Shown here piece by piece: positions 1 to 64,000 of a stretch of 64,000 nucleotides of DNA. The position numbers and the translations under genes are program-made. Positions within the stretch are counted from its first letter, which is position 1; each line of letters starts with the position of its first letter. A model generated the notes under the pieces. The model saw nothing but the letters and a program-made list of their open reading frames with translations, had not been told where the DNA came from and made no database searches. The stretch comes from Bacteroidales bacterium (GTDB lineage: Bacteria; Bacteroidota; Bacteroidia; Bacteroidales; UBA10428): positions 1,586 through 65,585 of the forward strand of contig JAWOJJ010000011.1 of NCBI GenBank assembly GCA_046481675.1, read 5' to 3'.

Positions 1-927
1 TCCCTGTTGCTTCATTACTTTGATATTCTTGTCGGGACTGGATGAGCTGACTTTCAGCATTTCTTCATACGTGCCGTCTGAAGAATGACCTTCTACAAAT
101 ATGAATTCCTGAGATTTCCCAAATACCGGAGTTCTGGTAATGGCACTTGGAATGTTGCCTTTCTCATTGCGGGCCGGAATGACAATGGAAACCGAATGCT
201 CTTTCCTTTGCGGCATATATATGCGGGCGGAAATTATGTTCAAAAGTCCCAGGTGATTCAAAACCGGCAGATTCACCAGGATTTTATTGAACAGAAAATT
301 CAGTAGCGGAATGTACTTGGGTAAAATCAGTTTTTGAGAGTTGGTCAGCACCTGAAACCCTTCAATTTCTAGAAGATTAACAATATCGTTGTATGACAGC
401 CAGTTCGGGTTTGGTGATTTTTGTTTCAGACCAATAAATTCTCCGAATCTTAATACCGGTTCCCAAAGAAAATTGTAGTTGGAAATGATTATTCTGGTCG
501 ACGGATGGCAGAATTTCCTGATATTATGGAGTGCCTTTTGAACATCCCACAACACATGAAGTAGGTCGGAAAGGATGATGTAGTCGAATTGTTGTTTATC
601 CTGATCCAGTTGTTCAATAAAAGTATCACTTTCAATGTCGTGAACCTTGAAATGCAGGTGGGTATGACGGGATGCGGCAAGTTCAATGGTTTTTCCGGAA
701 AAATCAATTCCCACTCCGAATTCCGGCTTCACTGCAGCCAGCAGATCTCCGGTGCCGCAGCCCACCTCGAGCACACGGGAACCAGCCGGAATGATAAAAG
801 AGAAGTATTTCTCAAGCGAACGGTGATAAAACCGGTTCCGCTTCTTCCAGACCATCCTTCGGTCAGCAATACGCTCAAAATATTCCCTGATATCCTCTTT
901 AGAAATTCCTTTTTCCGGTTCTTTCAT
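1..927 (-). CDS. Bifunctional class I SAM-dependent methyltransferase / family-2 glycosyltransferase; the 3' end runs off the left window edge
   Basis: Absent from the supplied ORF track because no stop lies inside the window. The reverse-strand ATG (complement of 925-927) opens a frame that stays open to base 1, 309 codons by my count. It reads MKEPEKGISKEDIREYFERIADRR...AGSRVLEVGCGTGDLLAAV (SAM motif I), then ...HSVSIVIPARNEKGNIPSAI...FIFVEGHSSDGT (GT2 N-terminal signature). Plus-strand ORFs 85..306 and 589..945 are antisense to it. Confidence 0.75.
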   Translation of the reverse strand, partial: MKEPEKGISKEDIREYFERIADRRMVWKKRNRFYHRSLEKYFSFIIPAGSRVLEVGCGTGDLLAAVKPEFGVGIDFSGKTIELAASRHTHLHFKVHDIESDTFIEQLDQDKQQFDYIILSDLLHVLWDVQKALHNIRKFCHPSTRIIISNYNFLWEPVLRFGEFIGLKQKSPNPNWLSYNDIVNLLEIEGFQVLTNSQKLILPKYIPLLNFLFNKILVNLPVLNHLGLLNIISARIYMPQRKEHSVSIVIPARNEKGNIPSAITRTPVFGKSQEFIFVEGHSSDGTYEEMLKVSSSSPDKNIKVMKQQG

Positions 928-1056
928 GCTGATTGTTTAACTTAAAAAGCAAAACCTGACACTTTACTTCCAATTATTCTATATTTGTGGGCATCATGAT
1001 TACCATCACAAACATAGTAACTTTTGTTAAACCCACTATAGAAAATTTACAGTACA

Positions 1057-3093
1057 ATGGCTTCACCTTCTAAAAGACCAGGACAAAAACAAACATCACC
1101 CGCGAAGAAGCAAAACCAGTCTTCTGTTTCGGCTGAAAGATCCGACAGGAAAACAACGGTTTCCAACATGGGCCTTTTGCATAAACTGGATGGATGGTTT
1201 GAACCCAAAATGAACTTATTCTTTTTCATTTCGATATTTCTATCGGTTATTTTTGGAATTTACCTGTTTGATGTTAAGATCAGTACAGGTGGTGACGATT
1301 CCAGTTATATCGAAATGGCACATAACTTCATCAGGGGAAAATCATTTCCTACATGGCACGGTCCATTCTATTGCATATTCCTGAGTATCCCGATGCTTAT
1401 TTTTGGCGTCAACGTGGTTTTACTTAAGGCAATCTCTTTTATCTTCATTATTGCCCAACTGGTGTTGTTTTATTACACATTCCGGAAATTGGTATCACCC
1501 ACCTTGCTGGCTTTGATTATGTTGGTTGTTTCAGTAAACTCAACCATTCTGTATTTTGCCAGCCAAACGTACAGTGAGGCTATGTACATGTTCCTGCAAT
1601 CACTGGTTATTTTTCTTTTCATTAAATACTACCTGATCAGCAAAGATGAGCCCGGGATTACCATGCGTAAAGAAATGGTCCGCGCCCTGGTTGTAGGTTT
1701 ATTTGTTTTTTTGGCAAGCCTTACCCGAAATATTGGCATTATCTTTTTGCCGGTAATGTTGCTGGTACTTTTGCTTGACAAAAGGATAAGGGCATCCATA
1801 ATGCTACTGGCGTCGTATTTTGTATATTATTTTCCCTTTAAGCTTTATAAATATTTCATATGGAATACTGAAATATCAAAAGGTTCACGACCTTTTCATG
1901 AAATTCTGCTGAAAAACTTTTACAATCCATCGGCCGGATATGAGGATTTTTCAGGAATGGTAGTCCGTTTTTTTGAAAATGCCCGTCTTTACCTTTCAAA
2001 GCATTTTATGATCAGCATTGGGTTGCATGATCCCACAACAACGGATAAAAGCTGGTTTGTGACTATTGTCGTTGCAACATTGCTGCTTCTGGCTCTGTAC
2101 TATGCCATAAAGCGCAACAGGGCGATGTTCTTTATGGGCTTGAGCATTCTGGCTTCTATGGCTGCCACATTTATTGCCCTGCAGCAATCATGGGATCAGA
2201 TGCGGATGGTCATCATATATGTTCCCATGATGTTGTTGTTTATCGCGTGGGGATTGCAGCAACAGGCTGAGAAAAAAGGTTACGGTTTTATATACCTGCT
2301 GATACCAGCCTTGCTGGTTCTCATTTTCTTCAAAACCCTGGATATGACAGCTGACAAAGCCAAGGCCAATAAAAAGGTTCTGGCAAGGAACATCAAAGGA
2401 AACAAGTATTACGGATTCACTCCCGATTGGCAGAATTACCTGCTCATGAGTGAATGGGTGGGGAAAAATATACCCGGGGAAGTTGTTGTTGCTGCCCGCA
2501 AACCCTCCATGTCGTTCATTTACAGCAAAGGAAGGGACTTCTACGGGATGTATCGTTTTCCCACGGAAACCCCGGAAGCGCTTTTGGAAGAATTAAAACA
2601 AAGAGCAGGCGAACTCATGGTTCTGCCTAACAAAGCAATTCAGGCAAACTGGCCTGTTGAGCTCCAGTTGGCCATTAAACAGTCGAATGTGGCCTATGTG
2701 GCTGAAGGAAGTGATATTTTCGGCGTTTATGATTTTAAGAATTTAACCGGACAGGGAGTGATTCAGACATTAATTGGTTTTCAGGTGAAACCGATTAGCT
2801 CCGATTCATTGCTGAACAGGCTTAAGATTTCCTCTCAGTCCACTTTTGCCGTTTCGCCCGATACGCTGATCAATAACCTGCGCAGAAATAAGGTGGATTA
2901 TATTATTGTAGCCAGCCTGCGTGCCAATCCGAACATGAATACCGGCAATATCATCAATAATATTCAGAGATATCTGTATTTTGTAGAACAGAAATATCCC
3001 GGAATACTTCAGGTGGTGCATCAGATTGGAATGAAACCCGAGGAAGAACCGGCATGGCTTTATAAGGTCAATTACAAGTTATACGGTTTGTAA
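1057..3093 (+). CDS. Polytopic membrane glycosyltransferase, GT-C fold (family 39/83, ArnT/PMT-like), with a soluble C-terminal domain
   Basis: 678 aa. A K/S/Q-rich cytosolic N-terminus is followed by about 10 hydrophobic segments. The first loop carries GGDDSSYIEMAHNF, a DD/DE-x-x-Y motif typical of GT-C enzymes. The last ~230 aa are soluble. The start could instead be an internal Met (MGLLHKL, near 1168). Confidence 0.5.
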   Translation: MASPSKRPGQKQTSPAKKQNQSSVSAERSDRKTTVSNMGLLHKLDGWFEPKMNLFFFISIFLSVIFGIYLFDVKISTGGDDSSYIEMAHNFIRGKSFPTWHGPFYCIFLSIPMLIFGVNVVLLKAISFIFIIAQLVLFYYTFRKLVSPTLLALIMLVVSVNSTILYFASQTYSEAMYMFLQSLVIFLFIKYYLISKDEPGITMRKEMVRALVVGLFVFLASLTRNIGIIFLPVMLLVLLLDKRIRASIMLLASYFVYYFPFKLYKYFIWNTEISKGSRPFHEILLKNFYNPSAGYEDFSGMVVRFFENARLYLSKHFMISIGLHDPTTTDKSWFVTIVVATLLLLALYYAIKRNRAMFFMGLSILASMAATFIALQQSWDQMRMVIIYVPMMLLFIAWGLQQQAEKKGYGFIYLLIPALLVLIFFKTLDMTADKAKANKKVLARNIKGNKYYGFTPDWQNYLLMSEWVGKNIPGEVVVAARKPSMSFIYSKGRDFYGMYRFPTETPEALLEELKQRAGELMVLPNKAIQANWPVELQLAIKQSNVAYVAEGSDIFGVYDFKNLTGQGVIQTLIGFQVKPISSDSLLNRLKISSQSTFAVSPDTLINNLRRNKVDYIIVASLRANPNMNTGNIINNIQRYLYFVEQKYPGILQVVHQIGMKPEEEPAWLYKVNYKLYGL

Positions 3094-3095
3094 GA

Positions 3096-3896
3096 TTGTC
3101 AGAACAAGAGAACAACAGCGGAATGAACAGCGTAGTTCTGGTGGGTGCCGGCAATGTGGCATGGCACCTGGGGCATCATTTGGTTGGCGCCGGATTCCAT
3201 GTTGTTCAGGTACTCAACAGGAGTCGTGAAAACGGAATCCGGTTGGCTCAGGAATTAAAAGCACCTTATTGTTCTGATGCAGATTCAATGAACCCGGAAG
3301 CCGATTTATACATTCTGGCTGTTTCTGACGATTCCCTTGGGAAAGTGTTGAATGGCGGAAGATTCAGGCAAAAGGGACTTGTGGTTCATACTTCGGGAAG
3401 TGTCAGTATGAACATTTTCGAGGGAAGGGCGCTGAATTTTGGTGTACTCTACCCGTTGCAGACGTTTACCAGGGGGAAAGCCGTTTCTTTTAAAGAAGTA
3501 CCCCTGTTTGTGGAAGCAAACCGGTCAGAAAATCTGGCAAAGCTGGAGTTTGTTGCCTCAAAGCTTTCAGATTCAGTGCATCGTGCTGATTCTGCAATGC
3601 GGTTGCAATTGCATGTGGCCGCAGTTTTTGCCTCGAATTTCTCCAATCATTTGTTTTCAATTGCTGACGAACTGCTGAGTGAAAAGGGCCTTTCATTTGA
3701 TGTGCTGAAGCCGTTGATCCGGGAGACCCTCTCCAAAGCCATGATCATGCCTCCGCGAGATGCCCAGACCGGGCCTGCTGTCAGGGGAAATATGGCTATA
3801 CTTGAAAAACACCTGGAAATGCTTCTTCCGCATCCGGAACTCAGGGAAATCTACCGGCTGATATCGGAACGGATTCTTTCAACTAGAAAGATCTAG
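3096..3896 (+). CDS. Rossmann-like / DUF2520 domain protein (predicted NAD(P)-binding oxidoreductase)
   Basis: Shows VVLVGAGNVAWHLGHHL (GxGxxA dinucleotide fold) and a C-terminal QTGPAVRGNMAILEKHLEML DUF2520-type motif. The track start at 3096 is TTG. The in-frame ATG at 3123 (MNSVVLVGAG) is the more likely start. Confidence 0.7.
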   Translation: MSEQENNSGMNSVVLVGAGNVAWHLGHHLVGAGFHVVQVLNRSRENGIRLAQELKAPYCSDADSMNPEADLYILAVSDDSLGKVLNGGRFRQKGLVVHTSGSVSMNIFEGRALNFGVLYPLQTFTRGKAVSFKEVPLFVEANRSENLAKLEFVASKLSDSVHRADSAMRLQLHVAAVFASNFSNHLFSIADELLSEKGLSFDVLKPLIRETLSKAMIMPPRDAQTGPAVRGNMAILEKHLEMLLPHPELREIYRLISERILSTRKI

Positions 3897-3973
3897 CGGG
3901 CATAAACCACGATGGACTTGCCGGTTGTATACCGTTGTGAAATCATTATTTTTGTAGTATTAATAAAATCCAG

Positions 3974-4495
3974 ATGCCTGAAATAAAGAAATTGCTGAAC
4001 CACATCAAGGCCTTTGCTTTTGATGTGGATGGGGTGTTTACTAACGGCTCCATCATGCTTCATCCGGGAGGAGAGTTCATCCGGATGATGAACATTAAGG
4101 ATGGTTTTGCAGTGCAACATGCTGTTAAAATGGGCTATCCCATAGCCATCATTACCGGCGGATTTTCGAAAATGGTGAAAAAAAGATTTACCACCCTGGG
4201 CGTTCAGGATATTTTCATGAAAAGCGGCATCAAAACAATTCCTTTTGATTCATTTTTAGCCAAATACCAATTGTCAGCGGATGAGGTCCTGTATATGGGT
4301 GATGACCTTCCCGACTTTGAAGTAATGAAACTTGCGGGTTTCCCAACATGTCCTGCTGATGCGGCACAAGAAATAAAACAGCTTTCACTCTATGTTTCAC
4401 CCTATAAGGGAGGAGAAGGCTGCGTACGCGACATCATTGAACAGGTTTTGAAATTACAGGGTAAGTGGCTTAATGATTTTTCATTCATATGGTGA
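3974..4495 (+). CDS. kdsC: 3-deoxy-D-manno-octulosonate 8-phosphate phosphatase (HAD-IIIA, KdsC family)
   Basis: AFAFDVDGVFTNGSIML (the HAD DxD nucleophile motif), NIKDGFAV, IITGG and YMGDDLPDF. The ~170 aa size is typical of KdsC. Confidence 0.8.
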   Translation: MPEIKKLLNHIKAFAFDVDGVFTNGSIMLHPGGEFIRMMNIKDGFAVQHAVKMGYPIAIITGGFSKMVKKRFTTLGVQDIFMKSGIKTIPFDSFLAKYQLSADEVLYMGDDLPDFEVMKLAGFPTCPADAAQEIKQLSLYVSPYKGGEGCVRDIIEQVLKLQGKWLNDFSFIW

Positions 4496-5451
4496 ATATT
4501 CTGGCTCATATTATGGCAGTGCTGCGCATGATCAGGATTTCAAACCTGCTTATTGTAATTGTTACACAGGTATTGGTAAGGCAATGTCTGATTGTTCCTT
4601 TACTGAAGCAGGTCCACATGGAACCGCAGCTGCCACCGGTTTCTTTTGTGTTCCTGATTCTTGCAACAGTTTTCATTACGGCAGGAGGTTATGCCATTAA
4701 TGACTACTTCGACCGGAAGATTGACAGGGTTAACAAACCCGGGGAGCAGATTGTGGGCACTTTGATATACCCAAGGCATGCCATGGCTTATCACCTGGTA
4801 TTCACTATTCTGGGTGTGATTCTGGGAACATGGGTTGCCCTTAAGGCAGGTGAATTGTACCTGAGCCTGGTGTTTTTCATTGTAAGCGGATTGCTTTGGT
4901 TTTACAGCACTTCATACAAACATGAACTGTTGCTTGGCAACGTTATGGTTGCCCTGCTGACTTCTCTGGTGCCATTTATTGTTCTTCTTTTTGAATTGCC
5001 TTTACTGGCAAGGAATTATGGCGCAAATATAAATTACATACTCCCGGTTCTCATGAAGTGGGTACTGGGCTTTTCCCTGTTCGCATTTCTGGTCAATCTC
5101 ATCCGGGAAATTGTTAAGGATGCAGAGGACTTTGAAGGCGATCAGGCTTATGGAAAAAAAACCATACCGGTTGTGTGGGGCGTGAGGACAGCCAAATCGA
5201 TTTCACTGGTGTTGATTGCACTCACCATTGCCCTTTTTGTAATTGCCTGGGTTAATTATGTACCGGATTATACTTCGCTCATATACTTTATTGCTTTTAT
5301 CATAACTCCACTGATTGTGACAGGGATTTTGCTTTTCAGGGGTGCCGACTCACAGGTCTACCGTAAGGCAAGCCTATTGCTGAAACTGGTTATGCTGACC
5401 GGTTTGGGCTACATGGTCATTGTAAACCTTCTCATCAATAACATGAAATGA
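4489..5451 (+). CDS. UbiA-family prenyltransferase (integral membrane)
   Basis: GGYAINDYFDRKIDRVNKP (first Asp-rich NDxxD motif), a second motif IREIVKDAEDFEGD, and about 8 TM segments. It overlaps kdsC by 7 nt. Confidence 0.75.
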   Translation: MVNILAHIMAVLRMIRISNLLIVIVTQVLVRQCLIVPLLKQVHMEPQLPPVSFVFLILATVFITAGGYAINDYFDRKIDRVNKPGEQIVGTLIYPRHAMAYHLVFTILGVILGTWVALKAGELYLSLVFFIVSGLLWFYSTSYKHELLLGNVMVALLTSLVPFIVLLFELPLLARNYGANINYILPVLMKWVLGFSLFAFLVNLIREIVKDAEDFEGDQAYGKKTIPVVWGVRTAKSISLVLIALTIALFVIAWVNYVPDYTSLIYFIAFIITPLIVTGILLFRGADSQVYRKASLLLKLVMLTGLGYMVIVNLLINNMK

Positions 5452-6050
5452 ACACACAGGAAATATTAAATAAGATAAATGAATTCGATATTGTTCTGGC
5501 TTCAAAATCGCCCAGGCGGCAGCAATTGTTAACGGAGATCGGGATTAAATTCAGGGTAGTCAATCATCTTGACATGGATGAAGTGTACCCGTCAGTTTTG
5601 AAGCGGGAAGAAATTCCACTGTACCTGGCAAAAGCCAAGGCATCATTTTATGAGTCATACCTGGAGCAAAATACCTTGCTGATTACTGCTGATACAATAG
5701 TATGGCTTGAAAATGAAGTGATTGGCAAACCTATTGATGCTGAAGATGCCGTTCGCATGCTGACCAGGTTGTCGGGCAACATGCATGAGGTTTTTAGCGG
5801 AGTATGTCTGAAAACAGTTTCCGGTGAAAAAACATTCTTTGCCAGTTCAAAGGTTTATTTCAGGAAGATTTCAGAAGAAGAGATCAGGTATTATGTAGAC
5901 AACTACAAGCCTTTTGACAAAGCCGGAGCATACGGAGTGCAGGAGTGGATTGGTTACGTAGGTGTTGAGAAAATTGAAGGCTCCTATTACAACGTAATGG
6001 GATTACCGGTTCAAAAGCTCTATTGTGAACTTATGCTTATGATTCAATAA
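5448..6050 (+). CDS. maf: Maf-family nucleoside triphosphate pyrophosphatase (septum formation protein)
   Basis: VLASKSPRRQQLL, ADTIV, KAGAYGVQE. It has a 4-nt ATGA overlap with the upstream gene. Confidence 0.85.
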   Translation: MNTQEILNKINEFDIVLASKSPRRQQLLTEIGIKFRVVNHLDMDEVYPSVLKREEIPLYLAKAKASFYESYLEQNTLLITADTIVWLENEVIGKPIDAEDAVRMLTRLSGNMHEVFSGVCLKTVSGEKTFFASSKVYFRKISEEEIRYYVDNYKPFDKAGAYGVQEWIGYVGVEKIEGSYYNVMGLPVQKLYCELMLMIQ

Positions 6051-6072
6051 TTGAAATTTCATTAACCATTTT

Positions 6073-8235
6073 ATGTATAAAGCATTATATAGAACAATCA
6101 CACTGACACTGGCATTGTGCCTTGGTATTCCGGTGTGGAGCGGAGAAGGGATGTGGCTTCCGGTTCATCTCGACAGCCTGAACCAAAAGGACATGAAGGA
6201 AAAAGGCCTCATGCTCGATGCGGCGGAAATTTTCAGCAACAGCCATCCCAGTTTAAAGGATGCCATTGTTATGTTTGGTAACGGCTGCACCGGAGAACTC
6301 ATTTCAGCGGAAGGACTTATGGTGACCAACCATCATTGCGGATACAGCCGCATTCAATCACACAGCACCGTTGAGAAAAACCTGCTGGCCGACGGATTCT
6401 GGGCGAAGACAAAAACTGAGGAATTGCCAAATAAGGGATTAACGGCAACATTACTGGTGCGCATGGAGCGTGTTACGAGCAGAGTTCTTACCGGGATACC
6501 TGATTCATTGAGTGAAACAGACAGGAACACCTTGATTAAGCAACGGATTGAGGTGGTCAGGAAAGAGGCGATTTCAGATACATTCCTGCATGCCGAAATC
6601 AAACCCTTTTATTTCGGAAAGGAGTACTATCTGTTTGTTTATCAGACTTACCGTGATGTCAGGCTGGTTGGTGCTCCTGCTGAAACAATCGGCCGGTTCG
6701 GGGGCGATGAAGACAACTGGATGTGGCCGCGGCATACAGGTGACTTTTCCCTCTTCAGAATTTACGCTGATAAAAACAACAGACCTGCTGATTATTCACC
6801 CGATAATGTCCCATACACACCCCGAAAATACCTGAACATTTCTATAGGTGGCGTTCAGGAAGGAGATTATACCATGGTTATGGGTTACCCGGGGCGAACG
6901 GATCAATACCTGACCTCTGATGCGCTGGAAATGATTACCGGGAAATCATTACCGGCAAAAATTGCAATAAGAACAGCAAGGCGAAATGCGCTTGAAACGG
7001 TGATGGATCAAAGCCCTGAATTGAGACTGAAATATATTTCAAAATATGTGAGTTTAAGCAATTCATGGAAAAAATGGATCGGTGTTGTTAAAGGAATTAG
7101 CCAGTCGCATGCATTGGAGGCCAAGATGAAGCAGGAGGAAGATTTCAGAAACTGGGCCGGAAATCTGCCTTCTGATCCCTCCGGTTATGCTTCATTACTG
7201 AAAGAATTTTCCATTGTTTATGATGAATTGGAGCCGATGTTTCTGGCAGGTGATTTGGGCACTGAAATACTGAATTCTTTGGAAACATCGCGCATAGTGA
7301 ATGATGTTCAGATGAAATTCTTTTCAACTCTTGATTCTTCCAAGGTTGTAAAGCAGTCCGCCATCCGAAATATCAAATCACAAGGGGATGCTTTTTTCAG
7401 GACAGAGGCTGTTGCTATCGACCGCAACACGCTTCCGGAAATGCTGGAAGTTTATATGAAATATACAGCTTCCATTTATCATCCGGCATTTAACAGGCAA
7501 ATAGCGGATGACTTTCATGGAAGTCATACCGCTTTTATTGAATCGGTTTTTAATAAAAGCATCTTTACAGATTCAGTGAAGTACCGAAAAACATTCAGAA
7601 TGTCTGAATCAAAGATCAGGAAGAAAATCATGAATGATCCCCTGATTTCGATTTACAGGGATTTTTCCGATATGCTTGTTCCTATTGTATATGGTCGGCT
7701 GGATAGCATGAACCGCAGTCTTAATGGCATGTACAGGAGGTATGTGACGGGGCTGATGGAAATGAAAACGGAAAAAACATTCTATCCTGATGCCAATTTT
7801 ACCATGAGGCTTACGTATGGAAAAGTTGAAGGGTATGAACCCGTAGACGCTGTGAAATACGCACATTATACCACGTTTGATGGCATACTCGAAAAAGAAA
7901 AGCTTGAAATTTCCGATTATAAGGTGCCTGAAGAGTTCAAGAAAGGAATACCGGAAAACATCCCCGCTTCTTACCTCACTGATGGACGCATTCCGGTTTG
8001 CTTTATTGCTTCGAACCACACATCAGGAGGGAATTCGGGAAGCCCGGTTCTTAATGCAAATGGCGACCTGATTGGCATTAATTTCGACAGGAACTGGGAA
8101 GGTACCATGAGCGATTATGCATACAATCCCGATATCTGTCGCAATATTTCACTTGATATCCGGTATATGCTGTTTGTAATTGACAAGGTTGCAAATGCCG
8201 ACTGGCTGCTAAATGAATTAACGCTGACCAATTAA
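6073..8235 (+). CDS. S46-family dipeptidyl-peptidase (DPP7/DPP11 type), secreted
   Basis: Signal peptide, then GEGMWLP, catalytic His in GLMVTNHHCG, WPRHTGDFSLFR (Asp) and SNHTSGGNSGSPVLN (Ser). The ~720 aa length fits S46. Confidence 0.9.
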   Translation: MYKALYRTITLTLALCLGIPVWSGEGMWLPVHLDSLNQKDMKEKGLMLDAAEIFSNSHPSLKDAIVMFGNGCTGELISAEGLMVTNHHCGYSRIQSHSTVEKNLLADGFWAKTKTEELPNKGLTATLLVRMERVTSRVLTGIPDSLSETDRNTLIKQRIEVVRKEAISDTFLHAEIKPFYFGKEYYLFVYQTYRDVRLVGAPAETIGRFGGDEDNWMWPRHTGDFSLFRIYADKNNRPADYSPDNVPYTPRKYLNISIGGVQEGDYTMVMGYPGRTDQYLTSDALEMITGKSLPAKIAIRTARRNALETVMDQSPELRLKYISKYVSLSNSWKKWIGVVKGISQSHALEAKMKQEEDFRNWAGNLPSDPSGYASLLKEFSIVYDELEPMFLAGDLGTEILNSLETSRIVNDVQMKFFSTLDSSKVVKQSAIRNIKSQGDAFFRTEAVAIDRNTLPEMLEVYMKYTASIYHPAFNRQIADDFHGSHTAFIESVFNKSIFTDSVKYRKTFRMSESKIRKKIMNDPLISIYRDFSDMLVPIVYGRLDSMNRSLNGMYRRYVTGLMEMKTEKTFYPDANFTMRLTYGKVEGYEPVDAVKYAHYTTFDGILEKEKLEISDYKVPEEFKKGIPENIPASYLTDGRIPVCFIASNHTSGGNSGSPVLNANGDLIGINFDRNWEGTMSDYAYNPDICRNISLDIRYMLFVIDKVANADWLLNELTLTN

Positions 8236-8246
8236 TGATTTGACCT

Positions 8247-8555
8247 ATGATAGCAACATTTGTGCACATTTGGGTAAAGGAATCCCATATTGATGATTTC
8301 ATCGCTGCCACAATTGAGAATCACAAGCAGTCGGTTCAGGAGTCTGGCAATCTCAGGTTTGATATCCTGCGTGATGCGGAGCATCCTGCCAAATTTGTTT
8401 TATACGAAGCCTACGTGTCGGATGAGGATGCCGCGGCTCATAAAAAAACTGCGCATTACCTGAAGTGGCGCGATCTGGTTGCTGACTGGATGGCGCAGCC
8501 CCGTCAGGGTATCCGTCATGAAATTGTTTACCCTGTTGAAGATGCGGCATGGTAG
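8247..8555 (+). CDS. Antibiotic-biosynthesis-monooxygenase (ABM) domain protein / putative quinol monooxygenase
   Basis: 102 aa ferredoxin-like ABM pattern: IWVKESHIDDFIAAT...LRFDILRD...FVLYEAYVSDEDAAAHKKTAHY. Confidence 0.7.
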   Translation: MIATFVHIWVKESHIDDFIAATIENHKQSVQESGNLRFDILRDAEHPAKFVLYEAYVSDEDAAAHKKTAHYLKWRDLVADWMAQPRQGIRHEIVYPVEDAAW

Positions 8556-9721
8556 CGGGCTTTAACCTCCTCCGCACGCCACGTATCTATTTTGGCTGGA
8601 GACAGTCTGAAAAGGTATTGGGTCTTATAGGCCGATACGGGAAGCGGGTTTTGCTGGTAACAGGTGCCACTTCCTACACACGTAATCAGGGAATTACAGA
8701 AATCATCTCATCCCTCGAGAAAGCAGGGCGCATCGTTCATCATGCACGAATTGAATCAGAACCTTCGCCGGATGATATTGATACCACAGCGGAAGCATGC
8801 CGGGGTAAAGATCCCGATCTGGTGCTGTCAATAGGGGGCGGAAGCGTTATTGACGCGGGTAAGGCCCTGTCTGCCATGATGCCGATCCCCGATTCAATCA
8901 GGGATTATCTTGAGGGCGTTGGAACAAAAAAGCATACGGGTGAAAAGAAGTTTTTCGTTGCAATACCTACTACTTCAGGTACCGGCAGTGAAACAACTGC
9001 CAATGCAGTAATTTCATTTACCGGGAAAAACGGGTTCAAACGATCGTTGCGGCATGAAAACCTGGTTCCCGACATGGCTATAGTGGATCCACAGCTGACC
9101 GTCAGTTGTTCGCCGCAAATTACCGGTGCAAGCGGGATGGATGCCTTTACCCAGCTGGTTGAATCATACCTTTCGGTTAAGGCAAATGCGATGACAGATG
9201 CCCTGGCATTGGAAGGGATCAGCCAGATACATAAAAATCTTCTAAATGCTGTGCTTCATGGTGATGATGCTGAAGCCAGAACGGGAATGTCCCTGGCAGC
9301 ATTGCTTTCGGGTATTACCCTGGCGAATGCAGGATTGGGCCTGATTCATGGATTTGCCTCTTCCATAGGTGGATTGCATGATATTCCGCACGGCACTGTT
9401 TGCGGGACCCTGATGGGAGTTGTGAACCGTTACCAGGTATCGGCACTTTTGAAGCTGCCGGAAGCTACCCCGGCTCATGATAAGTATGAGAAACTGGGCA
9501 GGTTGTTTTCCGGAGCAGAGGGGAAGTCGCCAGGCTGGTACATGGAATATGCGGTTGAATATATTGAAACACTTACCGGTCAGCTGAACCTGAAACGACT
9601 GAGTGAATTTGGTATTCAAGGGAACGACCTGATGGCCATTGCAGAAATCACAGATCATAAATCAAATCCCGTTCACTTTGAAAAGGAACAGTTGGTGGGA
9701 ATGATGAAGGAGCGGTTGTGA
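8549..9721 (+). CDS. Iron-containing (group III) alcohol dehydrogenase
   Basis: IGGGSVIDAGKA, PTTSGTGSE, and metal-ligand His residues in GLIHGFASSIGGLHDIPHG. It overlaps the ABM gene by 7 nt. Confidence 0.85.
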   Translation: MVAGFNLLRTPRIYFGWRQSEKVLGLIGRYGKRVLLVTGATSYTRNQGITEIISSLEKAGRIVHHARIESEPSPDDIDTTAEACRGKDPDLVLSIGGGSVIDAGKALSAMMPIPDSIRDYLEGVGTKKHTGEKKFFVAIPTTSGTGSETTANAVISFTGKNGFKRSLRHENLVPDMAIVDPQLTVSCSPQITGASGMDAFTQLVESYLSVKANAMTDALALEGISQIHKNLLNAVLHGDDAEARTGMSLAALLSGITLANAGLGLIHGFASSIGGLHDIPHGTVCGTLMGVVNRYQVSALLKLPEATPAHDKYEKLGRLFSGAEGKSPGWYMEYAVEYIETLTGQLNLKRLSEFGIQGNDLMAIAEITDHKSNPVHFEKEQLVGMMKERL

Positions 9722-9749
9722 AGCCTCCCGGGAAGTCAGGATGAAACAC

Positions 9750-10973
9750 TTACTCCGGGTTATTCTGTGCCGAATATATTTCTTTCAAATCCTTTTCAAA
9801 AATGGTGAATGTATCCCGCTCAAAGGCAATAAAATCAGCAGCACTTTTATGTCCGGTAAAAGGGGTGTAATAATGCTTCCTGTTGGCATTTCTCCAAACC
9901 ATGAGATAGGAAATATTCCTGGCCAGTGAATCTTCCCTGATTGATTTGAGCAGAAATTGAGTCCACCAGTTTTTTACAGGTATGCCGCTAAATCCGCATT
10001 CGGTTAGCGCTGCTATTTTCTTCCTCGCGTTGGCCATGTTAACCAGCATCCTTAACTGGGCAACCCCGTTGAACACAGATGAGCCACTCTGGAAATCCCA
10101 GTAATTTTCACAACCTAATATATCTACCCACTCGTTACCCGGAAATCGCTCGAGGTATTGCAGCTCACTCTCGAACATGTCCGTGGAATAGGCGTATATC
10201 AGGTTGTGCACGTGCAGGGAATCACGCAGGTAGGATATGGTAAATCTCCACAGATCAATATATTCAGAAGGCAGGCAGCGGCCTTTTCCCCACCAGAACC
10301 AGTTTCCGTTATTCTCGTGAAACGGTCTGAAGATCACCGGAACATGGTTGCCCTGTTCATTTTTAAGTGAAAGAAAGAAACCAGCTATTTTTTGTAATTC
10401 TGATTTGTAAAAATCCGACAGGATACTGTCAGGAAGTATCTTGCTTAAAGCCGGTGTCACATCCCATGCTGTACCGCCTGTAACAGGATTATTCAGGTGC
10501 CAGCTTACCGTATTGATTCCTCCCCGGTCAAAGGCTTCTATCATTCTTTTGCGGATCAATTGAAAAGGGATGCTGTCAATATTATCTTCTTTACCGGCTC
10601 CGCCAATTTCCCATCCATAAAGAGCAGGATGTGTGCCGGTGAGATCCTTTACATCTGATTTATTATCCGGAAATTTCCAGTCGACTCCGGTAAGAGTCGC
10701 ATCCTGCTGCCCGAATATGATTCCTTTGCTTTTCAGTTTATTCAGATTAATCAGCAATGCTTTGGCCTCAGGCGTCAGCAGTGAATCAACCGGTCTGTCA
10801 AATACAGGCAGATCAACAAATGTTTCAGGTAATGCACCCGTATCTTTTGTTTCAGTGGGTTTGCATGAAATGAAAAGGGCAGCAGTCAGTAAGATCCCGA
10901 ATAAACAGCAGTGACCTGGAGCGGATTGGAAAGTGCCGGGTAAAATCTTTTGAATTATGCCTGTCATGTTCAT
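9750..10973 (-). CDS. Glycoside hydrolase family 26 (endo-beta-1,4-mannanase-like), probable lipoprotein
   Basis: FRPFHENNGNWFWWGKG (the GH26 catalytic-acid signature), TVSWHLNNP, and ALTECGF (nucleophile Glu). The N-terminus has a lipobox, LFISC. Confidence 0.8.
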   Translation of the reverse strand: MNMTGIIQKILPGTFQSAPGHCCLFGILLTAALFISCKPTETKDTGALPETFVDLPVFDRPVDSLLTPEAKALLINLNKLKSKGIIFGQQDATLTGVDWKFPDNKSDVKDLTGTHPALYGWEIGGAGKEDNIDSIPFQLIRKRMIEAFDRGGINTVSWHLNNPVTGGTAWDVTPALSKILPDSILSDFYKSELQKIAGFFLSLKNEQGNHVPVIFRPFHENNGNWFWWGKGRCLPSEYIDLWRFTISYLRDSLHVHNLIYAYSTDMFESELQYLERFPGNEWVDILGCENYWDFQSGSSVFNGVAQLRMLVNMANARKKIAALTECGFSGIPVKNWWTQFLLKSIREDSLARNISYLMVWRNANRKHYYTPFTGHKSAADFIAFERDTFTIFEKDLKEIYSAQNNPE

Positions 10974-11141
10974 ATAAGATATTCTGATTTGACTGAAGGC
11001 TAATTTAGAACAAATCGTTAAAATGAGAAAACAAAAAGCCTATTTGCAAGTATTGGGTATACTATCATAAAAAAATTGTAAATTTAGTGGGTTAAGAAGA
11101 GATTAATAAGTTGCCAGACAAACTTTGAAAAACCATCGGAG

Positions 11142-11561
11142 ATGAAAAATGCAATTGCGGAATCCGGAAAATTATCCTGGCTAAAAGATATTACCATTCT
11201 GATAGCTGAAGATGAGCCTACTAATTTCAGACTTCTCACTGCCATGCTGAAATCATCTGGAGGTAAAATTCATTGGGCGCAGGATGGTCAGGAAGCGGTA
11301 AGTTTTATAAAAAACAAACCCTCTGAAGAAAAGTGTCTTGTGTTGATGGATATAAAAATGCCTATAATTAACGGATATGAAGCTACAAGGCGGATCAAAA
11401 TGATTGATGAGAACATACTGGTGATTGCAGTTACTGCTTATGCTCATTCGGGTGACAGGGAGAAAATTTCCGGTGCCAAATTTGACGGCTTTATTGCCAA
11501 GCCATTTAATCTGGATATGTTGTACTCTGTTTTGTCCAGGTTCTCTTCTTCTTTTGAATGA
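11142..11561 (+). CDS. Stand-alone response-regulator receiver protein (CheY-like)
   Basis: ILIAEDEPTN (acidic pocket), LVLMDIKMP (phospho-Asp), AVTAYA and IAKP. There is no output domain. Confidence 0.85.
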   Translation: MKNAIAESGKLSWLKDITILIAEDEPTNFRLLTAMLKSSGGKIHWAQDGQEAVSFIKNKPSEEKCLVLMDIKMPIINGYEATRRIKMIDENILVIAVTAYAHSGDREKISGAKFDGFIAKPFNLDMLYSVLSRFSSSFE

Positions 11562-11817
11562 AACCGGAATAAAGCAAAGAATCAGGTTGCTGCAGCCCTG
11601 TTATCCGGCACAAAAGTAATTCATTAAAAACATCAGCGAGGATCTGTATTTTCTGTGGATTTGTTCAAGTTCATCGTGCGTTTACCTGATGAGAACCCCA
11701 TTGAAAAGCACAGTAAGATGTAGATCAATAATCTTATTTTTTGTAGTTTTATCCGGCAAATTGATAACAAAACCCATAAATATGAAAGATAACCAGAACA
11801 ACCAAACCAGGAAAACA

Positions 11818-13659
11818 ATGAAACGTGGATTTGCCGCGTTTTTTATGTTGATTTCGTTGTTGCTGAATGCTGTTGCTCAGCCTTCAGGCGGACCTTATGG
11901 CCCGGTACAGCAGAAATATGAATTGCCCAGAGTAACCGGAAAGTTATTTTATGTTGCCCCGGATGGCAAAGCGGAATCATCAGGGAATCAAATATCTCAG
12001 CCAACTACTATTGAGCAGGCCTTAGCCAAAGCCGAAAGCGGAGACGCGATCATCCTTCGCGGAGGCACTTACCGTACCGGCGACCTGGAATTCAACCAGG
12101 GCATTACCATTCAGCCCTATGCTGATGAACAGCCGGTTTTAAAAGGTACACTCGAAGCTAAGGAATGGAGGAGAATAGGGGGAGGTATGTGGAAAACCAC
12201 CTGGAAAAAATTATTCCAGGCTTATCCCGACGATTGGTGGACCCGCGACTGGTACGGCTGGAATACACCTTTGCATTTATTCAACAATGATATGGTTTTT
12301 GTTGACGGCAAATTGCTCAATTCGGCAGGATGGGAAGGTGACGTGGATGAAAATTCATTTTATATCGATTACAAAACCGGTTCGGTGTATCTGGGTATTA
12401 ATCCTGAAAACCACCTGGTGGAAATTACCGCGTTTAACCATGGCTTTCGCAGGGTTGTAAAGGATGTAAACGGAAAGAAAAATGATCACAAAGGGGTTGT
12501 CATGCGGGGTTTAACGCTTACGCAATATGCATATTGCGCTTTTGAAATTGACGGTTATGAACCACAGGCACTGGCTGACCCGGCAACTTTTGGTAAAGAC
12601 GTGGTGGGAAGTGTTATTGAAAACTGCACCTTTTCATATTGCGGCAGGGTAGGGGTTTACCTTCGTGGCGATAATACCGTATTACGCAACTGCAATGTTC
12701 ACCATACCACCACCGAAGGTGTGTACCTGCTTTCTTCATCGGATTGCCTGTTGGAAAAAAATATGTTTTCACAAAACAATATTGAAGATATCAACGGATA
12801 TTATCCGGCTGCAGTGAAGATTTTTAACCAAACCCACCGGGTTACCTGTAAGGACAATCTGGTTTATGATCTTCCGATATCCAACGGTATCTGGTATGAC
12901 GTGGGTAATATTGACGGACGTTTCATTAACAATTGGGTTGTTAATGTGGGAACCAATAAAGGAAAATTCGGAGATCAGCGTAAAATGTGGTCTAATTATA
13001 ACGGATTCTTTTTTGAGATTTCCAAAGGTGCCACAGTAGCCGGTAATGTTTTTGAGGACTGCGACCAGGCTATTTTTGCGCTGAACAGTTCCAATGTGGA
13101 GATGTATCAGAATACATTTATCAACAGCACCGTATGCATTGGTCGCGATAAGCGAAGTGCACAGGGAGACCATTTCGGATGGCACCCAAGCACGGGCCCC
13201 GATGTAGATGAGCGTTTCGGGCATGTTTTTGTGAACAACCTGATGGTGGGAGACGTGAATTTTGTGAAACCATTGATGCTCGTATATCAGCATAAGGATC
13301 TTTGCGAAAAGCTGAATACAACACCCCTGAAAAGGTTTGATTACAACGTGTTTGTTGAAGACATCAACAGCGGATATGATACGCTCATGAGTCATATGCC
13401 CGCTGCTAAGCCGGAATGCGTTGAAAAGCTGGTAACCCTGGATGAATTGAAAGGATTGTTTGAAGGATCATCAGCAAACAGCAAAGTTTATAAAGGCTTC
13501 AACATACCTGTTTTCAAATCACTTGAACTGGGGAACTACGATCTGAACAAGGCATTCGCGGGTGCAAATGCTGCTACCGTTTTACCTGCAGAAGTTCAGA
13601 AGCTATTGGGATTACCTGCTAAATACAAACCGTATATTGGAGCATATTCTGTTAAGTAG
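11818..13659 (+). CDS. Secreted right-handed parallel beta-helix repeat protein (pectate-lyase fold)
   Basis: The track ORF starts at 11689, but a signal peptide (MKRGFAAFFMLISLLLNAVAQ) begins at the Met at 11818; an alternative Met is at 11782. AESGDAIILRGGTYRTGDLEF and repeated N/G/V-rich ~22-aa turns (NCTFSYCGRVGVYLRGDNTVLRNCNVHHTTTEGVYL) fit a beta-helix. Confidence 0.65.
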   Translation: MKRGFAAFFMLISLLLNAVAQPSGGPYGPVQQKYELPRVTGKLFYVAPDGKAESSGNQISQPTTIEQALAKAESGDAIILRGGTYRTGDLEFNQGITIQPYADEQPVLKGTLEAKEWRRIGGGMWKTTWKKLFQAYPDDWWTRDWYGWNTPLHLFNNDMVFVDGKLLNSAGWEGDVDENSFYIDYKTGSVYLGINPENHLVEITAFNHGFRRVVKDVNGKKNDHKGVVMRGLTLTQYAYCAFEIDGYEPQALADPATFGKDVVGSVIENCTFSYCGRVGVYLRGDNTVLRNCNVHHTTTEGVYLLSSSDCLLEKNMFSQNNIEDINGYYPAAVKIFNQTHRVTCKDNLVYDLPISNGIWYDVGNIDGRFINNWVVNVGTNKGKFGDQRKMWSNYNGFFFEISKGATVAGNVFEDCDQAIFALNSSNVEMYQNTFINSTVCIGRDKRSAQGDHFGWHPSTGPDVDERFGHVFVNNLMVGDVNFVKPLMLVYQHKDLCEKLNTTPLKRFDYNVFVEDINSGYDTLMSHMPAAKPECVEKLVTLDELKGLFEGSSANSKVYKGFNIPVFKSLELGNYDLNKAFAGANAATVLPAEVQKLLGLPAKYKPYIGAYSVK

Positions 13660-13685
13660 TCCGGAGAAGGATCTGAGGTGGCAGC

Positions 13686-14711
13686 ATGAGTGAGGGCCAG
13701 CTGAATATTGAAGACTTTTTATCCAGAAGCAGGGAGTGTCCGGTAATCGACGTCCGGTCTCCCGGAGAATTTGAACACGGCCATATTCCGGGAGCAATCA
13801 ATATTCCGATCTTTAGTAATGAGGAAAGGTCAGCGGTTGGAACACTCTACGTGAACAGGGGGTCTACAGATGCCATGATGAAGGGACTGGAAATTGTTGG
13901 TCCCAGAATGAAGGAATATGCTGAATTTGCGCTACGCATTGCTCCCCGCCGCGAGGCTCTGATGCATTGCTGGAGGGGAGGGATGCGGAGCAACAGCATG
14001 GCCTGGCTTTTTAATACAACAGGTGTAAAAACCTATACGTTATCTGGTGGATACAAGAGTTATCGCACCTATGTCAGAAATTACCTCTCAACTCCGCTGA
14101 AACTTGTTGTTATTGGCGGAATGACAGGCTCCGGCAAAACCGATGTACTTGAATATCTCGAATCACAAGGCGAGCAAATCATTCATCTTGAGCGTCTTGC
14201 CCGGCACAAGGGTTCGGTCTTCGGAGGTGTCGGAATGCCATCGCAACCCACTACGGAGCAATTTGAGAATGATTTGTTTGCCCGGCTTGTGGAACTGGAT
14301 CCACTAAAGCCTGTGTATGTTGAAAATGAAAGTCTGTTAATCGGCCGGGTTTTTATTCCCAAACCATTTTTTGAGCAAATGTCCGCTGCACCACTGGTTA
14401 AACTTTGTGTTCCTTTCGGGCGGCGTGTTTCGCAGCTTGTAAATACATATACATTAGGTGACCGGCAGCTGCTGGTTGAAGGCGTGAAAAGGATTGAACG
14501 CCGTCTGGGATTGGAAAATACAGCCAGGGCCATTGAACAAATTCAGAACGGAAACATGACAGCGGCAGTGGAAATTGCTTTGAAATATTACGACAGGATA
14601 TACTCACGGGCAAAGGAAATACCAAACCGAAAAGTTACGGAAGTGAAAATTGAACAGGAAAGCGTCCGGGAGATTGCAGAACGGCTAATTTCAATTAGTA
14701 ATAGAATTTAG
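13686..14711 (+). CDS. selU: tRNA 2-selenouridine(34) synthase (rhodanese + P-loop)
   Basis: Rhodanese domain IDVRSPGEFEHGHIPGAINIP with active-site loop HCWRGGMRS. A Walker A site follows (IGGMTGSGKT). Confidence 0.9.
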   Translation: MSEGQLNIEDFLSRSRECPVIDVRSPGEFEHGHIPGAINIPIFSNEERSAVGTLYVNRGSTDAMMKGLEIVGPRMKEYAEFALRIAPRREALMHCWRGGMRSNSMAWLFNTTGVKTYTLSGGYKSYRTYVRNYLSTPLKLVVIGGMTGSGKTDVLEYLESQGEQIIHLERLARHKGSVFGGVGMPSQPTTEQFENDLFARLVELDPLKPVYVENESLLIGRVFIPKPFFEQMSAAPLVKLCVPFGRRVSQLVNTYTLGDRQLLVEGVKRIERRLGLENTARAIEQIQNGNMTAAVEIALKYYDRIYSRAKEIPNRKVTEVKIEQESVREIAERLISISNRI

Positions 14712-14733
14712 GCTGTAGGCTGTAGGCTGTAGG
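14709..14733. repeat. Heptamer tandem repeat (TAGGCTG) x3.5 that starts on the selU stop codon
   Basis: Read directly: TAG GCTG TAG GCTG TAG GCTG TAG G. TAG triplets lie at 14709, 14716, 14723 and 14730. Confidence 0.9.
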
Positions 14734-14795
14734 ATTGTTGTTACTCAATACCGATTTGCATGTTGAAATAATTTAATCATTGAAATACTTAATTC

Positions 14796-15827
14796 ATGAA
14801 TAGCACTGAAATCCGACTTACGCAATTCAGTCCGGGTGCCGGATGCGGCTGTAAAATCTCACCTGCCGATCTTAGTGAAATTATAACCAAAGTCCCGGAT
14901 AACTCGCAATTCAAGTCGTTGCTGGTTGGCTGTAATTCACGCGATGACGCAGCTGTTTATGATTTGGGAAACGGCGAGGCAGTGATCAGCACCACTGATT
15001 TTTTTACACCCATCGTGGACGATCCGTGGGATTTTGGCAGAATTGCCGCGGCCAATGCCATAAGCGATATTTACGCCATGGGGGGTAGGCCGCTGATGGC
15101 CATTTCTATCCTGGGCTGGCCACTGGACAAGCTTCCGGCAGCTGTTGCGGGCAGGGTAATTGAAGGTGCGGCTGACCTTTGTCAAACTGCCGGAATACCT
15201 TTGGCAGGAGGTCATAGTATTGATATTTCCGATCCGGTATTCGGACTATCGGTAACCGGCATTGTAAAAAAGGAGCATGTCAGGAGGAACAACACAGCCA
15301 CGGAAGGATGCCGTCTTTTTCTTTCAAAACCGCTGGGCATTGGGATATATAGCACTGCATCAAAAAAGAACTTTCTGAATAATGAGGATTACCTGGTTTC
15401 GGTCAATTGGATGACCCGGCTCAATGATGCCGGAAGCGAACTGGGAAAACTTGATTGCGTGAAGGCCATGACCGATGTCACCGGGTTCGGTTTGCTGGGT
15501 CACCTGCTGGAAATATGCGAGGGAAGCGGGTTAAAAGCCCGTCTTCGCTTCAACAACATTCCCGTGCTCGATAACCTGAAGTATTACCTGGGTAAAAACT
15601 GCATACCCGGCGGAACCTATCGCAACTGGAAAAGTTACGGCACTAAGATTGGTGAAATGGACGAATTTCAGAAAATGGTGCTTGCGGACCCGCAAACAAG
15701 TGGAGGATTGCTGGTGGCAGTAGCTGAAAATGCACACGAATTTGATCTCCTGGCCGCAAAGTATGGGCTCAGTGAGATCGGCCTTCTTGAAAATGCCGGA
15801 TCTGATCCGGTCATCACAGTTGAATAG
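14796..15827 (+). CDS. selD: Selenide, water dikinase (selenophosphate synthetase), Cys-type
   Basis: N-terminal SPGAGCGCKISP (Cys, not Sec, at the catalytic position), then DDAAVYD and an AIR-synthase-like fold (TDVTGFGLLGH). Confidence 0.9.
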   Translation: MNSTEIRLTQFSPGAGCGCKISPADLSEIITKVPDNSQFKSLLVGCNSRDDAAVYDLGNGEAVISTTDFFTPIVDDPWDFGRIAAANAISDIYAMGGRPLMAISILGWPLDKLPAAVAGRVIEGAADLCQTAGIPLAGGHSIDISDPVFGLSVTGIVKKEHVRRNNTATEGCRLFLSKPLGIGIYSTASKKNFLNNEDYLVSVNWMTRLNDAGSELGKLDCVKAMTDVTGFGLLGHLLEICEGSGLKARLRFNNIPVLDNLKYYLGKNCIPGGTYRNWKSYGTKIGEMDEFQKMVLADPQTSGGLLVAVAENAHEFDLLAAKYGLSEIGLLENAGSDPVITVE

Positions 15828-15858
15828 CATTTTATAAAAAAATCACGGGTATAAAACC

Positions 15859-15971
15859 CCAAAGTAAGCTTTGGAAACTAATTCCGCAGCAGAGCTGCGG
15901 GGTATTATACCCTCCGACTTCGTCGGGATTGTTCGACTTACAAATTTCAGTTCGCTCACTCCTGAAATTTG
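15859..15971. other. Cluster of consecutive short palindromes/stem-loops between the convergent genes selD and hsp20
   Basis: Read directly. The elements are ccaaag-taag-ctttgg (15859-15874), ccgcag-cagag-ctgcgg (15884-15900), the palindrome gggtat-t-ataccc (15900-15912), ccgac-ttc-gtcgg (15914-15926), and a perfect 10-bp stem caaatttcag/ctgaaatttg with an 11-nt loop (15941-15971). Confidence 0.6.
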
Positions 15972-15980
15972 AGTCTCACG

Positions 15981-16016
15981 AATAAAGCCCCGGTATTTCA
16001 ATTACAACACCGGGGC
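15981..16016 (-). terminator. Rho-independent terminator of hsp20
   Basis: 8-bp GC-rich stem gccccggt (15987-15994) / accggggc (16009-16016). On the minus strand it is followed by TTTATT (the plus-strand aataaa at 15981-15986). It lies 12 nt after the hsp20 stop. Confidence 0.65.
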
Positions 16017-16027
16017 TGATGATATGG

Positions 16028-16477
16028 TTATTCAACGACTATTGACTGCGCAGGCTTCCTGACATAAGCCTCTTTCTTGGCAAGGCTTACGTATAGAATT
16101 CCGTTTTCATACCTGGCAGCAATCTTTTCTGAATCCACCTTGTTGCCTGTTTTGAATACACGGGAAGCTCCCGAATAGTCAAACTCCTGCAGGCTGTATT
16201 TTTCTTCACTGTTTTGCTCATCCTGCCTGTTTACACTGATATGCAAATAACCGTTCTCATGTTTGATTTCAATATCTTCTTTGTTGACTCCGGGTAGCGC
16301 CATTTCAACCAGATATTCCTGGTCGGTTTCGGAAATATTGGCGGCCGGAACATGCTCACTGTTGCAACCACAATTGTTGTTGTTATTGAAATGCCGCATG
16401 AGCTGATTGTAAGCTTCGGCGGAGTTCTCATCCCGGTTGGCGGAATTATACGGACTGTAAAATCTGATGTATGCCAT
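16028..16477 (-). CDS. Hsp20/alpha-crystallin family small heat-shock protein
   Basis: Alpha-crystallin domain YLVEMALPGVNKEDIEIKHENGYLHISV...ARYENGILYVSLAKK. Confidence 0.9.
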   Translation of the reverse strand: MAYIRFYSPYNSANRDENSAEAYNQLMRHFNNNNNCGCNSEHVPAANISETDQEYLVEMALPGVNKEDIEIKHENGYLHISVNRQDEQNSEEKYSLQEFDYSGASRVFKTGNKVDSEKIAARYENGILYVSLAKKEAYVRKPAQSIVVE

Positions 16478-16603
16478 ATTGTTGATTTTTATTGGTTTTT
16501 AAAATTGATTGCTGAATGGTATTTTTCAATTTTAATGCCATTGCTGTAAAGCAGACAATGTGGCAGTTTTTGGTGAGTATGTATGTCATTTCGACATGGC
16601 TGC

Positions 16604-16715
16604 AAGAGCCAAGAGCCAAGAATCAAGAGCCAAGAGCCAAGAGCCAAAAGCCAAAAGCCAAAAGCCAAAAGCTAACAGCTAACAGCCAACAGCTAAAGGC
16701 TAAAGGCTAAAGGCT
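16604..16715. repeat. 16-unit heptamer tandem array with stepwise unit drift; it overlaps the wbqC stop codon
   Basis: Hand-parsed units: AAGAGCC x2, AAGAATC, AAGAGCC x3, AAAAGCC x3, AAAAGCT, AACAGCT, AACAGCC, AACAGCT, AAAGGCT x3 (16 x 7 = 112 bp). The last units encode the final codons of wbqC and its TAG stop (complement of 16707-16709). Confidence 0.9.
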
Positions 16716-17336
16716 GCATTCCTTCAATACCTCTCTGGCCCTCGGCCCTTCGTTAAAAAGCAGGTCAATAGCACTCAGGTTGGAAATAAATCCATAACGT
16801 TCCTGGAACACCTGCTGATAGGGTATGAGTTTAAAACCGGGGTCGGGCATATTTAGCCTGTCCTTGGGGTGTATGCTGTTTCTGAAGTCTGCACCATTGT
16901 CACCATTTTTCTCAAAGTTGGTTGTAGGCAATGGCGTGCCCGGAATTTGGAATGTTTTCAGCAGAAAGTTGAGCAAATCCATGTTCCATTCATATAAAAA
17001 ACGGGTCCTGCGGGTATAAAACGTGTTGAAGTTATCGGCATAATATTCATAAAAAGCCGAAAGCCGGTAAGCTGATTCGATTGATTTCAGGTGAATTTTC
17101 TGCCAGTTTGTGGCATAGTCTATTTCAACCTCAGCAATGGGCATTTTATCCCCATGCATCTTCTTTACGGGAATCACCAGGCATTGCCTGCCATTGGCAC
17201 CATATATACAGCAACGGTTGCGGTACGATTGTTTCTGGTAATGCTCATGCTTTTCAATAAAAACATCGTCTCCGTATAAAAATTTGGAGAGGTACTGAAC
17301 GGGTGGGAGGTAAGCGGTGGAGAGAAGCAGGGACAT
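16707..17336 (-). CDS. WbqC-family protein
   Basis: LSTAYLPPVQYLSKF...IEKHEHYQKQSYRNRCCIYGANGRQCLVIPV is the characteristic WbqC-like N-terminus. Confidence 0.75.
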   Translation of the reverse strand: MSLLLSTAYLPPVQYLSKFLYGDDVFIEKHEHYQKQSYRNRCCIYGANGRQCLVIPVKKMHGDKMPIAEVEIDYATNWQKIHLKSIESAYRLSAFYEYYADNFNTFYTRRTRFLYEWNMDLLNFLLKTFQIPGTPLPTTNFEKNGDNGADFRNSIHPKDRLNMPDPGFKLIPYQQVFQERYGFISNLSAIDLLFNEGPRAREVLKECSL

Positions 17337-17342
17337 GGGAGA

Positions 17343-17446
17343 TTTGTTGATTTGATGATTTGTTGATTTGTTGATTTGATGATTTGTTGATTTGAGAATT
17401 TGAGAATTTGAAAATTTGAGAATTTGCTAATATGTTAATTTGAAAT
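17343..17446. repeat. 13-unit octamer tandem array (TTTGnnrA), beginning 7 nt upstream of the wbqC start codon
   Basis: Hand-parsed: tttgttga, tttgatga, tttgttga, tttgttga, tttgatga, tttgttga, tttgagaa, tttgagaa, tttgaaaa, tttgagaa, tttgctaa, tatgttaa, tttgaaat. Confidence 0.9.
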
Positions 17447-17476
17447 ATTTCTATTGTTGAAAAATTGAATCTTCAG

Positions 17477-17520
17477 GTCTTTAAAGTCTTTAAGTCATTA
17501 AAGTCCTTTTTGTCCTTTTT
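17477..17520. repeat. Five-unit 8-9-mer tandem array (GTCTTTAAA-like)
   Basis: gtctttaaa, gtctttaa, gtcattaaa, gtccttttt, gtccttttt, read directly. Confidence 0.8.
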
Positions 17521-17525
17521 ATGCA

Positions 17526-17567
17526 AACACCGAACACCGAACATTAAGCACCCTACAGCCTACAGCC
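17526..17567. repeat. Heptamer-phased array (AACACCG x2 ... TACAGCC x2) overlapping the larB stop codon
   Basis: aacaccg, aacaccg, aacatta, agcaccc, tacagcc, tacagcc. On the larB coding strand this reads ...AGG CTG TAG GCTGTAG G..., the same GGCTGTA unit found after selU. Confidence 0.8.
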
Positions 17568-18306
17568 TGTTAATCATACTCGCCAGAAATCCCGCGCCAA
17601 ATCCGTTGTCGATATTCACCACACTGGTTCCGCTGGCACAACTGGTAAGCATGCCCAGCAGCGCGGAGAGTCCTCCGAAATTGGCACCATAGCCCACGCT
17701 GGTGGGGACTGCAATTACCGGTTTATCTACCATGCCGCCAATTACGCTTGGCAGAGCTCCTTCCATGCCCGCAACCACTATGTTAACCCTGGCCTGCCGG
17801 ATCAGATCGATCTTGTTATACAGTCGGTGTATGCCGGCAACGCCAACATCAACAATGCGTTCAACCCGGTTTCCGAAAATCTCGGCAGTAACTGCTGCTT
17901 CTTCAGCCACCGGAAGATCAGATGTGCCGGCAGTAATCACTGCAATGAAAGTGGGTGGAGGGGGAATCTGTTTCCTGCGGACGGAAATGGTTCGGGCAGT
18001 TTCATTGTACAGGGCATCGGGACAAAACTCCCTGACCTTTTCATACATTTCGCATGTAACCCGGGTAGCCAGTATGTTGTTGTCCTGTGTGAGCATGTAG
18101 CGGATGATCCCTGCCACCTGATCGGGCGTTTTACCCTGCCCAAAGATTACCTCGGGATAGCCTGTACGCATTTCTCTGTTGTTATCAATGGTAGCATAGC
18201 CCAGTTCCTTGGATGTCAGGTCGTGAAGCTGTTCAAGCGCTTTGGAAACGTCAAGTTTTCCATCTCTCACTTCAGCAAGGAGTTTACTTAAAGATTCGTT
18301 GTTCAT
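17560..18306 (-). CDS. larB: Nickel-pincer cofactor biosynthesis protein LarB (pyridinium-3,5-biscarboxylic acid mononucleotide synthase; PurE-like)
   Basis: 248 aa. The N-terminal helical region (LEQLHDL...GYATIDNNREMRTGYPEVIFGQGK) is followed by a PurE/AIR-carboxylase fold (IAVITAGTSDLPVAEEA...VAGMEGALPSVIGG). Confidence 0.85.
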   Translation of the reverse strand: MNNESLSKLLAEVRDGKLDVSKALEQLHDLTSKELGYATIDNNREMRTGYPEVIFGQGKTPDQVAGIIRYMLTQDNNILATRVTCEMYEKVREFCPDALYNETARTISVRRKQIPPPPTFIAVITAGTSDLPVAEEAAVTAEIFGNRVERIVDVGVAGIHRLYNKIDLIRQARVNIVVAGMEGALPSVIGGMVDKPVIAVPTSVGYGANFGGLSALLGMLTSCASGTSVVNIDNGFGAGFLASMINRL

Positions 18307-19115
18307 GTTGGGGCTTGTTTTTTGTTTGTGTCAAAGCTGCCGCTTCGAAATCCCTCCATATCAATGGTGATGAATTCATATCCGAGTTCATGAAACCGCG
18401 AAACCACCCGGGCAGCTGTTTCAGGTTGCAGCAGTTCAGTCAGCCGTTCTTTTTCAATTTCAATACGGGCTATGTTGTTGTGGTTACGTACCCGGGAGGC
18501 AGCAAAACCAATAGAGGCAAGAAAACGCTCGGCTTTTTCAATTCTCCGGAGTTCCTCATTTTTAACAGTGTACTCGTATGGCAGCCGTGTCAGCAGGCAG
18601 GCATATGAAGGTTTATCGGCAGTAGGAAGCCCCAGCTCAGAAGAAAAATGACGCACCTCGGCTTTGGTAATTCCATTTTCCAACAAGGGGCTGCTGATGC
18701 CCAGTTCTTTCAGGGCTGCCAGCCCCGGCCGGTATATGCCATTGTCGTCATAATTGGTGCCATCGAGCAGGCTGGTATAGCCATCTTTTTGTGCTTCCTC
18801 TTTAAGAACGGCAAAAATGTGTTTCTTGCACAAATAGCATCTGTTTTCAGGGTTGTTGGCTATAGCAGGGAGCATTTCGGCCTGAATAATGCGCTGATTG
18901 ATGCTTCTCTCGCGGCAAAAGGCAATGGCTTCTTCTACTTCCCAATCAGGTATGTAGGGTGTTTTTACAGTAAAAGCGATTACTTTTTTGCCCAGGACCT
19001 TATCAGCAGTAGCTAACAGAAAGGTGCTGTCAACACCGCCTGAAAAGGCAATGGCTGCGCTTTCGAGCCGGCCCAGCCACTGAAGCAGCATGTCGTATTT
19101 TTCAGGATTGATCAT
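18303..19115 (-). CDS. larE: LarE, ATP-dependent sulfur transferase of NPN cofactor biosynthesis (PP-loop ATP pyrophosphatase)
   Basis: PP-loop AIAFSGGVDSTFL. Active-site Cys in PSYACLLTRLPY, plus an additional CxxC (NRCYLCKKH). 4-nt overlap with larB. Confidence 0.85.
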   Translation of the reverse strand: MINPEKYDMLLQWLGRLESAAIAFSGGVDSTFLLATADKVLGKKVIAFTVKTPYIPDWEVEEAIAFCRERSINQRIIQAEMLPAIANNPENRCYLCKKHIFAVLKEEAQKDGYTSLLDGTNYDDNGIYRPGLAALKELGISSPLLENGITKAEVRHFSSELGLPTADKPSYACLLTRLPYEYTVKNEELRRIEKAERFLASIGFAASRVRNHNNIARIEIEKERLTELLQPETAARVVSRFHELGYEFITIDMEGFRSGSFDTNKKQAPT

Positions 19116-20349
19116 GGGTGTCCTGTCTTTTTGAAAGCGCCTTTTCCACTTCGTGGTATACCTTGCTGATAGGTATTTGGTTTTGTCGTGCTATTTTGAT
19201 GCAATCGTCGTATTCGGGTTTCGATTTGATGCATACTCCCTGATAAAAAGCAAATTTCACCCTGACTTCTCCGAAACGGGTACTTATCTGTTCGATTTTC
19301 CGGTCGAGCATGGTTTTGTTAATAACATACCTTCGCACCCCAATGGTAGAGGTTTCCCTGAAAAGCACTTCATTAATACGGGTTTCATCCTCAGGTGTGC
19401 AGAGAATGGAAAGCTTCACAGCCGGCCTGGACTTCTTCATTATTATTGGTGTTATGAAAACATCTTTGGCGCCTGCTGAAAAAAGTGAATCAATGATGTA
19501 GTCATACAACTCCGGGTTCATATCATCGATATTACATTCAATAATAAAGGATGGGATTGTTGTTGTTTCATTTTCCCCGGAAGTCTCACAAATGTGAACG
19601 CGCAACACGTTGGGTAGAACTCCATCTTTGAACCCGATTCCATAACCTGTTTTCAGAATCCTGAAACTGGTTTTATCGGTAAATTCATTTACCAGTGCAG
19701 CCAGAATTGCAGCGCCGGTAGGTGTGGTGGCTTCATAATCCACAGTGCCTTTACGTACAGGCATGTTCTTTACCATTTCCGTGGTAGCTGGTGCAGGAAC
19801 AGGATACAAACCGTGGGCACATTGTACCATGCCTCCTCCCAGTTCAACCGTGGAACACTGAATTTTATCAGGAGCCAGATAATCCAGGCAAATGGCAGCA
19901 CCTACTATGTCAACAATGGAATCAACGGCGCCCACTTCGTGAAAATGAACATCGTCAACCGGTTTACCGTGTACTTTAGCTTCAGCTTCGGCAACTTTTC
20001 CAAAGATGGCCATACTCATATCTTTCACACTGCTACTGAGTTCCGAAGTCTCAATCATCCTGCGAATATCCTTGTAAGAATTGTGGTGATGGTGGTGCGT
20101 GTGGTCACTTCCGTGATGATGATGACCATGTTGATGCTGTGTCTGGTGTTCGCTGTCAATAACCACTTCCAGCCGTGTACCCGAAATGCCTTTCCGCATA
20201 TCTCTGACGGTTTTTATTTCGTAGCCATGCACGGGAAGCTTCCCCAGTTCCTTTTTCAGATAATCCAAATCAACACCCAGGTCGATTAGTGCACCCAGGT
20301 TCATGTCACCGGAAATACCGGCAAAACAGTCGTAATAAAGAATCTTCAT
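19102..20349 (-). CDS. larC: LarC, nickel insertion protein (pyridinium-3,5-bisthiocarboxylic acid mononucleotide nickel chelatase; DUF111)
   Basis: MKILYYDCFAGISGDMNLGALIDLGV is the canonical LarC N-terminus. A His-rich Ni-binding tract, HQTQHQHGHHHHGSDHTHHHHH, is encoded at 20083-20148. This is the full-length fused form. 14-nt overlap with larE. Confidence 0.9.
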   Translation of the reverse strand: MKILYYDCFAGISGDMNLGALIDLGVDLDYLKKELGKLPVHGYEIKTVRDMRKGISGTRLEVVIDSEHQTQHQHGHHHHGSDHTHHHHHNSYKDIRRMIETSELSSSVKDMSMAIFGKVAEAEAKVHGKPVDDVHFHEVGAVDSIVDIVGAAICLDYLAPDKIQCSTVELGGGMVQCAHGLYPVPAPATTEMVKNMPVRKGTVDYEATTPTGAAILAALVNEFTDKTSFRILKTGYGIGFKDGVLPNVLRVHICETSGENETTTIPSFIIECNIDDMNPELYDYIIDSLFSAGAKDVFITPIIMKKSRPAVKLSILCTPEDETRINEVLFRETSTIGVRRYVINKTMLDRKIEQISTRFGEVRVKFAFYQGVCIKSKPEYDDCIKIARQNQIPISKVYHEVEKALSKRQDTHDQS

Positions 20350-20663
20350 GCAGATCGGTTAAATAGCTGGTGAAATTATTAATATTTTTATTTTAAAGCG
20401 GATATTCTCTCACCTTCATTCGTTAAGAAGCTGTTAATCATCCGTAAATGCTGCGTTTTAATAAGTTAAATTCATGTTAATTCCGGTTAAATGCAGCAGG
20501 CAGATTTTTAGACGTCGCTGTAAGTCGCACAAAAACAGTCGGATATAACTATTTAGATTGAATTCAAATACTCGTATGGACACTGCAAATATGTGACAAA
20601 TTAGATATTTTTGGCATGGATTTTTCAGTTAAAGGGTCCTATTAAGAAATAATCATTAATTGT

Positions 20664-21593
20664 ATGAAACGAAGAGATTTTATCAGAAGATCAGTAGGGT
20701 TTGGGGTTATTTCAGGAGCTGCGCTTTCCATGGGCCGGTTCAGTGACCTTACGGCTGCCGAAACCGGAGCCTTGCAACTACCCTATGATATGGTTGCCAT
20801 TAAGGGTGGCGAAGCTGCTGAAATGTTTGATAAGGGAATTGCTTCTCTGGGTGGCATGAAGCAATTTGTGAAGCCAAATCAGACCGTGGTAATTAAACCC
20901 AATATCGGATGGGATTCGGCTCCTGAACGGGCTGCGAATACGAATCCCGATCTTGTTGCCCGTATTGTTGAACATTGCAAAAGAGCCGGGGCTAAGTCGG
21001 TTTATGTATTCGACAATACCTGTGCCGAAGCAACAAGATGCTATAAAATGAGCGGCATTGAGGATGCTGTAAAGAAAGCTGGCGGTACTATGGTTTCCGG
21101 CAAAAGTGCCACTTATTACCAGGATGTGACGCTGCCGAAAAGCAAAAGGCTAAAGAATGCCCGGGTGCACGAACTGATACTTGAATCCGATGTTTTCATT
21201 AACGTGCCGGTATTAAAGAACCATGGCGGATCTACCCTTTCCGTGGCCATGAAGAATTTGATGGGTGTTGTTTGGGATCGTGAATACTGGCACAGCAACG
21301 ACCTGCATCAGTGTATTGCCGATTTTGCAGCAAACCGCAAACCCGACCTGAATGTGGTTGATGCATACCGGGTGATGAAGCGTAACGGACCTCGCGGTGT
21401 TTCGGTTGCTGATGTTGCCACCCTGAAATACCAGATGATCGGCAAGGATATGGTTGCCATTGACACTGCAGCTGCCAAAGTGTTTGGCATTGATCCGAAA
21501 CAGGTAAAACATATCGGCCTGGCAGAAATGCTGGGTGCCGGCAGCACCAATATTGACGCCATGAAGATTAACAGGATAACCATGGGGGCATGA
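20664..21593 (+). CDS. Twin-arginine (Tat) signal DUF362 domain protein
   Basis: N-terminus MKRRDFIRRSVGFGVISGAALSMG matches the Tat consensus (RRxF + h-region). The body, VVIKPNIGW...NPDLVARIVEHC...INVPVLKNHGGSTLSVAMKNLMG, is the DUF362 pattern as I recognise it. Confidence 0.75.
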   Translation: MKRRDFIRRSVGFGVISGAALSMGRFSDLTAAETGALQLPYDMVAIKGGEAAEMFDKGIASLGGMKQFVKPNQTVVIKPNIGWDSAPERAANTNPDLVARIVEHCKRAGAKSVYVFDNTCAEATRCYKMSGIEDAVKKAGGTMVSGKSATYYQDVTLPKSKRLKNARVHELILESDVFINVPVLKNHGGSTLSVAMKNLMGVVWDREYWHSNDLHQCIADFAANRKPDLNVVDAYRVMKRNGPRGVSVADVATLKYQMIGKDMVAIDTAAAKVFGIDPKQVKHIGLAEMLGAGSTNIDAMKINRITMGA

Positions 21594-23152
21594 AACAAAA
21601 GCATCTCAAGCTAATCCGGGTTGTTTTAGCTGTCATTTTTCTGGTTGCTGTTGCGGCTCTGTTCGTTGACTTCAGGGAGCTGATACCCACGGTTTGGGCC
21701 GACCGCATCTTATTCATGCAGTTTGTGCCTTCGGTTGTTAAATTCATTACCATTCCTGCAGTGGTAACCGCCGGTTTTATCTTTGTCCTTATCCTCACCG
21801 CGCTGTTCGGACGTGTATATTGTTCCGTAATTTGCCCGCTGGGTATTTTTCAGGATGTGCTGGCCTGGTTTTCAAAAAAGTTTGGAATCGTCAAACGCTA
21901 TAAATTCAAAAAAGCGCTGAATTACCTACGCTATCCGTTTCTTGCAATTACTGTAATCTTTTTATTGTTTGGAAGCATGTTGATTCTGAACCTGCTTGAT
22001 CCTTACAGCAGTTTTGGAAGGATTTTTTCGGACATCATGCGACCCGGTGTTTTGGTTATCAATAACCTGCTGGCCGTTCTTTTTGAAAAATTTGAACTGT
22101 ATTTTCTTTACAGGTTCAACCTTCAGCTCATCACATGGCATGCGGTTCTTATTCCTGTGATTACGTTGATTCTTGTAAGCTGGCTGGCGGTGAAATACGG
22201 AAGGTTGTATTGCAATACCATTTGTCCTGTTGGAACACTGCTTGGGTTCGTTTCCAGGTTTTCTTTTTTCAGGATCAGCATGGATGCTTCAACATGTACC
22301 AAATGCGGAAAGTGTTCATTTGCCTGTAAATCGCAGTGCATTCATGTGAAAACACTTGAAGTTGATAATTCCCGCTGTGTGGCTTGTTACAACTGCATAT
22401 CCGTTTGCCCGGAAAGCAGCATTAAATATGTGCCGGTACTTTCAACCACCAAAAAGAATACAATCAAAACGGATGGTCCCAGGCGGAATTTCATCGCTAA
22501 AACTGTTGCTTACGGAGTGGGGCTAACAGGAATCTCTGCCACCATGCTGGCTCAGGAAGAAGATGACCGGCCGGCAGGAGAAATACCAAACAAAAAGAAT
22601 CATCCGGTTTCACCTCCCGGCTCGGTAAGTCTGAAGCATTTTACCGACCGGTGCACTGCATGTCATCTTTGCGTTTCGATCTGTCCTACCAGTGTTCTGC
22701 AACCTTCATTTTTGGAATACGGCTTTATGGGCATGTCACAGCCTCATATGGATTATGGTGTGGAATACTGCAATTTCGAATGTACCAAATGCGGCGAGGT
22801 TTGTCCTACCGGTGCCATATTACCCCTGACCGTTGAGGAGAAGAAACTGGAGCAAACAGGGCTGGTAAAACTCATCATTGAGAAATGTATTGTTTATACT
22901 GACAATACTGCATGCGGATCCTGTTCGGAACATTGTCCCACCCAGGCAGTCAGAATGGTGCCCTATAAAGAAGGATTAACCATCCCCGAAATCAATACGG
23001 AAATCTGTATCGGATGCGGAGCATGCGAATTTGCTTGTCCGGTTAAACCGCATACCGCCATATATATAGATGGAAATGCGGTACACCAGGTTGCTAAAGC
23101 GCCCCACATTGAGGAACTGAATCATGAATTTTCGGACGAATTTGCTTTCTGA
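21590..23152 (+). CDS. Membrane-bound polyferredoxin: a NapH-like module fused to a NapG-like 4x[4Fe-4S] module
   Basis: The N-terminal half has TM segments with two CxxxCP motifs (YCSVICPLG, YCNTICPVG) and two cluster motifs (CTKCGKCSFAC, CVACYNCISVCP). An internal RRNFIAKTVAYGVGLTGISATMLA segment follows. Four further motifs come after it (CTACHLCVSICP, CNFECTKCGEVCP, C-x9-CGSCSEHCP, CIGCGACEFACP). 4-nt ATGA overlap with the DUF362 gene. Confidence 0.8.
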   Translation: MKQKHLKLIRVVLAVIFLVAVAALFVDFRELIPTVWADRILFMQFVPSVVKFITIPAVVTAGFIFVLILTALFGRVYCSVICPLGIFQDVLAWFSKKFGIVKRYKFKKALNYLRYPFLAITVIFLLFGSMLILNLLDPYSSFGRIFSDIMRPGVLVINNLLAVLFEKFELYFLYRFNLQLITWHAVLIPVITLILVSWLAVKYGRLYCNTICPVGTLLGFVSRFSFFRISMDASTCTKCGKCSFACKSQCIHVKTLEVDNSRCVACYNCISVCPESSIKYVPVLSTTKKNTIKTDGPRRNFIAKTVAYGVGLTGISATMLAQEEDDRPAGEIPNKKNHPVSPPGSVSLKHFTDRCTACHLCVSICPTSVLQPSFLEYGFMGMSQPHMDYGVEYCNFECTKCGEVCPTGAILPLTVEEKKLEQTGLVKLIIEKCIVYTDNTACGSCSEHCPTQAVRMVPYKEGLTIPEINTEICIGCGACEFACPVKPHTAIYIDGNAVHQVAKAPHIEELNHEFSDEFAF

Positions 23153-23311
23153 CAGGAAGATTCGCACACATCAGCGAACGGATTTAAACCGCATCTGATT
23201 TTGTTCATAATTGTTTAAATAAAAATCCGCCGTCAGTCCTCTTTTTTGTAAAATAATTTTTGTAATATTGCGACCTGAATTTTGAAAGACGAACGATAAA
23301 AAAAGTGCATC

Positions 23312-23698
23312 ATGGATTTAATAAAAGTTGCTGAGAATCAGTTCACCGCGAAAAAAGAATATCCCGACTTCAAAGCCGGGGATACCATAACGGTTCATTA
23401 TAAGATTGTGGAAGGTAACAAGGAAAGAATTCAGCAGTATCGTGGTGTTGTGCTGCAACGTCGTGGTGTAGGAGCATCAGCCACCTTTACTGTTCGCAAA
23501 ATGTCTGGAAACATTGGCGTAGAAAGAATTTTTCCAATGGTTTCTCCCTTTATCGATAAAATTGAAATGAATAAGCATGGCCGTGTTCGCCGGGCTAAGA
23601 TATATTACCTGAGAGGGTTGACCGGTAAAAAGGCCAGGATTCAGGAAAAGAGAATGAAGCTGGTAGCAGCAGAAGAAACTTCCGTTAAACCGGAATAA
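23312..23698 (+). CDS. rplS: 50S ribosomal protein L19 (bL19)
   Basis: [34 protein letters not shown]...[18 protein letters not shown]. Confidence 0.95.
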
Positions 23699-23727
23699 AA
23701 AAAGCGGGTTTTCCCGCTTTTTTTTAT
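23699..23727 (+). terminator. Rho-independent terminator of rplS
   Basis: Stem aaagcggg (23701-23708) / cccgcttt (23713-23720), loop tttt, followed by a T-run. It starts 3 nt after the TAA stop. Confidence 0.8.
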
Positions 23728-23771
23728 TGTTCATTGCCTGCCTGCCGCCTGCCGGTAGTCAGGTTCATTGA

Positions 23772-26561
23772 TCATTGATTCAACAGCTTATCTCCTTTTT
23801 CTTTTGCAATATTCATAATTGCATCGGCTTTTGCATCGGCTTCTTTGATTATATTCTGAGCTGAGGCTTCACCTTCCTGCCGTACCTTTTTAGCGGCTTC
23901 TTCGGCCAGTTTTTTTGAAATCGGATCTTTGGCCTTGGCAACCAGCTTATCGGCATTGGCATTGGCTTCTTTTCTCACTATGTCGGCTGCCTGAGCTGCT
24001 TTCTCCTTTACCATATCGGCCTCTTTTTGCGCTTCAGCCATAATTTTGTCAACCTCGGCCTGAGCTGCTGCCCTGGCTTCTTCCTTTTTAATATCTATTT
24101 GTTCCTGAACAGCCTGCTTGACCTCTTCTTTAATGGCTTCTTTGGCATTGGCACTGTTCTCCTTCAGGTCGAGCCCTATTTTTGGATCTTTAAATGTGCC
24201 ACCAACTTTCACCTTGATGTTCAGGTTTTCCAACGGATCTATTTTCAAACCGGCTCCGGTAGCTTTGCTCATCAGGTTGTCAATGGGCCCGTTTGCTGCA
24301 GCGCCTAACTCAGAGCGCGGTATGTTAATGCCAATGGTGTAATTCATCTTCTGGTCCAATCCCTGGTCACCGCCAATCAACAGGTTGGCATTTCCCATTT
24401 TTGTCTCGAAAGGATTCACAATGAGCTTGCCATCACGTATGTCGAAATCGATGCCCAGTTTCTTCAATGTCATGTTGTCAAACGATTTGGAATTTAAAGC
24501 GTTGCCAATTTTGCTAAAGGTGGCTGAACTTTTTATACCAACCTGTTCTGAAGACAGGTTGCCTTTTCCCACAATTGAATTCAAAAGGGGCATCATATTA
24601 TTATCCAGCAGACTGGTGTATTTCATACCCAGTGAGACTTTCCCAATTGCCTTGCTGGCAATGGGAACAAACTTCTCAAGGGTGCTTAATGAAGCTACTG
24701 CGGCCGGAATATCGATAGATATGGCATTAAAATCCAAATCAACCATTGGATTCCTGATGTCCCTGGTATTGTATTCACCCGACAACTTCATCGATCCTTC
24801 AAGCAAATTCATGCTTACACCATCCAGGATTACCCTGCTGTCTTTCACCAATATGGTTCCGATGGTGTTTTCAATGGCAAGCTTGTCGTAATACATCTTG
24901 TCAATCCGTGATACGAGCTTGAAGTCAATGTTGCCCGGTACTTCAACTACCGAAAGGGGAAGTGTGTCGGCTTCTTCTGTAGCAGTTTCTGTGCTTTCTG
25001 CCATAAACTCATTCAGATCAAGCACGCCTGACGTGAAAATGAAGTTGCCCCGGATGGTTTCGTCTTTAAATACGTAAGGAATGAAATTCTCCAACCGGCC
25101 CGAAAGGTGAAGATCACTTTTGCCCATAATGGCATCAAAACTTTTCACTTCAACATATTTTGGTGAAAATTCCAGGGCGGTTTGGGTGATGCTGACATCC
25201 TGGGGCAGGTCGGGGCTGCTGTAGGTAAAGTCTTTGATCTGAAGGGTTCCGTCGGCTTTGAACTTTTCATATTCTTCCTTCTCAATATAGGACATATAGC
25301 CCATGAAATCCAGTGCTGCTTCTATCTTACCTTTTAACACAGTGCTGTCAAGAGGAACCACATCGTTAACAGTTGCCAGGTCGAGATTCATGTTGATATT
25401 GCCGTTCAGATGCATATCGCTCATGGGTGTCTTGATGTTGAGGGTCATATCCACCGGATTTCCTCCCAGGTCAACATGGAATTTATTAATATCTACCGTG
25501 GTATTGTCATTCTGAACGCCATCGAAAAACAGGTTGACATCAATTCCAATATTTTCTGCTGATTTAGGCAATTCGGGGTATTTGAACATGCCGTTTTCAA
25601 CCAGTAAAGTCAGTGCCACGTTAGGCATCACTTTTTCGTTGTAAGTGCCGATAACGCTGCCGTCGAGTTTTAATTTTCCAGATGCTTTTACATCCTGAAA
25701 ATCCTTCATGTAAATAGCAGGTATCAAGGAGAGCAGCGATTTGAAATCGGCCTTGTCCAAACCATATTTCAAATTGATTACCATGTCCTCCTCATTGGGC
25801 ATGGCAATATCACCTGTAAAACGAAGGACCACATCGTTCAGTGCCACCGAATTATCTTTCAGCGTATATTTTGAGTTCTTTAGATCAGCATCCACACCTA
25901 CCTGTAATGTCAATGCTGCATCCTTCAAATACCGGATGCCTCCGTAAATGACATTTACAAGCCGGGTATTTGAACTGACAGAGAGCGTTGTAAAATCCTT
26001 CGACAGATCGCCTGTCAGCAGAAAATTGAAGTCGTCCAGGCTTGCGTTTATCTTGCTGCTGTCATCATCATACCGGATCTGCGCATGGTTGATCTCAAAG
26101 CGTTTCAGTTCAATATTCATATCCAGGTCACCCGAGGTGGTGTCTTCTGCTTCTGTTTCACCTGTATCTTTGGCTACATCCCAGTTTACACTTCCGTCTG
26201 GCAATACCCAGGCGTGTACCCTTGGGTAATCAACAACAATCTTCCTGATTTTGATATTTTCCATTTTGATGGCGCTTATAAGGTCTACCACCACATCCAC
26301 CGATTGAACGCTGAACAGGGTGTCGCCTTCGAAAGCATCTTTCCCTGCAATGTAAAAATTCTGAATGCCCACGGAAACATTGGGGAATGAACGGAACAGG
26401 GAAAGCGACAATTTTTCAAAATCAGCCTTGGCATTCAGGTTATTGTTAATCTGTTCCTTGGCTACCTTTATTATTTTTCCTTTAAACAAAAAGGGTGTTG
26501 CAACAATCAACAGCAGCAATACCAGTATTACAATACCGAAGATTTTGAGTGCTTTTTTCAT
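23772..26561 (-). CDS. AsmA-family outer-membrane biogenesis protein with a K/A/E-rich helical C-terminal tail
   Basis: N-terminal anchor MKKALKIFGIVILVLLLLIVATPFLFKGKIIKVAKEQINNNLNAKADFEKLSLSLFRSFPNVSV, typical of AsmA. A long beta-rich body follows. The last ~132 aa are low-complexity (KEEARAAAQAEVDKIMAEAQKEADMVKEKAAQAAD...). Confidence 0.8.
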   Translation of the reverse strand: MKKALKIFGIVILVLLLLIVATPFLFKGKIIKVAKEQINNNLNAKADFEKLSLSLFRSFPNVSVGIQNFYIAGKDAFEGDTLFSVQSVDVVVDLISAIKMENIKIRKIVVDYPRVHAWVLPDGSVNWDVAKDTGETEAEDTTSGDLDMNIELKRFEINHAQIRYDDDSSKINASLDDFNFLLTGDLSKDFTTLSVSSNTRLVNVIYGGIRYLKDAALTLQVGVDADLKNSKYTLKDNSVALNDVVLRFTGDIAMPNEEDMVINLKYGLDKADFKSLLSLIPAIYMKDFQDVKASGKLKLDGSVIGTYNEKVMPNVALTLLVENGMFKYPELPKSAENIGIDVNLFFDGVQNDNTTVDINKFHVDLGGNPVDMTLNIKTPMSDMHLNGNINMNLDLATVNDVVPLDSTVLKGKIEAALDFMGYMSYIEKEEYEKFKADGTLQIKDFTYSSPDLPQDVSITQTALEFSPKYVEVKSFDAIMGKSDLHLSGRLENFIPYVFKDETIRGNFIFTSGVLDLNEFMAESTETATEEADTLPLSVVEVPGNIDFKLVSRIDKMYYDKLAIENTIGTILVKDSRVILDGVSMNLLEGSMKLSGEYNTRDIRNPMVDLDFNAISIDIPAAVASLSTLEKFVPIASKAIGKVSLGMKYTSLLDNNMMPLLNSIVGKGNLSSEQVGIKSSATFSKIGNALNSKSFDNMTLKKLGIDFDIRDGKLIVNPFETKMGNANLLIGGDQGLDQKMNYTIGINIPRSELGAAANGPIDNLMSKATGAGLKIDPLENLNIKVKVGGTFKDPKIGLDLKENSANAKEAIKEEVKQAVQEQIDIKKEEARAAAQAEVDKIMAEAQKEADMVKEKAAQAADIVRKEANANADKLVAKAKDPISKKLAEEAAKKVRQEGEASAQNIIKEADAKADAIMNIAKEKGDKLLNQ

Positions 26562-26808
26562 AACCTGAATATTTAATTTATTAAGTGAAATTACGACAAT
26601 AATCAGAAACTTTCAACCTGTTCCAAACAGGCAAGGCAATACAAATAACGCAATTCGTGCAGGAAAGTTATCCTGCCTGGCGTAAAATTCAATGACTGCT
26701 GATTATCCAACGCATTTTAAAATATTCACACAAGGTTACATTGCAGGGAAAGCATAATGAATTAGTTTTACATATTGACAATCGTGTTTACTTTTTTGAA
26801 TTCCGGAG

Positions 26809-29457
26809 ATGAGAAATTTCAACCTGATTACACTTATTCCAGTTCTGTTTATGGTGACGGCAATGATGTCGTGTTCCAAATCAACCGATGCGATGAATGA
26901 AAAAATACTGCTGAAGGATAACTGGCGGGTACAGCGATCCAAAGAGCTGATCAATCTTCCCGGTTCTTTTATCTCAGGAACAGTCATTGATACCTCATTA
27001 TGGTTTCCTGCACAGGTACCTTCCACCATAATGGGTGTGCTTACGGGTAACGGATTGTTTAAAGACCTTTTCTATGATGACAGTTTAAAACGTGTAAACA
27101 AAGAACCATTTGAGGACTCATGGTGGTATCGTACTGAATTCAGGCTTCCCCGGATAAAGGAGGAACAACAGGTGATGCTCAATTTTGATGGCATCAGCTA
27201 CTATGCAAACATTTGGCTGAACGGTGTTCTGATCGCATCACGGGATAGTGTTTACGGAACTTTCAGAAGATTTGAGTTCAATATAACCGGGCTGATTCAG
27301 GACACTACGAATATACTGGCTGTGGAAGTATTCAAACAACAACCCGGAGATTTCGGACATGGGTTTGTCGACTGGAATCCCCCGCCTCCCGATGATAATA
27401 TGGGCATCTGGCGCGAGGTTTACCTGAAAATAACCGGAGATGTTGCCTTGAAAAACACCGTTGTTCAGACGGATGTAAATACCGAAACGCTGGATGAAGC
27501 GAGCCTTACCATTAAAACAGAGGTGATCAATTATTCACAGCGCGCAGTCAGTGGCAAACTAATCGGCAAAAGCGAGGATTTTGAGTTCAGCATTCCGGTT
27601 CATCTGAAAGCCGGCGAACGCAAACAGGTTACCCTGAATTCCGATGAAATCAGTGATTTGCACATTCAGCATCCAAGGCTTTGGTGGTGCAACAACATGG
27701 GAACACCTAATCTTTACAATCTTTCGCTTAAATATGAGACCAACAATTCAGTCAGCGATGAACAGAACATTACTTATGGCATCAGGGAGGTTGAAACTTA
27801 CTTGAACAATGAAGGCCACAGGGGATTCAAGCTTAACGGGAAAGAGTTGTTGATCCAGGGTGCAGGATGGACTGATGATATTTTTCTGAGAGACACAGAG
27901 GAGCGCAATGAAATACAGGTCAGGTATGTTCGCCATATGAACCTGAATACCATAAGGTTTGAAAATATTTGGGGAACAAGCCAGCATATTTATGATTTGT
28001 GCGACAGGTATGGAATTCTGGCCATGGTTGGATGGAGTTGTCAATGGGAATGGGAAAATTACCTGGGTAAGCCGTGTGATGATTTTGGGGGAATCAAGAC
28101 AATAAAGGACATGGACCTCATGGTTGAATCACTGGAACACCAGATCCGCTACCTGCAGAATCATCCTGCTATATTTGTGTGGATGCTGGGCAGCGATAAA
28201 CTGCCCAGACCGGCTCTGGAAAAAAGGTATTTGGACCTGATCCGGGCAATTGATGACAGACCCGGTGTTTCCGCAGCCAGTAAGCGCAGCAGCAAAATCA
28301 GCGGGCCTACCGGTGTAAAAATGAACGGGCCCTACAATTATGTCGGACCTTCATACTGGTATATCGATTCTGTTAACGGCGGCGCTTTCGGGTTCAATAC
28401 AGAAACAGGCCCCGGCCCCCAGTTGCCGGTTTTGGAGTCGATCAAAAAAATGCTTCCCGAAGAGAAGCTTTGGCCGGTAAATGAAAGCTGGAATTACCAC
28501 TGCAATCCTTCTGAAAGCTTCCAGGATCTGAAAATTTTCAGCGAGGTGATGGATAATCGATACGGGCAAGCCAATAACCTGGAAAGTTACCTGATGAAAG
28601 CCAATGTACAAAGTTATGAAACCATAAGGGGTATGTTTGAAGCCTTCAGAACAAACCGGCCGAATACCACCGGAATTATCCAGTGGATGCTGAATTCGGC
28701 ATGGCCTTCGTTTTACTGGCAGTTGTATGACTATTACCTGTTGCCCACTCCGGCATATTATGCTGTTAAAAAAGCCAATGAACCGTTACAGCTCATTTAT
28801 AACTATGGCAACCACACAGTTTATGCGGTTAACAGTACGCTCAAGCGGTATGCCAATGCACGGGCGGGGTACAGGATGTTTGATCTGCAGGGCAAGGAAC
28901 TGTTTTCTGATGAACAGGTAGTTAAACTTGAGGAAAATCAATCGTCAAAACTTTTCAAACTTCCCGCAAATTACAGCACGGTATTTCTGAAGCTTTCCCT
29001 GCTGGATGAAAACAACAGTGAAATAGCTGAAAACTTTTACTGGTTAGCGGGCAAACCTGATGTGTATGACTGGGAAAAGACGAATTGGTTTTATACACCG
29101 GTTAAGTACAGTGCCGACCTGAAATCGCTCAACTACCTGCCTGCAGCTGAAGTGGAAGTTAATGCCGGATTTGAAAAAAGTGACGAGCTTGAAAGCCTGA
29201 TTAAAGTAACCCTCACCAACAAATCAAACAGGGTTGCATTTTTCACCTGTCTGACCGTAAGGAACAGCAACAACGAAACCATCCGGCCTGTATTTTGGAA
29301 TGACAATTATGTCAGCCTTTTACCAGGTGAGTCAGAAGTGCTGCAATGCCTGATCCCGGGAAGCCAGTTGCCCGAAAATACGGAGTTGCTGGTTTCGGGC
29401 TGGAACGTGAAAGAACAGACGGTGAAGCTGACCGTTAAAACTGAGGGCAGGGAATAG
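26809..29457 (+). CDS. Glycoside hydrolase family 2 (beta-mannosidase / exo-beta-D-glucosaminidase-like), probable lipoprotein
   Basis: Lipobox MMSC. GH2 sugar-binding N-domain (LKDNWRVQRS...WWYRTEFRLP...MLNFDGISYYANIWLNGVLI), then a TIM-barrel segment (NLNTIRFENIWG...FVWMLGSD). The size, 882 aa, fits. Confidence 0.7.
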   Translation: MRNFNLITLIPVLFMVTAMMSCSKSTDAMNEKILLKDNWRVQRSKELINLPGSFISGTVIDTSLWFPAQVPSTIMGVLTGNGLFKDLFYDDSLKRVNKEPFEDSWWYRTEFRLPRIKEEQQVMLNFDGISYYANIWLNGVLIASRDSVYGTFRRFEFNITGLIQDTTNILAVEVFKQQPGDFGHGFVDWNPPPPDDNMGIWREVYLKITGDVALKNTVVQTDVNTETLDEASLTIKTEVINYSQRAVSGKLIGKSEDFEFSIPVHLKAGERKQVTLNSDEISDLHIQHPRLWWCNNMGTPNLYNLSLKYETNNSVSDEQNITYGIREVETYLNNEGHRGFKLNGKELLIQGAGWTDDIFLRDTEERNEIQVRYVRHMNLNTIRFENIWGTSQHIYDLCDRYGILAMVGWSCQWEWENYLGKPCDDFGGIKTIKDMDLMVESLEHQIRYLQNHPAIFVWMLGSDKLPRPALEKRYLDLIRAIDDRPGVSAASKRSSKISGPTGVKMNGPYNYVGPSYWYIDSVNGGAFGFNTETGPGPQLPVLESIKKMLPEEKLWPVNESWNYHCNPSESFQDLKIFSEVMDNRYGQANNLESYLMKANVQSYETIRGMFEAFRTNRPNTTGIIQWMLNSAWPSFYWQLYDYYLLPTPAYYAVKKANEPLQLIYNYGNHTVYAVNSTLKRYANARAGYRMFDLQGKELFSDEQVVKLEENQSSKLFKLPANYSTVFLKLSLLDENNSEIAENFYWLAGKPDVYDWEKTNWFYTPVKYSADLKSLNYLPAAEVEVNAGFEKSDELESLIKVTLTNKSNRVAFFTCLTVRNSNNETIRPVFWNDNYVSLLPGESEVLQCLIPGSQLPENTELLVSGWNVKEQTVKLTVKTEGRE

Positions 29458-30448
29458 CCCTTATTTTTTTCCGTTTCGATTGCTGGTTTTCAAATTTGTA
29501 ATTAACCGAAATTTCGTGAGATCCCCCTGTAGTATTAATTAAACGCGACATGGTAAGATCGTAGCTGTATGCGAATGACAGGGAACCAGTTTGGTAACCT
29601 GCCAGCAAGGTAAGGGCATCTTTTGTTTCAGTATTGGATATCAAAGGTATTCCCCTGTACCAGATACCAATGATGAATGGTGCATTGGTGTGGTATAAAC
29701 CCAGGTCAAGCTGATGAATTCTCTCCTGTGTTTTGTAATGAAATGCCAGGGTAATGTTTTTTTCGGTTTTGGTAATGTGTGCACGGCTCAGCATGTCAAA
29801 CATGATACCGCCGTAGGCCGAAAACATAAAGGGGGCATATTCCTGTTGCGCCGGTATGTTCTGGTTTAGTTTCATCAGATGATTTCCGGTGATGCCAAGC
29901 CAGATATTGTCAGTGAAAACAAGGCCTGAAACAGCAAAGTCAAAATGGTGATATTTTTCGTTATCAATGGTTTCAATTGACCCGCCGGGTAAAACTCTCC
30001 CGTTAACAATCTGGTCAGAAAAAATAAGCGCATTGCTGTTGATTCTTTTTGAAAAAAATTGTGCCTGTATGCCGGGAACCAAATGCCATTTCTGATTTAT
30101 ACTGATCCGGTATGAATACTGCGTTGACAGGTACAACGAATTCATCAAACCTGCAGCATCGTCATACATTATGGAAAGCCCTGCTCCAAGTTTATACTTC
30201 TCGATATACTTATCTGCAAAAAAGGAAGTAGTTAAAAAGGATTGAGGTAATTGAAGCCATTGCGAGCGGAAATTCATCCCCAGTCGCGGAACTCCGGCAG
30301 AGCCTGCAAATGAAGGGCCCAGATAAAGGGGGGCAGAATAAAACTGCGACAATTGAGGATCCTGTGCGGAAACAACCGTCATACTGTATTGGGTGCCTGT
30401 AAGAACCAATAATATCAGTAAAAATCTCAATGGTTTATTTCCTTTCAT
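29435..30448 (-). CDS. PorP/SprF-family type IX secretion system membrane protein
   Basis: Signal peptide, then QDPQLSQFYSAPLYLGPSFAG, and a C-terminal GGSHEISVNYKF...IPCPQF ending typical of PorP/SprF beta-barrels. It lies 18 nt downstream of the giant type-B CTD gene. Confidence 0.85.
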   Translation of the reverse strand: MKGNKPLRFLLILLVLTGTQYSMTVVSAQDPQLSQFYSAPLYLGPSFAGSAGVPRLGMNFRSQWLQLPQSFLTTSFFADKYIEKYKLGAGLSIMYDDAAGLMNSLYLSTQYSYRISINQKWHLVPGIQAQFFSKRINSNALIFSDQIVNGRVLPGGSIETIDNEKYHHFDFAVSGLVFTDNIWLGITGNHLMKLNQNIPAQQEYAPFMFSAYGGIMFDMLSRAHITKTEKNITLAFHYKTQERIHQLDLGLYHTNAPFIIGIWYRGIPLISNTETKDALTLLAGYQTGSLSFAYSYDLTMSRLINTTGGSHEISVNYKFENQQSKRKKIRAIPCPQF

Positions 30449-30466
30449 AATCTGGCTTCTTAAGCA

Positions 30467-33400
30467 TTATCTGACAAGCAAAACCGAGCCGGTAAGGATG
30501 AAATCAGAACCGCTCACATATTTGCCTGTGACTTTCCATACGTATACATCCTGAGCAAGCAATTGTCCTTTATAATATCCATCCCATCCTGTTTTGACGT
30601 CATCACTTTCGAAAAGCAGTACGCCCCATCTGCTGTATATCTCAAGGTGATATTCAGCAATGTTTTCGTGATAAGGGAAGAATACATTGTTGGAACGGTC
30701 ATTTTCGTTGTATATACCGCCGCTTGGTCCCGACGGGTCGGGGGTGAATGCATTCGGGAAAACCAACAAGCCGTCTTCGGCTACAAAAATATCATGTGAA
30801 ATGGTGTCTTTGCAGCCAAATTCAGATGCAACAACAAGGGTTATTCTATAATTTCCGCTGGTGCTGTAATAATGCAACGGATTTGATTCAGATGTATACT
30901 GGTTATCTCCAAAGTCCCAATGATATGTCGAGACATTATAGGAGTCATCATCATAACATCTTACCGGTTTATTCACAAAAGCTGTGTCAGGTCTGAAGTA
31001 GAATCGGGCAACAGGATTGCTGTGGATGGTGATCAGGGTATCAACAGTCACATTTTTGTTATCAGGTCCGTAAGCAATCATGTTTACTTTGTATTGACCG
31101 GCATAATTGTATGTATGTGTCGGGTTTACTTCTGTGGTGAAAGTGCCATCGCCCATATCCCACCTATATGTTGTTCCATATTGTGTTGTATTATAGAATT
31201 CAACTGTTGTCCCCGGGCAGCCTTCGGTAATGTCTGTAATAAATCCGGCCCTGGGCATCACCTTGTAGTTAATGACAACCTGGTCACGTGCTACACAGCT
31301 GCCATTGGTGATTGTCCATTCAAAAGTATTCAATCCTGCCCCCAATGAAGCAACCCGTGTTGTAAAGCCGGATGGTGTTTCTATAGACCCAGCTCCTGCA
31401 ACCAGAATCCATTCTCCGGTTCCGCTTGCCGGGTTGTTACCTGACAGCATCACCTGGGGTTCATAAGTATCTTTGTCCTCACCCGCATATACATAAGCCA
31501 GGTTATTGATAACCGTGATTTCATCTATTGTAAGGCATTGCCCGTTTTGTGTTGTCCAGCGCAAGGTATTCTCTCCGAAATTCAACCCATTGACAGTGGT
31601 ATTAAAGCTCAGGGAATCACTAAAGTCGCCTTTGCCACTCATTACCTGCCAGAATCCATAACCAACCACTGGTGAATTTGCATACAGAACGGCTGTTTCA
31701 CCGCATACCTCCGCATCTTCACCGGCTTCGGCTATTGATGGTGAATTGTTGGTGATCATCAACTCATCAGAAGAGCTGCAATTCTTGTTGGTTATGGTCC
31801 ATACCACGATATTTTCGCCCAGTGCAAGCTCACTGATTGTTGTTCGTGGCAATGTCCGATTGGCAATGCTACCTGAACCGCTCATCAGTGACCATTCACC
31901 AATTCCATGCATTGGCGTATTGGCACTTAATGTTCCCATGCTGTTACAAACCGCAAAATCGGAACCTGCAACTGCCACGGAAGGAAGATTATTGGAAATC
32001 TGAACGGTATCTGTAACAGAACAACCCGTTGTGGCAACAGTCCATTTCAGTTTATTAATGCCGTTACGGAGCAGGCTGACCGAAGTATTGTATTGGAACG
32101 GATCGTCAAACACTGCTGAACCCTGTAAAACTGTCCAGTAACCATTGCCCAGACTTGGCGGATTGGCGTAAAGTACCGTGTTGTCGGCACATAGTTCCTG
32201 GTCAAGGCCTGCATATACATCCACCGGGAGGTTGTTGTAAATTACCACTTCATCGGTAGTGATACAGCCTTCATTTTCACTGGTCCACCTCAGGATATTA
32301 GCACCGGAGCCCAGAGATGAAACTACAGCCAACGGATTATTCTGATTTGAAAAAGAGCCCGAACCGCTTATAACCGACCAGGTGCCGGTTCCCTGCGAAA
32401 TGGTATTGGCCCTGAGTTGTTGCTCATCCTGGCAGAGGTACATGTCTTCACCTGCAAAAGCCCGGGTAGGCAAATTATTGGTTAATGTAACTTCATCATA
32501 TGATATGCAGCTGTTTTTAGCGATGGTCCACCTGAGCACGTTGGCCCCCGGGGCGAGGTTTTCAACCACCGAATTGGGGGTATGCGGATTCAGTATATCA
32601 GCTCCGTTGGCTGTGCCAACTATGGTCCAGAAGCCCCCACTGTAACCGGGATCGTTAGCCTGAAGCGTCGTCCGGTCGGCACACATCACCTGGTCAGCTC
32701 CGGCATCTGCCTGAACGAAATCGTTGCTGATTATTACATCGTCATATGAAATACATTCCATATAAGTTGTGGTCCACCTGAAAACATTTTCTCCCGGTGC
32801 AAGTTCCCTGGCGTAGGTTGAAGAACTGCTCATGTCATCCAGTATAGCCGATCCGCTTTGTAATGTCCAGGAACCGTTACCGGTACCAGGCTGGTTGGCG
32901 ATCAACAGCACGGAATCCTGGCAAACCGACTGGTCAGCTCCCGAGCGGGCTGTAGTTGGCTTGTGAGATGTTATGATAACTGTATCCCGCGAATAGCAGC
33001 CGGCATTCCGGATGCTGTATACAAGGTAATTCTCATCCCTTCCCAAATCATAGACAAGATTGCCTGCAAATTTAGCAGCACCTGAATATACGCTCCATTC
33101 ACCTGTTCCAAAAGTTGGCGTGTTAGGATGCAGAACCAGAGAATCTTCACAGATAACAGCGTCAAAGCCTGCTTCGGCATCTGTTGGTGTATTGTTGGTA
33201 ATTGTAACAACCGACGAAGATGTGCAGGTCCCGTTTGTAATGGTCCATTTGAGATTGTTATTTCCCCTGGCGAGGTTTTTGACATTGGTTATGTTATTGT
33301 TAGCATTATCAAAGGTACCGGCCCCGCTTATTACACTCCACTGACCGCTACCGATATAGGGCAGGTTGGCGTTCAGATTCACGGAATCTGCACAGACACT

Positions 33401-36400
33401 CAGGTTAACACCTGCATTTGCTGCGGTGGGCATGTCGTTGATGATGATCACCGAATCGGACGTAGTTCCATTCAGATAGGCCGTCCACACGAGCACATTT
33501 TCACCCTGTGCCAGGTTATAGGCATAGGTATTGTACAGAGAGTTATCTGCAAAACTAGCCGATCCGCGTTTTACCGACCATTCACCGTAACCGGGGTAGG
33601 GATTTTTAGCGTTGAGTCTTACTGTACTGCTACAAATTACCTGGTTTGGGCCGGCATCTGTAGTATCGGTAAGTATGTTTTCAATGACAACTGTATCGGC
33701 AGACACACAACCGGCATGGGTGATCATCCATTCGAAGATATTGCGTCCTTTTCCAATATTGGTTAAAAGTGTATTGTAGGCAAATCTGTCGGTAATCGTC
33801 GCTGATCCGCTCAGGAGTGACCATGAACCTGAACCTGTGGCCGGATTGTTGGCGTTCAGATTGGTATTGTCAGCATGGATGCGTTGATCAGGTCCTGCTT
33901 CAGATTCTGTAGGCCTGTTGTTAGTTATAATCACAGAATCATAGCTGACACAACCATTGTGGTTAACCGACCACCTGAAGATGTTTCTTCCCTGTGACAA
34001 ACCGGAAACAAGCGTGTTCGGATCATACCGGTTGATGTTGTATCCTGATCCGGAGGTGATTGACCATTGCCCGGTTCCGGCGGAAGGCAGAGCAGCGTTG
34101 AGTCTGTATATATGGTCACAGATTGAAGTATCGTTACCGGCTTCAACAACCAGTTGGTTGTTATACAGAGTAACTGTGTCAGTTACGCTGCAGCCGTTAA
34201 GAGTTACTGTCCAGGTAAAAGGATTTGCCCCCTGTCTCAAATTACTTACAGTTGTGACAGCCTGGTCGGAATGCTGGATCACTGCAGGTCCGGTTATTGC
34301 CTGCCACAGTCCGGTTGCAGGGAATTCAGGTTGTACAGCATTCAACGTTCCTTTGTCAGAACAAATTCCGATGTTTTCACCACCATAGGCCAAAGGTAAG
34401 GGATTGGCAACTACGTTCAGAATTGGAGACGAAGGTCCGGAACCGCAAACATTTACCCCCGATACGCTAATCGGACCGCCATACTCGTTTTTCACATACA
34501 TAACCTGTATCTGGCGGGTATTTTGTCCGGATATTACTGTCATTCCGGGAGGCAATGTCCATTGATAGTAATCTGCACCGGGTATGTCTGCTATCATATA
34601 GGTAATACCCGAAGCGCCCTGGCATACAATGCTTTCTCCGGTTATGGCACCGGCTGCTTCAGGATATGCATTCACCTGAAGCACTGCAGGCTGGCTGTTA
34701 ACAATTCCGCAAACGCCGCTGATTACACAGCGGTAGGAACCTGCATCTGTTGCAGTGATATTACTGATCAGCAACAATGAAGATGCCGAACCATTGATCT
34801 GTGTATCATCAGCCAATGGAATCCCGTCTTTTTCCCAACGATAGGTGATTGAATCACCGGTGGCAGCAATACTGAACAGAACCGATTCGCCTTCACATCG
34901 AATGAGGTTCTCAGGTTGTTTGTTAACCTGAACGGGGCTGTTTACCAACACCGGGATTGCTCCGGTTACAACAGTACCACATGAACCTGTGACGTTGCAT
35001 GAATAAAATCCTGCCTGTGCGGGAATGATGTTGTTAATTACAAGTGATGAGGTGGTAGTTCCGGTTATACCATTGCCATCGATAATGGAAATACCATCGC
35101 GAAACCACTGATAATTCAGGTTACTTCCGTTAGCAGAAACCGACAATGTTATCGACTGACCTGCGCACAGTGTATCTCCTGTTGGGATTCCTGTAATGGT
35201 CAGCGATTCATAAACCGTAAGTTCAGCAGCGTCTGAATTGTGTATTATACCGCAACCATCCGTTACCACGCAGCGGTAAAGTCCCTGGTCGGAATTTATC
35301 AGTTCGGTTATGGTGAGGTATGGCATCTGGGAGCCTGTTATTCTGGCATCGTCAATTAATGCTGTGCCGTTGAATTCCCATTGGTAAGTCAGCTTGTTGC
35401 CCGTGGTTGCCACCCTGAAATTAGCCTGCTCACCTAAACATTCCTGCACATCAACCGGATGATCTGTAATTTGTCCTGCCTGATTTACTGCCAGAGTTGC
35501 TGGATCTGAATTTGCTGTTCCACAACTGTTCACCACCTCGCAGGTGTAAATCCCTGTATAAGAGGGAACGAGGTTTTCCAGGTATAAGGATGCTGTGGCA
35601 GCTCCGGAAATACCACTACCATCGGAAATCACTACACCGTTTTTCTTCCAGGTAAATACCGGGCTGTCGCCTACAGCAGTCAGCTGCATCAGATGATTTC
35701 CACCCTGGCAAACAGTTGCATCGGCAGGATGATTTGTGATGGAGGGCGGTACGGTTACAGTAATCGTGGCAGACTCTGAAGAAATACTGTTGCAACTGCC
35801 TGAAACAATACAGTGGTAAACGCCTGAGAACATAGGAGTGGCATGGCTTATGTGAAGTACAGAAGAAGTGGCTCCGGATATATCTCCGCCATTAGTGAGT
35901 GGCACGTTATCTTTCATCCATTGCCAGGTGTTGCCATCACCCTTTGCAAGAGCAGTTAGCGAAAAGTCAGAGCCATTACAAATGTTCTTGCTTTCGGGTT
36001 GTTCAATAATACTTGTTGCTTCTTCTACTACAAGAACTGCAGGATTAGTCATTACATTCTGACAGGAGCTGCTAACCATGCATTGGTAGGTTCCGCTTTC
36101 TTCAAATGTGACATTACTTGTAACCAGTGTAGCGGAAGATGTCCCGCTATACCGGGCATTGTCGGAAAGAGCAACTCCGTCTTTCATCCATTGCCATGAT
36201 AAAATGCTTCCTGTAGCCGCTGAGGTAAAGGTGTAAGAATTGCCTTCACAGATGGTATTCCCGGCAGGTTGAACCGTAATTACCGGTTCGTCATATACGT
36301 TCAGTGTTGCAGGGTTGCTGATTAGTGTATTGCACGGTCCGGTAACAATGCATTGATAATTGCCGTGGTCAGCGGTCTGCAGGTTTTTTATCTGCAATAC

Positions 36401-39400
36401 ACTTGTTTGAGATCCGCTGATTGACAGATTATCCACCAGGTTTGCCCCGTCTTTTTGCCATTGATACGTTGCCTGGCTGTTGTTTGCTGCAACAACAAAA
36501 GTTACTTCATCATTTCTGCACCTGTCGGCATTTACAGGTTGTGTGGTAATTGCTGAAACAGGCGATACTTCAGTTAATGCTGATGTTGAATACACCGTAT
36601 TGCACGTGCCACTAATGATGCAACTGTAAACTCCTGCGTCAGCAGTTGTTGCGTTGTTGATTACAAGAGCAGGGTTATGAGTACCGGTAATCCGGGCGTC
36701 ATCTGAAAGATTTACACCATTTCTGAGCCATTGATAGGTAAGGTTACTGCCGGTTGCACCAACACTCATATTAATCGGCATTCCTTCACAAACAGTCACA
36801 TTCGCAGGTTGTATGGTGATGGTGGCAGGTGACGCCACGGTGATTACCATGGGCGTGCTGTTTGCCATGCCGCAGGCACCGCTGACCTCACAATAATAAG
36901 AGCCCGAAAAACCCGGATCAACAGGAGCAATTCCCAGGATTCCGGTCGCAGAGCCCTGTACAGCCAGGTTATCTGACAGTTTCAAAGCGTCTTTGTACCA
37001 GCTGTATTTCAGTGAGTCGCCGGTGGCCGATACCTGGAGCGTGATGGCCTCACCAGTACACAGGCCTGTTTCGCCGGAAACTGAAGAAACATTTGTTATG
37101 CGGTTTACGAACAGTAATGCCGGTATCGAATTTTCTATACCGTCGACCATACAACTGTAGGCTCCGGCATCAGCGGCAACAAGACCAGTAATGGTTAATG
37201 ATGATGCCTGTGATCCCGAAATCCGGGTGTTATCACTCAGGATGACTCCATTTCGTTTCCATTGATAAGTATGGCTTCCGCCGGTAGCAGTAACACTTAT
37301 GGTAACGCTTTCACCCTCGCACCTTGTGCTTCCGGTTGGCTGAACAACGATTATACTGGATGCTAATAGGGTAAGCGAAGCAGGATTGCTGGTGGCTGTG
37401 CCGCAATAACCGGTAACCACAACGTTATATGCACCCTGATGCGATAAGTTGACATTCAGAATATTCAAATGGGATGAGGTTGAACCGGATATTCCACCAC
37501 CGTCTGTCAATGGCGATCCGTTAAAATACCATTGATACCTAAGGCTGTCGCCAGAAGTATTTACAGTGAAATCTGCATTGCCGCCTGATAATATGGAATA
37601 ATCGGCCGGATGGAAATTGATAACAGGCGGTGTCTGAACATCAACCCGAGTAACCGATGAGGTTACCGTGTTGCACGATCCAATAACGTTACAGGTATAG
37701 AGTCCTTCATCTCCGGTGTCAATAGTGTTAATTAAGAGACTGGCTGTTTGTGCGCCTGAAACATGTGAATCATTGATCAGGTTGATGCCATTCTTTTTCC
37801 ATTGATAGCCCGTTACATTACCACTGGCAGCGATATCCAGCCGGACCATTGAACCAGTGCATGGTGTAACCAGCGCGGCCGGTTGCATGCTGATTGCAAC
37901 GGGCTCGGATATATTAACCCTGACAGCGTTTGAAGTAATTGTATCACAGGCTGAATAGATGACGCAACGGTAGGTTCCTGAATCGGTAAATGCGACATTT
38001 ATAAGAGACAATACGGGACTGTTTGCACCTGCCAGGTCAGAATTTCCTTTTTGCCATTGGTAACTGATTCCGTCGCCTGTTACAGCCACAGCAAGGGAGA
38101 TGTCATTTCCGGTACATGCACTGGTGTTATCGGGCTGGTCGGTTATGGCAACCGGACTGTTAACCCAAACCTGGGTGCCTGTTGTGATTGCTGCAGCACA
38201 CGAATTGTCAACCCGGCACAGATAAATGCCTTCGTTAGCCTTACTGATAAGTTTTATTGTTAACCAGGGAGTCTTTGTCCCTGTTATGTTGGCGTTATCG
38301 GCAATCGGATTGCCATTATAATACCACTGATACGCAAGATTGGTACCTTGTGAAGCCGTATGAAGCACCATCTGATTTCCTTCACATATTTCAATTGTTG
38401 CAGCGGGTTGCGAAGATATTACCGGCATCAGGTCAACCTGAAGTGCTGCAGCTTCACTGAAAACCTGACCGCAGGGACCGGTTAACCGGCATCTGTAAAG
38501 GCCAGTATCTGTAATGGTTACTGCGTTAATTGAGTAATTGGCGCTTGTTGCTCCTGCTATATCTACGCCGTTTTTCTGCCACTGCCAGCTGCTTATCTCA
38601 CCGGTGACCATAACCTCAAATGATGCGGATTCACCCTGGCATACGTTTTCGGATGCAGGTTGTGAGGTTATTGAAATTAGTTCGAGTACCTCTATGTCTG
38701 CAGGGCTGCTGGTAACACTGCCACAAACACCCGTGACGATGCAATGATAAATACCTGAATGAATTGCATTTATAGGGTTAATGGACAGACTGGCTGTCTG
38801 GCTGCCTGCAATTGTCAGGTCGTCGGCAAGTATTGTTCCGTTGCGTTTCCATTCATAAGTCAGGCCTGTTCCCGAGGCAGTTATCGGAATTAGGGCGGCA
38901 TCGCCTGAACACAACGTAAGATCCGCAGGTTGCTGAATGATGGTTGTCACAGGATTCACCGTAAGCAGGGCGGTCTCTGAATAAGTTACAGTGCAACCCG
39001 AGGTAATTCTGCACCGGTAAGCTCCGGCATCAGCAGCGCTGATATTGCTTAATGAAAGTGTTGCTCCTGTTTGTCCCGTAAGATCTGTGTTGTCTTTTTG
39101 CCATTGGTATGTTGCTGTTCCGCTCACCATAACTGCAAAACCTGCTGATTGATTCTCACAGGCAGTAACCGGCTGGGGATGCATGATAATCGCGGGGACA
39201 GCTTCAACGGATAAAATAACCGGATTTGTAATGGTGTTTCCGCAATATCCTGTTATTTGAGCGGTATACACTGCAGCATCGCTGACCTTCACTGAATCAA
39301 TTATCAGCACGGGGGATGTCGAACCTATAATATGGTTTCCGTCATGGATAACAGTACCATTTTTCATCCATTGCCAGGTAAGTCCGGAGCCATTTGCGTC

Positions 39401-42400
39401 TGATGAGAACTGTATCTGCTGGTTTTCACATGCATTAACCGGTACAGGCTGCAAGACTACCTGAGGATAAGTTTTAACCGTGAGCAGGGCGCCATCGCTT
39501 GCCAGGGTGTCGCACATTCCGAACAGCAGACACCTGTATACACCGGAGTCAGATACAGTGACGTTGTTTAGCAAAAAAACTGAACTGTTCTCACCCGGAA
39601 GGTCTGTTTCGTCTTTCTGCCACTGATAATTCACAACTCCTTCAGCAACAACCCGGAATTGCACATTTCCCCCCTCACAAACGGTATCGCCAAGAGGTTG
39701 TTCTGTCAAATTCAGCTTATCATCAACCATCAGGCTTGCAGGAACGCTTCTTTCATTGCCGCAGAATCCGGTAACCAAACAGTTGTAAATCCCTTCATTC
39801 AACTCATTTATTTGCTGTATAATGAGTACATTGGTGCTGGTCCCTGATATGTTGTCATGATCCGCTAAAATAGCCCCGTTCAGTTCCCATTGATAAAGCA
39901 AACCGTCTCCGGAGGCTTGTATAGTGAAAATTGCATTCTCACCTTCACATAGTTGGATATTCGAAGGCTGCTGGATTATCAAAACCGATTCATTGATTGA
40001 AAGGTTGGCCGGATCCGAAGTCACAGTCCTGCCGCATGAATTACTGACCACACAGGAATAGTTACCTGCATGAGTGTTCTGAACATTATTGATAACCAGC
40101 GTGGAACCAGTTGCGCCGGGCAGGTTTATTCCATCCTTAAGCCATTGAAATGACGGGTTGTTGCCTGTTGCTGATATTGTAAAGAAAACATTGCTGTTCA
40201 AACAGGTTTCCACATTATCCGGCTGGGAAGTAATGGCCAGCGAAGTGTCTACTGAAAGAGCGGCTGGATGTGTCGAAACCGCGCTGCAACTTCCGGTTAT
40301 GACGCAAGTGTAGTTACCGATATCAGTCCCGTTAACCTGGCTAATAGAAAGAGAGCTGGACTGCGTTCCGCTAATCCTGACTCCGTCGGTAAGGTTAATC
40401 CCGTTTTTTTGCCACTGGTAGCTGATTGCGGAACCGGTTACATTAACTGTAAAGTTGGCGTTGTCACCCTCGCAACGAAGCAGATCAACCGGATTGCTGA
40501 TAATTACAGGGTAGTTGTTAGCTGTTAACAGCACCTGGTTACTGAATATGCTGTTTCCGCATGTGTTTGTTATGATGCACGAGTAAAAACCTTCGTCGGC
40601 TTCTGATACATTTATCAGGGAAAGGGTTGTTCCGGTGGCACCCGGAATATGAGCATGGTCTTTTTGCCACTGGTATTGAAGGTTATCCCCTTCTGCAACA
40701 ATGCTCATATTTGCATTATTGCCTTCGCACAACACAACATCTGACGGTTGTGAAGTGATCACAATATTCCTGTCTACTTCGAGCATTGCGGCGGATGAAG
40801 CAACAGTACCGCAACTGCCTGAGACTATAGCGTGGTAATTTCCTTCATTTGCTTTTTTCAGGTTGTCAATGAAAAGGGTACTGCCTGAAGAGCCCGAGTA
40901 ATTGCCCGTATCCTGCAAAGCCTGATTGTTTCTGTACCACTGATATGACAGGTTGGATCCACCAGCCTGGATAACAAAACTGATGTCTTCTCCTTCACAT
41001 TCATGGGCATCTGACGGGTTGGCATTCAATACAACCGGAGACCAGAAAAGCAATTGCGCATCGTTACTGGTAATATCACTACCGCAATCTCCCGATACAA
41101 CACAATGGTATGTGCCAAGATCGGAAGCCTGAACATTGTTCAGTGCCAGTATGGGATTATTGGCCCCAACCAGTGCAACCCCATCCTTTTCCCATTGATA
41201 TACAAGGTTCACTCCTTCAGCTTCAACATGGAACTGGATATTGCTTCCGATACATACGGTTTGGGGAATCGGCTGGGTAACTATTTGCACTTCAGGTAAA
41301 ACCGAAATTGTGACACTGCCTGTTCCTGAAGATGAACAATTCTTGCTGTCGGTAACATGAACCATCATATAGGAAGTGGTATCAACCGGATAAACCTGGG
41401 TGCTAAACACAGGTCCTGCAATTCCGCCTGAAGTATAGGTTCCGCTGCCGTCGGTATAAGTAATACTGTATGGACTTGTTCCTGTTAATGTAATACTAAT
41501 GGTGGCAGGTGATCCGTAACAAACGGAGGCATCTCCTGATAAAACAGCTCCGGGTACCGGGTTAATAGTCACCTGGTTCGTTACCGAGGCCTGGCATCCG
41601 CTGACAGCATCCTGATAAGAGTAGTTGATATTATAGGGTCCGCCTGGTAAAAGGCTGGATGGTTTGAAAATGGCAGTTCCATTTCCGTTATCGGTTGTGG
41701 ATGCTCCCGAGAAAACACCCGACGGAGCATAATTCCCTGTAATGGTTATCTGCGGATTATTAGCACAATACGATGGTGCCAGGTTCATAATGGCAGGAAC
41801 GGGCAGGGCATAAACCCTCACTGGTTCAGTTCTTGTATTGATACAGCCATTGGCATCAATATAGGTATAGGAAATGGTGAAATTGCCGGCTCCTGCTGCG
41901 GAGGGACTGAAAGTGGCAGTACTGTTGCCATGGTCGGTAAGGCCGGGTGCCGGGGCAAACGTGCCGCCGGCAGGATTTCCGGAAATGAGCACATCGGTGT
42001 TGTTAATACAGTATTTTGCAGTCAATCCCCCCAGGGTAACATTGGTTCCTACCTGCACGTTTTGCAGGGCGGTGTCGGGACAACCCTCGGGTGAAGTGTA
42101 AATATATCTAACCTGATGCAAACCCAGTCCGGATAGAAACGGATCAAAAACAGCAGTGCCATTTCCGTTATCGGTAATGCCGGGACCGGAAAAAACACCG
42201 GATACTCCTGCCGGGTTACCGGTTAGTGGAATACCTGCATCATCTGTGCAGTATTGGCTGCCAAGTCCGGAAAAACTTGCGGATGGCCTGGGCGGCACCA
42301 CAATATCGCGACTGGCAGTGCTGCTGCAGGTGCCATTTGAGTAGGAATAGGTTATGGAGAAACTTCCCAGTCCCGAAACTAAAGCATTGAAATTACCTGT

Positions 42401-43084
42401 TCCATCAACTCCGGTACCTGAGTAGGTTCCGCCAACCGGAAATCCCTGTGTCAGTTGAAATGCAGATGATCCTTCGCAAACAGGAGGAAAGGGATTGATT
42501 CCAACCACCGGAACAGCCAGTACGGTTATTGTTCGGCTTACAGATGATTCACAACTCCCAATACCTGCCGTATAGGCAATGCTATGGGTGCCCTGACCTG
42601 CAACTGACGGGTCAAAGAAGCCTGATGCATCAACTCCCGGACCTGTAAAGTATCCGGTCTTTGGACTGACATTACTGGAATCGGAATTGAAAAGAGAGTA
42701 GGACGGGGCATTGGCACACACATTGCTGAAGGGTGCCAGGCTAACCGGCGGCATTGGTTGAACAGTAACTACAACAGTGACATCATTGCTACCAATAGTA
42801 CCATACATGATGGTATGCGTTCCCACACCCACTCTGTCAGGGTAAAAAACCGCAACCCCATTGACCAATCTGACCAGTGCTGGTGAAGTGGTGTAGCTTT
42901 CACCGTCAATATAAAATGACTTTCCTGAAGGAGAAGCACCTGTTATGGTGTCCGGTCCTTCAGCTGAACAATAAACATAATCAGCATGCCTCCACCCGGT
43001 TATATGTGCTGCCTGTGGAAATACATCTGAAATCCCGATGAAGATGACAGCAAGTAAGGTGATTAATCGGGTCAGGGTCTTCAT
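30467..43084 (-). CDS. Giant (4205 aa) cell-surface repeat protein/adhesin with a T9SS type-B (gliding-motility-associated) C-terminal sorting domain
   Basis: Single uninterrupted ORF. In order: a signal peptide (MKTLTRLITLLAVIFIGISDVFPQA), ~6 N-terminal ~70-aa Cys-bracketed modules, 25 Ig-like repeats, one PKD-like module, 13 ~81-aa repeats, 2 PKD domains and a CTD. All plus-strand ORFs inside it are antisense artefacts. Confidence 0.9.
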   Translation of the reverse strand: MKTLTRLITLLAVIFIGISDVFPQAAHITGWRHADYVYCSAEGPDTITGASPSGKSFYIDGESYTTSPALVRLVNGVAVFYPDRVGVGTHTIMYGTIGSNDVTVVVTVQPMPPVSLAPFSNVCANAPSYSLFNSDSSNVSPKTGYFTGPGVDASGFFDPSVAGQGTHSIAYTAGIGSCESSVSRTITVLAVPVVGINPFPPVCEGSSAFQLTQGFPVGGTYSGTGVDGTGNFNALVSGLGSFSITYSYSNGTCSSTASRDIVVPPRPSASFSGLGSQYCTDDAGIPLTGNPAGVSGVFSGPGITDNGNGTAVFDPFLSGLGLHQVRYIYTSPEGCPDTALQNVQVGTNVTLGGLTAKYCINNTDVLISGNPAGGTFAPAPGLTDHGNSTATFSPSAAGAGNFTISYTYIDANGCINTRTEPVRVYALPVPAIMNLAPSYCANNPQITITGNYAPSGVFSGASTTDNGNGTAIFKPSSLLPGGPYNINYSYQDAVSGCQASVTNQVTINPVPGAVLSGDASVCYGSPATISITLTGTSPYSITYTDGSGTYTSGGIAGPVFSTQVYPVDTTSYMMVHVTDSKNCSSSGTGSVTISVLPEVQIVTQPIPQTVCIGSNIQFHVEAEGVNLVYQWEKDGVALVGANNPILALNNVQASDLGTYHCVVSGDCGSDITSNDAQLLFWSPVVLNANPSDAHECEGEDISFVIQAGGSNLSYQWYRNNQALQDTGNYSGSSGSTLFIDNLKKANEGNYHAIVSGSCGTVASSAAMLEVDRNIVITSQPSDVVLCEGNNANMSIVAEGDNLQYQWQKDHAHIPGATGTTLSLINVSEADEGFYSCIITNTCGNSIFSNQVLLTANNYPVIISNPVDLLRCEGDNANFTVNVTGSAISYQWQKNGINLTDGVRISGTQSSSLSISQVNGTDIGNYTCVITGSCSAVSTHPAALSVDTSLAITSQPDNVETCLNSNVFFTISATGNNPSFQWLKDGINLPGATGSTLVINNVQNTHAGNYSCVVSNSCGRTVTSDPANLSINESVLIIQQPSNIQLCEGENAIFTIQASGDGLLYQWELNGAILADHDNISGTSTNVLIIQQINELNEGIYNCLVTGFCGNERSVPASLMVDDKLNLTEQPLGDTVCEGGNVQFRVVAEGVVNYQWQKDETDLPGENSSVFLLNNVTVSDSGVYRCLLFGMCDTLASDGALLTVKTYPQVVLQPVPVNACENQQIQFSSDANGSGLTWQWMKNGTVIHDGNHIIGSTSPVLIIDSVKVSDAAVYTAQITGYCGNTITNPVILSVEAVPAIIMHPQPVTACENQSAGFAVMVSGTATYQWQKDNTDLTGQTGATLSLSNISAADAGAYRCRITSGCTVTYSETALLTVNPVTTIIQQPADLTLCSGDAALIPITASGTGLTYEWKRNGTILADDLTIAGSQTASLSINPINAIHSGIYHCIVTGVCGSVTSSPADIEVLELISITSQPASENVCQGESASFEVMVTGEISSWQWQKNGVDIAGATSANYSINAVTITDTGLYRCRLTGPCGQVFSEAAALQVDLMPVISSQPAATIEICEGNQMVLHTASQGTNLAYQWYYNGNPIADNANITGTKTPWLTIKLISKANEGIYLCRVDNSCAAAITTGTQVWVNSPVAITDQPDNTSACTGNDISLAVAVTGDGISYQWQKGNSDLAGANSPVLSLINVAFTDSGTYRCVIYSACDTITSNAVRVNISEPVAISMQPAALVTPCTGSMVRLDIAASGNVTGYQWKKNGINLINDSHVSGAQTASLLINTIDTGDEGLYTCNVIGSCNTVTSSVTRVDVQTPPVINFHPADYSILSGGNADFTVNTSGDSLRYQWYFNGSPLTDGGGISGSTSSHLNILNVNLSHQGAYNVVVTGYCGTATSNPASLTLLASSIIVVQPTGSTRCEGESVTISVTATGGSHTYQWKRNGVILSDNTRISGSQASSLTITGLVAADAGAYSCMVDGIENSIPALLFVNRITNVSSVSGETGLCTGEAITLQVSATGDSLKYSWYKDALKLSDNLAVQGSATGILGIAPVDPGFSGSYYCEVSGACGMANSTPMVITVASPATITIQPANVTVCEGMPINMSVGATGSNLTYQWLRNGVNLSDDARITGTHNPALVINNATTADAGVYSCIISGTCNTVYSTSALTEVSPVSAITTQPVNADRCRNDEVTFVVAANNSQATYQWQKDGANLVDNLSISGSQTSVLQIKNLQTADHGNYQCIVTGPCNTLISNPATLNVYDEPVITVQPAGNTICEGNSYTFTSAATGSILSWQWMKDGVALSDNARYSGTSSATLVTSNVTFEESGTYQCMVSSSCQNVMTNPAVLVVEEATSIIEQPESKNICNGSDFSLTALAKGDGNTWQWMKDNVPLTNGGDISGATSSVLHISHATPMFSGVYHCIVSGSCNSISSESATITVTVPPSITNHPADATVCQGGNHLMQLTAVGDSPVFTWKKNGVVISDGSGISGAATASLYLENLVPSYTGIYTCEVVNSCGTANSDPATLAVNQAGQITDHPVDVQECLGEQANFRVATTGNKLTYQWEFNGTALIDDARITGSQMPYLTITELINSDQGLYRCVVTDGCGIIHNSDAAELTVYESLTITGIPTGDTLCAGQSITLSVSANGSNLNYQWFRDGISIIDGNGITGTTTSSLVINNIIPAQAGFYSCNVTGSCGTVVTGAIPVLVNSPVQVNKQPENLIRCEGESVLFSIAATGDSITYRWEKDGIPLADDTQINGSASSLLLISNITATDAGSYRCVISGVCGIVNSQPAVLQVNAYPEAAGAITGESIVCQGASGITYMIADIPGADYYQWTLPPGMTVISGQNTRQIQVMYVKNEYGGPISVSGVNVCGSGPSSPILNVVANPLPLAYGGENIGICSDKGTLNAVQPEFPATGLWQAITGPAVIQHSDQAVTTVSNLRQGANPFTWTVTLNGCSVTDTVTLYNNQLVVEAGNDTSICDHIYRLNAALPSAGTGQWSITSGSGYNINRYDPNTLVSGLSQGRNIFRWSVNHNGCVSYDSVIITNNRPTESEAGPDQRIHADNTNLNANNPATGSGSWSLLSGSATITDRFAYNTLLTNIGKGRNIFEWMITHAGCVSADTVVIENILTDTTDAGPNQVICSSTVRLNAKNPYPGYGEWSVKRGSASFADNSLYNTYAYNLAQGENVLVWTAYLNGTTSDSVIIINDMPTAANAGVNLSVCADSVNLNANLPYIGSGQWSVISGAGTFDNANNNITNVKNLARGNNNLKWTITNGTCTSSSVVTITNNTPTDAEAGFDAVICEDSLVLHPNTPTFGTGEWSVYSGAAKFAGNLVYDLGRDENYLVYSIRNAGCYSRDTVIITSHKPTTARSGADQSVCQDSVLLIANQPGTGNGSWTLQSGSAILDDMSSSSTYARELAPGENVFRWTTTYMECISYDDVIISNDFVQADAGADQVMCADRTTLQANDPGYSGGFWTIVGTANGADILNPHTPNSVVENLAPGANVLRWTIAKNSCISYDEVTLTNNLPTRAFAGEDMYLCQDEQQLRANTISQGTGTWSVISGSGSFSNQNNPLAVVSSLGSGANILRWTSENEGCITTDEVVIYNNLPVDVYAGLDQELCADNTVLYANPPSLGNGYWTVLQGSAVFDDPFQYNTSVSLLRNGINKLKWTVATTGCSVTDTVQISNNLPSVAVAGSDFAVCNSMGTLSANTPMHGIGEWSLMSGSGSIANRTLPRTTISELALGENIVVWTITNKNCSSSDELMITNNSPSIAEAGEDAEVCGETAVLYANSPVVGYGFWQVMSGKGDFSDSLSFNTTVNGLNFGENTLRWTTQNGQCLTIDEITVINNLAYVYAGEDKDTYEPQVMLSGNNPASGTGEWILVAGAGSIETPSGFTTRVASLGAGLNTFEWTITNGSCVARDQVVINYKVMPRAGFITDITEGCPGTTVEFYNTTQYGTTYRWDMGDGTFTTEVNPTHTYNYAGQYKVNMIAYGPDNKNVTVDTLITIHSNPVARFYFRPDTAFVNKPVRCYDDDSYNVSTYHWDFGDNQYTSESNPLHYYSTSGNYRITLVVASEFGCKDTISHDIFVAEDGLLVFPNAFTPDPSGPSGGIYNENDRSNNVFFPYHENIAEYHLEIYSRWGVLLFESDDVKTGWDGYYKGQLLAQDVYVWKVTGKYVSGSDFILTGSVLLVR
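30470..30772 (-). other. T9SS type-B C-terminal sorting domain of the giant protein (aa ~4105-4205)
   Basis: LLVFPNAFTPDPSGPSGG...NNVFFPY...YHLEIYSRWGVLLFES...GWDGYYKGQLLAQDVYVWKVTG...GSVLLVR matches the gliding-motility-associated C-terminal domain pattern (PNAFTP...F.P....I..RWG..V......WDG....G.....VY.W). Confidence 0.8.
30773..31252 (-). other. Two PKD domains (aa ~3945-4104)
   Basis: VEFYNTTQYGTTYRWDMGDGTFTTEVNPTHTYNYAGQYKVNMIAYG and YHWDFGDNQYTSESNPLHYYSTSGNYRITLVV. Both carry the WDFGDG...NP.H.Y...G.Y.V.L PKD signature. Confidence 0.85.
31253..34393 (-). repeat. 13 tandem ~81-aa repeats (aa 2898-3944) of an uncharacterised module
   Basis: My manual segmentation gives lengths 81,80,81,80,81,76,80,83,81,81,81,81,81. 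The consensus by eye is AG.D..vC.d...L.AN.P..G.G.Ws...GsG.f.......t.v..L..G.N.l.WT......C...D.V.I.NN.P. Confidence 0.8.
34394..34663 (-). other. PKD-like / Ig-like linker module (aa 2808-2897)
   Basis: GAITGESIVCQGASGITYMIADIPGADYYQWTLPPGMTVISGQNTRQIQVMY...ISVSGVNVCGSGPSS is the Y.W..P.G..I.SG.....I.V......G.I.V...N.CG pattern common in Bacteroidota surface proteins. Confidence 0.6.
34664..41290 (-). repeat. 25 tandem immunoglobulin-like (I-set-like) repeats, 83-91 aa each (aa 599-2807)
   Basis: Each unit reads ..I..QP....C.G....F.V.A.G..L.YQW.K.G..L...........L.I.N....D.G.Y.C.V.G.CG...S..A.L.V. Boundaries were confirmed against the DNA: V599 is the codon at 41290-41288. Confidence 0.85.
41561..42976 (-). 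repeat. About six N-terminal ~70-80-aa Cys-bracketed modules (aa ~37-508)
   Basis: A recurring pattern C....L.G.P.GG.FSG.G(I/V)...G.F.P...G.G.H.I.Y.Y....GC......I.V. Examples: YCTDDAGIPLTGNPAGVSGVFSGPGITDNGNGTAVFDPFLSGLGLHQVRYIYTSPEGC and YCANNPQITITGNYAPSGVFSGASTTDNGNGTAIFKPS...YNINYSYQDAVSGC. Confidence 0.55.
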
Positions 43085-43201
43085 GCACCGGGTTATTAGA
43101 TTTAAAATAAGTTACAAATTTTTACGTTAACCAGTATGAATTGTTGGGTGATATAAATCACCACTTTTCTTTGTAACACGTATCTTGCCTGTTACAGAAC
43201 T

Positions 43202-44452
43202 GTGGGTTTTTGTATTTACCGTTTTTCTTATCTTTGCCCAAATTTTACCGGTCTGAAAAAGAAAGTAATAGTTGGCATTTCCGGAGGTGTTGATTCCAGT
43301 GTGGCGGCCTATGTACTCAAGCAGCAGGGTTATGAGGTAACAGGCATGTTCATGATCAACTGGCACGATACTACAGGTACGCTTGCAGGAGACTGTCCCT
43401 GGAACGATGACCTGATTTTTGCCGAACTGGTTGCACGTAAATTGGATATTCCACTGATAACTGTTGATTTTAGCGAGGAGTACCGGAAAAGGGTTGTGGA
43501 TTATATGTTCGCGGAGTATGAACTGGGGCGAACCCCGAATCCGGATGTGCTTTGCAATCGCGAGGTGAAATTCGACCTGTTTATCAAGGCTGCCATTCAG
43601 CATGGTGCTGATTACATTGCCACCGGGCATTATTGCCGTAAAGAGGAAGATGTAGTTGAAGGGAAACCGGTTTACAGGCTTTTGCAAGGTGTTGATACCA
43701 ATAAAGACCAGAGTTACTTCTTATGTCAGCTTTCGCAGGAACAACTGCGTATGGCGCTTTTCCCGGTTGGCAACCTGGTTAAACAAACGGTAAGGGATAT
43801 AGCACGTGAACAGGGATTGGCAACAGCCGAGCGAAAAGATTCGCAGGGCATCTGCTTCGTTGGCAAGGTAGATCTGCCGGAATTTCTGAAACAGAAGCTG
43901 AAATCAAAACCCGGGCAGATTATTGAAATAGATAAGGATCTTCAGATATACCATGATTATGCCCAGTTACAAAGGAACTGGCTGAAGCAAAAAGACAATC
44001 CTGAAATGCTGACATCGGGTTTTACCTATGCCGCATCCGACGGAAAAGTTGCAGGAATTCACCAGGGGGCTCACTTTTATACCATAGGGCAACGCAAGGG
44101 ATTGAACATAGGGGGAAAGGCAGATCCCATGTTTGTGATCAGCACTGATACTGCGAACAATTTGTTATATGTAGGCATGGGCCATGAGCATCCTGGTTTG
44201 AACAGGTGGGGCTTGTTCATACCGGCCTCACAAATTCACTGGGTAAGGCCCGACAAGAGATTGCACCCGGGCGAGGAACGCAATTTGCTGATGAGAATCA
44301 GATACCGTCAGCCGCTTCAGCAAGCAACACTGTATATGAAGGAAGACGGATTGCACATCATCTTCGAAAAGAAACAACGGGGAATTACTTCCGGTCAGTT
44401 TGCTGCCTGGTACGAAGGAGAGGAACTCATCGGATCAGGGGTTATTCAATAG
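43202..44452 (+). CDS. mnmA: tRNA 2-thiouridine(34) synthase (tRNA-specific 2-thiouridylase)
   Basis: PP-loop KVIVGISGGVDSSVAAYVLK, then NPDVLCNREVKF, KDQSYFLC and GICFVG. The start is uncertain: the track uses GTG at 43202, and no ATG precedes the conserved KKKVIVG (an in-frame CTG lies at 43253). Confidence 0.9.
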   Translation: MGFCIYRFSYLCPNFTGLKKKVIVGISGGVDSSVAAYVLKQQGYEVTGMFMINWHDTTGTLAGDCPWNDDLIFAELVARKLDIPLITVDFSEEYRKRVVDYMFAEYELGRTPNPDVLCNREVKFDLFIKAAIQHGADYIATGHYCRKEEDVVEGKPVYRLLQGVDTNKDQSYFLCQLSQEQLRMALFPVGNLVKQTVRDIAREQGLATAERKDSQGICFVGKVDLPEFLKQKLKSKPGQIIEIDKDLQIYHDYAQLQRNWLKQKDNPEMLTSGFTYAASDGKVAGIHQGAHFYTIGQRKGLNIGGKADPMFVISTDTANNLLYVGMGHEHPGLNRWGLFIPASQIHWVRPDKRLHPGEERNLLMRIRYRQPLQQATLYMKEDGLHIIFEKKQRGITSGQFAAWYEGEELIGSGVIQ

Positions 44453-45509
44453 CAGGTTCCTGCTGGCTCAAACAGTGCCAGCTTCCCAAACCCCAAATGA
44501 TTTCAACCGAATCCAGGCCAATTACAGGCCGGTCTTTGAAACAAGATTCCAGTATTGAAATGGCTTCATCATCTTGTTTACATCGATAGGTGGGTACCAT
44601 TACTCCTGCATTGGCAATGTAAAAGTTAGCATATGAAACAGGCAACCGTTGTCCTTCATGATACAACGGTTCCGGCATGGGCAGTTCAACAACATTCAGT
44701 TGCTTTCCGCTGAGCAGCCTGAAGCCCGACAACTTTTTCATATTATCCTGAAGCGGAATATAATTGTTATCAGACCTGTTTTTTTCAACTACTGTGATTA
44801 CGGTATCTTCATTTACAAATCGGGTGAGATCATCCACATGGCCATCGGTGTCGTCGCCTTCAATGCCTTCTCCCAGCCACAATACCTGTTTCACACCATA
44901 ATATTCCATCAGGTAAATCTCTATATCACTTTGCGTCATTCCCGGATTTCGGTTCGGATGAAGCAGGCATGCCGTTGTGGTAATTAGGGTTCCGGCACCG
45001 TTGAAATCTACAGAACCTCCTTCCATAACAATTCCCGGGTGAAAAACCGGAAGATGAAGCAGGTTGCCAATGCGGTCGGGAATGGTATTGTCAAGTTCTG
45101 CAGGATATTTGTTACCCCAGCCATTGTATTCCCAGCTTACTATGGCCTTTTTTTTATCAGCAGCATGGCGCACAACAAAAGCCGGACCATGATCGCGGCA
45201 CCACGCGTCATTGGTAGGGAAAATATGCAGCGCAATGTTTTTCAGGCTGGCCCCAATCGCAGCAAGTTCCTTTGTAACCCTTTCCTGCATCTCATGATCC
45301 GTAACATGGATATGCACCAGTTCTCCCTGAGCTAACTCTTGAATAAAACGGTTATAATAAGGAAAAATAGTATGCATTTTTCCCGGCCATGAAGCTTCGT
45401 TATGCGGATAACTCAGCCAGGTTGACTCATGCTTTCCCCATTCGGCGGGGAAATGATAACCCAGTTGCAGGGGTGTGTCTTTTTCTGAACCAGTCATAAA
45501 ATGCTTCAC
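44442..45509 (-). CDS. aguA: Agmatine deiminase
   Basis: GYHFPAEWGKHESTWLSYPHN, WCRDHGP, DGHVDDLTRF, and the C-terminal catalytic GLGSWHCLSQQ (Cys). Confidence 0.85.
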   Translation of the reverse strand: MKHFMTGSEKDTPLQLGYHFPAEWGKHESTWLSYPHNEASWPGKMHTIFPYYNRFIQELAQGELVHIHVTDHEMQERVTKELAAIGASLKNIALHIFPTNDAWCRDHGPAFVVRHAADKKKAIVSWEYNGWGNKYPAELDNTIPDRIGNLLHLPVFHPGIVMEGGSVDFNGAGTLITTTACLLHPNRNPGMTQSDIEIYLMEYYGVKQVLWLGEGIEGDDTDGHVDDLTRFVNEDTVITVVEKNRSDNNYIPLQDNMKKLSGFRLLSGKQLNVVELPMPEPLYHEGQRLPVSYANFYIANAGVMVPTYRCKQDDEAISILESCFKDRPVIGLDSVEIIWGLGSWHCLSQQEPAIE

Positions 45510-46438
45510 GACTTTAAGTACCGGTTATTCAGGGGGGCATAGGTGTCAATCCGACGATCGCGCATGAAAGGCCAATGAACACGATAGAAATCAGACAGTG
45601 CAAGATCAGTTTCAACCACCTGTACCACCTCGTTGTCATGCGGCGCCTGGTAGAGCACTTTGCCAAACGGATCGGTAACAAATGAGCCACCCCAGAACTT
45701 CAATTCTTCCTCAGTGCCGCAACGGTTAACAGCAACCACATGCACACCGTTGGCAATGGCATGTGCACGCTGTATGGTTTGCCATGCCTGGTATTGCTCC
45801 TGGTTCACATCGGGTGATTGTGTATTTGCCCAACCAATTGCAGTAGGATAGAAAAGGATCTGTGCCCCCATCAAACTGGTAATACGGGCAGCCTCGGGAT
45901 ACCACTGATCCCAGCAAATCAATACCCCTATAGTTCCGAACTTTGTGTTGAATACCTGGTAACCGCTATCTCCGGGTGTGAAGTAAAACTTTTCATAAAA
46001 CCCGGGATCATCAGGAATGTGGTTTTTTCTGTACTTGCCCAGGTATTTCCCGTCAGCGTCAATAACAGCTGCGGTATTGAAATAAACACCGGCATCCACC
46101 TTTTCAAAAAGTGAAGCAACGATAACCACATTCAGCTCGGCAGCAAGCTTTTGTAATTGCTCTGTTGTGTTGCCGGGAACGCTTTCTGCAAGTTTGAAAT
46201 ACTCATAATCTTCGGTAAAGCAGAAGTACCTGGTAAGAAACAACTCCTGCAGGCAAACAATATTTGCCCCTTTTGATGCTGCTTCACGTATTCCGGCCTG
46301 GGCCGAATCCAGGTTTTCATTTAAGTTGTGCCCGCAACTTTTCTGGACAATGCCAACCTTGATTTTGCTTTTATTCACGGTGTTTTTGGGCAAAAATAGG
46401 CAATTAATCCATATATTTCTAACGGAGCCAGACCACAT
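45506..46438 (-). CDS. aguB: N-carbamoylputrescine amidase (carbon-nitrogen hydrolase family)
   Basis: IVCLQELF (catalytic Glu), YRKNHIPD (Lys) and GVLICWDQWYPE (Cys). 4-nt overlap with aguA. The likely true start is the GTG at the complement of 46376-46378 (MNKSKIKVGIVQ); the first 20 codons of the track ORF look like leader. Confidence 0.85.
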   Translation of the reverse strand: MWSGSVRNIWINCLFLPKNTVNKSKIKVGIVQKSCGHNLNENLDSAQAGIREAASKGANIVCLQELFLTRYFCFTEDYEYFKLAESVPGNTTEQLQKLAAELNVVIVASLFEKVDAGVYFNTAAVIDADGKYLGKYRKNHIPDDPGFYEKFYFTPGDSGYQVFNTKFGTIGVLICWDQWYPEAARITSLMGAQILFYPTAIGWANTQSPDVNQEQYQAWQTIQRAHAIANGVHVVAVNRCGTEEELKFWGGSFVTDPFGKVLYQAPHDNEVVQVVETDLALSDFYRVHWPFMRDRRIDTYAPLNNRYLKS

Positions 46439-46483
46439 ATCGCTATATTTACTATCTTAATACTGAATTTCTAACCATTCTTT

Positions 46484-49400
46484 ATGAAAAGGTATAAAAA
46501 CCGGTTCTATTCTCAAGGTTATACCTTGTTGCTTTTTCTGCTTTGCCACTTACCTTATTCGCTTTTTGCTCAGTCGGTTGACCTGAATTTCAGATACCTG
46601 AGCACAAAGGACGGGTTATCCTATGATAACGTGCTCTGCATTTACCAGGACAGGGATGGGTTTATGTGGTTTGGCACCGAGAATGGTATCAGCAGATATG
46701 ACGGGAACAGTTTCAGAAATTACTACGACCTGATTAAAGATACTTCCAGTATTTTTCAGCAGCGCACGCTTGCTGTATGCGAAGACAGCTATAACGGATT
46801 GTGGTTTTGCAATGACACCAATGGTTTGGTACTGCTGAACAAACAAAACGAGAAGACATACAGGTTCAGACATTCAACCGGAAAGCCCGAAAGCATTTCA
46901 TCCAACAACACCAGGGTATTATTTGAGGATTCCCGGAAACAACTGTGGATAGCTACCCGGGGAGGAGGTTTGGACCTATTTAACCGAAAAGACAGCTCTT
47001 TTATCCATTTTGTTCATGATTCACTCGATGCAAAAAGCATTGGCAGCAATTTCATTACTTCGATAACAGAAGACAGCGAAGGAACGCTGTGGATGGCTTC
47101 TGCAGATGGATTACTCATCCGGTATGATCAAAAAGACAAGGTGTTTGAGAATGTCATGATGGAAAGTGGTTTGATGTACCTGTTTGATGACGTGAATATG
47201 CCGGTGGCATATGTTGATTCAAAGGATGTGGTTTGGTATGCAGGCGTATCCGGCGTTTTCAGATTTAACAAATCTGATAAATCGTCCCGGTTTTATTCGC
47301 TGTTTCCTCAGGGTGGCGTGTATACCACAGTGTGGATATCTTCGGTCATTGAACTTGACGAATCCAAATTGCTTCTGGCAAGCTTTAACAGGGGATTGTT
47401 TGAACTGAATACCGAAACAGGCCGTGTAGTGAATTATACCTACAACCCGGCAAGTCCTTTTGGAATAAACAGCAACAGACTTACTGTGATGCTCAGATCT
47501 GCAGAAGGCGCTGTTTGGATAGGAACTTCCGATAACGGGTTGAACATATACACCCCGAAAACCTTTCGGTTCTCCTCCCTGGTTAACCTGGTACAACCGC
47601 AATTTCTTGATTATTCTACCTATCAGGCATTCAGTGTTTGTGAAACTCCGGATGGACGGATCTGGATTGGTGCAAGCGATAACGGAGTGATTGAATTTAA
47701 CCCCCGTGAAGGTTCTCTTAAGCCTATTCTGCCTGAACTCAATGGAAGGTCCGTATTTGATTTGTATAAAGACAGGCACAACCGCATCTGGATTGGTGCA
47801 ATGGGGGAAGGAATTAACTATTACGACTGGGATAAGAAGAAGCTTATCCATATGAACCGGTTTGATGACAGGGATAAATCACTTATCGGAAGAGACGTTG
47901 GCAGAATACTGGAGGACAGCCGGGGAAGGCTGTGGGTGAGTTATTTGCGCGACGGAGTTGCCTTGTTCGACAGGACCTCCATGCGTGTGATGCGCTTCAG
48001 GAACAATCCGGCAGATATGCATACACTCAGCAACAACCTGGTATACAAAATTTATGAAGATTCCAGAGGACGAATCTGGATTGGAACTGCCGATGGTTTG
48101 TGCCTGTTTAATCCCCGAAACAATAGTTTTTTGAGAATTCCCTTCAGGGATGAATCCGACCAGGATAATTATTCCATTACTATCTACGACATTCTTGAAG
48201 ACAGCAGAAAACGACTTTGGATTGGTACGGATGACAACTTATACCTGTTCGACGCCAATCTGACAGCATGTGTTGGATTTAAAGGAAACAAACCCAATGA
48301 ACCTTTTGTCATAAGCAGAATATTTCAGGATAAAAACAACATGCTTTGGCTGAGTACCACCAGCGGAGTATGCAGTTACGACCCTGAAACCAAAGTAATA
48401 AAAGACTACGGGAAAACGGACGGAATACATTACCTGAACTATAATCCCACATCAGGAACCTTGAGCAGAAGCGGACTCATTTATTTTGGATCGTCAAAGG
48501 GACTTACTGTTTTTAATCCGCTCAGCATACAGGATGATCCCTATGTACCGCCTGTTTTTATAACCGGATTAAGCATTAACCACATACCTGTAAAGCCAGG
48601 CGTTGAAGATGCTTTTATCAACTGTTCCATAGAGTATTTAAAACAAATCAGGTTGAATCACAAGCAATCGACCTTGTTTTTCAATTTTGCCGCACTGAAT
48701 TTCAATAATCCCGGTAATAACCAGTATTCATACATTCTTGAAAACTTTGACAAAGCCTGGTCAAAACCGTCAACTACCAGTACGGCTTTGTATCCAAATC
48801 TTCCCCCGGGAAGGTATGTTTTCAGGGTGACTGCTTCTAACAGTCATGGCATTTGGAATACAGAAGGGGCAACACTGGAGGTAATCATCAAACCCCCATT
48901 CTGGCGAACCTGGTGGTTTCTGCTGGTTGACATTCTTACAGTGGTTTTGTTGTTGATCTATATTCTTTACAATCGCTTTTACAGACTGCAAAAACAAAAG
49001 GCCTTACTGGAAGTGGTTGTAAACGAGAGAACCAAAGAGCTGAATAGTGTCAACCTCGCACTCAAAGAACAACACGAAGAGTTGATTCAGCAGCATGAAG
49101 AGATTTCAACACAAAATGAGATGCTCTCACAAATGAGTGATGAAATTCTGAAACAGAATGCCGAACTTGAACAGCACCGGTCAAATCTTGAAAAACTGGT
49201 AGAGGAGAGAACCAGGGAACTGGAAATAGCCATTGAAAAAGCCGAAGAATCTGATAAACTGAAATCAGCCTTTTTGGCCAACATGAGTCATGAGATCCGA
49301 ACGCCCATGAATGCCATAGTAGGCTTTTCCAATATGCTGAAAGACGAGCACCTGGAACTGCAGGAGCGGAATGAATTCATCAATGTTATCAATACCAATT

Positions 49401-50356
49401 CAGAAGTATTGCTGGTGCTGATCGATGACATTCTCGACCTCTCACTCATTGAAGCAGATCAGCTCAACATTAAAAAGGAAATCTTTGGATTAAATGAAGT
49501 CCTGGATCACTTGTATTCCTCTTTTTCATTGATGAACAGAAAGCCGGAACTTGCAATCAGGTTGAACAATGAATTACACAATCAAGATCTGAAAATCAAC
49601 AGTGACCTGATCAGGATAAAACAGATACTCTCGAACCTGCTGAATAATGCTTATAAGTTCACGGATAAGGGGTTTGTTGAATTGGGTCTTAAGGAAATCC
49701 TGGATGAACTTGTATTTTACGTAAAGGATACAGGCATAGGTATTAAAGAACCTGATGTTGAAAAGGTATTTGAGCGTTTCAGAAAAAGCGAGGCAGCAGC
49801 CAATGCACTGTACCGGGGAACTGGTCTTGGCTTGGCAATTTCCAGGGCGCTTGCCAAATTGCTGGGCGGATCACTTTCAGTTGAATCGGTTTTTGGTGAA
49901 GGGTCGGTGTTTTATTTGAAACTTCCTTTATCCCTGGTAACGGTTGAAGAGATCAAAGCACTGAAAACAACTGCCCATAAAGATATTCATAAGTGGACCG
50001 ACAAGCACGTGCTGGTTGTAGAAGACGAACAAGCCAATTACCTGTACGTTGAAAAAGTACTTGGCAAAATGGAAGTGATTGTGCATTGGGCTCCAAACGG
50101 GCAGGAGGCTGTAGATCTTGTGGCTTCGGGTGAACAATTTGATGTGATCCTGATGGACATAAAAATGCCTGTAATGGACGGGTTTGAGGCCACCAAGATC
50201 ATCAAGGAAAGAAATCCCGAACAGGTTGTAATTGCACTCACAGCATATGCCCGACCTGAAGACAGGACTCATTTCATGTCAGCCGGATTTGAGGATTACC
50301 TCTCCAAGCCCATTAGGCCAAATGACTTTTTAGGAGTGATCAGAAGGTATATTTAA
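46484..50356 (+). CDS. Hybrid sensor histidine kinase/response regulator with a periplasmic two-component-regulator propeller + Y_Y_Y sensor domain
   Basis: After the signal peptide come many propeller motifs (LWIATRGGGL, LWMASADGL, IWIGTSDNGL, IWIGTADGL...) and a Y_Y_Y-type module (YSYILENFDKAWS...GRYVFRVTASNSHGIW). One TM segment (WWFLLVDILTVVLLLIYILY) and a coiled coil follow. The transmitter has H-box SHEIRTPMNAI and HATPase GTGLGLAISRALAKLLGG. The REC domain shows VLVVEDEQ...ILMDIKMPVMDG...SKP. There is no DNA-binding domain. Confidence 0.85.
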   Translation: MKRYKNRFYSQGYTLLLFLLCHLPYSLFAQSVDLNFRYLSTKDGLSYDNVLCIYQDRDGFMWFGTENGISRYDGNSFRNYYDLIKDTSSIFQQRTLAVCEDSYNGLWFCNDTNGLVLLNKQNEKTYRFRHSTGKPESISSNNTRVLFEDSRKQLWIATRGGGLDLFNRKDSSFIHFVHDSLDAKSIGSNFITSITEDSEGTLWMASADGLLIRYDQKDKVFENVMMESGLMYLFDDVNMPVAYVDSKDVVWYAGVSGVFRFNKSDKSSRFYSLFPQGGVYTTVWISSVIELDESKLLLASFNRGLFELNTETGRVVNYTYNPASPFGINSNRLTVMLRSAEGAVWIGTSDNGLNIYTPKTFRFSSLVNLVQPQFLDYSTYQAFSVCETPDGRIWIGASDNGVIEFNPREGSLKPILPELNGRSVFDLYKDRHNRIWIGAMGEGINYYDWDKKKLIHMNRFDDRDKSLIGRDVGRILEDSRGRLWVSYLRDGVALFDRTSMRVMRFRNNPADMHTLSNNLVYKIYEDSRGRIWIGTADGLCLFNPRNNSFLRIPFRDESDQDNYSITIYDILEDSRKRLWIGTDDNLYLFDANLTACVGFKGNKPNEPFVISRIFQDKNNMLWLSTTSGVCSYDPETKVIKDYGKTDGIHYLNYNPTSGTLSRSGLIYFGSSKGLTVFNPLSIQDDPYVPPVFITGLSINHIPVKPGVEDAFINCSIEYLKQIRLNHKQSTLFFNFAALNFNNPGNNQYSYILENFDKAWSKPSTTSTALYPNLPPGRYVFRVTASNSHGIWNTEGATLEVIIKPPFWRTWWFLLVDILTVVLLLIYILYNRFYRLQKQKALLEVVVNERTKELNSVNLALKEQHEELIQQHEEISTQNEMLSQMSDEILKQNAELEQHRSNLEKLVEERTRELEIAIEKAEESDKLKSAFLANMSHEIRTPMNAIVGFSNMLKDEHLELQERNEFINVINTNSEVLLVLIDDILDLSLIEADQLNIKKEIFGLNEVLDHLYSSFSLMNRKPELAIRLNNELHNQDLKINSDLIRIKQILSNLLNNAYKFTDKGFVELGLKEILDELVFYVKDTGIGIKEPDVEKVFERFRKSEAAANALYRGTGLGLAISRALAKLLGGSLSVESVFGEGSVFYLKLPLSLVTVEEIKALKTTAHKDIHKWTDKHVLVVEDEQANYLYVEKVLGKMEVIVHWAPNGQEAVDLVASGEQFDVILMDIKMPVMDGFEATKIIKERNPEQVVIALTAYARPEDRTHFMSAGFEDYLSKPIRPNDFLGVIRRYI

Positions 50357-50386
50357 TTACCATAAAGGTTCTAATGCACTCAGGTA

Positions 50387-51619
50387 TTACAGGTCAAGAA
50401 TAACCTGGTTTTTCAGAATATCGTCCAGTGTTTCCCTTTGGCGGATCAGGTAGTCTTTCCCCTCGTGTATCAAAACCTCAGGCGGTCTGAGGCGCGAGTT
50501 GTAGTTGGAAGACATGGTGAAACAATAAGCACCGGCGTTCAGGAACGCCAGATAATCACCTTCATGAACTTCATTGAGCTTTCGGTTCCAGCCGAACGTG
50601 TCGGTTTCGCAAATATAGCCGACAACCGTGTAAATTCTTAGCTTTCCTTTGGGGTTCGATACGTTCACAATGTGGTGATAGGCGTCGTAAAACATAGGCC
50701 GGATCAGGTGGTTCAGCCCGGTATCAATGCCGGCAAAAACAGTGGATAATGTTTGCTTGACCACGTTAACCCTGGCAAAGAAATACCCGGATTCACTTAC
50801 CAGGAATTTACCCGGCTCAAAGATCAGTGTAATTTCACGTCCGTATTCTTTGTAAAACTTTTTGAATCTTTTGGTCAGCTCCTTTCCCAAATGTTCAATG
50901 TCGGTAAAGTAATCATCAGGTTTATAGGGCACCTTAAAACCACTCCCGAAATCAACGTATTGCAAATTGGGAAAGCTTTTGGCTGCTTCAAGAATGATCT
51001 CGGCTCCCCGAAGAAATACCTCTACATCAAGTATGTCTGAACCGGTATGTATGTGAAGTCCTTCAACCTGTATGTTGGTGGCTTCAATAACCCGGTGAAC
51101 ATGAGGCAGCTGATAGGCCGAAATGCCAAACTTGGAATCAATGTGTCCGGTAGAGATTTTTTCGTGACCGCCACCCATGATGTGCGGATTGATTCGGATA
51201 CAAACAGGCACCTTGCTGCCGTACAGATTTCCGAATTGCTCCAGGATGGAAATATTATCTATGTTAATACGGACACCCAGTTTGACGCCTTCGGAAATTT
51301 CTTCGATGGAAACACAATTGGGAGTGAAAATAATATCCTGTGGTTTAAAGCCTGCTTTCAGCCCCAACTGTACTTCCTGTATGGAAACCGCGTCGAGGCC
51401 GCTTCCCAGCTTCCTGAAAAAGGTGAGCACGTTAAAATTGTTTAAAGCTTTACAGGCAAAGTTGATTTTCACGGGTATGTCTTTAAAAGCATGAAGCATT
51501 TTTTCATATTGCTGCTTCATCCTGGATGTCTGGTAAACGTAAACCGGCGAACCGTATTTCTCAACCAGTCCAATTACATCAATACCGTCAAGCTGGTACC
51601 TGTTCTGAACTAATTTCAT
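50387..51619 (-). CDS. lysA: Diaminopimelate decarboxylase (PLP-dependent, Orn/DAP/Arg decarboxylase family 2)
   Basis: YGSPVYVY, the PLP-Lys region NFACKALNN, HIHTGS, EPGKFLV and GAYCFTMSSNYNSRLRPPEVLI. Confidence 0.75.
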   Translation of the reverse strand: MKLVQNRYQLDGIDVIGLVEKYGSPVYVYQTSRMKQQYEKMLHAFKDIPVKINFACKALNNFNVLTFFRKLGSGLDAVSIQEVQLGLKAGFKPQDIIFTPNCVSIEEISEGVKLGVRINIDNISILEQFGNLYGSKVPVCIRINPHIMGGGHEKISTGHIDSKFGISAYQLPHVHRVIEATNIQVEGLHIHTGSDILDVEVFLRGAEIILEAAKSFPNLQYVDFGSGFKVPYKPDDYFTDIEHLGKELTKRFKKFYKEYGREITLIFEPGKFLVSESGYFFARVNVVKQTLSTVFAGIDTGLNHLIRPMFYDAYHHIVNVSNPKGKLRIYTVVGYICETDTFGWNRKLNEVHEGDYLAFLNAGAYCFTMSSNYNSRLRPPEVLIHEGKDYLIRQRETLDDILKNQVILDL

Positions 51620-51643
51620 TTATTTCTGGTTATTAAAATCTGT

Positions 51644-53539
51644 TTATTTTTTTTTCACTGGTTTTTGTCCAGCCTGCTTTGCCATTTCATCGAGCCGTTG
51701 CTGCCATTTCGATTTTTTTACCGGTTTGGTTTTCTTCTCCTCAATTTTCCTGAGCAGTTCCTTTTCATCCACAAATTGCTTGAAAAAGAAATTTTGCCCG
51801 ATGGTGATCATATTGGCCAGGAAGTAATAATAGGTAAGGCCGGAGGAGAAATTATTCAGCACAAACAAAAACATAATGGGCATCATGTACATCATGGTTT
51901 TCATGCCCGGCATCTGCTGCGACGACATGGTGGCGTCACTCATTTTCATCTGAATAATGGTGGATACGGTCATCAATATGGTAAAAAGGCTGACATGGTT
52001 CCCGTATATATTGGAAAGAATGGGAATAAAGGCATCCCATGACAAGATAGAGTCAAAGGTTGACAAGTCCTTAACCCATAAGAATCCTTCCTGTCGAAGT
52101 TCAATGGATGTGGGGAAGAACTTGAACATGGCAAAAAGTATCGGGAATTGCAGCAGCATGGGCAGACAGCCACCCATGGGACTCACACCGGCCTTCTTGT
52201 ACAACGCCATAGTGGCCTGTTGTTTTTCAAGCTCTTTTCCTTTGGGATATTTCTTGGATAGCTCATCAATCTGGGGTTTCAGGGCTTTCATGCTGGCCTG
52301 TGACAAATAGGATTTATAAGTCAGTGGCAGCAATCCTATTTTGATGATGATGGTGAGCAGCAGGATAATCAGCCCGTAATTGCCGAAGAATTTACTGAGC
52401 CAGTCGAAAATGGGAATAATCACATATTGGTTGATTCCACGAATGATACTCTTTCCCATTGAAACCAAGTCTTCCAGCTTATAGACGCCATAGTTCTTTT
52501 TCAGCAGCTTGAACTTGTTGGGGCCAAAAAACATCTTCATTCTGATGGTCTCATTCTCCAGTCGCTGAAACGGAATGCCTACTTCTGCCCTGAAATTCTT
52601 CAGGTATTTGTCTTCTTCCGGCAGGTTTGTGAGTTTGAGCAGTGCATTTGAAAAAGCAGTTTCTGCTATCAAAACGGATGAAAAAAACTGGTTTTTGAAA
52701 GCAAACCATTCAACCTGGGTAACGATATCCTTGGGTTCAACATCTTTGCTCTGACGGGGATTAAAATACTCTACATCCTCTTTATAATGCCTGAAATAGA
52801 GTGAAGTATACTGGTTTTCGTTTTTCTTCAGCTGTTCATGCTGCGGAACATAAATCTCCCAGTTCATGTCAATTGATTCAGGATCCCGTGTTACAATGTC
52901 TTTCATGCCCGATAGTTGCATGGCAAATTCAACCATGTAGCTTCCCGGTTCAAGTGAGTAGCGGTACTCAATATACTTGTTTTCTGATACAGTCAGCCTC
53001 ATAATCAGGCTGTCTCCTTTTGCAACAGCACTGTGAGCCAAAGTATCTGCTGGGGCAAAGAACAAATCACTGGTAGATATAGGTTTGTTCTGGTCGTAAA
53101 AGGTAAGTCCGAATTTGGTTGAATCACCATCGAAAAGTACAACAGGTTTTTGGTCGAACGTTTTGTATTTCTTAAGCTCAGCGCTATACGGACGGCCTCC
53201 TTTGCTTGAAACAACCAGTCTGATCAGATCATTTTCAATGGTATAGAATTTTTGTTCCCCAACTGCCTTATCGGCAAAAATGCCCAGTTCGTTTTTCAGC
53301 TTTTGCAATTTCAAAGAATCGTTCTGAATTGCGCCCTGAACCGAAAGTGCGGCCTTTTCTGCCACAACTGCTGAATCCTGGATACTTTTGATTTCCTGTT
53401 GTCTTTTTTCCACCAGGCTCAAGGAATCCAGTCTTCTTCTGTTGGCTTCAATTTCCCCGGGGTCGGGTTTGTTAATAATACCCCATACAATAAGAATGGC
53501 AGCTATCAGTACTATTCCAAAGATCGAATTTTTATCCAT
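51644..53539 (-). CDS. yidC: Membrane protein insertase YidC (long Bacteroidota form)
   Basis: N-terminal anchor MDKNSIFGIVLIAAILIVW, a large periplasmic domain, and the conserved C-terminal core (GLIILLLTIIIKIGLLPLTYKSY...MALYKKAGVSPMGGCLPMLLQFPILFAMF). Confidence 0.9.
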   Translation of the reverse strand: MDKNSIFGIVLIAAILIVWGIINKPDPGEIEANRRRLDSLSLVEKRQQEIKSIQDSAVVAEKAALSVQGAIQNDSLKLQKLKNELGIFADKAVGEQKFYTIENDLIRLVVSSKGGRPYSAELKKYKTFDQKPVVLFDGDSTKFGLTFYDQNKPISTSDLFFAPADTLAHSAVAKGDSLIMRLTVSENKYIEYRYSLEPGSYMVEFAMQLSGMKDIVTRDPESIDMNWEIYVPQHEQLKKNENQYTSLYFRHYKEDVEYFNPRQSKDVEPKDIVTQVEWFAFKNQFFSSVLIAETAFSNALLKLTNLPEEDKYLKNFRAEVGIPFQRLENETIRMKMFFGPNKFKLLKKNYGVYKLEDLVSMGKSIIRGINQYVIIPIFDWLSKFFGNYGLIILLLTIIIKIGLLPLTYKSYLSQASMKALKPQIDELSKKYPKGKELEKQQATMALYKKAGVSPMGGCLPMLLQFPILFAMFKFFPTSIELRQEGFLWVKDLSTFDSILSWDAFIPILSNIYGNHVSLFTILMTVSTIIQMKMSDATMSSQQMPGMKTMMYMMPIMFLFVLNNFSSGLTYYYFLANMITIGQNFFFKQFVDEKELLRKIEEKKTKPVKKSKWQQRLDEMAKQAGQKPVKKK

Positions 53540-53577
53540 GCGCGTGTTGTTAACAGTTGTAATGTGTAGATTAATAA

Positions 53578-55194
<1,617 letters not shown>

Positions 55195-55247
55195 TTAATC
55201 AAACCCATTCATCAACAAATGACACACGTAGCGGAAACATTCGGGTG

Positions 55248-57155
55248 TCAGTCATCCATATCATCAATCATGCTGATTTTGCGATTGAGCATTTCAATGC
55301 TTTTCCTGGTGGCTTCAATCTTCGTTTCCACATCCCTGATCATACTCTCAGCATTACGCGATTTGGCAAAGAAACCGATGTTATTTTCCCAAAGCACGAT
55401 GTCGCTTTCAAGCTGTTTCAGCCGTATGATGCATTTTTCACGTTCCTGCCTGACCCGCTGCATGCCGTTTGGCTTATCCAGGTATTCCTCCAGCTTGGCC
55501 TTGAACTTGAGCATGCTTCTGTGATTTTCATCGATCCGCAGGCCATCGAATTTTTTGTTGATTACTTCCCGGTATTTTTCGTGAATTTCGTCTTTGAACT
55601 TTAAAGGTACAAAACCGATTTCGGTCCATTGCCTTTGGAATTCCTTCAATTTTGTCAGACAATCTTCTGCATTCTCGGTAATCTGGAAAGCTTCGATTTG
55701 TTGAATAAGCTCATTCTTCTTCTGCAGATTGCTTTCGAAAGATGTATCAACTTCTGAAAAATGTTTGGCTTTTCTTTCAAAGAAGGTATCGCAGGCAGTG
55801 CGGAACCTTTTCCATACTTTTTCAGATTGCTTGTGATGGATGGGACCTATCTCCTTCCACCGCTGTTGCAATGATATCAGTTCTTCCGTTGTTTTCTTCC
55901 ATTCGGTACTTTCGCTGAGCGCTTCTGCCTGAACGCATAAGTCGGTTTTCAGCTGCAGGTTGTTGTTTTGTTCTTCCTTAAACACTCCGTAAAAATCCCG
56001 TTTCCGGTTGAAAAAGGCATCACACGCATCACGAAAACGTTTGTATATTTTTGCATTATCCTTTTTGGGAGCAAAACCAATGGTCTTCCAGACTTTCTGT
56101 AGCTCAATCAATTCATTGGATCTTACCGTCCAGTCTTTATTTGATTGGATCTCCAGATTACACAACTCCTCAGCCTTTTCGCAAAGTACAGTTTTTGCGT
56201 CAAGATTGGACTTTTGCTCATTTTTCAGATCTACAAAGTGATCCTGGTGTTTCTTGTTGATTTTGGAAGTGGCTTCCTTGAAACGGTCCCATATTTCTAC
56301 CCGCATTTCAGCCGGCACAGGTCCGATTTCCCGCCATTGCTCGTGAAGGTCCTGTAAGGTTCTGAAAGCTTCAATAACATTAGTTTCCAAAAGCAATTCT
56401 TCAGCTTTCTCGCAAAGATTTATTTTCGACTCGAGGTTCTTTTTCAGGTCTAAATCGCGCAGTTCCTGGTTAATTCTGATGTAGTCATAAAAGGCTTCAA
56501 CATGATGGTGGTAAGTTTCCCAAAGATCTTTGGCGTTTTGCTGCGGAACAGGGCCCAAAGTACGCCACCTTTTCTGCAGTTCTTTGAATTCCTGAAAGGT
56601 GCGGTTGATCGATTCCTTTTTGGTAATTAATTCCTTGATCTCTTCAATGATTTTGTACTTTTCTTCCAGGCATTCATGCTTATGCCCATCCTGAACTTTA
56701 TTGTATTCTGCTTTAAGATCTTTATATTTTTTGAGAAGTTCCTTGATCTCGTGCTCATAAGGATCATCTTCAACTACAAAGTCTTCCAATGCACCTCCCT
56801 GCTCAACAAAGGCCTTCCTTTTCCTTTCGATTTCGGCCTTATGTTTCTTGTAGTAATTGATCTTGATGTTTTCTACATCATTCACAATGGTTTCAATCGA
56901 ACGATTCTGAAGCAAATCGCCCAATAGCGAAATAAGCTCTTCTTTACTTATATCCGCAATATTAACAGGCTCTTCAGAACCAGTACTTTTTACAGGTTCA
57001 TTGTTATCCTTGCTCACGTCTTCATGCAGATCGTCTGCAGGTTGTTCTGTATCGGCATTTTCTTCAGCCGGAAGGGAAACAGGATCCGTATTATCGGCAA
57101 TACTTGGTGTATCACTGATTTGTTCATTACGAACAGAGCTATTCAAGTCACTCAT
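55248..57155 (-). CDS. DUF349 domain-containing protein
   Basis: An acidic N-terminus is followed by at least five copies of the DUF349 repeat. Examples: QKRWRTLGPVPQQNAKDLWETY, HEQWREIGPVPAEMRVEIWDRFKEA, QKVWKTIGFAPKKDNAKIYKRFRDACDAFFNRKR, QQRWKEIGPIHHKQSEKVWKRFRTACDTFFERK. Confidence 0.85.
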   Translation of the reverse strand: MSDLNSSVRNEQISDTPSIADNTDPVSLPAEENADTEQPADDLHEDVSKDNNEPVKSTGSEEPVNIADISKEELISLLGDLLQNRSIETIVNDVENIKINYYKKHKAEIERKRKAFVEQGGALEDFVVEDDPYEHEIKELLKKYKDLKAEYNKVQDGHKHECLEEKYKIIEEIKELITKKESINRTFQEFKELQKRWRTLGPVPQQNAKDLWETYHHHVEAFYDYIRINQELRDLDLKKNLESKINLCEKAEELLLETNVIEAFRTLQDLHEQWREIGPVPAEMRVEIWDRFKEATSKINKKHQDHFVDLKNEQKSNLDAKTVLCEKAEELCNLEIQSNKDWTVRSNELIELQKVWKTIGFAPKKDNAKIYKRFRDACDAFFNRKRDFYGVFKEEQNNNLQLKTDLCVQAEALSESTEWKKTTEELISLQQRWKEIGPIHHKQSEKVWKRFRTACDTFFERKAKHFSEVDTSFESNLQKKNELIQQIEAFQITENAEDCLTKLKEFQRQWTEIGFVPLKFKDEIHEKYREVINKKFDGLRIDENHRSMLKFKAKLEEYLDKPNGMQRVRQEREKCIIRLKQLESDIVLWENNIGFFAKSRNAESMIRDVETKIEATRKSIEMLNRKISMIDDMDD

Positions 57156-57366
57156 CTTTAGTTACTTTACTATGAAAATCATCAGAATATTACAAACTAC
57201 GAAAATATACATTAATGACTAATAGTCAAAGTTTTTTGGTTGAATTATGCCTGTGATAAAGGCTTTGTTCAACCATTGCAGTGTATGTAGGTGACTGACT
57301 TTGGTTTGCCGCAGGTATGAAGTCCTGTCTGCAGGTGGAAATGAAAAGTCGGGTGCAGAGGAATTG

Positions 57367-57738
57367 TTATGAAACAAGCCATTCTTTGGCCTCTTCCTCG
57401 GTGTCGAATATTTTATAATCTATTTTGGTTAATGACTGCAAAATTTTCAGCAGTATTTTTTTACTGCCTGTAATGCCAACTATTGCTTCTTTGGCAATGA
57501 GTTCCCTGGTTAGCGTTGCAGCTTTTTTAATTTCAGTGAGTACGTCTCCGTACACAAAGCTTTCGGAAATGTTTACCAGCATAAGCAAATCCTTCTTACC
57601 ATCGCGTTTTAATTTTTCGCGGAACGCATTTGTTGATTTGATTATGGCCAGGAATTCCTCACTGGTTTTGATGTTGGAGTAATCTACGTAATATATAGGT
57701 TTCCCTTTGAATTCTATGAACTTTGCCCCCTGATTCAC
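57367..57738 (-). CDS. Hypothetical protein (possibly a SpoIIAA/STAS-like fold)
   Basis: 123-aa ORF in a gap between well-supported genes. The alternating beta/alpha pattern and C-terminal FDTEEEAKEWL resemble SpoIIAA-like DUF proteins. This is a weak impression only. Confidence 0.35.
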   Translation of the reverse strand: MNQGAKFIEFKGKPIYYVDYSNIKTSEEFLAIIKSTNAFREKLKRDGKKDLLMLVNISESFVYGDVLTEIKKAATLTRELIAKEAIVGITGSKKILLKILQSLTKIDYKIFDTEEEAKEWLVS

Positions 57739-57849
57739 AGTTTTGTTTTGGCTAGGTTACGTAAAGTACAGGTATTGGTTTCATTTTAGCAGGGAAGGGC
57801 ACACTGGCACAGCCATGCATAATCTTAACATGCAGCAACGGATCTTTGA

Positions 57850-58605
57850 TTAATCCTGGTACTTATTATATATTTCCCTTATCTCAGGTTCTTCATTGAG
57901 AAGCGGGTAGTTTTCAATCCTGCCGCATTCAATCCACCGCGACTGATCGTGCTCAAATCCCATTATCGTGTGAGCAACGGCCAGCCTTAAATAGGAATCC
58001 ACTATGGAAAAGCATCCGCGTTCAGTAATCAGCCTGAAGATGGAGGGACTGATGCAATGAATGGTGCTGAAACCGATTTTGACAGGATTTGCAACTTCCC
58101 TGATCAGTTTTGTTTCGCCATTAACATTGTTGTGCCAGCCGCATAAATGATACTGCTGATCAAACAGGAAATCGCGCGAAGAATTTCTGTGCTTGACAGC
58201 CAGGGAAACAAGCGGTTTATTCTTCTTATGAAAACCGACCAAATTGTTCAGGTCAAGGTCGGTAATCACATCAGAGGAGGTTAGTATGAAGGGTTCGGTT
58301 TCGTCGAAGAACCAGCGCGCCTTATACAGGCCGCCTCCTGTATCGAGCAGTTCATCAGTTTCATCTGAAAACTCAATTCGGATGCCAAATGAGTTGTTTT
58401 TTTCAATGAAGTCAATAATCTGTTTGGCATGATGGTGAACATTGATAATGATTTCCGTAATACCATAATACTTCAGGTAGCGGATGGTATGTTCAAGAAG
58501 CGCCACGCCCTGCACCGGTAGTAATGCTTTGGGCATTTTATCTGTCAGCGGACGCATGCGTGTGCCTTTCCCGGCAGCAAGTATCATGGCCTTCATAAGG
58601 TGCAA
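57850..58605 (-). CDS. Sugar-1-phosphate nucleotidyltransferase, MurU-like (N-acetylmuramate alpha-1-phosphate uridylyltransferase family)
   Basis: MKAMILAAGKGTRMRPLTDKMPKALLPV (NTP-transferase G-loop), DTGGGL, ~245 aa, and adjacency to an AmgK-like kinase. The probable start is the Met at 58596. Confidence 0.7.
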   Translation of the reverse strand: MHLMKAMILAAGKGTRMRPLTDKMPKALLPVQGVALLEHTIRYLKYYGITEIIINVHHHAKQIIDFIEKNNSFGIRIEFSDETDELLDTGGGLYKARWFFDETEPFILTSSDVITDLDLNNLVGFHKKNKPLVSLAVKHRNSSRDFLFDQQYHLCGWHNNVNGETKLIREVANPVKIGFSTIHCISPSIFRLITERGCFSIVDSYLRLAVAHTIMGFEHDQSRWIECGRIENYPLLNEEPEIREIYNKYQD

Positions 58606-58637
58606 TTCAAATCAGGTAGTTTCATCTGCATGCTCTT

Positions 58638-60074
58638 TCAGTGTTGCCGCTTTTCAAGCTCCTGGTGGTATAAAACAACATGGAGGGCATATTTGGCTTT
58701 CAAATGCCCTGCAAGTTTTTCTGCCATGTAAACCGACCGGTGTTGTCCTCCTGTGCATCCGAATGAAATCATCAGGTGCGTGAACCCACGCTTTTGATAG
58801 GCTTCAACAGCCTGTTCGGCCATTGAAAAACAATTGCTCATGAATTGCTGTACATCGGGTTTTTCCGACAGGAATTCGCTAACTTTCTGATCACGGCCTG
58901 TGAGTTCCCTGTATGCTTCATACCTGCCCGGGTTATCCAGGCATCTGCAATCAAAAACAAATCCACCGCTGTTACCTGATACATCCTGCGGAATACCTTC
59001 CTTGTAAGCAAAACTGTTTACACTTACCGTCAGCAAATCCTGCTGCAGCTCTAATTGCCTGGAGCGGGGCATGCTGATCAGTTTATCAAACACTTCAGGC
59101 AAACTTTTGATTTGCAGCGGAAGCGGATGATTTTTACTGAGCCATGCCAATGTTTCAACGGCATAAGGAAGACTTTGCAAAAACAGGGGTTTTCGTTCGA
59201 TGTAACCCCTGAATCCATATGCTCCCATGGCCTGCATCAGTCGCAGGTATACAAAGCCATAATAGTAACTCAGAAACTTTTCGGGATCAAACCACGAAAA
59301 TGATGCGGAAAATACTTTCACATAATAGTCCAGCAATTCACTGCGGACAGAACCGGATAAACGGGTTTTTGCCTCAAAAAGCAATGAAGCCAGGTCATAT
59401 TGCAGCGGGCCTTTCCGGCCGCCCTGGAAATCTATAAAGTACAGCTGGTCATTATGGATCATGATATTCCGCGATTGAAAATCCCGGAACATAAATGAAT
59501 TTCGTTCAGCTCCAATCAGCCAGTCTGCAATTTTCACGAAGTCATCTTCCAGATCCTGCTCGTAAAAACCTATTTTCAAAGGTTTCAGCAGGCAGTACTT
59601 GAAGTAATTCATATCCCACATCATGCTTTGCACATCGAATTCAGCACGCGGATAACACCGGCTGTAATCCAGTCCGGCAGCTGCATGAACCTGTAAGCCG
59701 GGCATGGCATCAATTACCCTTTTGTAAACTTCAATAATTTCTTCATCGCTGCCGGAATTTTTTCTGAGGGTGGCCAGGTGCTCGAAAAGAGTGACGTCTC
59801 CAAGATCCTGCTCAAGATAAACATGATTTTCCAGATCAGCTGCGATTACTTCCGGGACCTTGTTCCCTGTTTTTACCAACTGCTGGTTAAGGTAAATGAA
59901 AGCCTGATTTTCGCGGTTATCATTGTTATATACACCCAACAGACTGCTATGGCCTGAAGTAATCCTGAAATACCGGCGGTACGAACCTGATTCCGGCAAT
60001 GGTTTAATAATTCCGGAAGGAGATCCGGACCACTTTGAATAGAGCGCTTCTATGTTTTTTAAAGGTTCTTTCAT
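58638..60074 (-). CDS. Fusion protein: APH-fold sugar kinase (AmgK-like) + RapZ (YhbJ) C-terminal domain
   Basis: aa 1-346 form an aminoglycoside-phosphotransferase-type kinase (Brenner motif FRDFQSRNIMI, DFQGG). aa ~347-478 (58641-59036) match the RapZ C-domain as I recall the E. coli sequence: LTVSVNSFAYKEGIP...FVFDCRCLDNPG...ELTGRD..V..FL...ISFGCTGGQHRSVYMAEKLA...HQELEKR. Confidence 0.75.
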   Translation of the reverse strand: MKEPLKNIEALYSKWSGSPSGIIKPLPESGSYRRYFRITSGHSSLLGVYNNDNRENQAFIYLNQQLVKTGNKVPEVIAADLENHVYLEQDLGDVTLFEHLATLRKNSGSDEEIIEVYKRVIDAMPGLQVHAAAGLDYSRCYPRAEFDVQSMMWDMNYFKYCLLKPLKIGFYEQDLEDDFVKIADWLIGAERNSFMFRDFQSRNIMIHNDQLYFIDFQGGRKGPLQYDLASLLFEAKTRLSGSVRSELLDYYVKVFSASFSWFDPEKFLSYYYGFVYLRLMQAMGAYGFRGYIERKPLFLQSLPYAVETLAWLSKNHPLPLQIKSLPEVFDKLISMPRSRQLELQQDLLTVSVNSFAYKEGIPQDVSGNSGGFVFDCRCLDNPGRYEAYRELTGRDQKVSEFLSEKPDVQQFMSNCFSMAEQAVEAYQKRGFTHLMISFGCTGGQHRSVYMAEKLAGHLKAKYALHVVLYHQELEKRQH

Positions 60075-60089
60075 GCATCGGGAGTTTGA

Positions 60090-61514
60090 CTAGCCGGCGA
60101 TTTCCCGGCTTTTTTCGAGAATAAGATTCCAGGCATCCCTGACATGCCTTAATTCAACATGGGTTTGGGCTGTTACCATTCGCAGCGTGAAGTTTCCATC
60201 AAGCTTGGTGTGGGATATGTAAATGCTGCCTGTACCATTAACCGCAAGCATCAGCTTTTCATTGATCATGTTCAGCTCCAGGGTGTCATCTATACCATGC
60301 GGGTGATACCTGAAGCAAACCAGATTCAGGTTTACCGGTGCAAGTATTTCAAAATCATTTCGTTCTTCAATCCACGATTTTAATTTTGCAGCCAGGTCCA
60401 TCTGAAACCGCAGTTTTTCCTGAAGTCCTTTCACACCAAACGAACGGATAACAAACCAGAGCTTCAGTGCCCTGAATCTTCTACCCAACTGAATGCCCCA
60501 GTTGGAATAATCATTTACATGCTCAGGGATCTGTGTTTTAAGGTACTCGGGTACAAGCTTGAAAGTATTGATCAGGGTTTCACTGTCTTTAACAAAATAG
60601 GCCGAACAATCAAAATTGGTAAACAGCCATTTATGCGGATTAAATACAAAGCTGTCGGCCTGCTCAACGCCTTTTATCATCCAGCGGTATTCGGGCAAAA
60701 TCAGCGCCGACCCGGCATATGCTGCATCAACATGAAGCCAGATATCGTATTTTTTGCATATTGCTGCAATTTCGGACAACGGATCTACAGCTGTTGATCC
60801 GGTAGTTCCCAAAGCTGCGACCACGCAAACAGGCTTCAAACCGTTTTGAATATCGGCAATTATGGCTTTCTCAAGTTGCTCAGACTTCATACTGAAGTTT
60901 TCATCCAGCCCGATTTTTACCAGGTTGTTCTTACCGAGACCGGCAATTTTAACTGCTTTTTCAACTGATGAATGTGCCTCCAATGAGCAATAAACACGCA
61001 TTACGGGTTGTTCCATCATGCCTTCATGGTTAACCTGAAAAGCGGTTGATCGTTCCCTGGCTGTGAGAATGGCACACAGGGTAGAAGTGGATGCCGAATC
61101 CTGAATAACTCCTTCGAAATGACCGGGCAAACCGGTCATGTTTTTTAACCAGTTCATTACGGCCTCTTCCAATTCTGATGCGGCCGGAGAAGTTTCCCAC
61201 TTCATGCACTGTGCCCCTAAAGCCGAGGAAAGAAATTCAGCCAGAATGGAAGGGAAACTATTGTTGGACGGAAAATAAGCAAAGAAACCCGGGTTTTGCC
61301 AATGGGTCATCCCGGGCATGATGACCTTTTCAAAATCGCCGAAAATCTGCTCCATGCTTTCCGGATGATCCGGAGGCGCAGCCGGAATCTGCGAAAAAAC
61401 AGATCCGGGTTTACATGAAGCCTTTACAGGATATTTTTCAATCTCGTTAAAATAATCAGCAATCCAATCAACAAACCGGTGTGCCTCCTTGCGGAATTGT
61501 TCTGAATCCATCAT
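60090..61514 (-). CDS. PLP-dependent group II decarboxylase (aromatic-L-amino-acid / tyrosine decarboxylase-like)
   Basis: MDSEQFRKEAHRFVDWIADYFNEIEKYPV, THWQNPGFFAYFP, HVDAAYAG, and the PLP-Lys motif FNPHKWL. Confidence 0.85.
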   Translation of the reverse strand: MMDSEQFRKEAHRFVDWIADYFNEIEKYPVKASCKPGSVFSQIPAAPPDHPESMEQIFGDFEKVIMPGMTHWQNPGFFAYFPSNNSFPSILAEFLSSALGAQCMKWETSPAASELEEAVMNWLKNMTGLPGHFEGVIQDSASTSTLCAILTARERSTAFQVNHEGMMEQPVMRVYCSLEAHSSVEKAVKIAGLGKNNLVKIGLDENFSMKSEQLEKAIIADIQNGLKPVCVVAALGTTGSTAVDPLSEIAAICKKYDIWLHVDAAYAGSALILPEYRWMIKGVEQADSFVFNPHKWLFTNFDCSAYFVKDSETLINTFKLVPEYLKTQIPEHVNDYSNWGIQLGRRFRALKLWFVIRSFGVKGLQEKLRFQMDLAAKLKSWIEERNDFEILAPVNLNLVCFRYHPHGIDDTLELNMINEKLMLAVNGTGSIYISHTKLDGNFTLRMVTAQTHVELRHVRDAWNLILEKSREIAG

Positions 61515-61634
61515 CTCTTATTATTCTGTGATTGGGCTAAAAATAGTGAAAATAATGGCCGGTGTGACAATTATTTTGAATTGTGGAATTGATTTAATAC
61601 TTTTAGAACCGATTGTTGTCAATTATAAAGCCCT

Positions 61635-62090
61635 ATGCAAATTGAATTGTATGATGCGGATTTACTGAACTTTGTGGAATTCAACACAACCGGCGACAAT
61701 GACAATTATAATCGGTGTGATGAAGAATCAAAATACCTGGACAGTTCGGTTTTCTACATCTTTCAACCCTGTTTTGAAGAAGCCAATAAAACTTACGACT
61801 ATTTCGGAGGAACCAAGTATAATTCCCGGCTGATTATTGTTTTGCGCAATGAACTGATCAACAACCTGAATAGGTTTGAATCGCTCAAAAGCGGTGAAGA
61901 ATTTGCCGAACTGATCGGCAGCAGGTTTATGGGTAAGCAATTTCTGGCCAACCTTGAGGAAGAAGATTCACAATGGATTACCTATTGGAAGGAATACAAC
62001 CGGAAGATAATCGGTGTGAACAAAGATTTGATAGATCTGGCCGAAAGATGTGCGTTTGAGGAAAAAGTGCTTTGGGTTATCGGCTATTAA
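61635..62090 (+). CDS. Hypothetical protein
   Basis: 151-aa ORF with no recognisable motif. It ends 28 nt upstream of the LtaS-family gene on the same strand. Coding status is plausible but unproven. Confidence 0.35.
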   Translation: MQIELYDADLLNFVEFNTTGDNDNYNRCDEESKYLDSSVFYIFQPCFEEANKTYDYFGGTKYNSRLIIVLRNELINNLNRFESLKSGEEFAELIGSRFMGKQFLANLEEEDSQWITYWKEYNRKIIGVNKDLIDLAERCAFEEKVLWVIGY

Positions 62091-62118
62091 TTGTTTTACT
62101 CCCTCTTTTAGGCTCCCG

Positions 62119-64000
62119 ATGCAAAAAAAATCAAGAGTCGGCTCTGTATTAGTTTTTACTGGTTCAGTATTTCTGACATGTGTAATCGTGTTTTTCCTGT
62201 TACGGGTTGTTTTCCTGTTGTCGAAAAATGATCTTGCAACTGGCATCCCGGAGCATGTGATCCGTTATGCATTATTCAACCGGGGTGTGCTTTATGACAT
62301 CAATGTGAGTTCATTTGCTCTTTTTGTTCCTTTTGTATTCTTAATACTCGGTACCTTAATTTCAAAGGCATCAAAGGTATTCAACCTGCTTTCACGCTAT
62401 TACCTTTTTATATTGCTCACACTGATTCTTGCAATTTATGCCACTGATCTGCCCTTTTTTGATTACTACAATGCCCGGCTAACCAAAGCAGTATTCAGCT
62501 GGACGGATCATCCCCTGTTGATGATTAAAACATTGTTGTCATACAAATCCTACCTTGTATACCTGTTGCTGTTTGTTGTATCTGCATCATTGATGGTTTT
62601 CTGGATTCGTTTTCTTTACAGGAAGATTATCCGTGAAAACCAGGCCAAAAAAAGCCAAACCTATGAACCGGTTTGGCTGCTGGCAGGCTTGTTTCTCATT
62701 CTGACCGGCATGCGCGGTGAATTCAGGTTCCACTACAAACCCCTGCTCCCGGAACATGCCTTGTTTTCGCCTTATTCCTTTGCCAATCAGTTGGGCATGA
62801 ACCCGGTATACAGCTTTGCGGAAAGTTACAGTGTCAACAATATTGATTACTTTGATGAGAAGGAGGCGATTGAGAAATCATGCCACTATTTGGATATCAC
62901 CCCAACTTACAATTCACCTGTTGCCAGGAAAGTTGCATTTGATGATACCCTGGTCAAACGCAATGTGGTGATCATTTTGCTTGAAAGTATGAGTGCAAGC
63001 ATTATGGGAATTAACGGCAATACAGATAATCTGTGTCCTTTTCTTGACAGTTTGGCCCTGGAAAACATATATTTCGAAAATATATACACCGACGGGATAC
63101 ATACCTATAATGGTGTATTTTCATCCTTGTTTGGCTTGCCTTCCATTCTTGAATTCAAACCTACAAAAACACCACATACCGTCAGTCTTGAATATTCAGG
63201 AATTTCGAACGTTTTACGTCCTTTTGGATACAAAATGCTCTATTACTGTAATGGCGACAAAAACTTTGATAACCTCGATTTCTTTTTAAGGCACAACGGT
63301 TTTGACGAGATTGTTTCGCAAGAGCAGTATGCAAATGATGAAATTTATGACTCATGGGGAGTTACTGATCTTACCATGTTTAAGAAATCTCTTGCCCGGA
63401 TGAATGAACTGCATCACGGGAAACAACCCTTTGTTTCTGTGATCATGACTATTTCGGCTCATGAGGGATACATTCCTCCTCCCGGCGTGTACAAATCAAA
63501 TGACAGTCAGAAACAGGCTTATGAATTTGCGGATCATGCCTTATGCAGTTTCTTCAAAGATGCCTCCGCGCAGGACTGGTATCAAAACACGGTCTTTCTT
63601 CTGGTTGCCGATCACGGGCAGAGTTTTGACAGAACTTATGATCTGTCATTATCCTATTTTCATTCTCCCATGGTAATTGTAGCGCCCTTTTTAAATGAGA
63701 AAATGCATTACAGGAAAATAGGGCTTCAGCTTGATGTAATGCCAACCATTATGGGAATTCTTAAAATACCTTATGTGAATAATACACTGGGTATAGATCT
63801 TCGCAAGGATTCAAGACCTTATGCCTTTTTTTCGAGTGATGACAAGATCGGATGTCTCAATGAGCAGTTTTTTCTGGTGATCCGCAAACACGGTGTGGAA
63901 TCACTTTACAAATATTCCAACAGGGATTTGGTGAATTACATTGAACAATATCCTGATGTGGCTGACAGCATGAGGGCATATGTTTATTCCATGTATCAGA
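62119..64000 (+). CDS. LTA synthase-family (sulfatase-fold) membrane phosphotransferase; the 3' end runs off the right window edge
   Basis: Absent from the ORF track because there is no stop in the window. My translation from the ATG at 62119 is MQKKSRVGSVLVFTGSVFLTCVIVFFLLRVVF... with about 5 TM segments. A sulfatase domain follows: RNVVIILLESMSASIMG, YTDGIHTYNGVFSSLFGLP, FLLVADHGQ. The frame stays open to base 64000. Confidence 0.75.
   Translation, partial: MQKKSRVGSVLVFTGSVFLTCVIVFFLLRVVFLLSKNDLATGIPEHVIRYALFNRGVLYDINVSSFALFVPFVFLILGTLISKASKVFNLLSRYYLFILLTLILAIYATDLPFFDYYNARLTKAVFSWTDHPLLMIKTLLSYKSYLVYLLLFVVSASLMVFWIRFLYRKIIRENQAKKSQTYEPVWLLAGLFLILTGMRGEFRFHYKPLLPEHALFSPYSFANQLGMNPVYSFAESYSVNNIDYFDEKEAIEKSCHYLDITPTYNSPVARKVAFDDTLVKRNVVIILLESMSASIMGINGNTDNLCPFLDSLALENIYFENIYTDGIHTYNGVFSSLFGLPSILEFKPTKTPHTVSLEYSGISNVLRPFGYKMLYYCNGDKNFDNLDFFLRHNGFDEIVSQEQYANDEIYDSWGVTDLTMFKKSLARMNELHHGKQPFVSVIMTISAHEGYIPPPGVYKSNDSQKQAYEFADHALCSFFKDASAQDWYQNTVFLLVADHGQSFDRTYDLSLSYFHSPMVIVAPFLNEKMHYRKIGLQLDVMPTIMGILKIPYVNNTLGIDLRKDSRPYAFFSSDDKIGCLNEQFFLVIRKHGVESLYKYSNRDLVNYIEQYPDVADSMRAYVYSMYQ

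Follow-up and report, generated by a model that had tools for sequence, protein, structure and literature searches.

We found that a DUF362 protein and a membrane polyferredoxin (PFD), encoded divergently from a larC-larE-larB operon in a 64,000-nt stretch of Bacteroidales DNA (hereafter the window), are probably a new electron-transfer-linked user of the cofactor nickel-pincer nucleotide (NPN), likely acting in the periplasm. NPN users are few: the LarA racemases/epimerases and, since 2025–26, one aldo-keto-reductase family and one cyclodeaminase, and in hundreds of genomes that make NPN no user of it is known. A preliminary description of this DNA had put the pair forward as a candidate NPN client, noting that divergent adjacency by itself is weak evidence; this proposal is now supported by the LarA fold of the DUF362 protein, by the match of genuine LarAs to the Pfam DUF362 model, and by a gene-neighborhood census. 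We read the pair as a client because of its homology to LarA, the conservation of active-site positions, its linkage to lar genes and their joint loss at one locus, the tight pairing of DUF362 with the PFD, and the class to which the PFD belongs. If DUF362 binds NPN, both a cofactor and a function open to testing would be assigned to a very large uncharacterized family, which counts at least 5,810 clusters at 50% identity, and the puzzle of larBCE without larA would be partly explained. It would also be the first case of the cofactor outside the cytoplasm, and the cofactor would be tied to a quinone-coupled Fe-S chain, a chemistry so far unseen for it.

The window carries the genes for NPN synthesis and no LarA

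The 3 lar genes lie on the reverse strand. larB (17560–18306), for the NaAD carboxylase/hydrolase of the first step of NPN synthesis, matched the NCBIfam equivalog NF033503 with 303 bits (cut-off 175), and larE (18303–19115), for the ATP-dependent sulfur insertase, matched the equivalog TIGR00268 with 294 bits (cut-off 150). larC (19102–20349), for the CTP-dependent nickel insertase, matched PF01969 (E = 1e-151) and passed both NCBIfam models, LarC1 (220 bits, cut-off 90) and LarC2 (164 bits, cut-off 50); its product contains the His-rich stretch HQHGHHHHGSDHTHHHHH. By these coordinates larE overlaps larC by 14 nt and larB by 4 nt, exactly as first described. An SGGVDS P-loop and a CXXC...C motif were read from the LarE translation and, classed as in PMC9283937, this LarE is probably of the catalytic [4Fe-4S] type and not of the sacrificial type, and probably an oxygen-labile enzyme.

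A tblastn search of the whole window with 3 LarA queries, including the L. plantarum protein (identical to PDB 5HUQ), gave a best E of 0.75, that is, no LarA, and PF09861 had no match among the scanned window ORFs of at least 200 aa. The initial claim that the window has no LarA-like domain holds for LarA itself but needs a qualification for the DUF362 protein, whose homology to the N-terminal domain of LarA is distant. The accompanying claim that the LarA family comprises the only NPN users is outdated, because the aldo-keto-reductase family NphT and an ornithine cyclodeaminase that depends on NPAD have been added to them (PMC13524815). No aldo-keto reductase (PF00248) was found among the scanned window ORFs of at least 200 aa or among the called genes of the loci L161–L172.

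The DUF362 protein is distantly related to lactate racemase

The DUF362 gene (20664–21593, forward strand) encodes a protein of 309 aa that matched PF04015 with 179 bits (E = 1.5e-52) against a cut-off of 24, covering profile positions 1–200 in full. Comparison of its structure with LarA had been named at the outset as a check on the proposal. The protein was modeled by AlphaFold with a pLDDT of 94.1 and a pTM of 0.87, and in a Foldseek comparison of this model with the PDB the best 19 matches were all members of the LarA family (probability 1.00, E 1e-6 to 6e-5), with TM scores of 0.38–0.53 across 164–296, mostly 226–296, aligned columns; the first match after them was approximately 60-fold weaker. 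Genuine LarAs in turn pass the Pfam DUF362 model (26 bits, E = 1e-5, against the 24-bit cut-off), and the 2 families belong to a common Pfam clan, CL0471 (PMC11770544). DUF362 is a sister family of LarA, and the window protein is distantly related to lactate racemase and shorter, keeping the fold of the LarA N-domain and lacking the C-terminal substrate-binding domain. PF09861 (Lar_N) and PF21113 (LarA_C) did not match it, PF04015 being the only match even at E ≤ 10, and it is about 150 residues shorter than LarA (309 versus approximately 424 aa).

In the best local profile alignment, D176, H187, and K197 of DUF362 stand opposite D163, H174, and K184 of LarA. This register was reproduced with 2 LarA alignments and with hmmsearch; the E value of the LarA/DUF362 alignment in hhalign is 0.2, which is not significant by itself. 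Across 168 DUF362 orthologues K78, N80, D117, K185, H187, K197, R206, H210, and D233 are invariant, and in a set of 95 sequences of 31–95% identity D176, H187, K197, and H210 are at least 90% conserved. Aligned in this way, the positions of the catalytic His (H174) and of the cofactor-tethering Lys (K184) of LarA appear to be kept in DUF362 as H187 and K197; some LarA homologues likewise have a single catalytic His (PMC12393405). The invariant H210 lies 13 residues past K197, where the second short helix beyond this Lys ends, compared with a Lys-to-His spacing of 16 in LarA homologues, and we infer that it may take the position of the LarA nickel ligand H200; the low-confidence extension of the hhalign alignment puts it elsewhere. 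The LarA-defining residues R75, H108, and K298 (PMC7583248) have no clear counterpart in DUF362: R75 stands opposite a non-conserved position and H108 opposite the conserved Tyr Y127, and the region of K298 is missing together with the C-domain.

The protein begins MKRRDFIRRSVGFGVISGAALS; its twin-arginine motif, in MKRRDFIRR, is followed by a hydrophobic stretch, as in Tat substrates, and export is predicted. The motif is present in 159 of the 168 orthologues, with an RR pair that is invariant in nearly all of them. No Fe-S, Mo, haem, or Cu motif was found in the DUF362 protein.

The polyferredoxin is of the Sec/Tat dual-targeted class

The PFD gene (21590–23152, forward strand) encodes a polytopic protein of 520 aa of the Fer4_5 and Fer4 families. 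Two features of the preliminary description are confirmed here, the 4-nt overlap with the DUF362 gene and the presence of 6 cluster motifs. The membrane part is NapH-like, with 4 transmembrane helices and 2 CxxxCP motifs, and 2 [4Fe-4S] motifs, predicted to be cytoplasmic, precede an internal twin arginine (RR298–299). This is followed by a weakly hydrophobic fifth helix, which in the hydropathy profile stays under the threshold passed by helices 1–4, and by a NapG-like domain with the remaining 4 [4Fe-4S] motifs, predicted to be periplasmic. All 29 Cys residues are 100% conserved in 72 homologues, and in the homologue alignment R299 and F301 are conserved at 97% and 83%, respectively. The best NCBIfam matches were NapH/MauN, NapF, and NapG, all below cut-off. 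An assignment as a NapH or NapG orthologue was rejected, the scores being 85 bits against 213 for NapH/MauN, 78.5 against 234 for NapH, and 58 against 269 for NapG.

Judged by its sequence, the PFD is a NapH-NapG fusion of the dual-targeted class for which both Sec and Tat were found by experiment to be needed (PMC5449189). In the PFD of delta proteobacterium MLMS-1 (Tooke et al. 2017, PMC5449189) there are likewise 5 helices, the last of them weakly hydrophobic and preceded by a twin-arginine motif, and this protein shares with the window protein and NapGH quinol dehydrogenase the NapH-like CxxxCP motifs and the arrangement of 2 cytoplasmic and 4 NapG-like periplasmic cluster motifs. Unlike NapGH, the window PFD has no nap genes nearby and is not a Nap orthologue; its partner is DUF362, which is unmentioned in the eLife paper on this class (PMC5449189).

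lar genes recur beside DUF362-PFD pairs

The genes for DUF362 and the PFD were adjacent in 78 of 80 species. Among assessable loci, lar genes stood beside the pair in 41 of 130, made up of 17 of 71 from species and 24 of 59 from metagenomes, and were its commonest conserved neighbors. This census, which the preliminary description had proposed as a check, spans 3 gene orders and at least 2 phylum-level lineages. In Bacteroidota lar and DUF362-PFD are divergent; in Competibacteraceae (L058, L163) and in L166 the order is DUF362-PFD-larC-larE-larB; and on 2 contigs of 73%–74% GC (L164, L171) it is larC-larE-larB-DUF362-PFD. A reverse census started from larC and covered 9 distinct contexts, of which 4 held the full module, 2 only PFD-larC, and 1 larC alone, with 2 at contig edges; LarA was present in none of the 9. 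DUF362, larE, and larB are all gone from an otherwise syntenic locus of Ca. Competibacter denitrificans. Because both gene sets travel together in several bacterial lineages, the gene pair next to lar is probably that of a new NPN user.

This linkage has also to be weighed as inherited gene order or shared regulation, with DUF362 using another cofactor or a bare metal and lar serving a LarA homologue, an NphT-type enzyme, or another client elsewhere in the genome, an explanation that we consider unlikely and yet deserving of attention. It fits the fact that most DUF362-PFD loci have no lar gene in their flanks of up to 10 kb (54 of 71 species and 35 of 59 metagenome loci), as in Parabacteroides distasonis. 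It also fits the Bacteroidota cases, which all show a single arrangement down to the flanking WbqC-like gene and may count as few independent events, and the loci L012, L016, and L018, in which WbqC-DUF362-PFD is retained and the lar block is cleanly missing, as expected of plain synteny. However, the linkage recurs in high-GC bacteria in 2 more, co-directional and operon-like, orders, and lar genes rank first among the conserved neighbors of the pair. Moreover, DUF362 has the fold of the single enzyme family that NPN defines, with His and Lys at the H174 and K184 positions, and the window and all 174 loci yielded neither LarA nor an aldo-keto reductase.

That DUF362 and the PFD are instead an accessory to cofactor supply, for example a periplasmic or membrane redox module that acquires or handles nickel or holds the Lar machinery in its reduced state, is improbable. 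In L161/L162 and L169, PFD and larC remain paired although DUF362, larE, and larB are absent, a hint, which also counts against the client role, that the PFD might relate to LarC rather than to DUF362, and the probable oxygen lability of the window LarE would suit such a role. Against it, LarB, LarE, and LarC alone suffice for reconstituted NPN synthesis (PMC13524815), LarA-type operons need no such module, and a Tat-exported protein of LarA fold is badly placed to serve a cytoplasmic pathway; the invariant Lys/His pattern also suggests cofactor binding over metal trafficking.

The WbqC-like gene of the window (16707–17336, reverse strand; PF08889, E = 1.1e-32) lies on the same strand as larB, and of the 29 lar-linked Bacteroidota loci that extend far enough, 27 have a homologue immediately after larB, often across a gap of just 6–20 nt, so that the gene is possibly a fourth gene of the Bacteroidota lar operon. 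We give very little credence to the idea that this protein is the true lar partner in Bacteroidota, as a client or cofactor-modifying enzyme with DUF362-PFD as a bystander, because its gene is missing from every high-GC lar/DUF362 operon, is kept in L012, L016, and L018 without lar, and starts 223 nt downstream of larB in the window, and because no relation of the protein to any NPN enzyme could be detected.

A proposed periplasmic NPN-dependent oxidoreductase

With DUF362-PFD as the NPN client, the window would hold a two-part system of which the pair is the second part. The first part, NPN synthesis by the lar products, is established for homologues. We consider it reasonably probable that NPN is loaded in the cytoplasm, that DUF362 is then exported by Tat, and that electrons are exchanged with the quinone pool through the PFD. 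DUF362 would take up NPN in the cytoplasm, where the invariant K197, at the position of the LarA tether K184, would hold the cofactor, probably helped by H210 at the putative nickel-ligand position, and H187 would act as acid/base. The folded protein would be exported by the Tat pathway; export after cytoplasmic loading would account for the twin-arginine signal of a protein in which no motif for Fe-S, Mo, haem, or Cu was found. In the periplasm the docking site of DUF362 would be the NapG-like domain, with its 4 clusters, of the co-translated PFD, which, by analogy with the tested homologue, would be inserted by Sec for helices 1–4 and by Tat for helix 5 and the Fe-S domain. The NPN site would be connected by the PFD with either the menaquinone pool or donors in the cytoplasm. 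Taken together, the pair would be an NPN-dependent oxidoreductase of the periplasm whose net redox reaction is tied to an electron-transfer chain. Its substrate, by analogy, could bear a C-H/C=O group, as do hydroxy acids, sugars, or alcohols. It speaks against this client role that no flavin or other obvious two-electron/one-electron converter was found between a hydride cofactor and the Fe-S clusters.

Among known systems, DUF362 is closest to the LarA/DUF2088 superfamily of 2-hydroxyacid racemases/epimerases (PDB 5HUQ, 9EID, 6D6Z, 9Q3J, 4NAR), with which the modeled protein shares its fold, the Pfam clan, a place beside larBCE, and His and Lys at the H174/K184 positions. It differs from LarA in lacking the C-terminal domain with K298, in having Y127 for H108, and in bearing a Tat signal that predicts a periplasmic location. 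Known LarA enzymes perform a 'hidden' redox isomerization, whereas the obligate Fe-S partner of DUF362 would imply net electron transfer. The case resembles that of NphT (Nat Chem 2026, PMC13524815) in that the gene lies beside larBCE at a locus without larA, a conserved His/Lys pair is proposed or shown to hold the cofactor, and the NPN chemistry goes, or would go, beyond racemization. NphT, however, has an unrelated TIM-barrel fold, is cytoplasmic, has no Fe-S partner, and is biochemically characterized, whereas the role of DUF362 is predicted. MsrPQ-type oxidoreductases, to which related fusions were compared in PMC5449189, also have a catalytic subunit that is loaded in the cytoplasm, exported by Tat, and fed from quinones through a membrane partner; they use Mo and haem b instead of the NPN and Fe-S clusters proposed here, and the proteins are not homologous. 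A wider reading, which we offer tentatively and hold to be rather doubtful, is that 'orphan' larBCE genes find their missing major client in DUF362, which would be a large family wiring NPN to Fe-S clusters. Its Tat form would then be the first periplasmic respiratory-type nickel-pincer enzyme, performing net electron-transfer-coupled redox chemistry, possibly by one-electron steps at nickel, beyond internal hydride shuttling.

The divergent intergenic region

The lar operon and the DUF362 gene are separated by 314 nt (20350–20663), the spacer length given originally, and this region presumably holds promoters for both directions. It had no match to a riboswitch or other RNA family of Rfam, either at the gathering threshold or at E ≤ 1. 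By eye, TATTTTTG at 20606–20613 fits the Bacteroidetes -7 consensus TAnnTTTG and is a putative promoter element.

The lar operon and the divergent DUF362/polyferredoxin pair

The ORF map of the window placed larB (17560-18306), larE (18303-19115) and larC (19102-20349), the last with a His-rich stretch, on the minus strand, and the divergent genes of the 309-aa DUF362 protein (20664-21593) and the 520-aa polyferredoxin PFD (21590-23152) on the plus strand. This confirmed the layout in the preliminary description: larE overlaps larC by 14 nt and larB by 4 nt, larC and the DUF362 gene are separated by a spacer of 314 nt, and the DUF362 and PFD genes overlap by 4 nt. All 3 lar genes exceeded the NCBIfam equivalog cut-offs by wide margins. 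LarE contains the SGGVDS P-loop and a CXXC...C motif (CYLC plus YACLL), which is associated with the catalytic [4Fe-4S] type and not with the sacrificial type (PMC9283937), whereas the L. plantarum enzyme has a single sacrificial Cys. The earlier statement that the window lacks LarA, the lactate racemase family, held in tblastn searches of all frames with 3 LarA queries (best E = 0.75; the L. plantarum query was identical to PDB 5HUQ). Pfam scans of window ORFs of at least 200 aa detected neither PF09861 nor an aldo-keto reductase, and neither the window nor the intergenic region gave an Rfam match.

The view that LarA-family enzymes are the sole users of nickel-pincer nucleotide (NPN) as a cofactor proved to be outdated, since NphT and an ornithine cyclodeaminase that depends on NPAD are also known (PMC13524815). 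NphT is an aldo-keto reductase discovered via the same neighbourhood logic, in a study centred on proteins without LarA homology whose main text is silent on DUF362 and ferredoxins (PMC13524815).

The DUF362 protein is predicted to share the LarA fold

The DUF362 protein, which starts with MKRRDFIRR, matched PF04015 over its full length (179 bits). DUF362 and DUF2088 (LarA) belong to the same Pfam clan, CL0471, and DUF362 has previously been used as an outgroup only (PMC11770544); our literature search found no other connection between DUF362 and the cofactor. The relation between the 2 families was visible only at the level of fold and Pfam profile. Genuine lactate racemases reached 26 bits (E = 1e-5) against Pfam's model of DUF362, for which the threshold is 24 bits, and this cross-match spans LarA residues 82-245. 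Our own DUF362 subfamily HMM gave no significant match among 123 LarA sequences, PDB sequence searches with the DUF362 protein and 2 DUF362 profiles returned nothing meaningful, and hhalign produced a consistent alignment that was not significant (E about 0.2) and was of no use in global mode.

The preliminary description had suggested a structure comparison with LarA. A first model from an 18-sequence alignment (pLDDT 66, ambiguous fold search) was replaced by one built from 95 sequences of 31-95% identity, with pLDDT 94.1 and pTM 0.87. The 19 top PDB fold matches of this model were all LarA-family structures, including the L. plantarum, Isosphaera and Thermoanaerobacterium LarA proteins, malate racemase, single-histidine LarA-like enzymes and 4NAR. 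For these matches E ranged from 1e-6 to 6e-5, the probability was 1.00 and TM reached 0.53; the alignments spanned 164-296 columns, in most cases 226-296. The match after them had E = 3.5e-3.

Putative cofactor-site residues are conserved in DUF362

In LarA the cofactor is bound by K184 and H200 (with R75), and D72, H108, H174 and K298 are catalytic (PMC7583248). The best local profile-profile alignment (hhalign E about 0.2) pairs DUF362 residues 87-199 with LarA 76-186 and places D176, H187 and K197 on LarA D163, H174 and K184, a pairing that was reproduced with 2 different LarA alignments and one hmmsearch local match. H187, K197 and H210 were invariant in 168/168 DUF362 orthologues, as were K78, N80, D117, K185, R206 and D233, in lar-linked and lar-unlinked loci alike. 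We infer that H210, which closes the second of the short helices that follow the Lys in the DUF362 model, corresponds to the LarA nickel ligand H200; the Lys-to-His spacing is 13 in DUF362 and 16 in LarA, and in its low-confidence part the hhalign alignment places H210 differently.

That the DUF362 protein is itself a LarA was ruled out: it lacks the LarA C-domain that bears K298, it shows no clear equivalent of R75, and LarA H108 aligns to a conserved Tyr. The cross-match, the fold, the residue alignment and the missing LarA parts therefore point to a shorter protein of a sister family, in which the core of the cofactor site appears, from its sequence, to be kept. The family is large: the candidates scored comprised at least 8,000 clusters at 90% identity, and 5,810 clusters at 50% identity had E <= 1e-3. 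None of 7 long DUF362 representatives was a PFD-DUF362 fusion. The 778-aa representative P0126 has its DUF362 domain at the C-terminus, after a part weakly like PMT_2 membrane glycosyltransferases. DUF362-CBM9-dockerin proteins have been reported in a metagenome paper (PMC5742341). DUF362 domains outside the cytoplasm may act on carbohydrates.

PFD is encoded beside DUF362 in almost all loci

PFD contains Fer4_5 and Fer4 domains, and its best NCBIfam matches (NapH/MauN, NapF and NapG) were all far under cut-off. Four strongly hydrophobic helices with 2 CxxxCP motifs are followed by 2 cluster motifs, R298-R299, a weakly hydrophobic helix and 4 further cluster motifs. All 29 cysteines were 100% conserved among 72 homologues, and R299 was conserved at 97%. 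PFD shares this NapH-NapG fusion architecture with the deltaproteobacterial homologue of Tooke et al., in which the first 4 helices depend on Sec, and the fifth helix and the Fe-S domain on Tat (PMC5449189). In 78 of 80 species-level loci, from Bacteroidota, Ignavibacteriota, Desulfobacterales, Chlorobi, Kryptoniota and Gammaproteobacteria, the DUF362 and PFD genes lay side by side; both exceptions were at contig ends. The 2 proteins evidently form one functional unit. At 25 loci without lar linkage, from Ignavibacteriota and some Bacteroidales, the gene divergent from DUF362 encodes a membrane protein with multiple helices and approximately 175 aa (3601-4104 in L017, 9385-9936 in L021, 9385-9939 in L043, 6504-7028 in L068, and 21 other loci). 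It had no Pfam or NCBIfam match and may be a further partner in the module.

Linkage to lar genes recurs in several gene orders

The gene-neighbourhood census suggested in the preliminary description supported a link to the lar genes. Within flanks of up to 10 kb, lar genes were found near the pair in 17/71 assessable loci when one genome per species was used and in 24/59 in a metagenome scan, and most pair loci had no lar gene in the flank, which counts against DUF362 being a client of the cofactor. We infer that, for a genome size of about 4 Mb, chance would put a 3-kb operon no further than 10 kb from a given gene in well under 1% of cases. After PFD, the conserved neighbours found most often with DUF362 included larC and larB; a small membrane protein and the WbqC-like gene were just as frequent. 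The Bacteroidota lar-linked loci were all divergent like the window and fell on at least 4 separate branches of the DUF362 tree with unlinked loci interspersed. Two further arrangements were found: DUF362-PFD-larC-larE-larB on one strand in Competibacteraceae (L058, and L163 from the complete genome CP065007.1) and in L166/L167, with most gaps of a few to about 100 bases and wider ones of a few hundred bases before larB and, in L166, before larC; and larC-larE-larB-DUF362-PFD in 2 contig families of 73-74% GC (L164/L165 and L171). Flanks outside the lar/DUF362 block vary from clade to clade. We weighed the reading that adjacency reflects synteny or co-regulation only and consider it unlikely: inherited synteny alone does not readily account for 3 gene orders, of which 2 resemble operons. 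Loci that keep WbqC-DUF362-PFD with the lar block missing (L012, L016, L018) count against a client role. In the plasmid collection the only pair was on a Parabacteroides distasonis fragment (51% identity) whose 24 kb contain no lar gene, which also counts against a client role; LarC matches in this collection came from irrelevant taxa.

Seven lar-linked loci (L002, L004, L007, L010, L011, L032, L059) lack larE between larC and larB, and must either encode it elsewhere in the genome or have an incomplete pathway. This indicates that lar genes can be dispersed, and non-adjacency is thus weak evidence of absence.

A reverse census started from larC genes that share 56-75% identity with the one in L058 and covered 9 distinct contexts. 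The full five-gene module was present in 4 contexts, PFD-larC without the other module genes in 2, a contig end just after larB in 2, and larC alone in 1; LarA occurred in none of the 9. The PFD-larC pairs lie at 6276-9200 in L161/L162 (Ca. Competibacter denitrificans) and 3083-5875 in L169. The L161 pair is flanked, as is the five-gene module in L163, by DUF423 and HAD upstream and by polA downstream, and DUF362, larE and larB are all missing from this syntenic locus; they could have been lost jointly or relocated. Such remnants leave room for a link between PFD and LarC and count against a client role for DUF362. We give little credence to an accessory role of the pair in cofactor or nickel supply.

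The window gene after larB (16707-17336, minus strand) encodes a WbqC-like protein (PF08889). This gene directly followed larB in 27/29 Bacteroidota lar-linked loci, often after a gap of 6-20 nt (loci with the gene include L002-L004, L007, L010, L011, L032, L033, L036, L037, L059, L076 and L088), and looks like a fourth lar operon member in this phylum; we found no solved relative and no useful literature. That this protein is the real partner of the lar genes is very improbable, the gene being absent from the high-GC lar/DUF362 operons.

A candidate exported user of the pincer cofactor

We predict that the DUF362 protein uses the pincer cofactor as a member of the LarA clan that differs from LarA in being truncated, in carrying a Tat signal for export and in being wired to an Fe-S chain through its partner. 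Cytoplasmic synthesis by LarB, LarE and LarC is established for homologues. Apo-DUF362 would take up the cofactor via K197, H187 and probably H210, and the loaded protein would be exported folded by Tat. It could then dock on the periplasmic four-cluster domain of PFD, perhaps where the LarA C-domain is missing, and PFD would link it to menaquinone or cytoplasmic donors. Cofactor binding would explain a Tat signal on a protein with only 2 conserved Cys and no other cofactor motif. The lack of an obvious two-electron/one-electron converter counts against this scheme. On balance, we lean towards DUF362 binding the cofactor in the general layout proposed.

Other genes in the window

A 678-aa ORF (1057-3093, plus strand) had no Pfam match at E <= 0.001. 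Adjacent rhodanese-domain (341 aa) and AIRS-family (343 aa) genes at 13686-15827 (plus strand), judged from their Pfam domains only, resemble a pair that encodes tRNA 2-selenouridine synthase and selenophosphate synthetase. A 4,205-aa ORF (30467-43084, minus strand), directly upstream of a gene for a PorP/SprF type IX secretion membrane protein (29435-30448), probably encodes a giant surface protein secreted by the type IX system. An arginine-to-putrescine route is suggested by closely spaced genes (44442-46438 and 50387-51619, minus strand) whose products are a Porphyromonas-type agmatine/peptidylarginine deiminase, a carbon-nitrogen hydrolase and an Orn/DAP/Arg decarboxylase.
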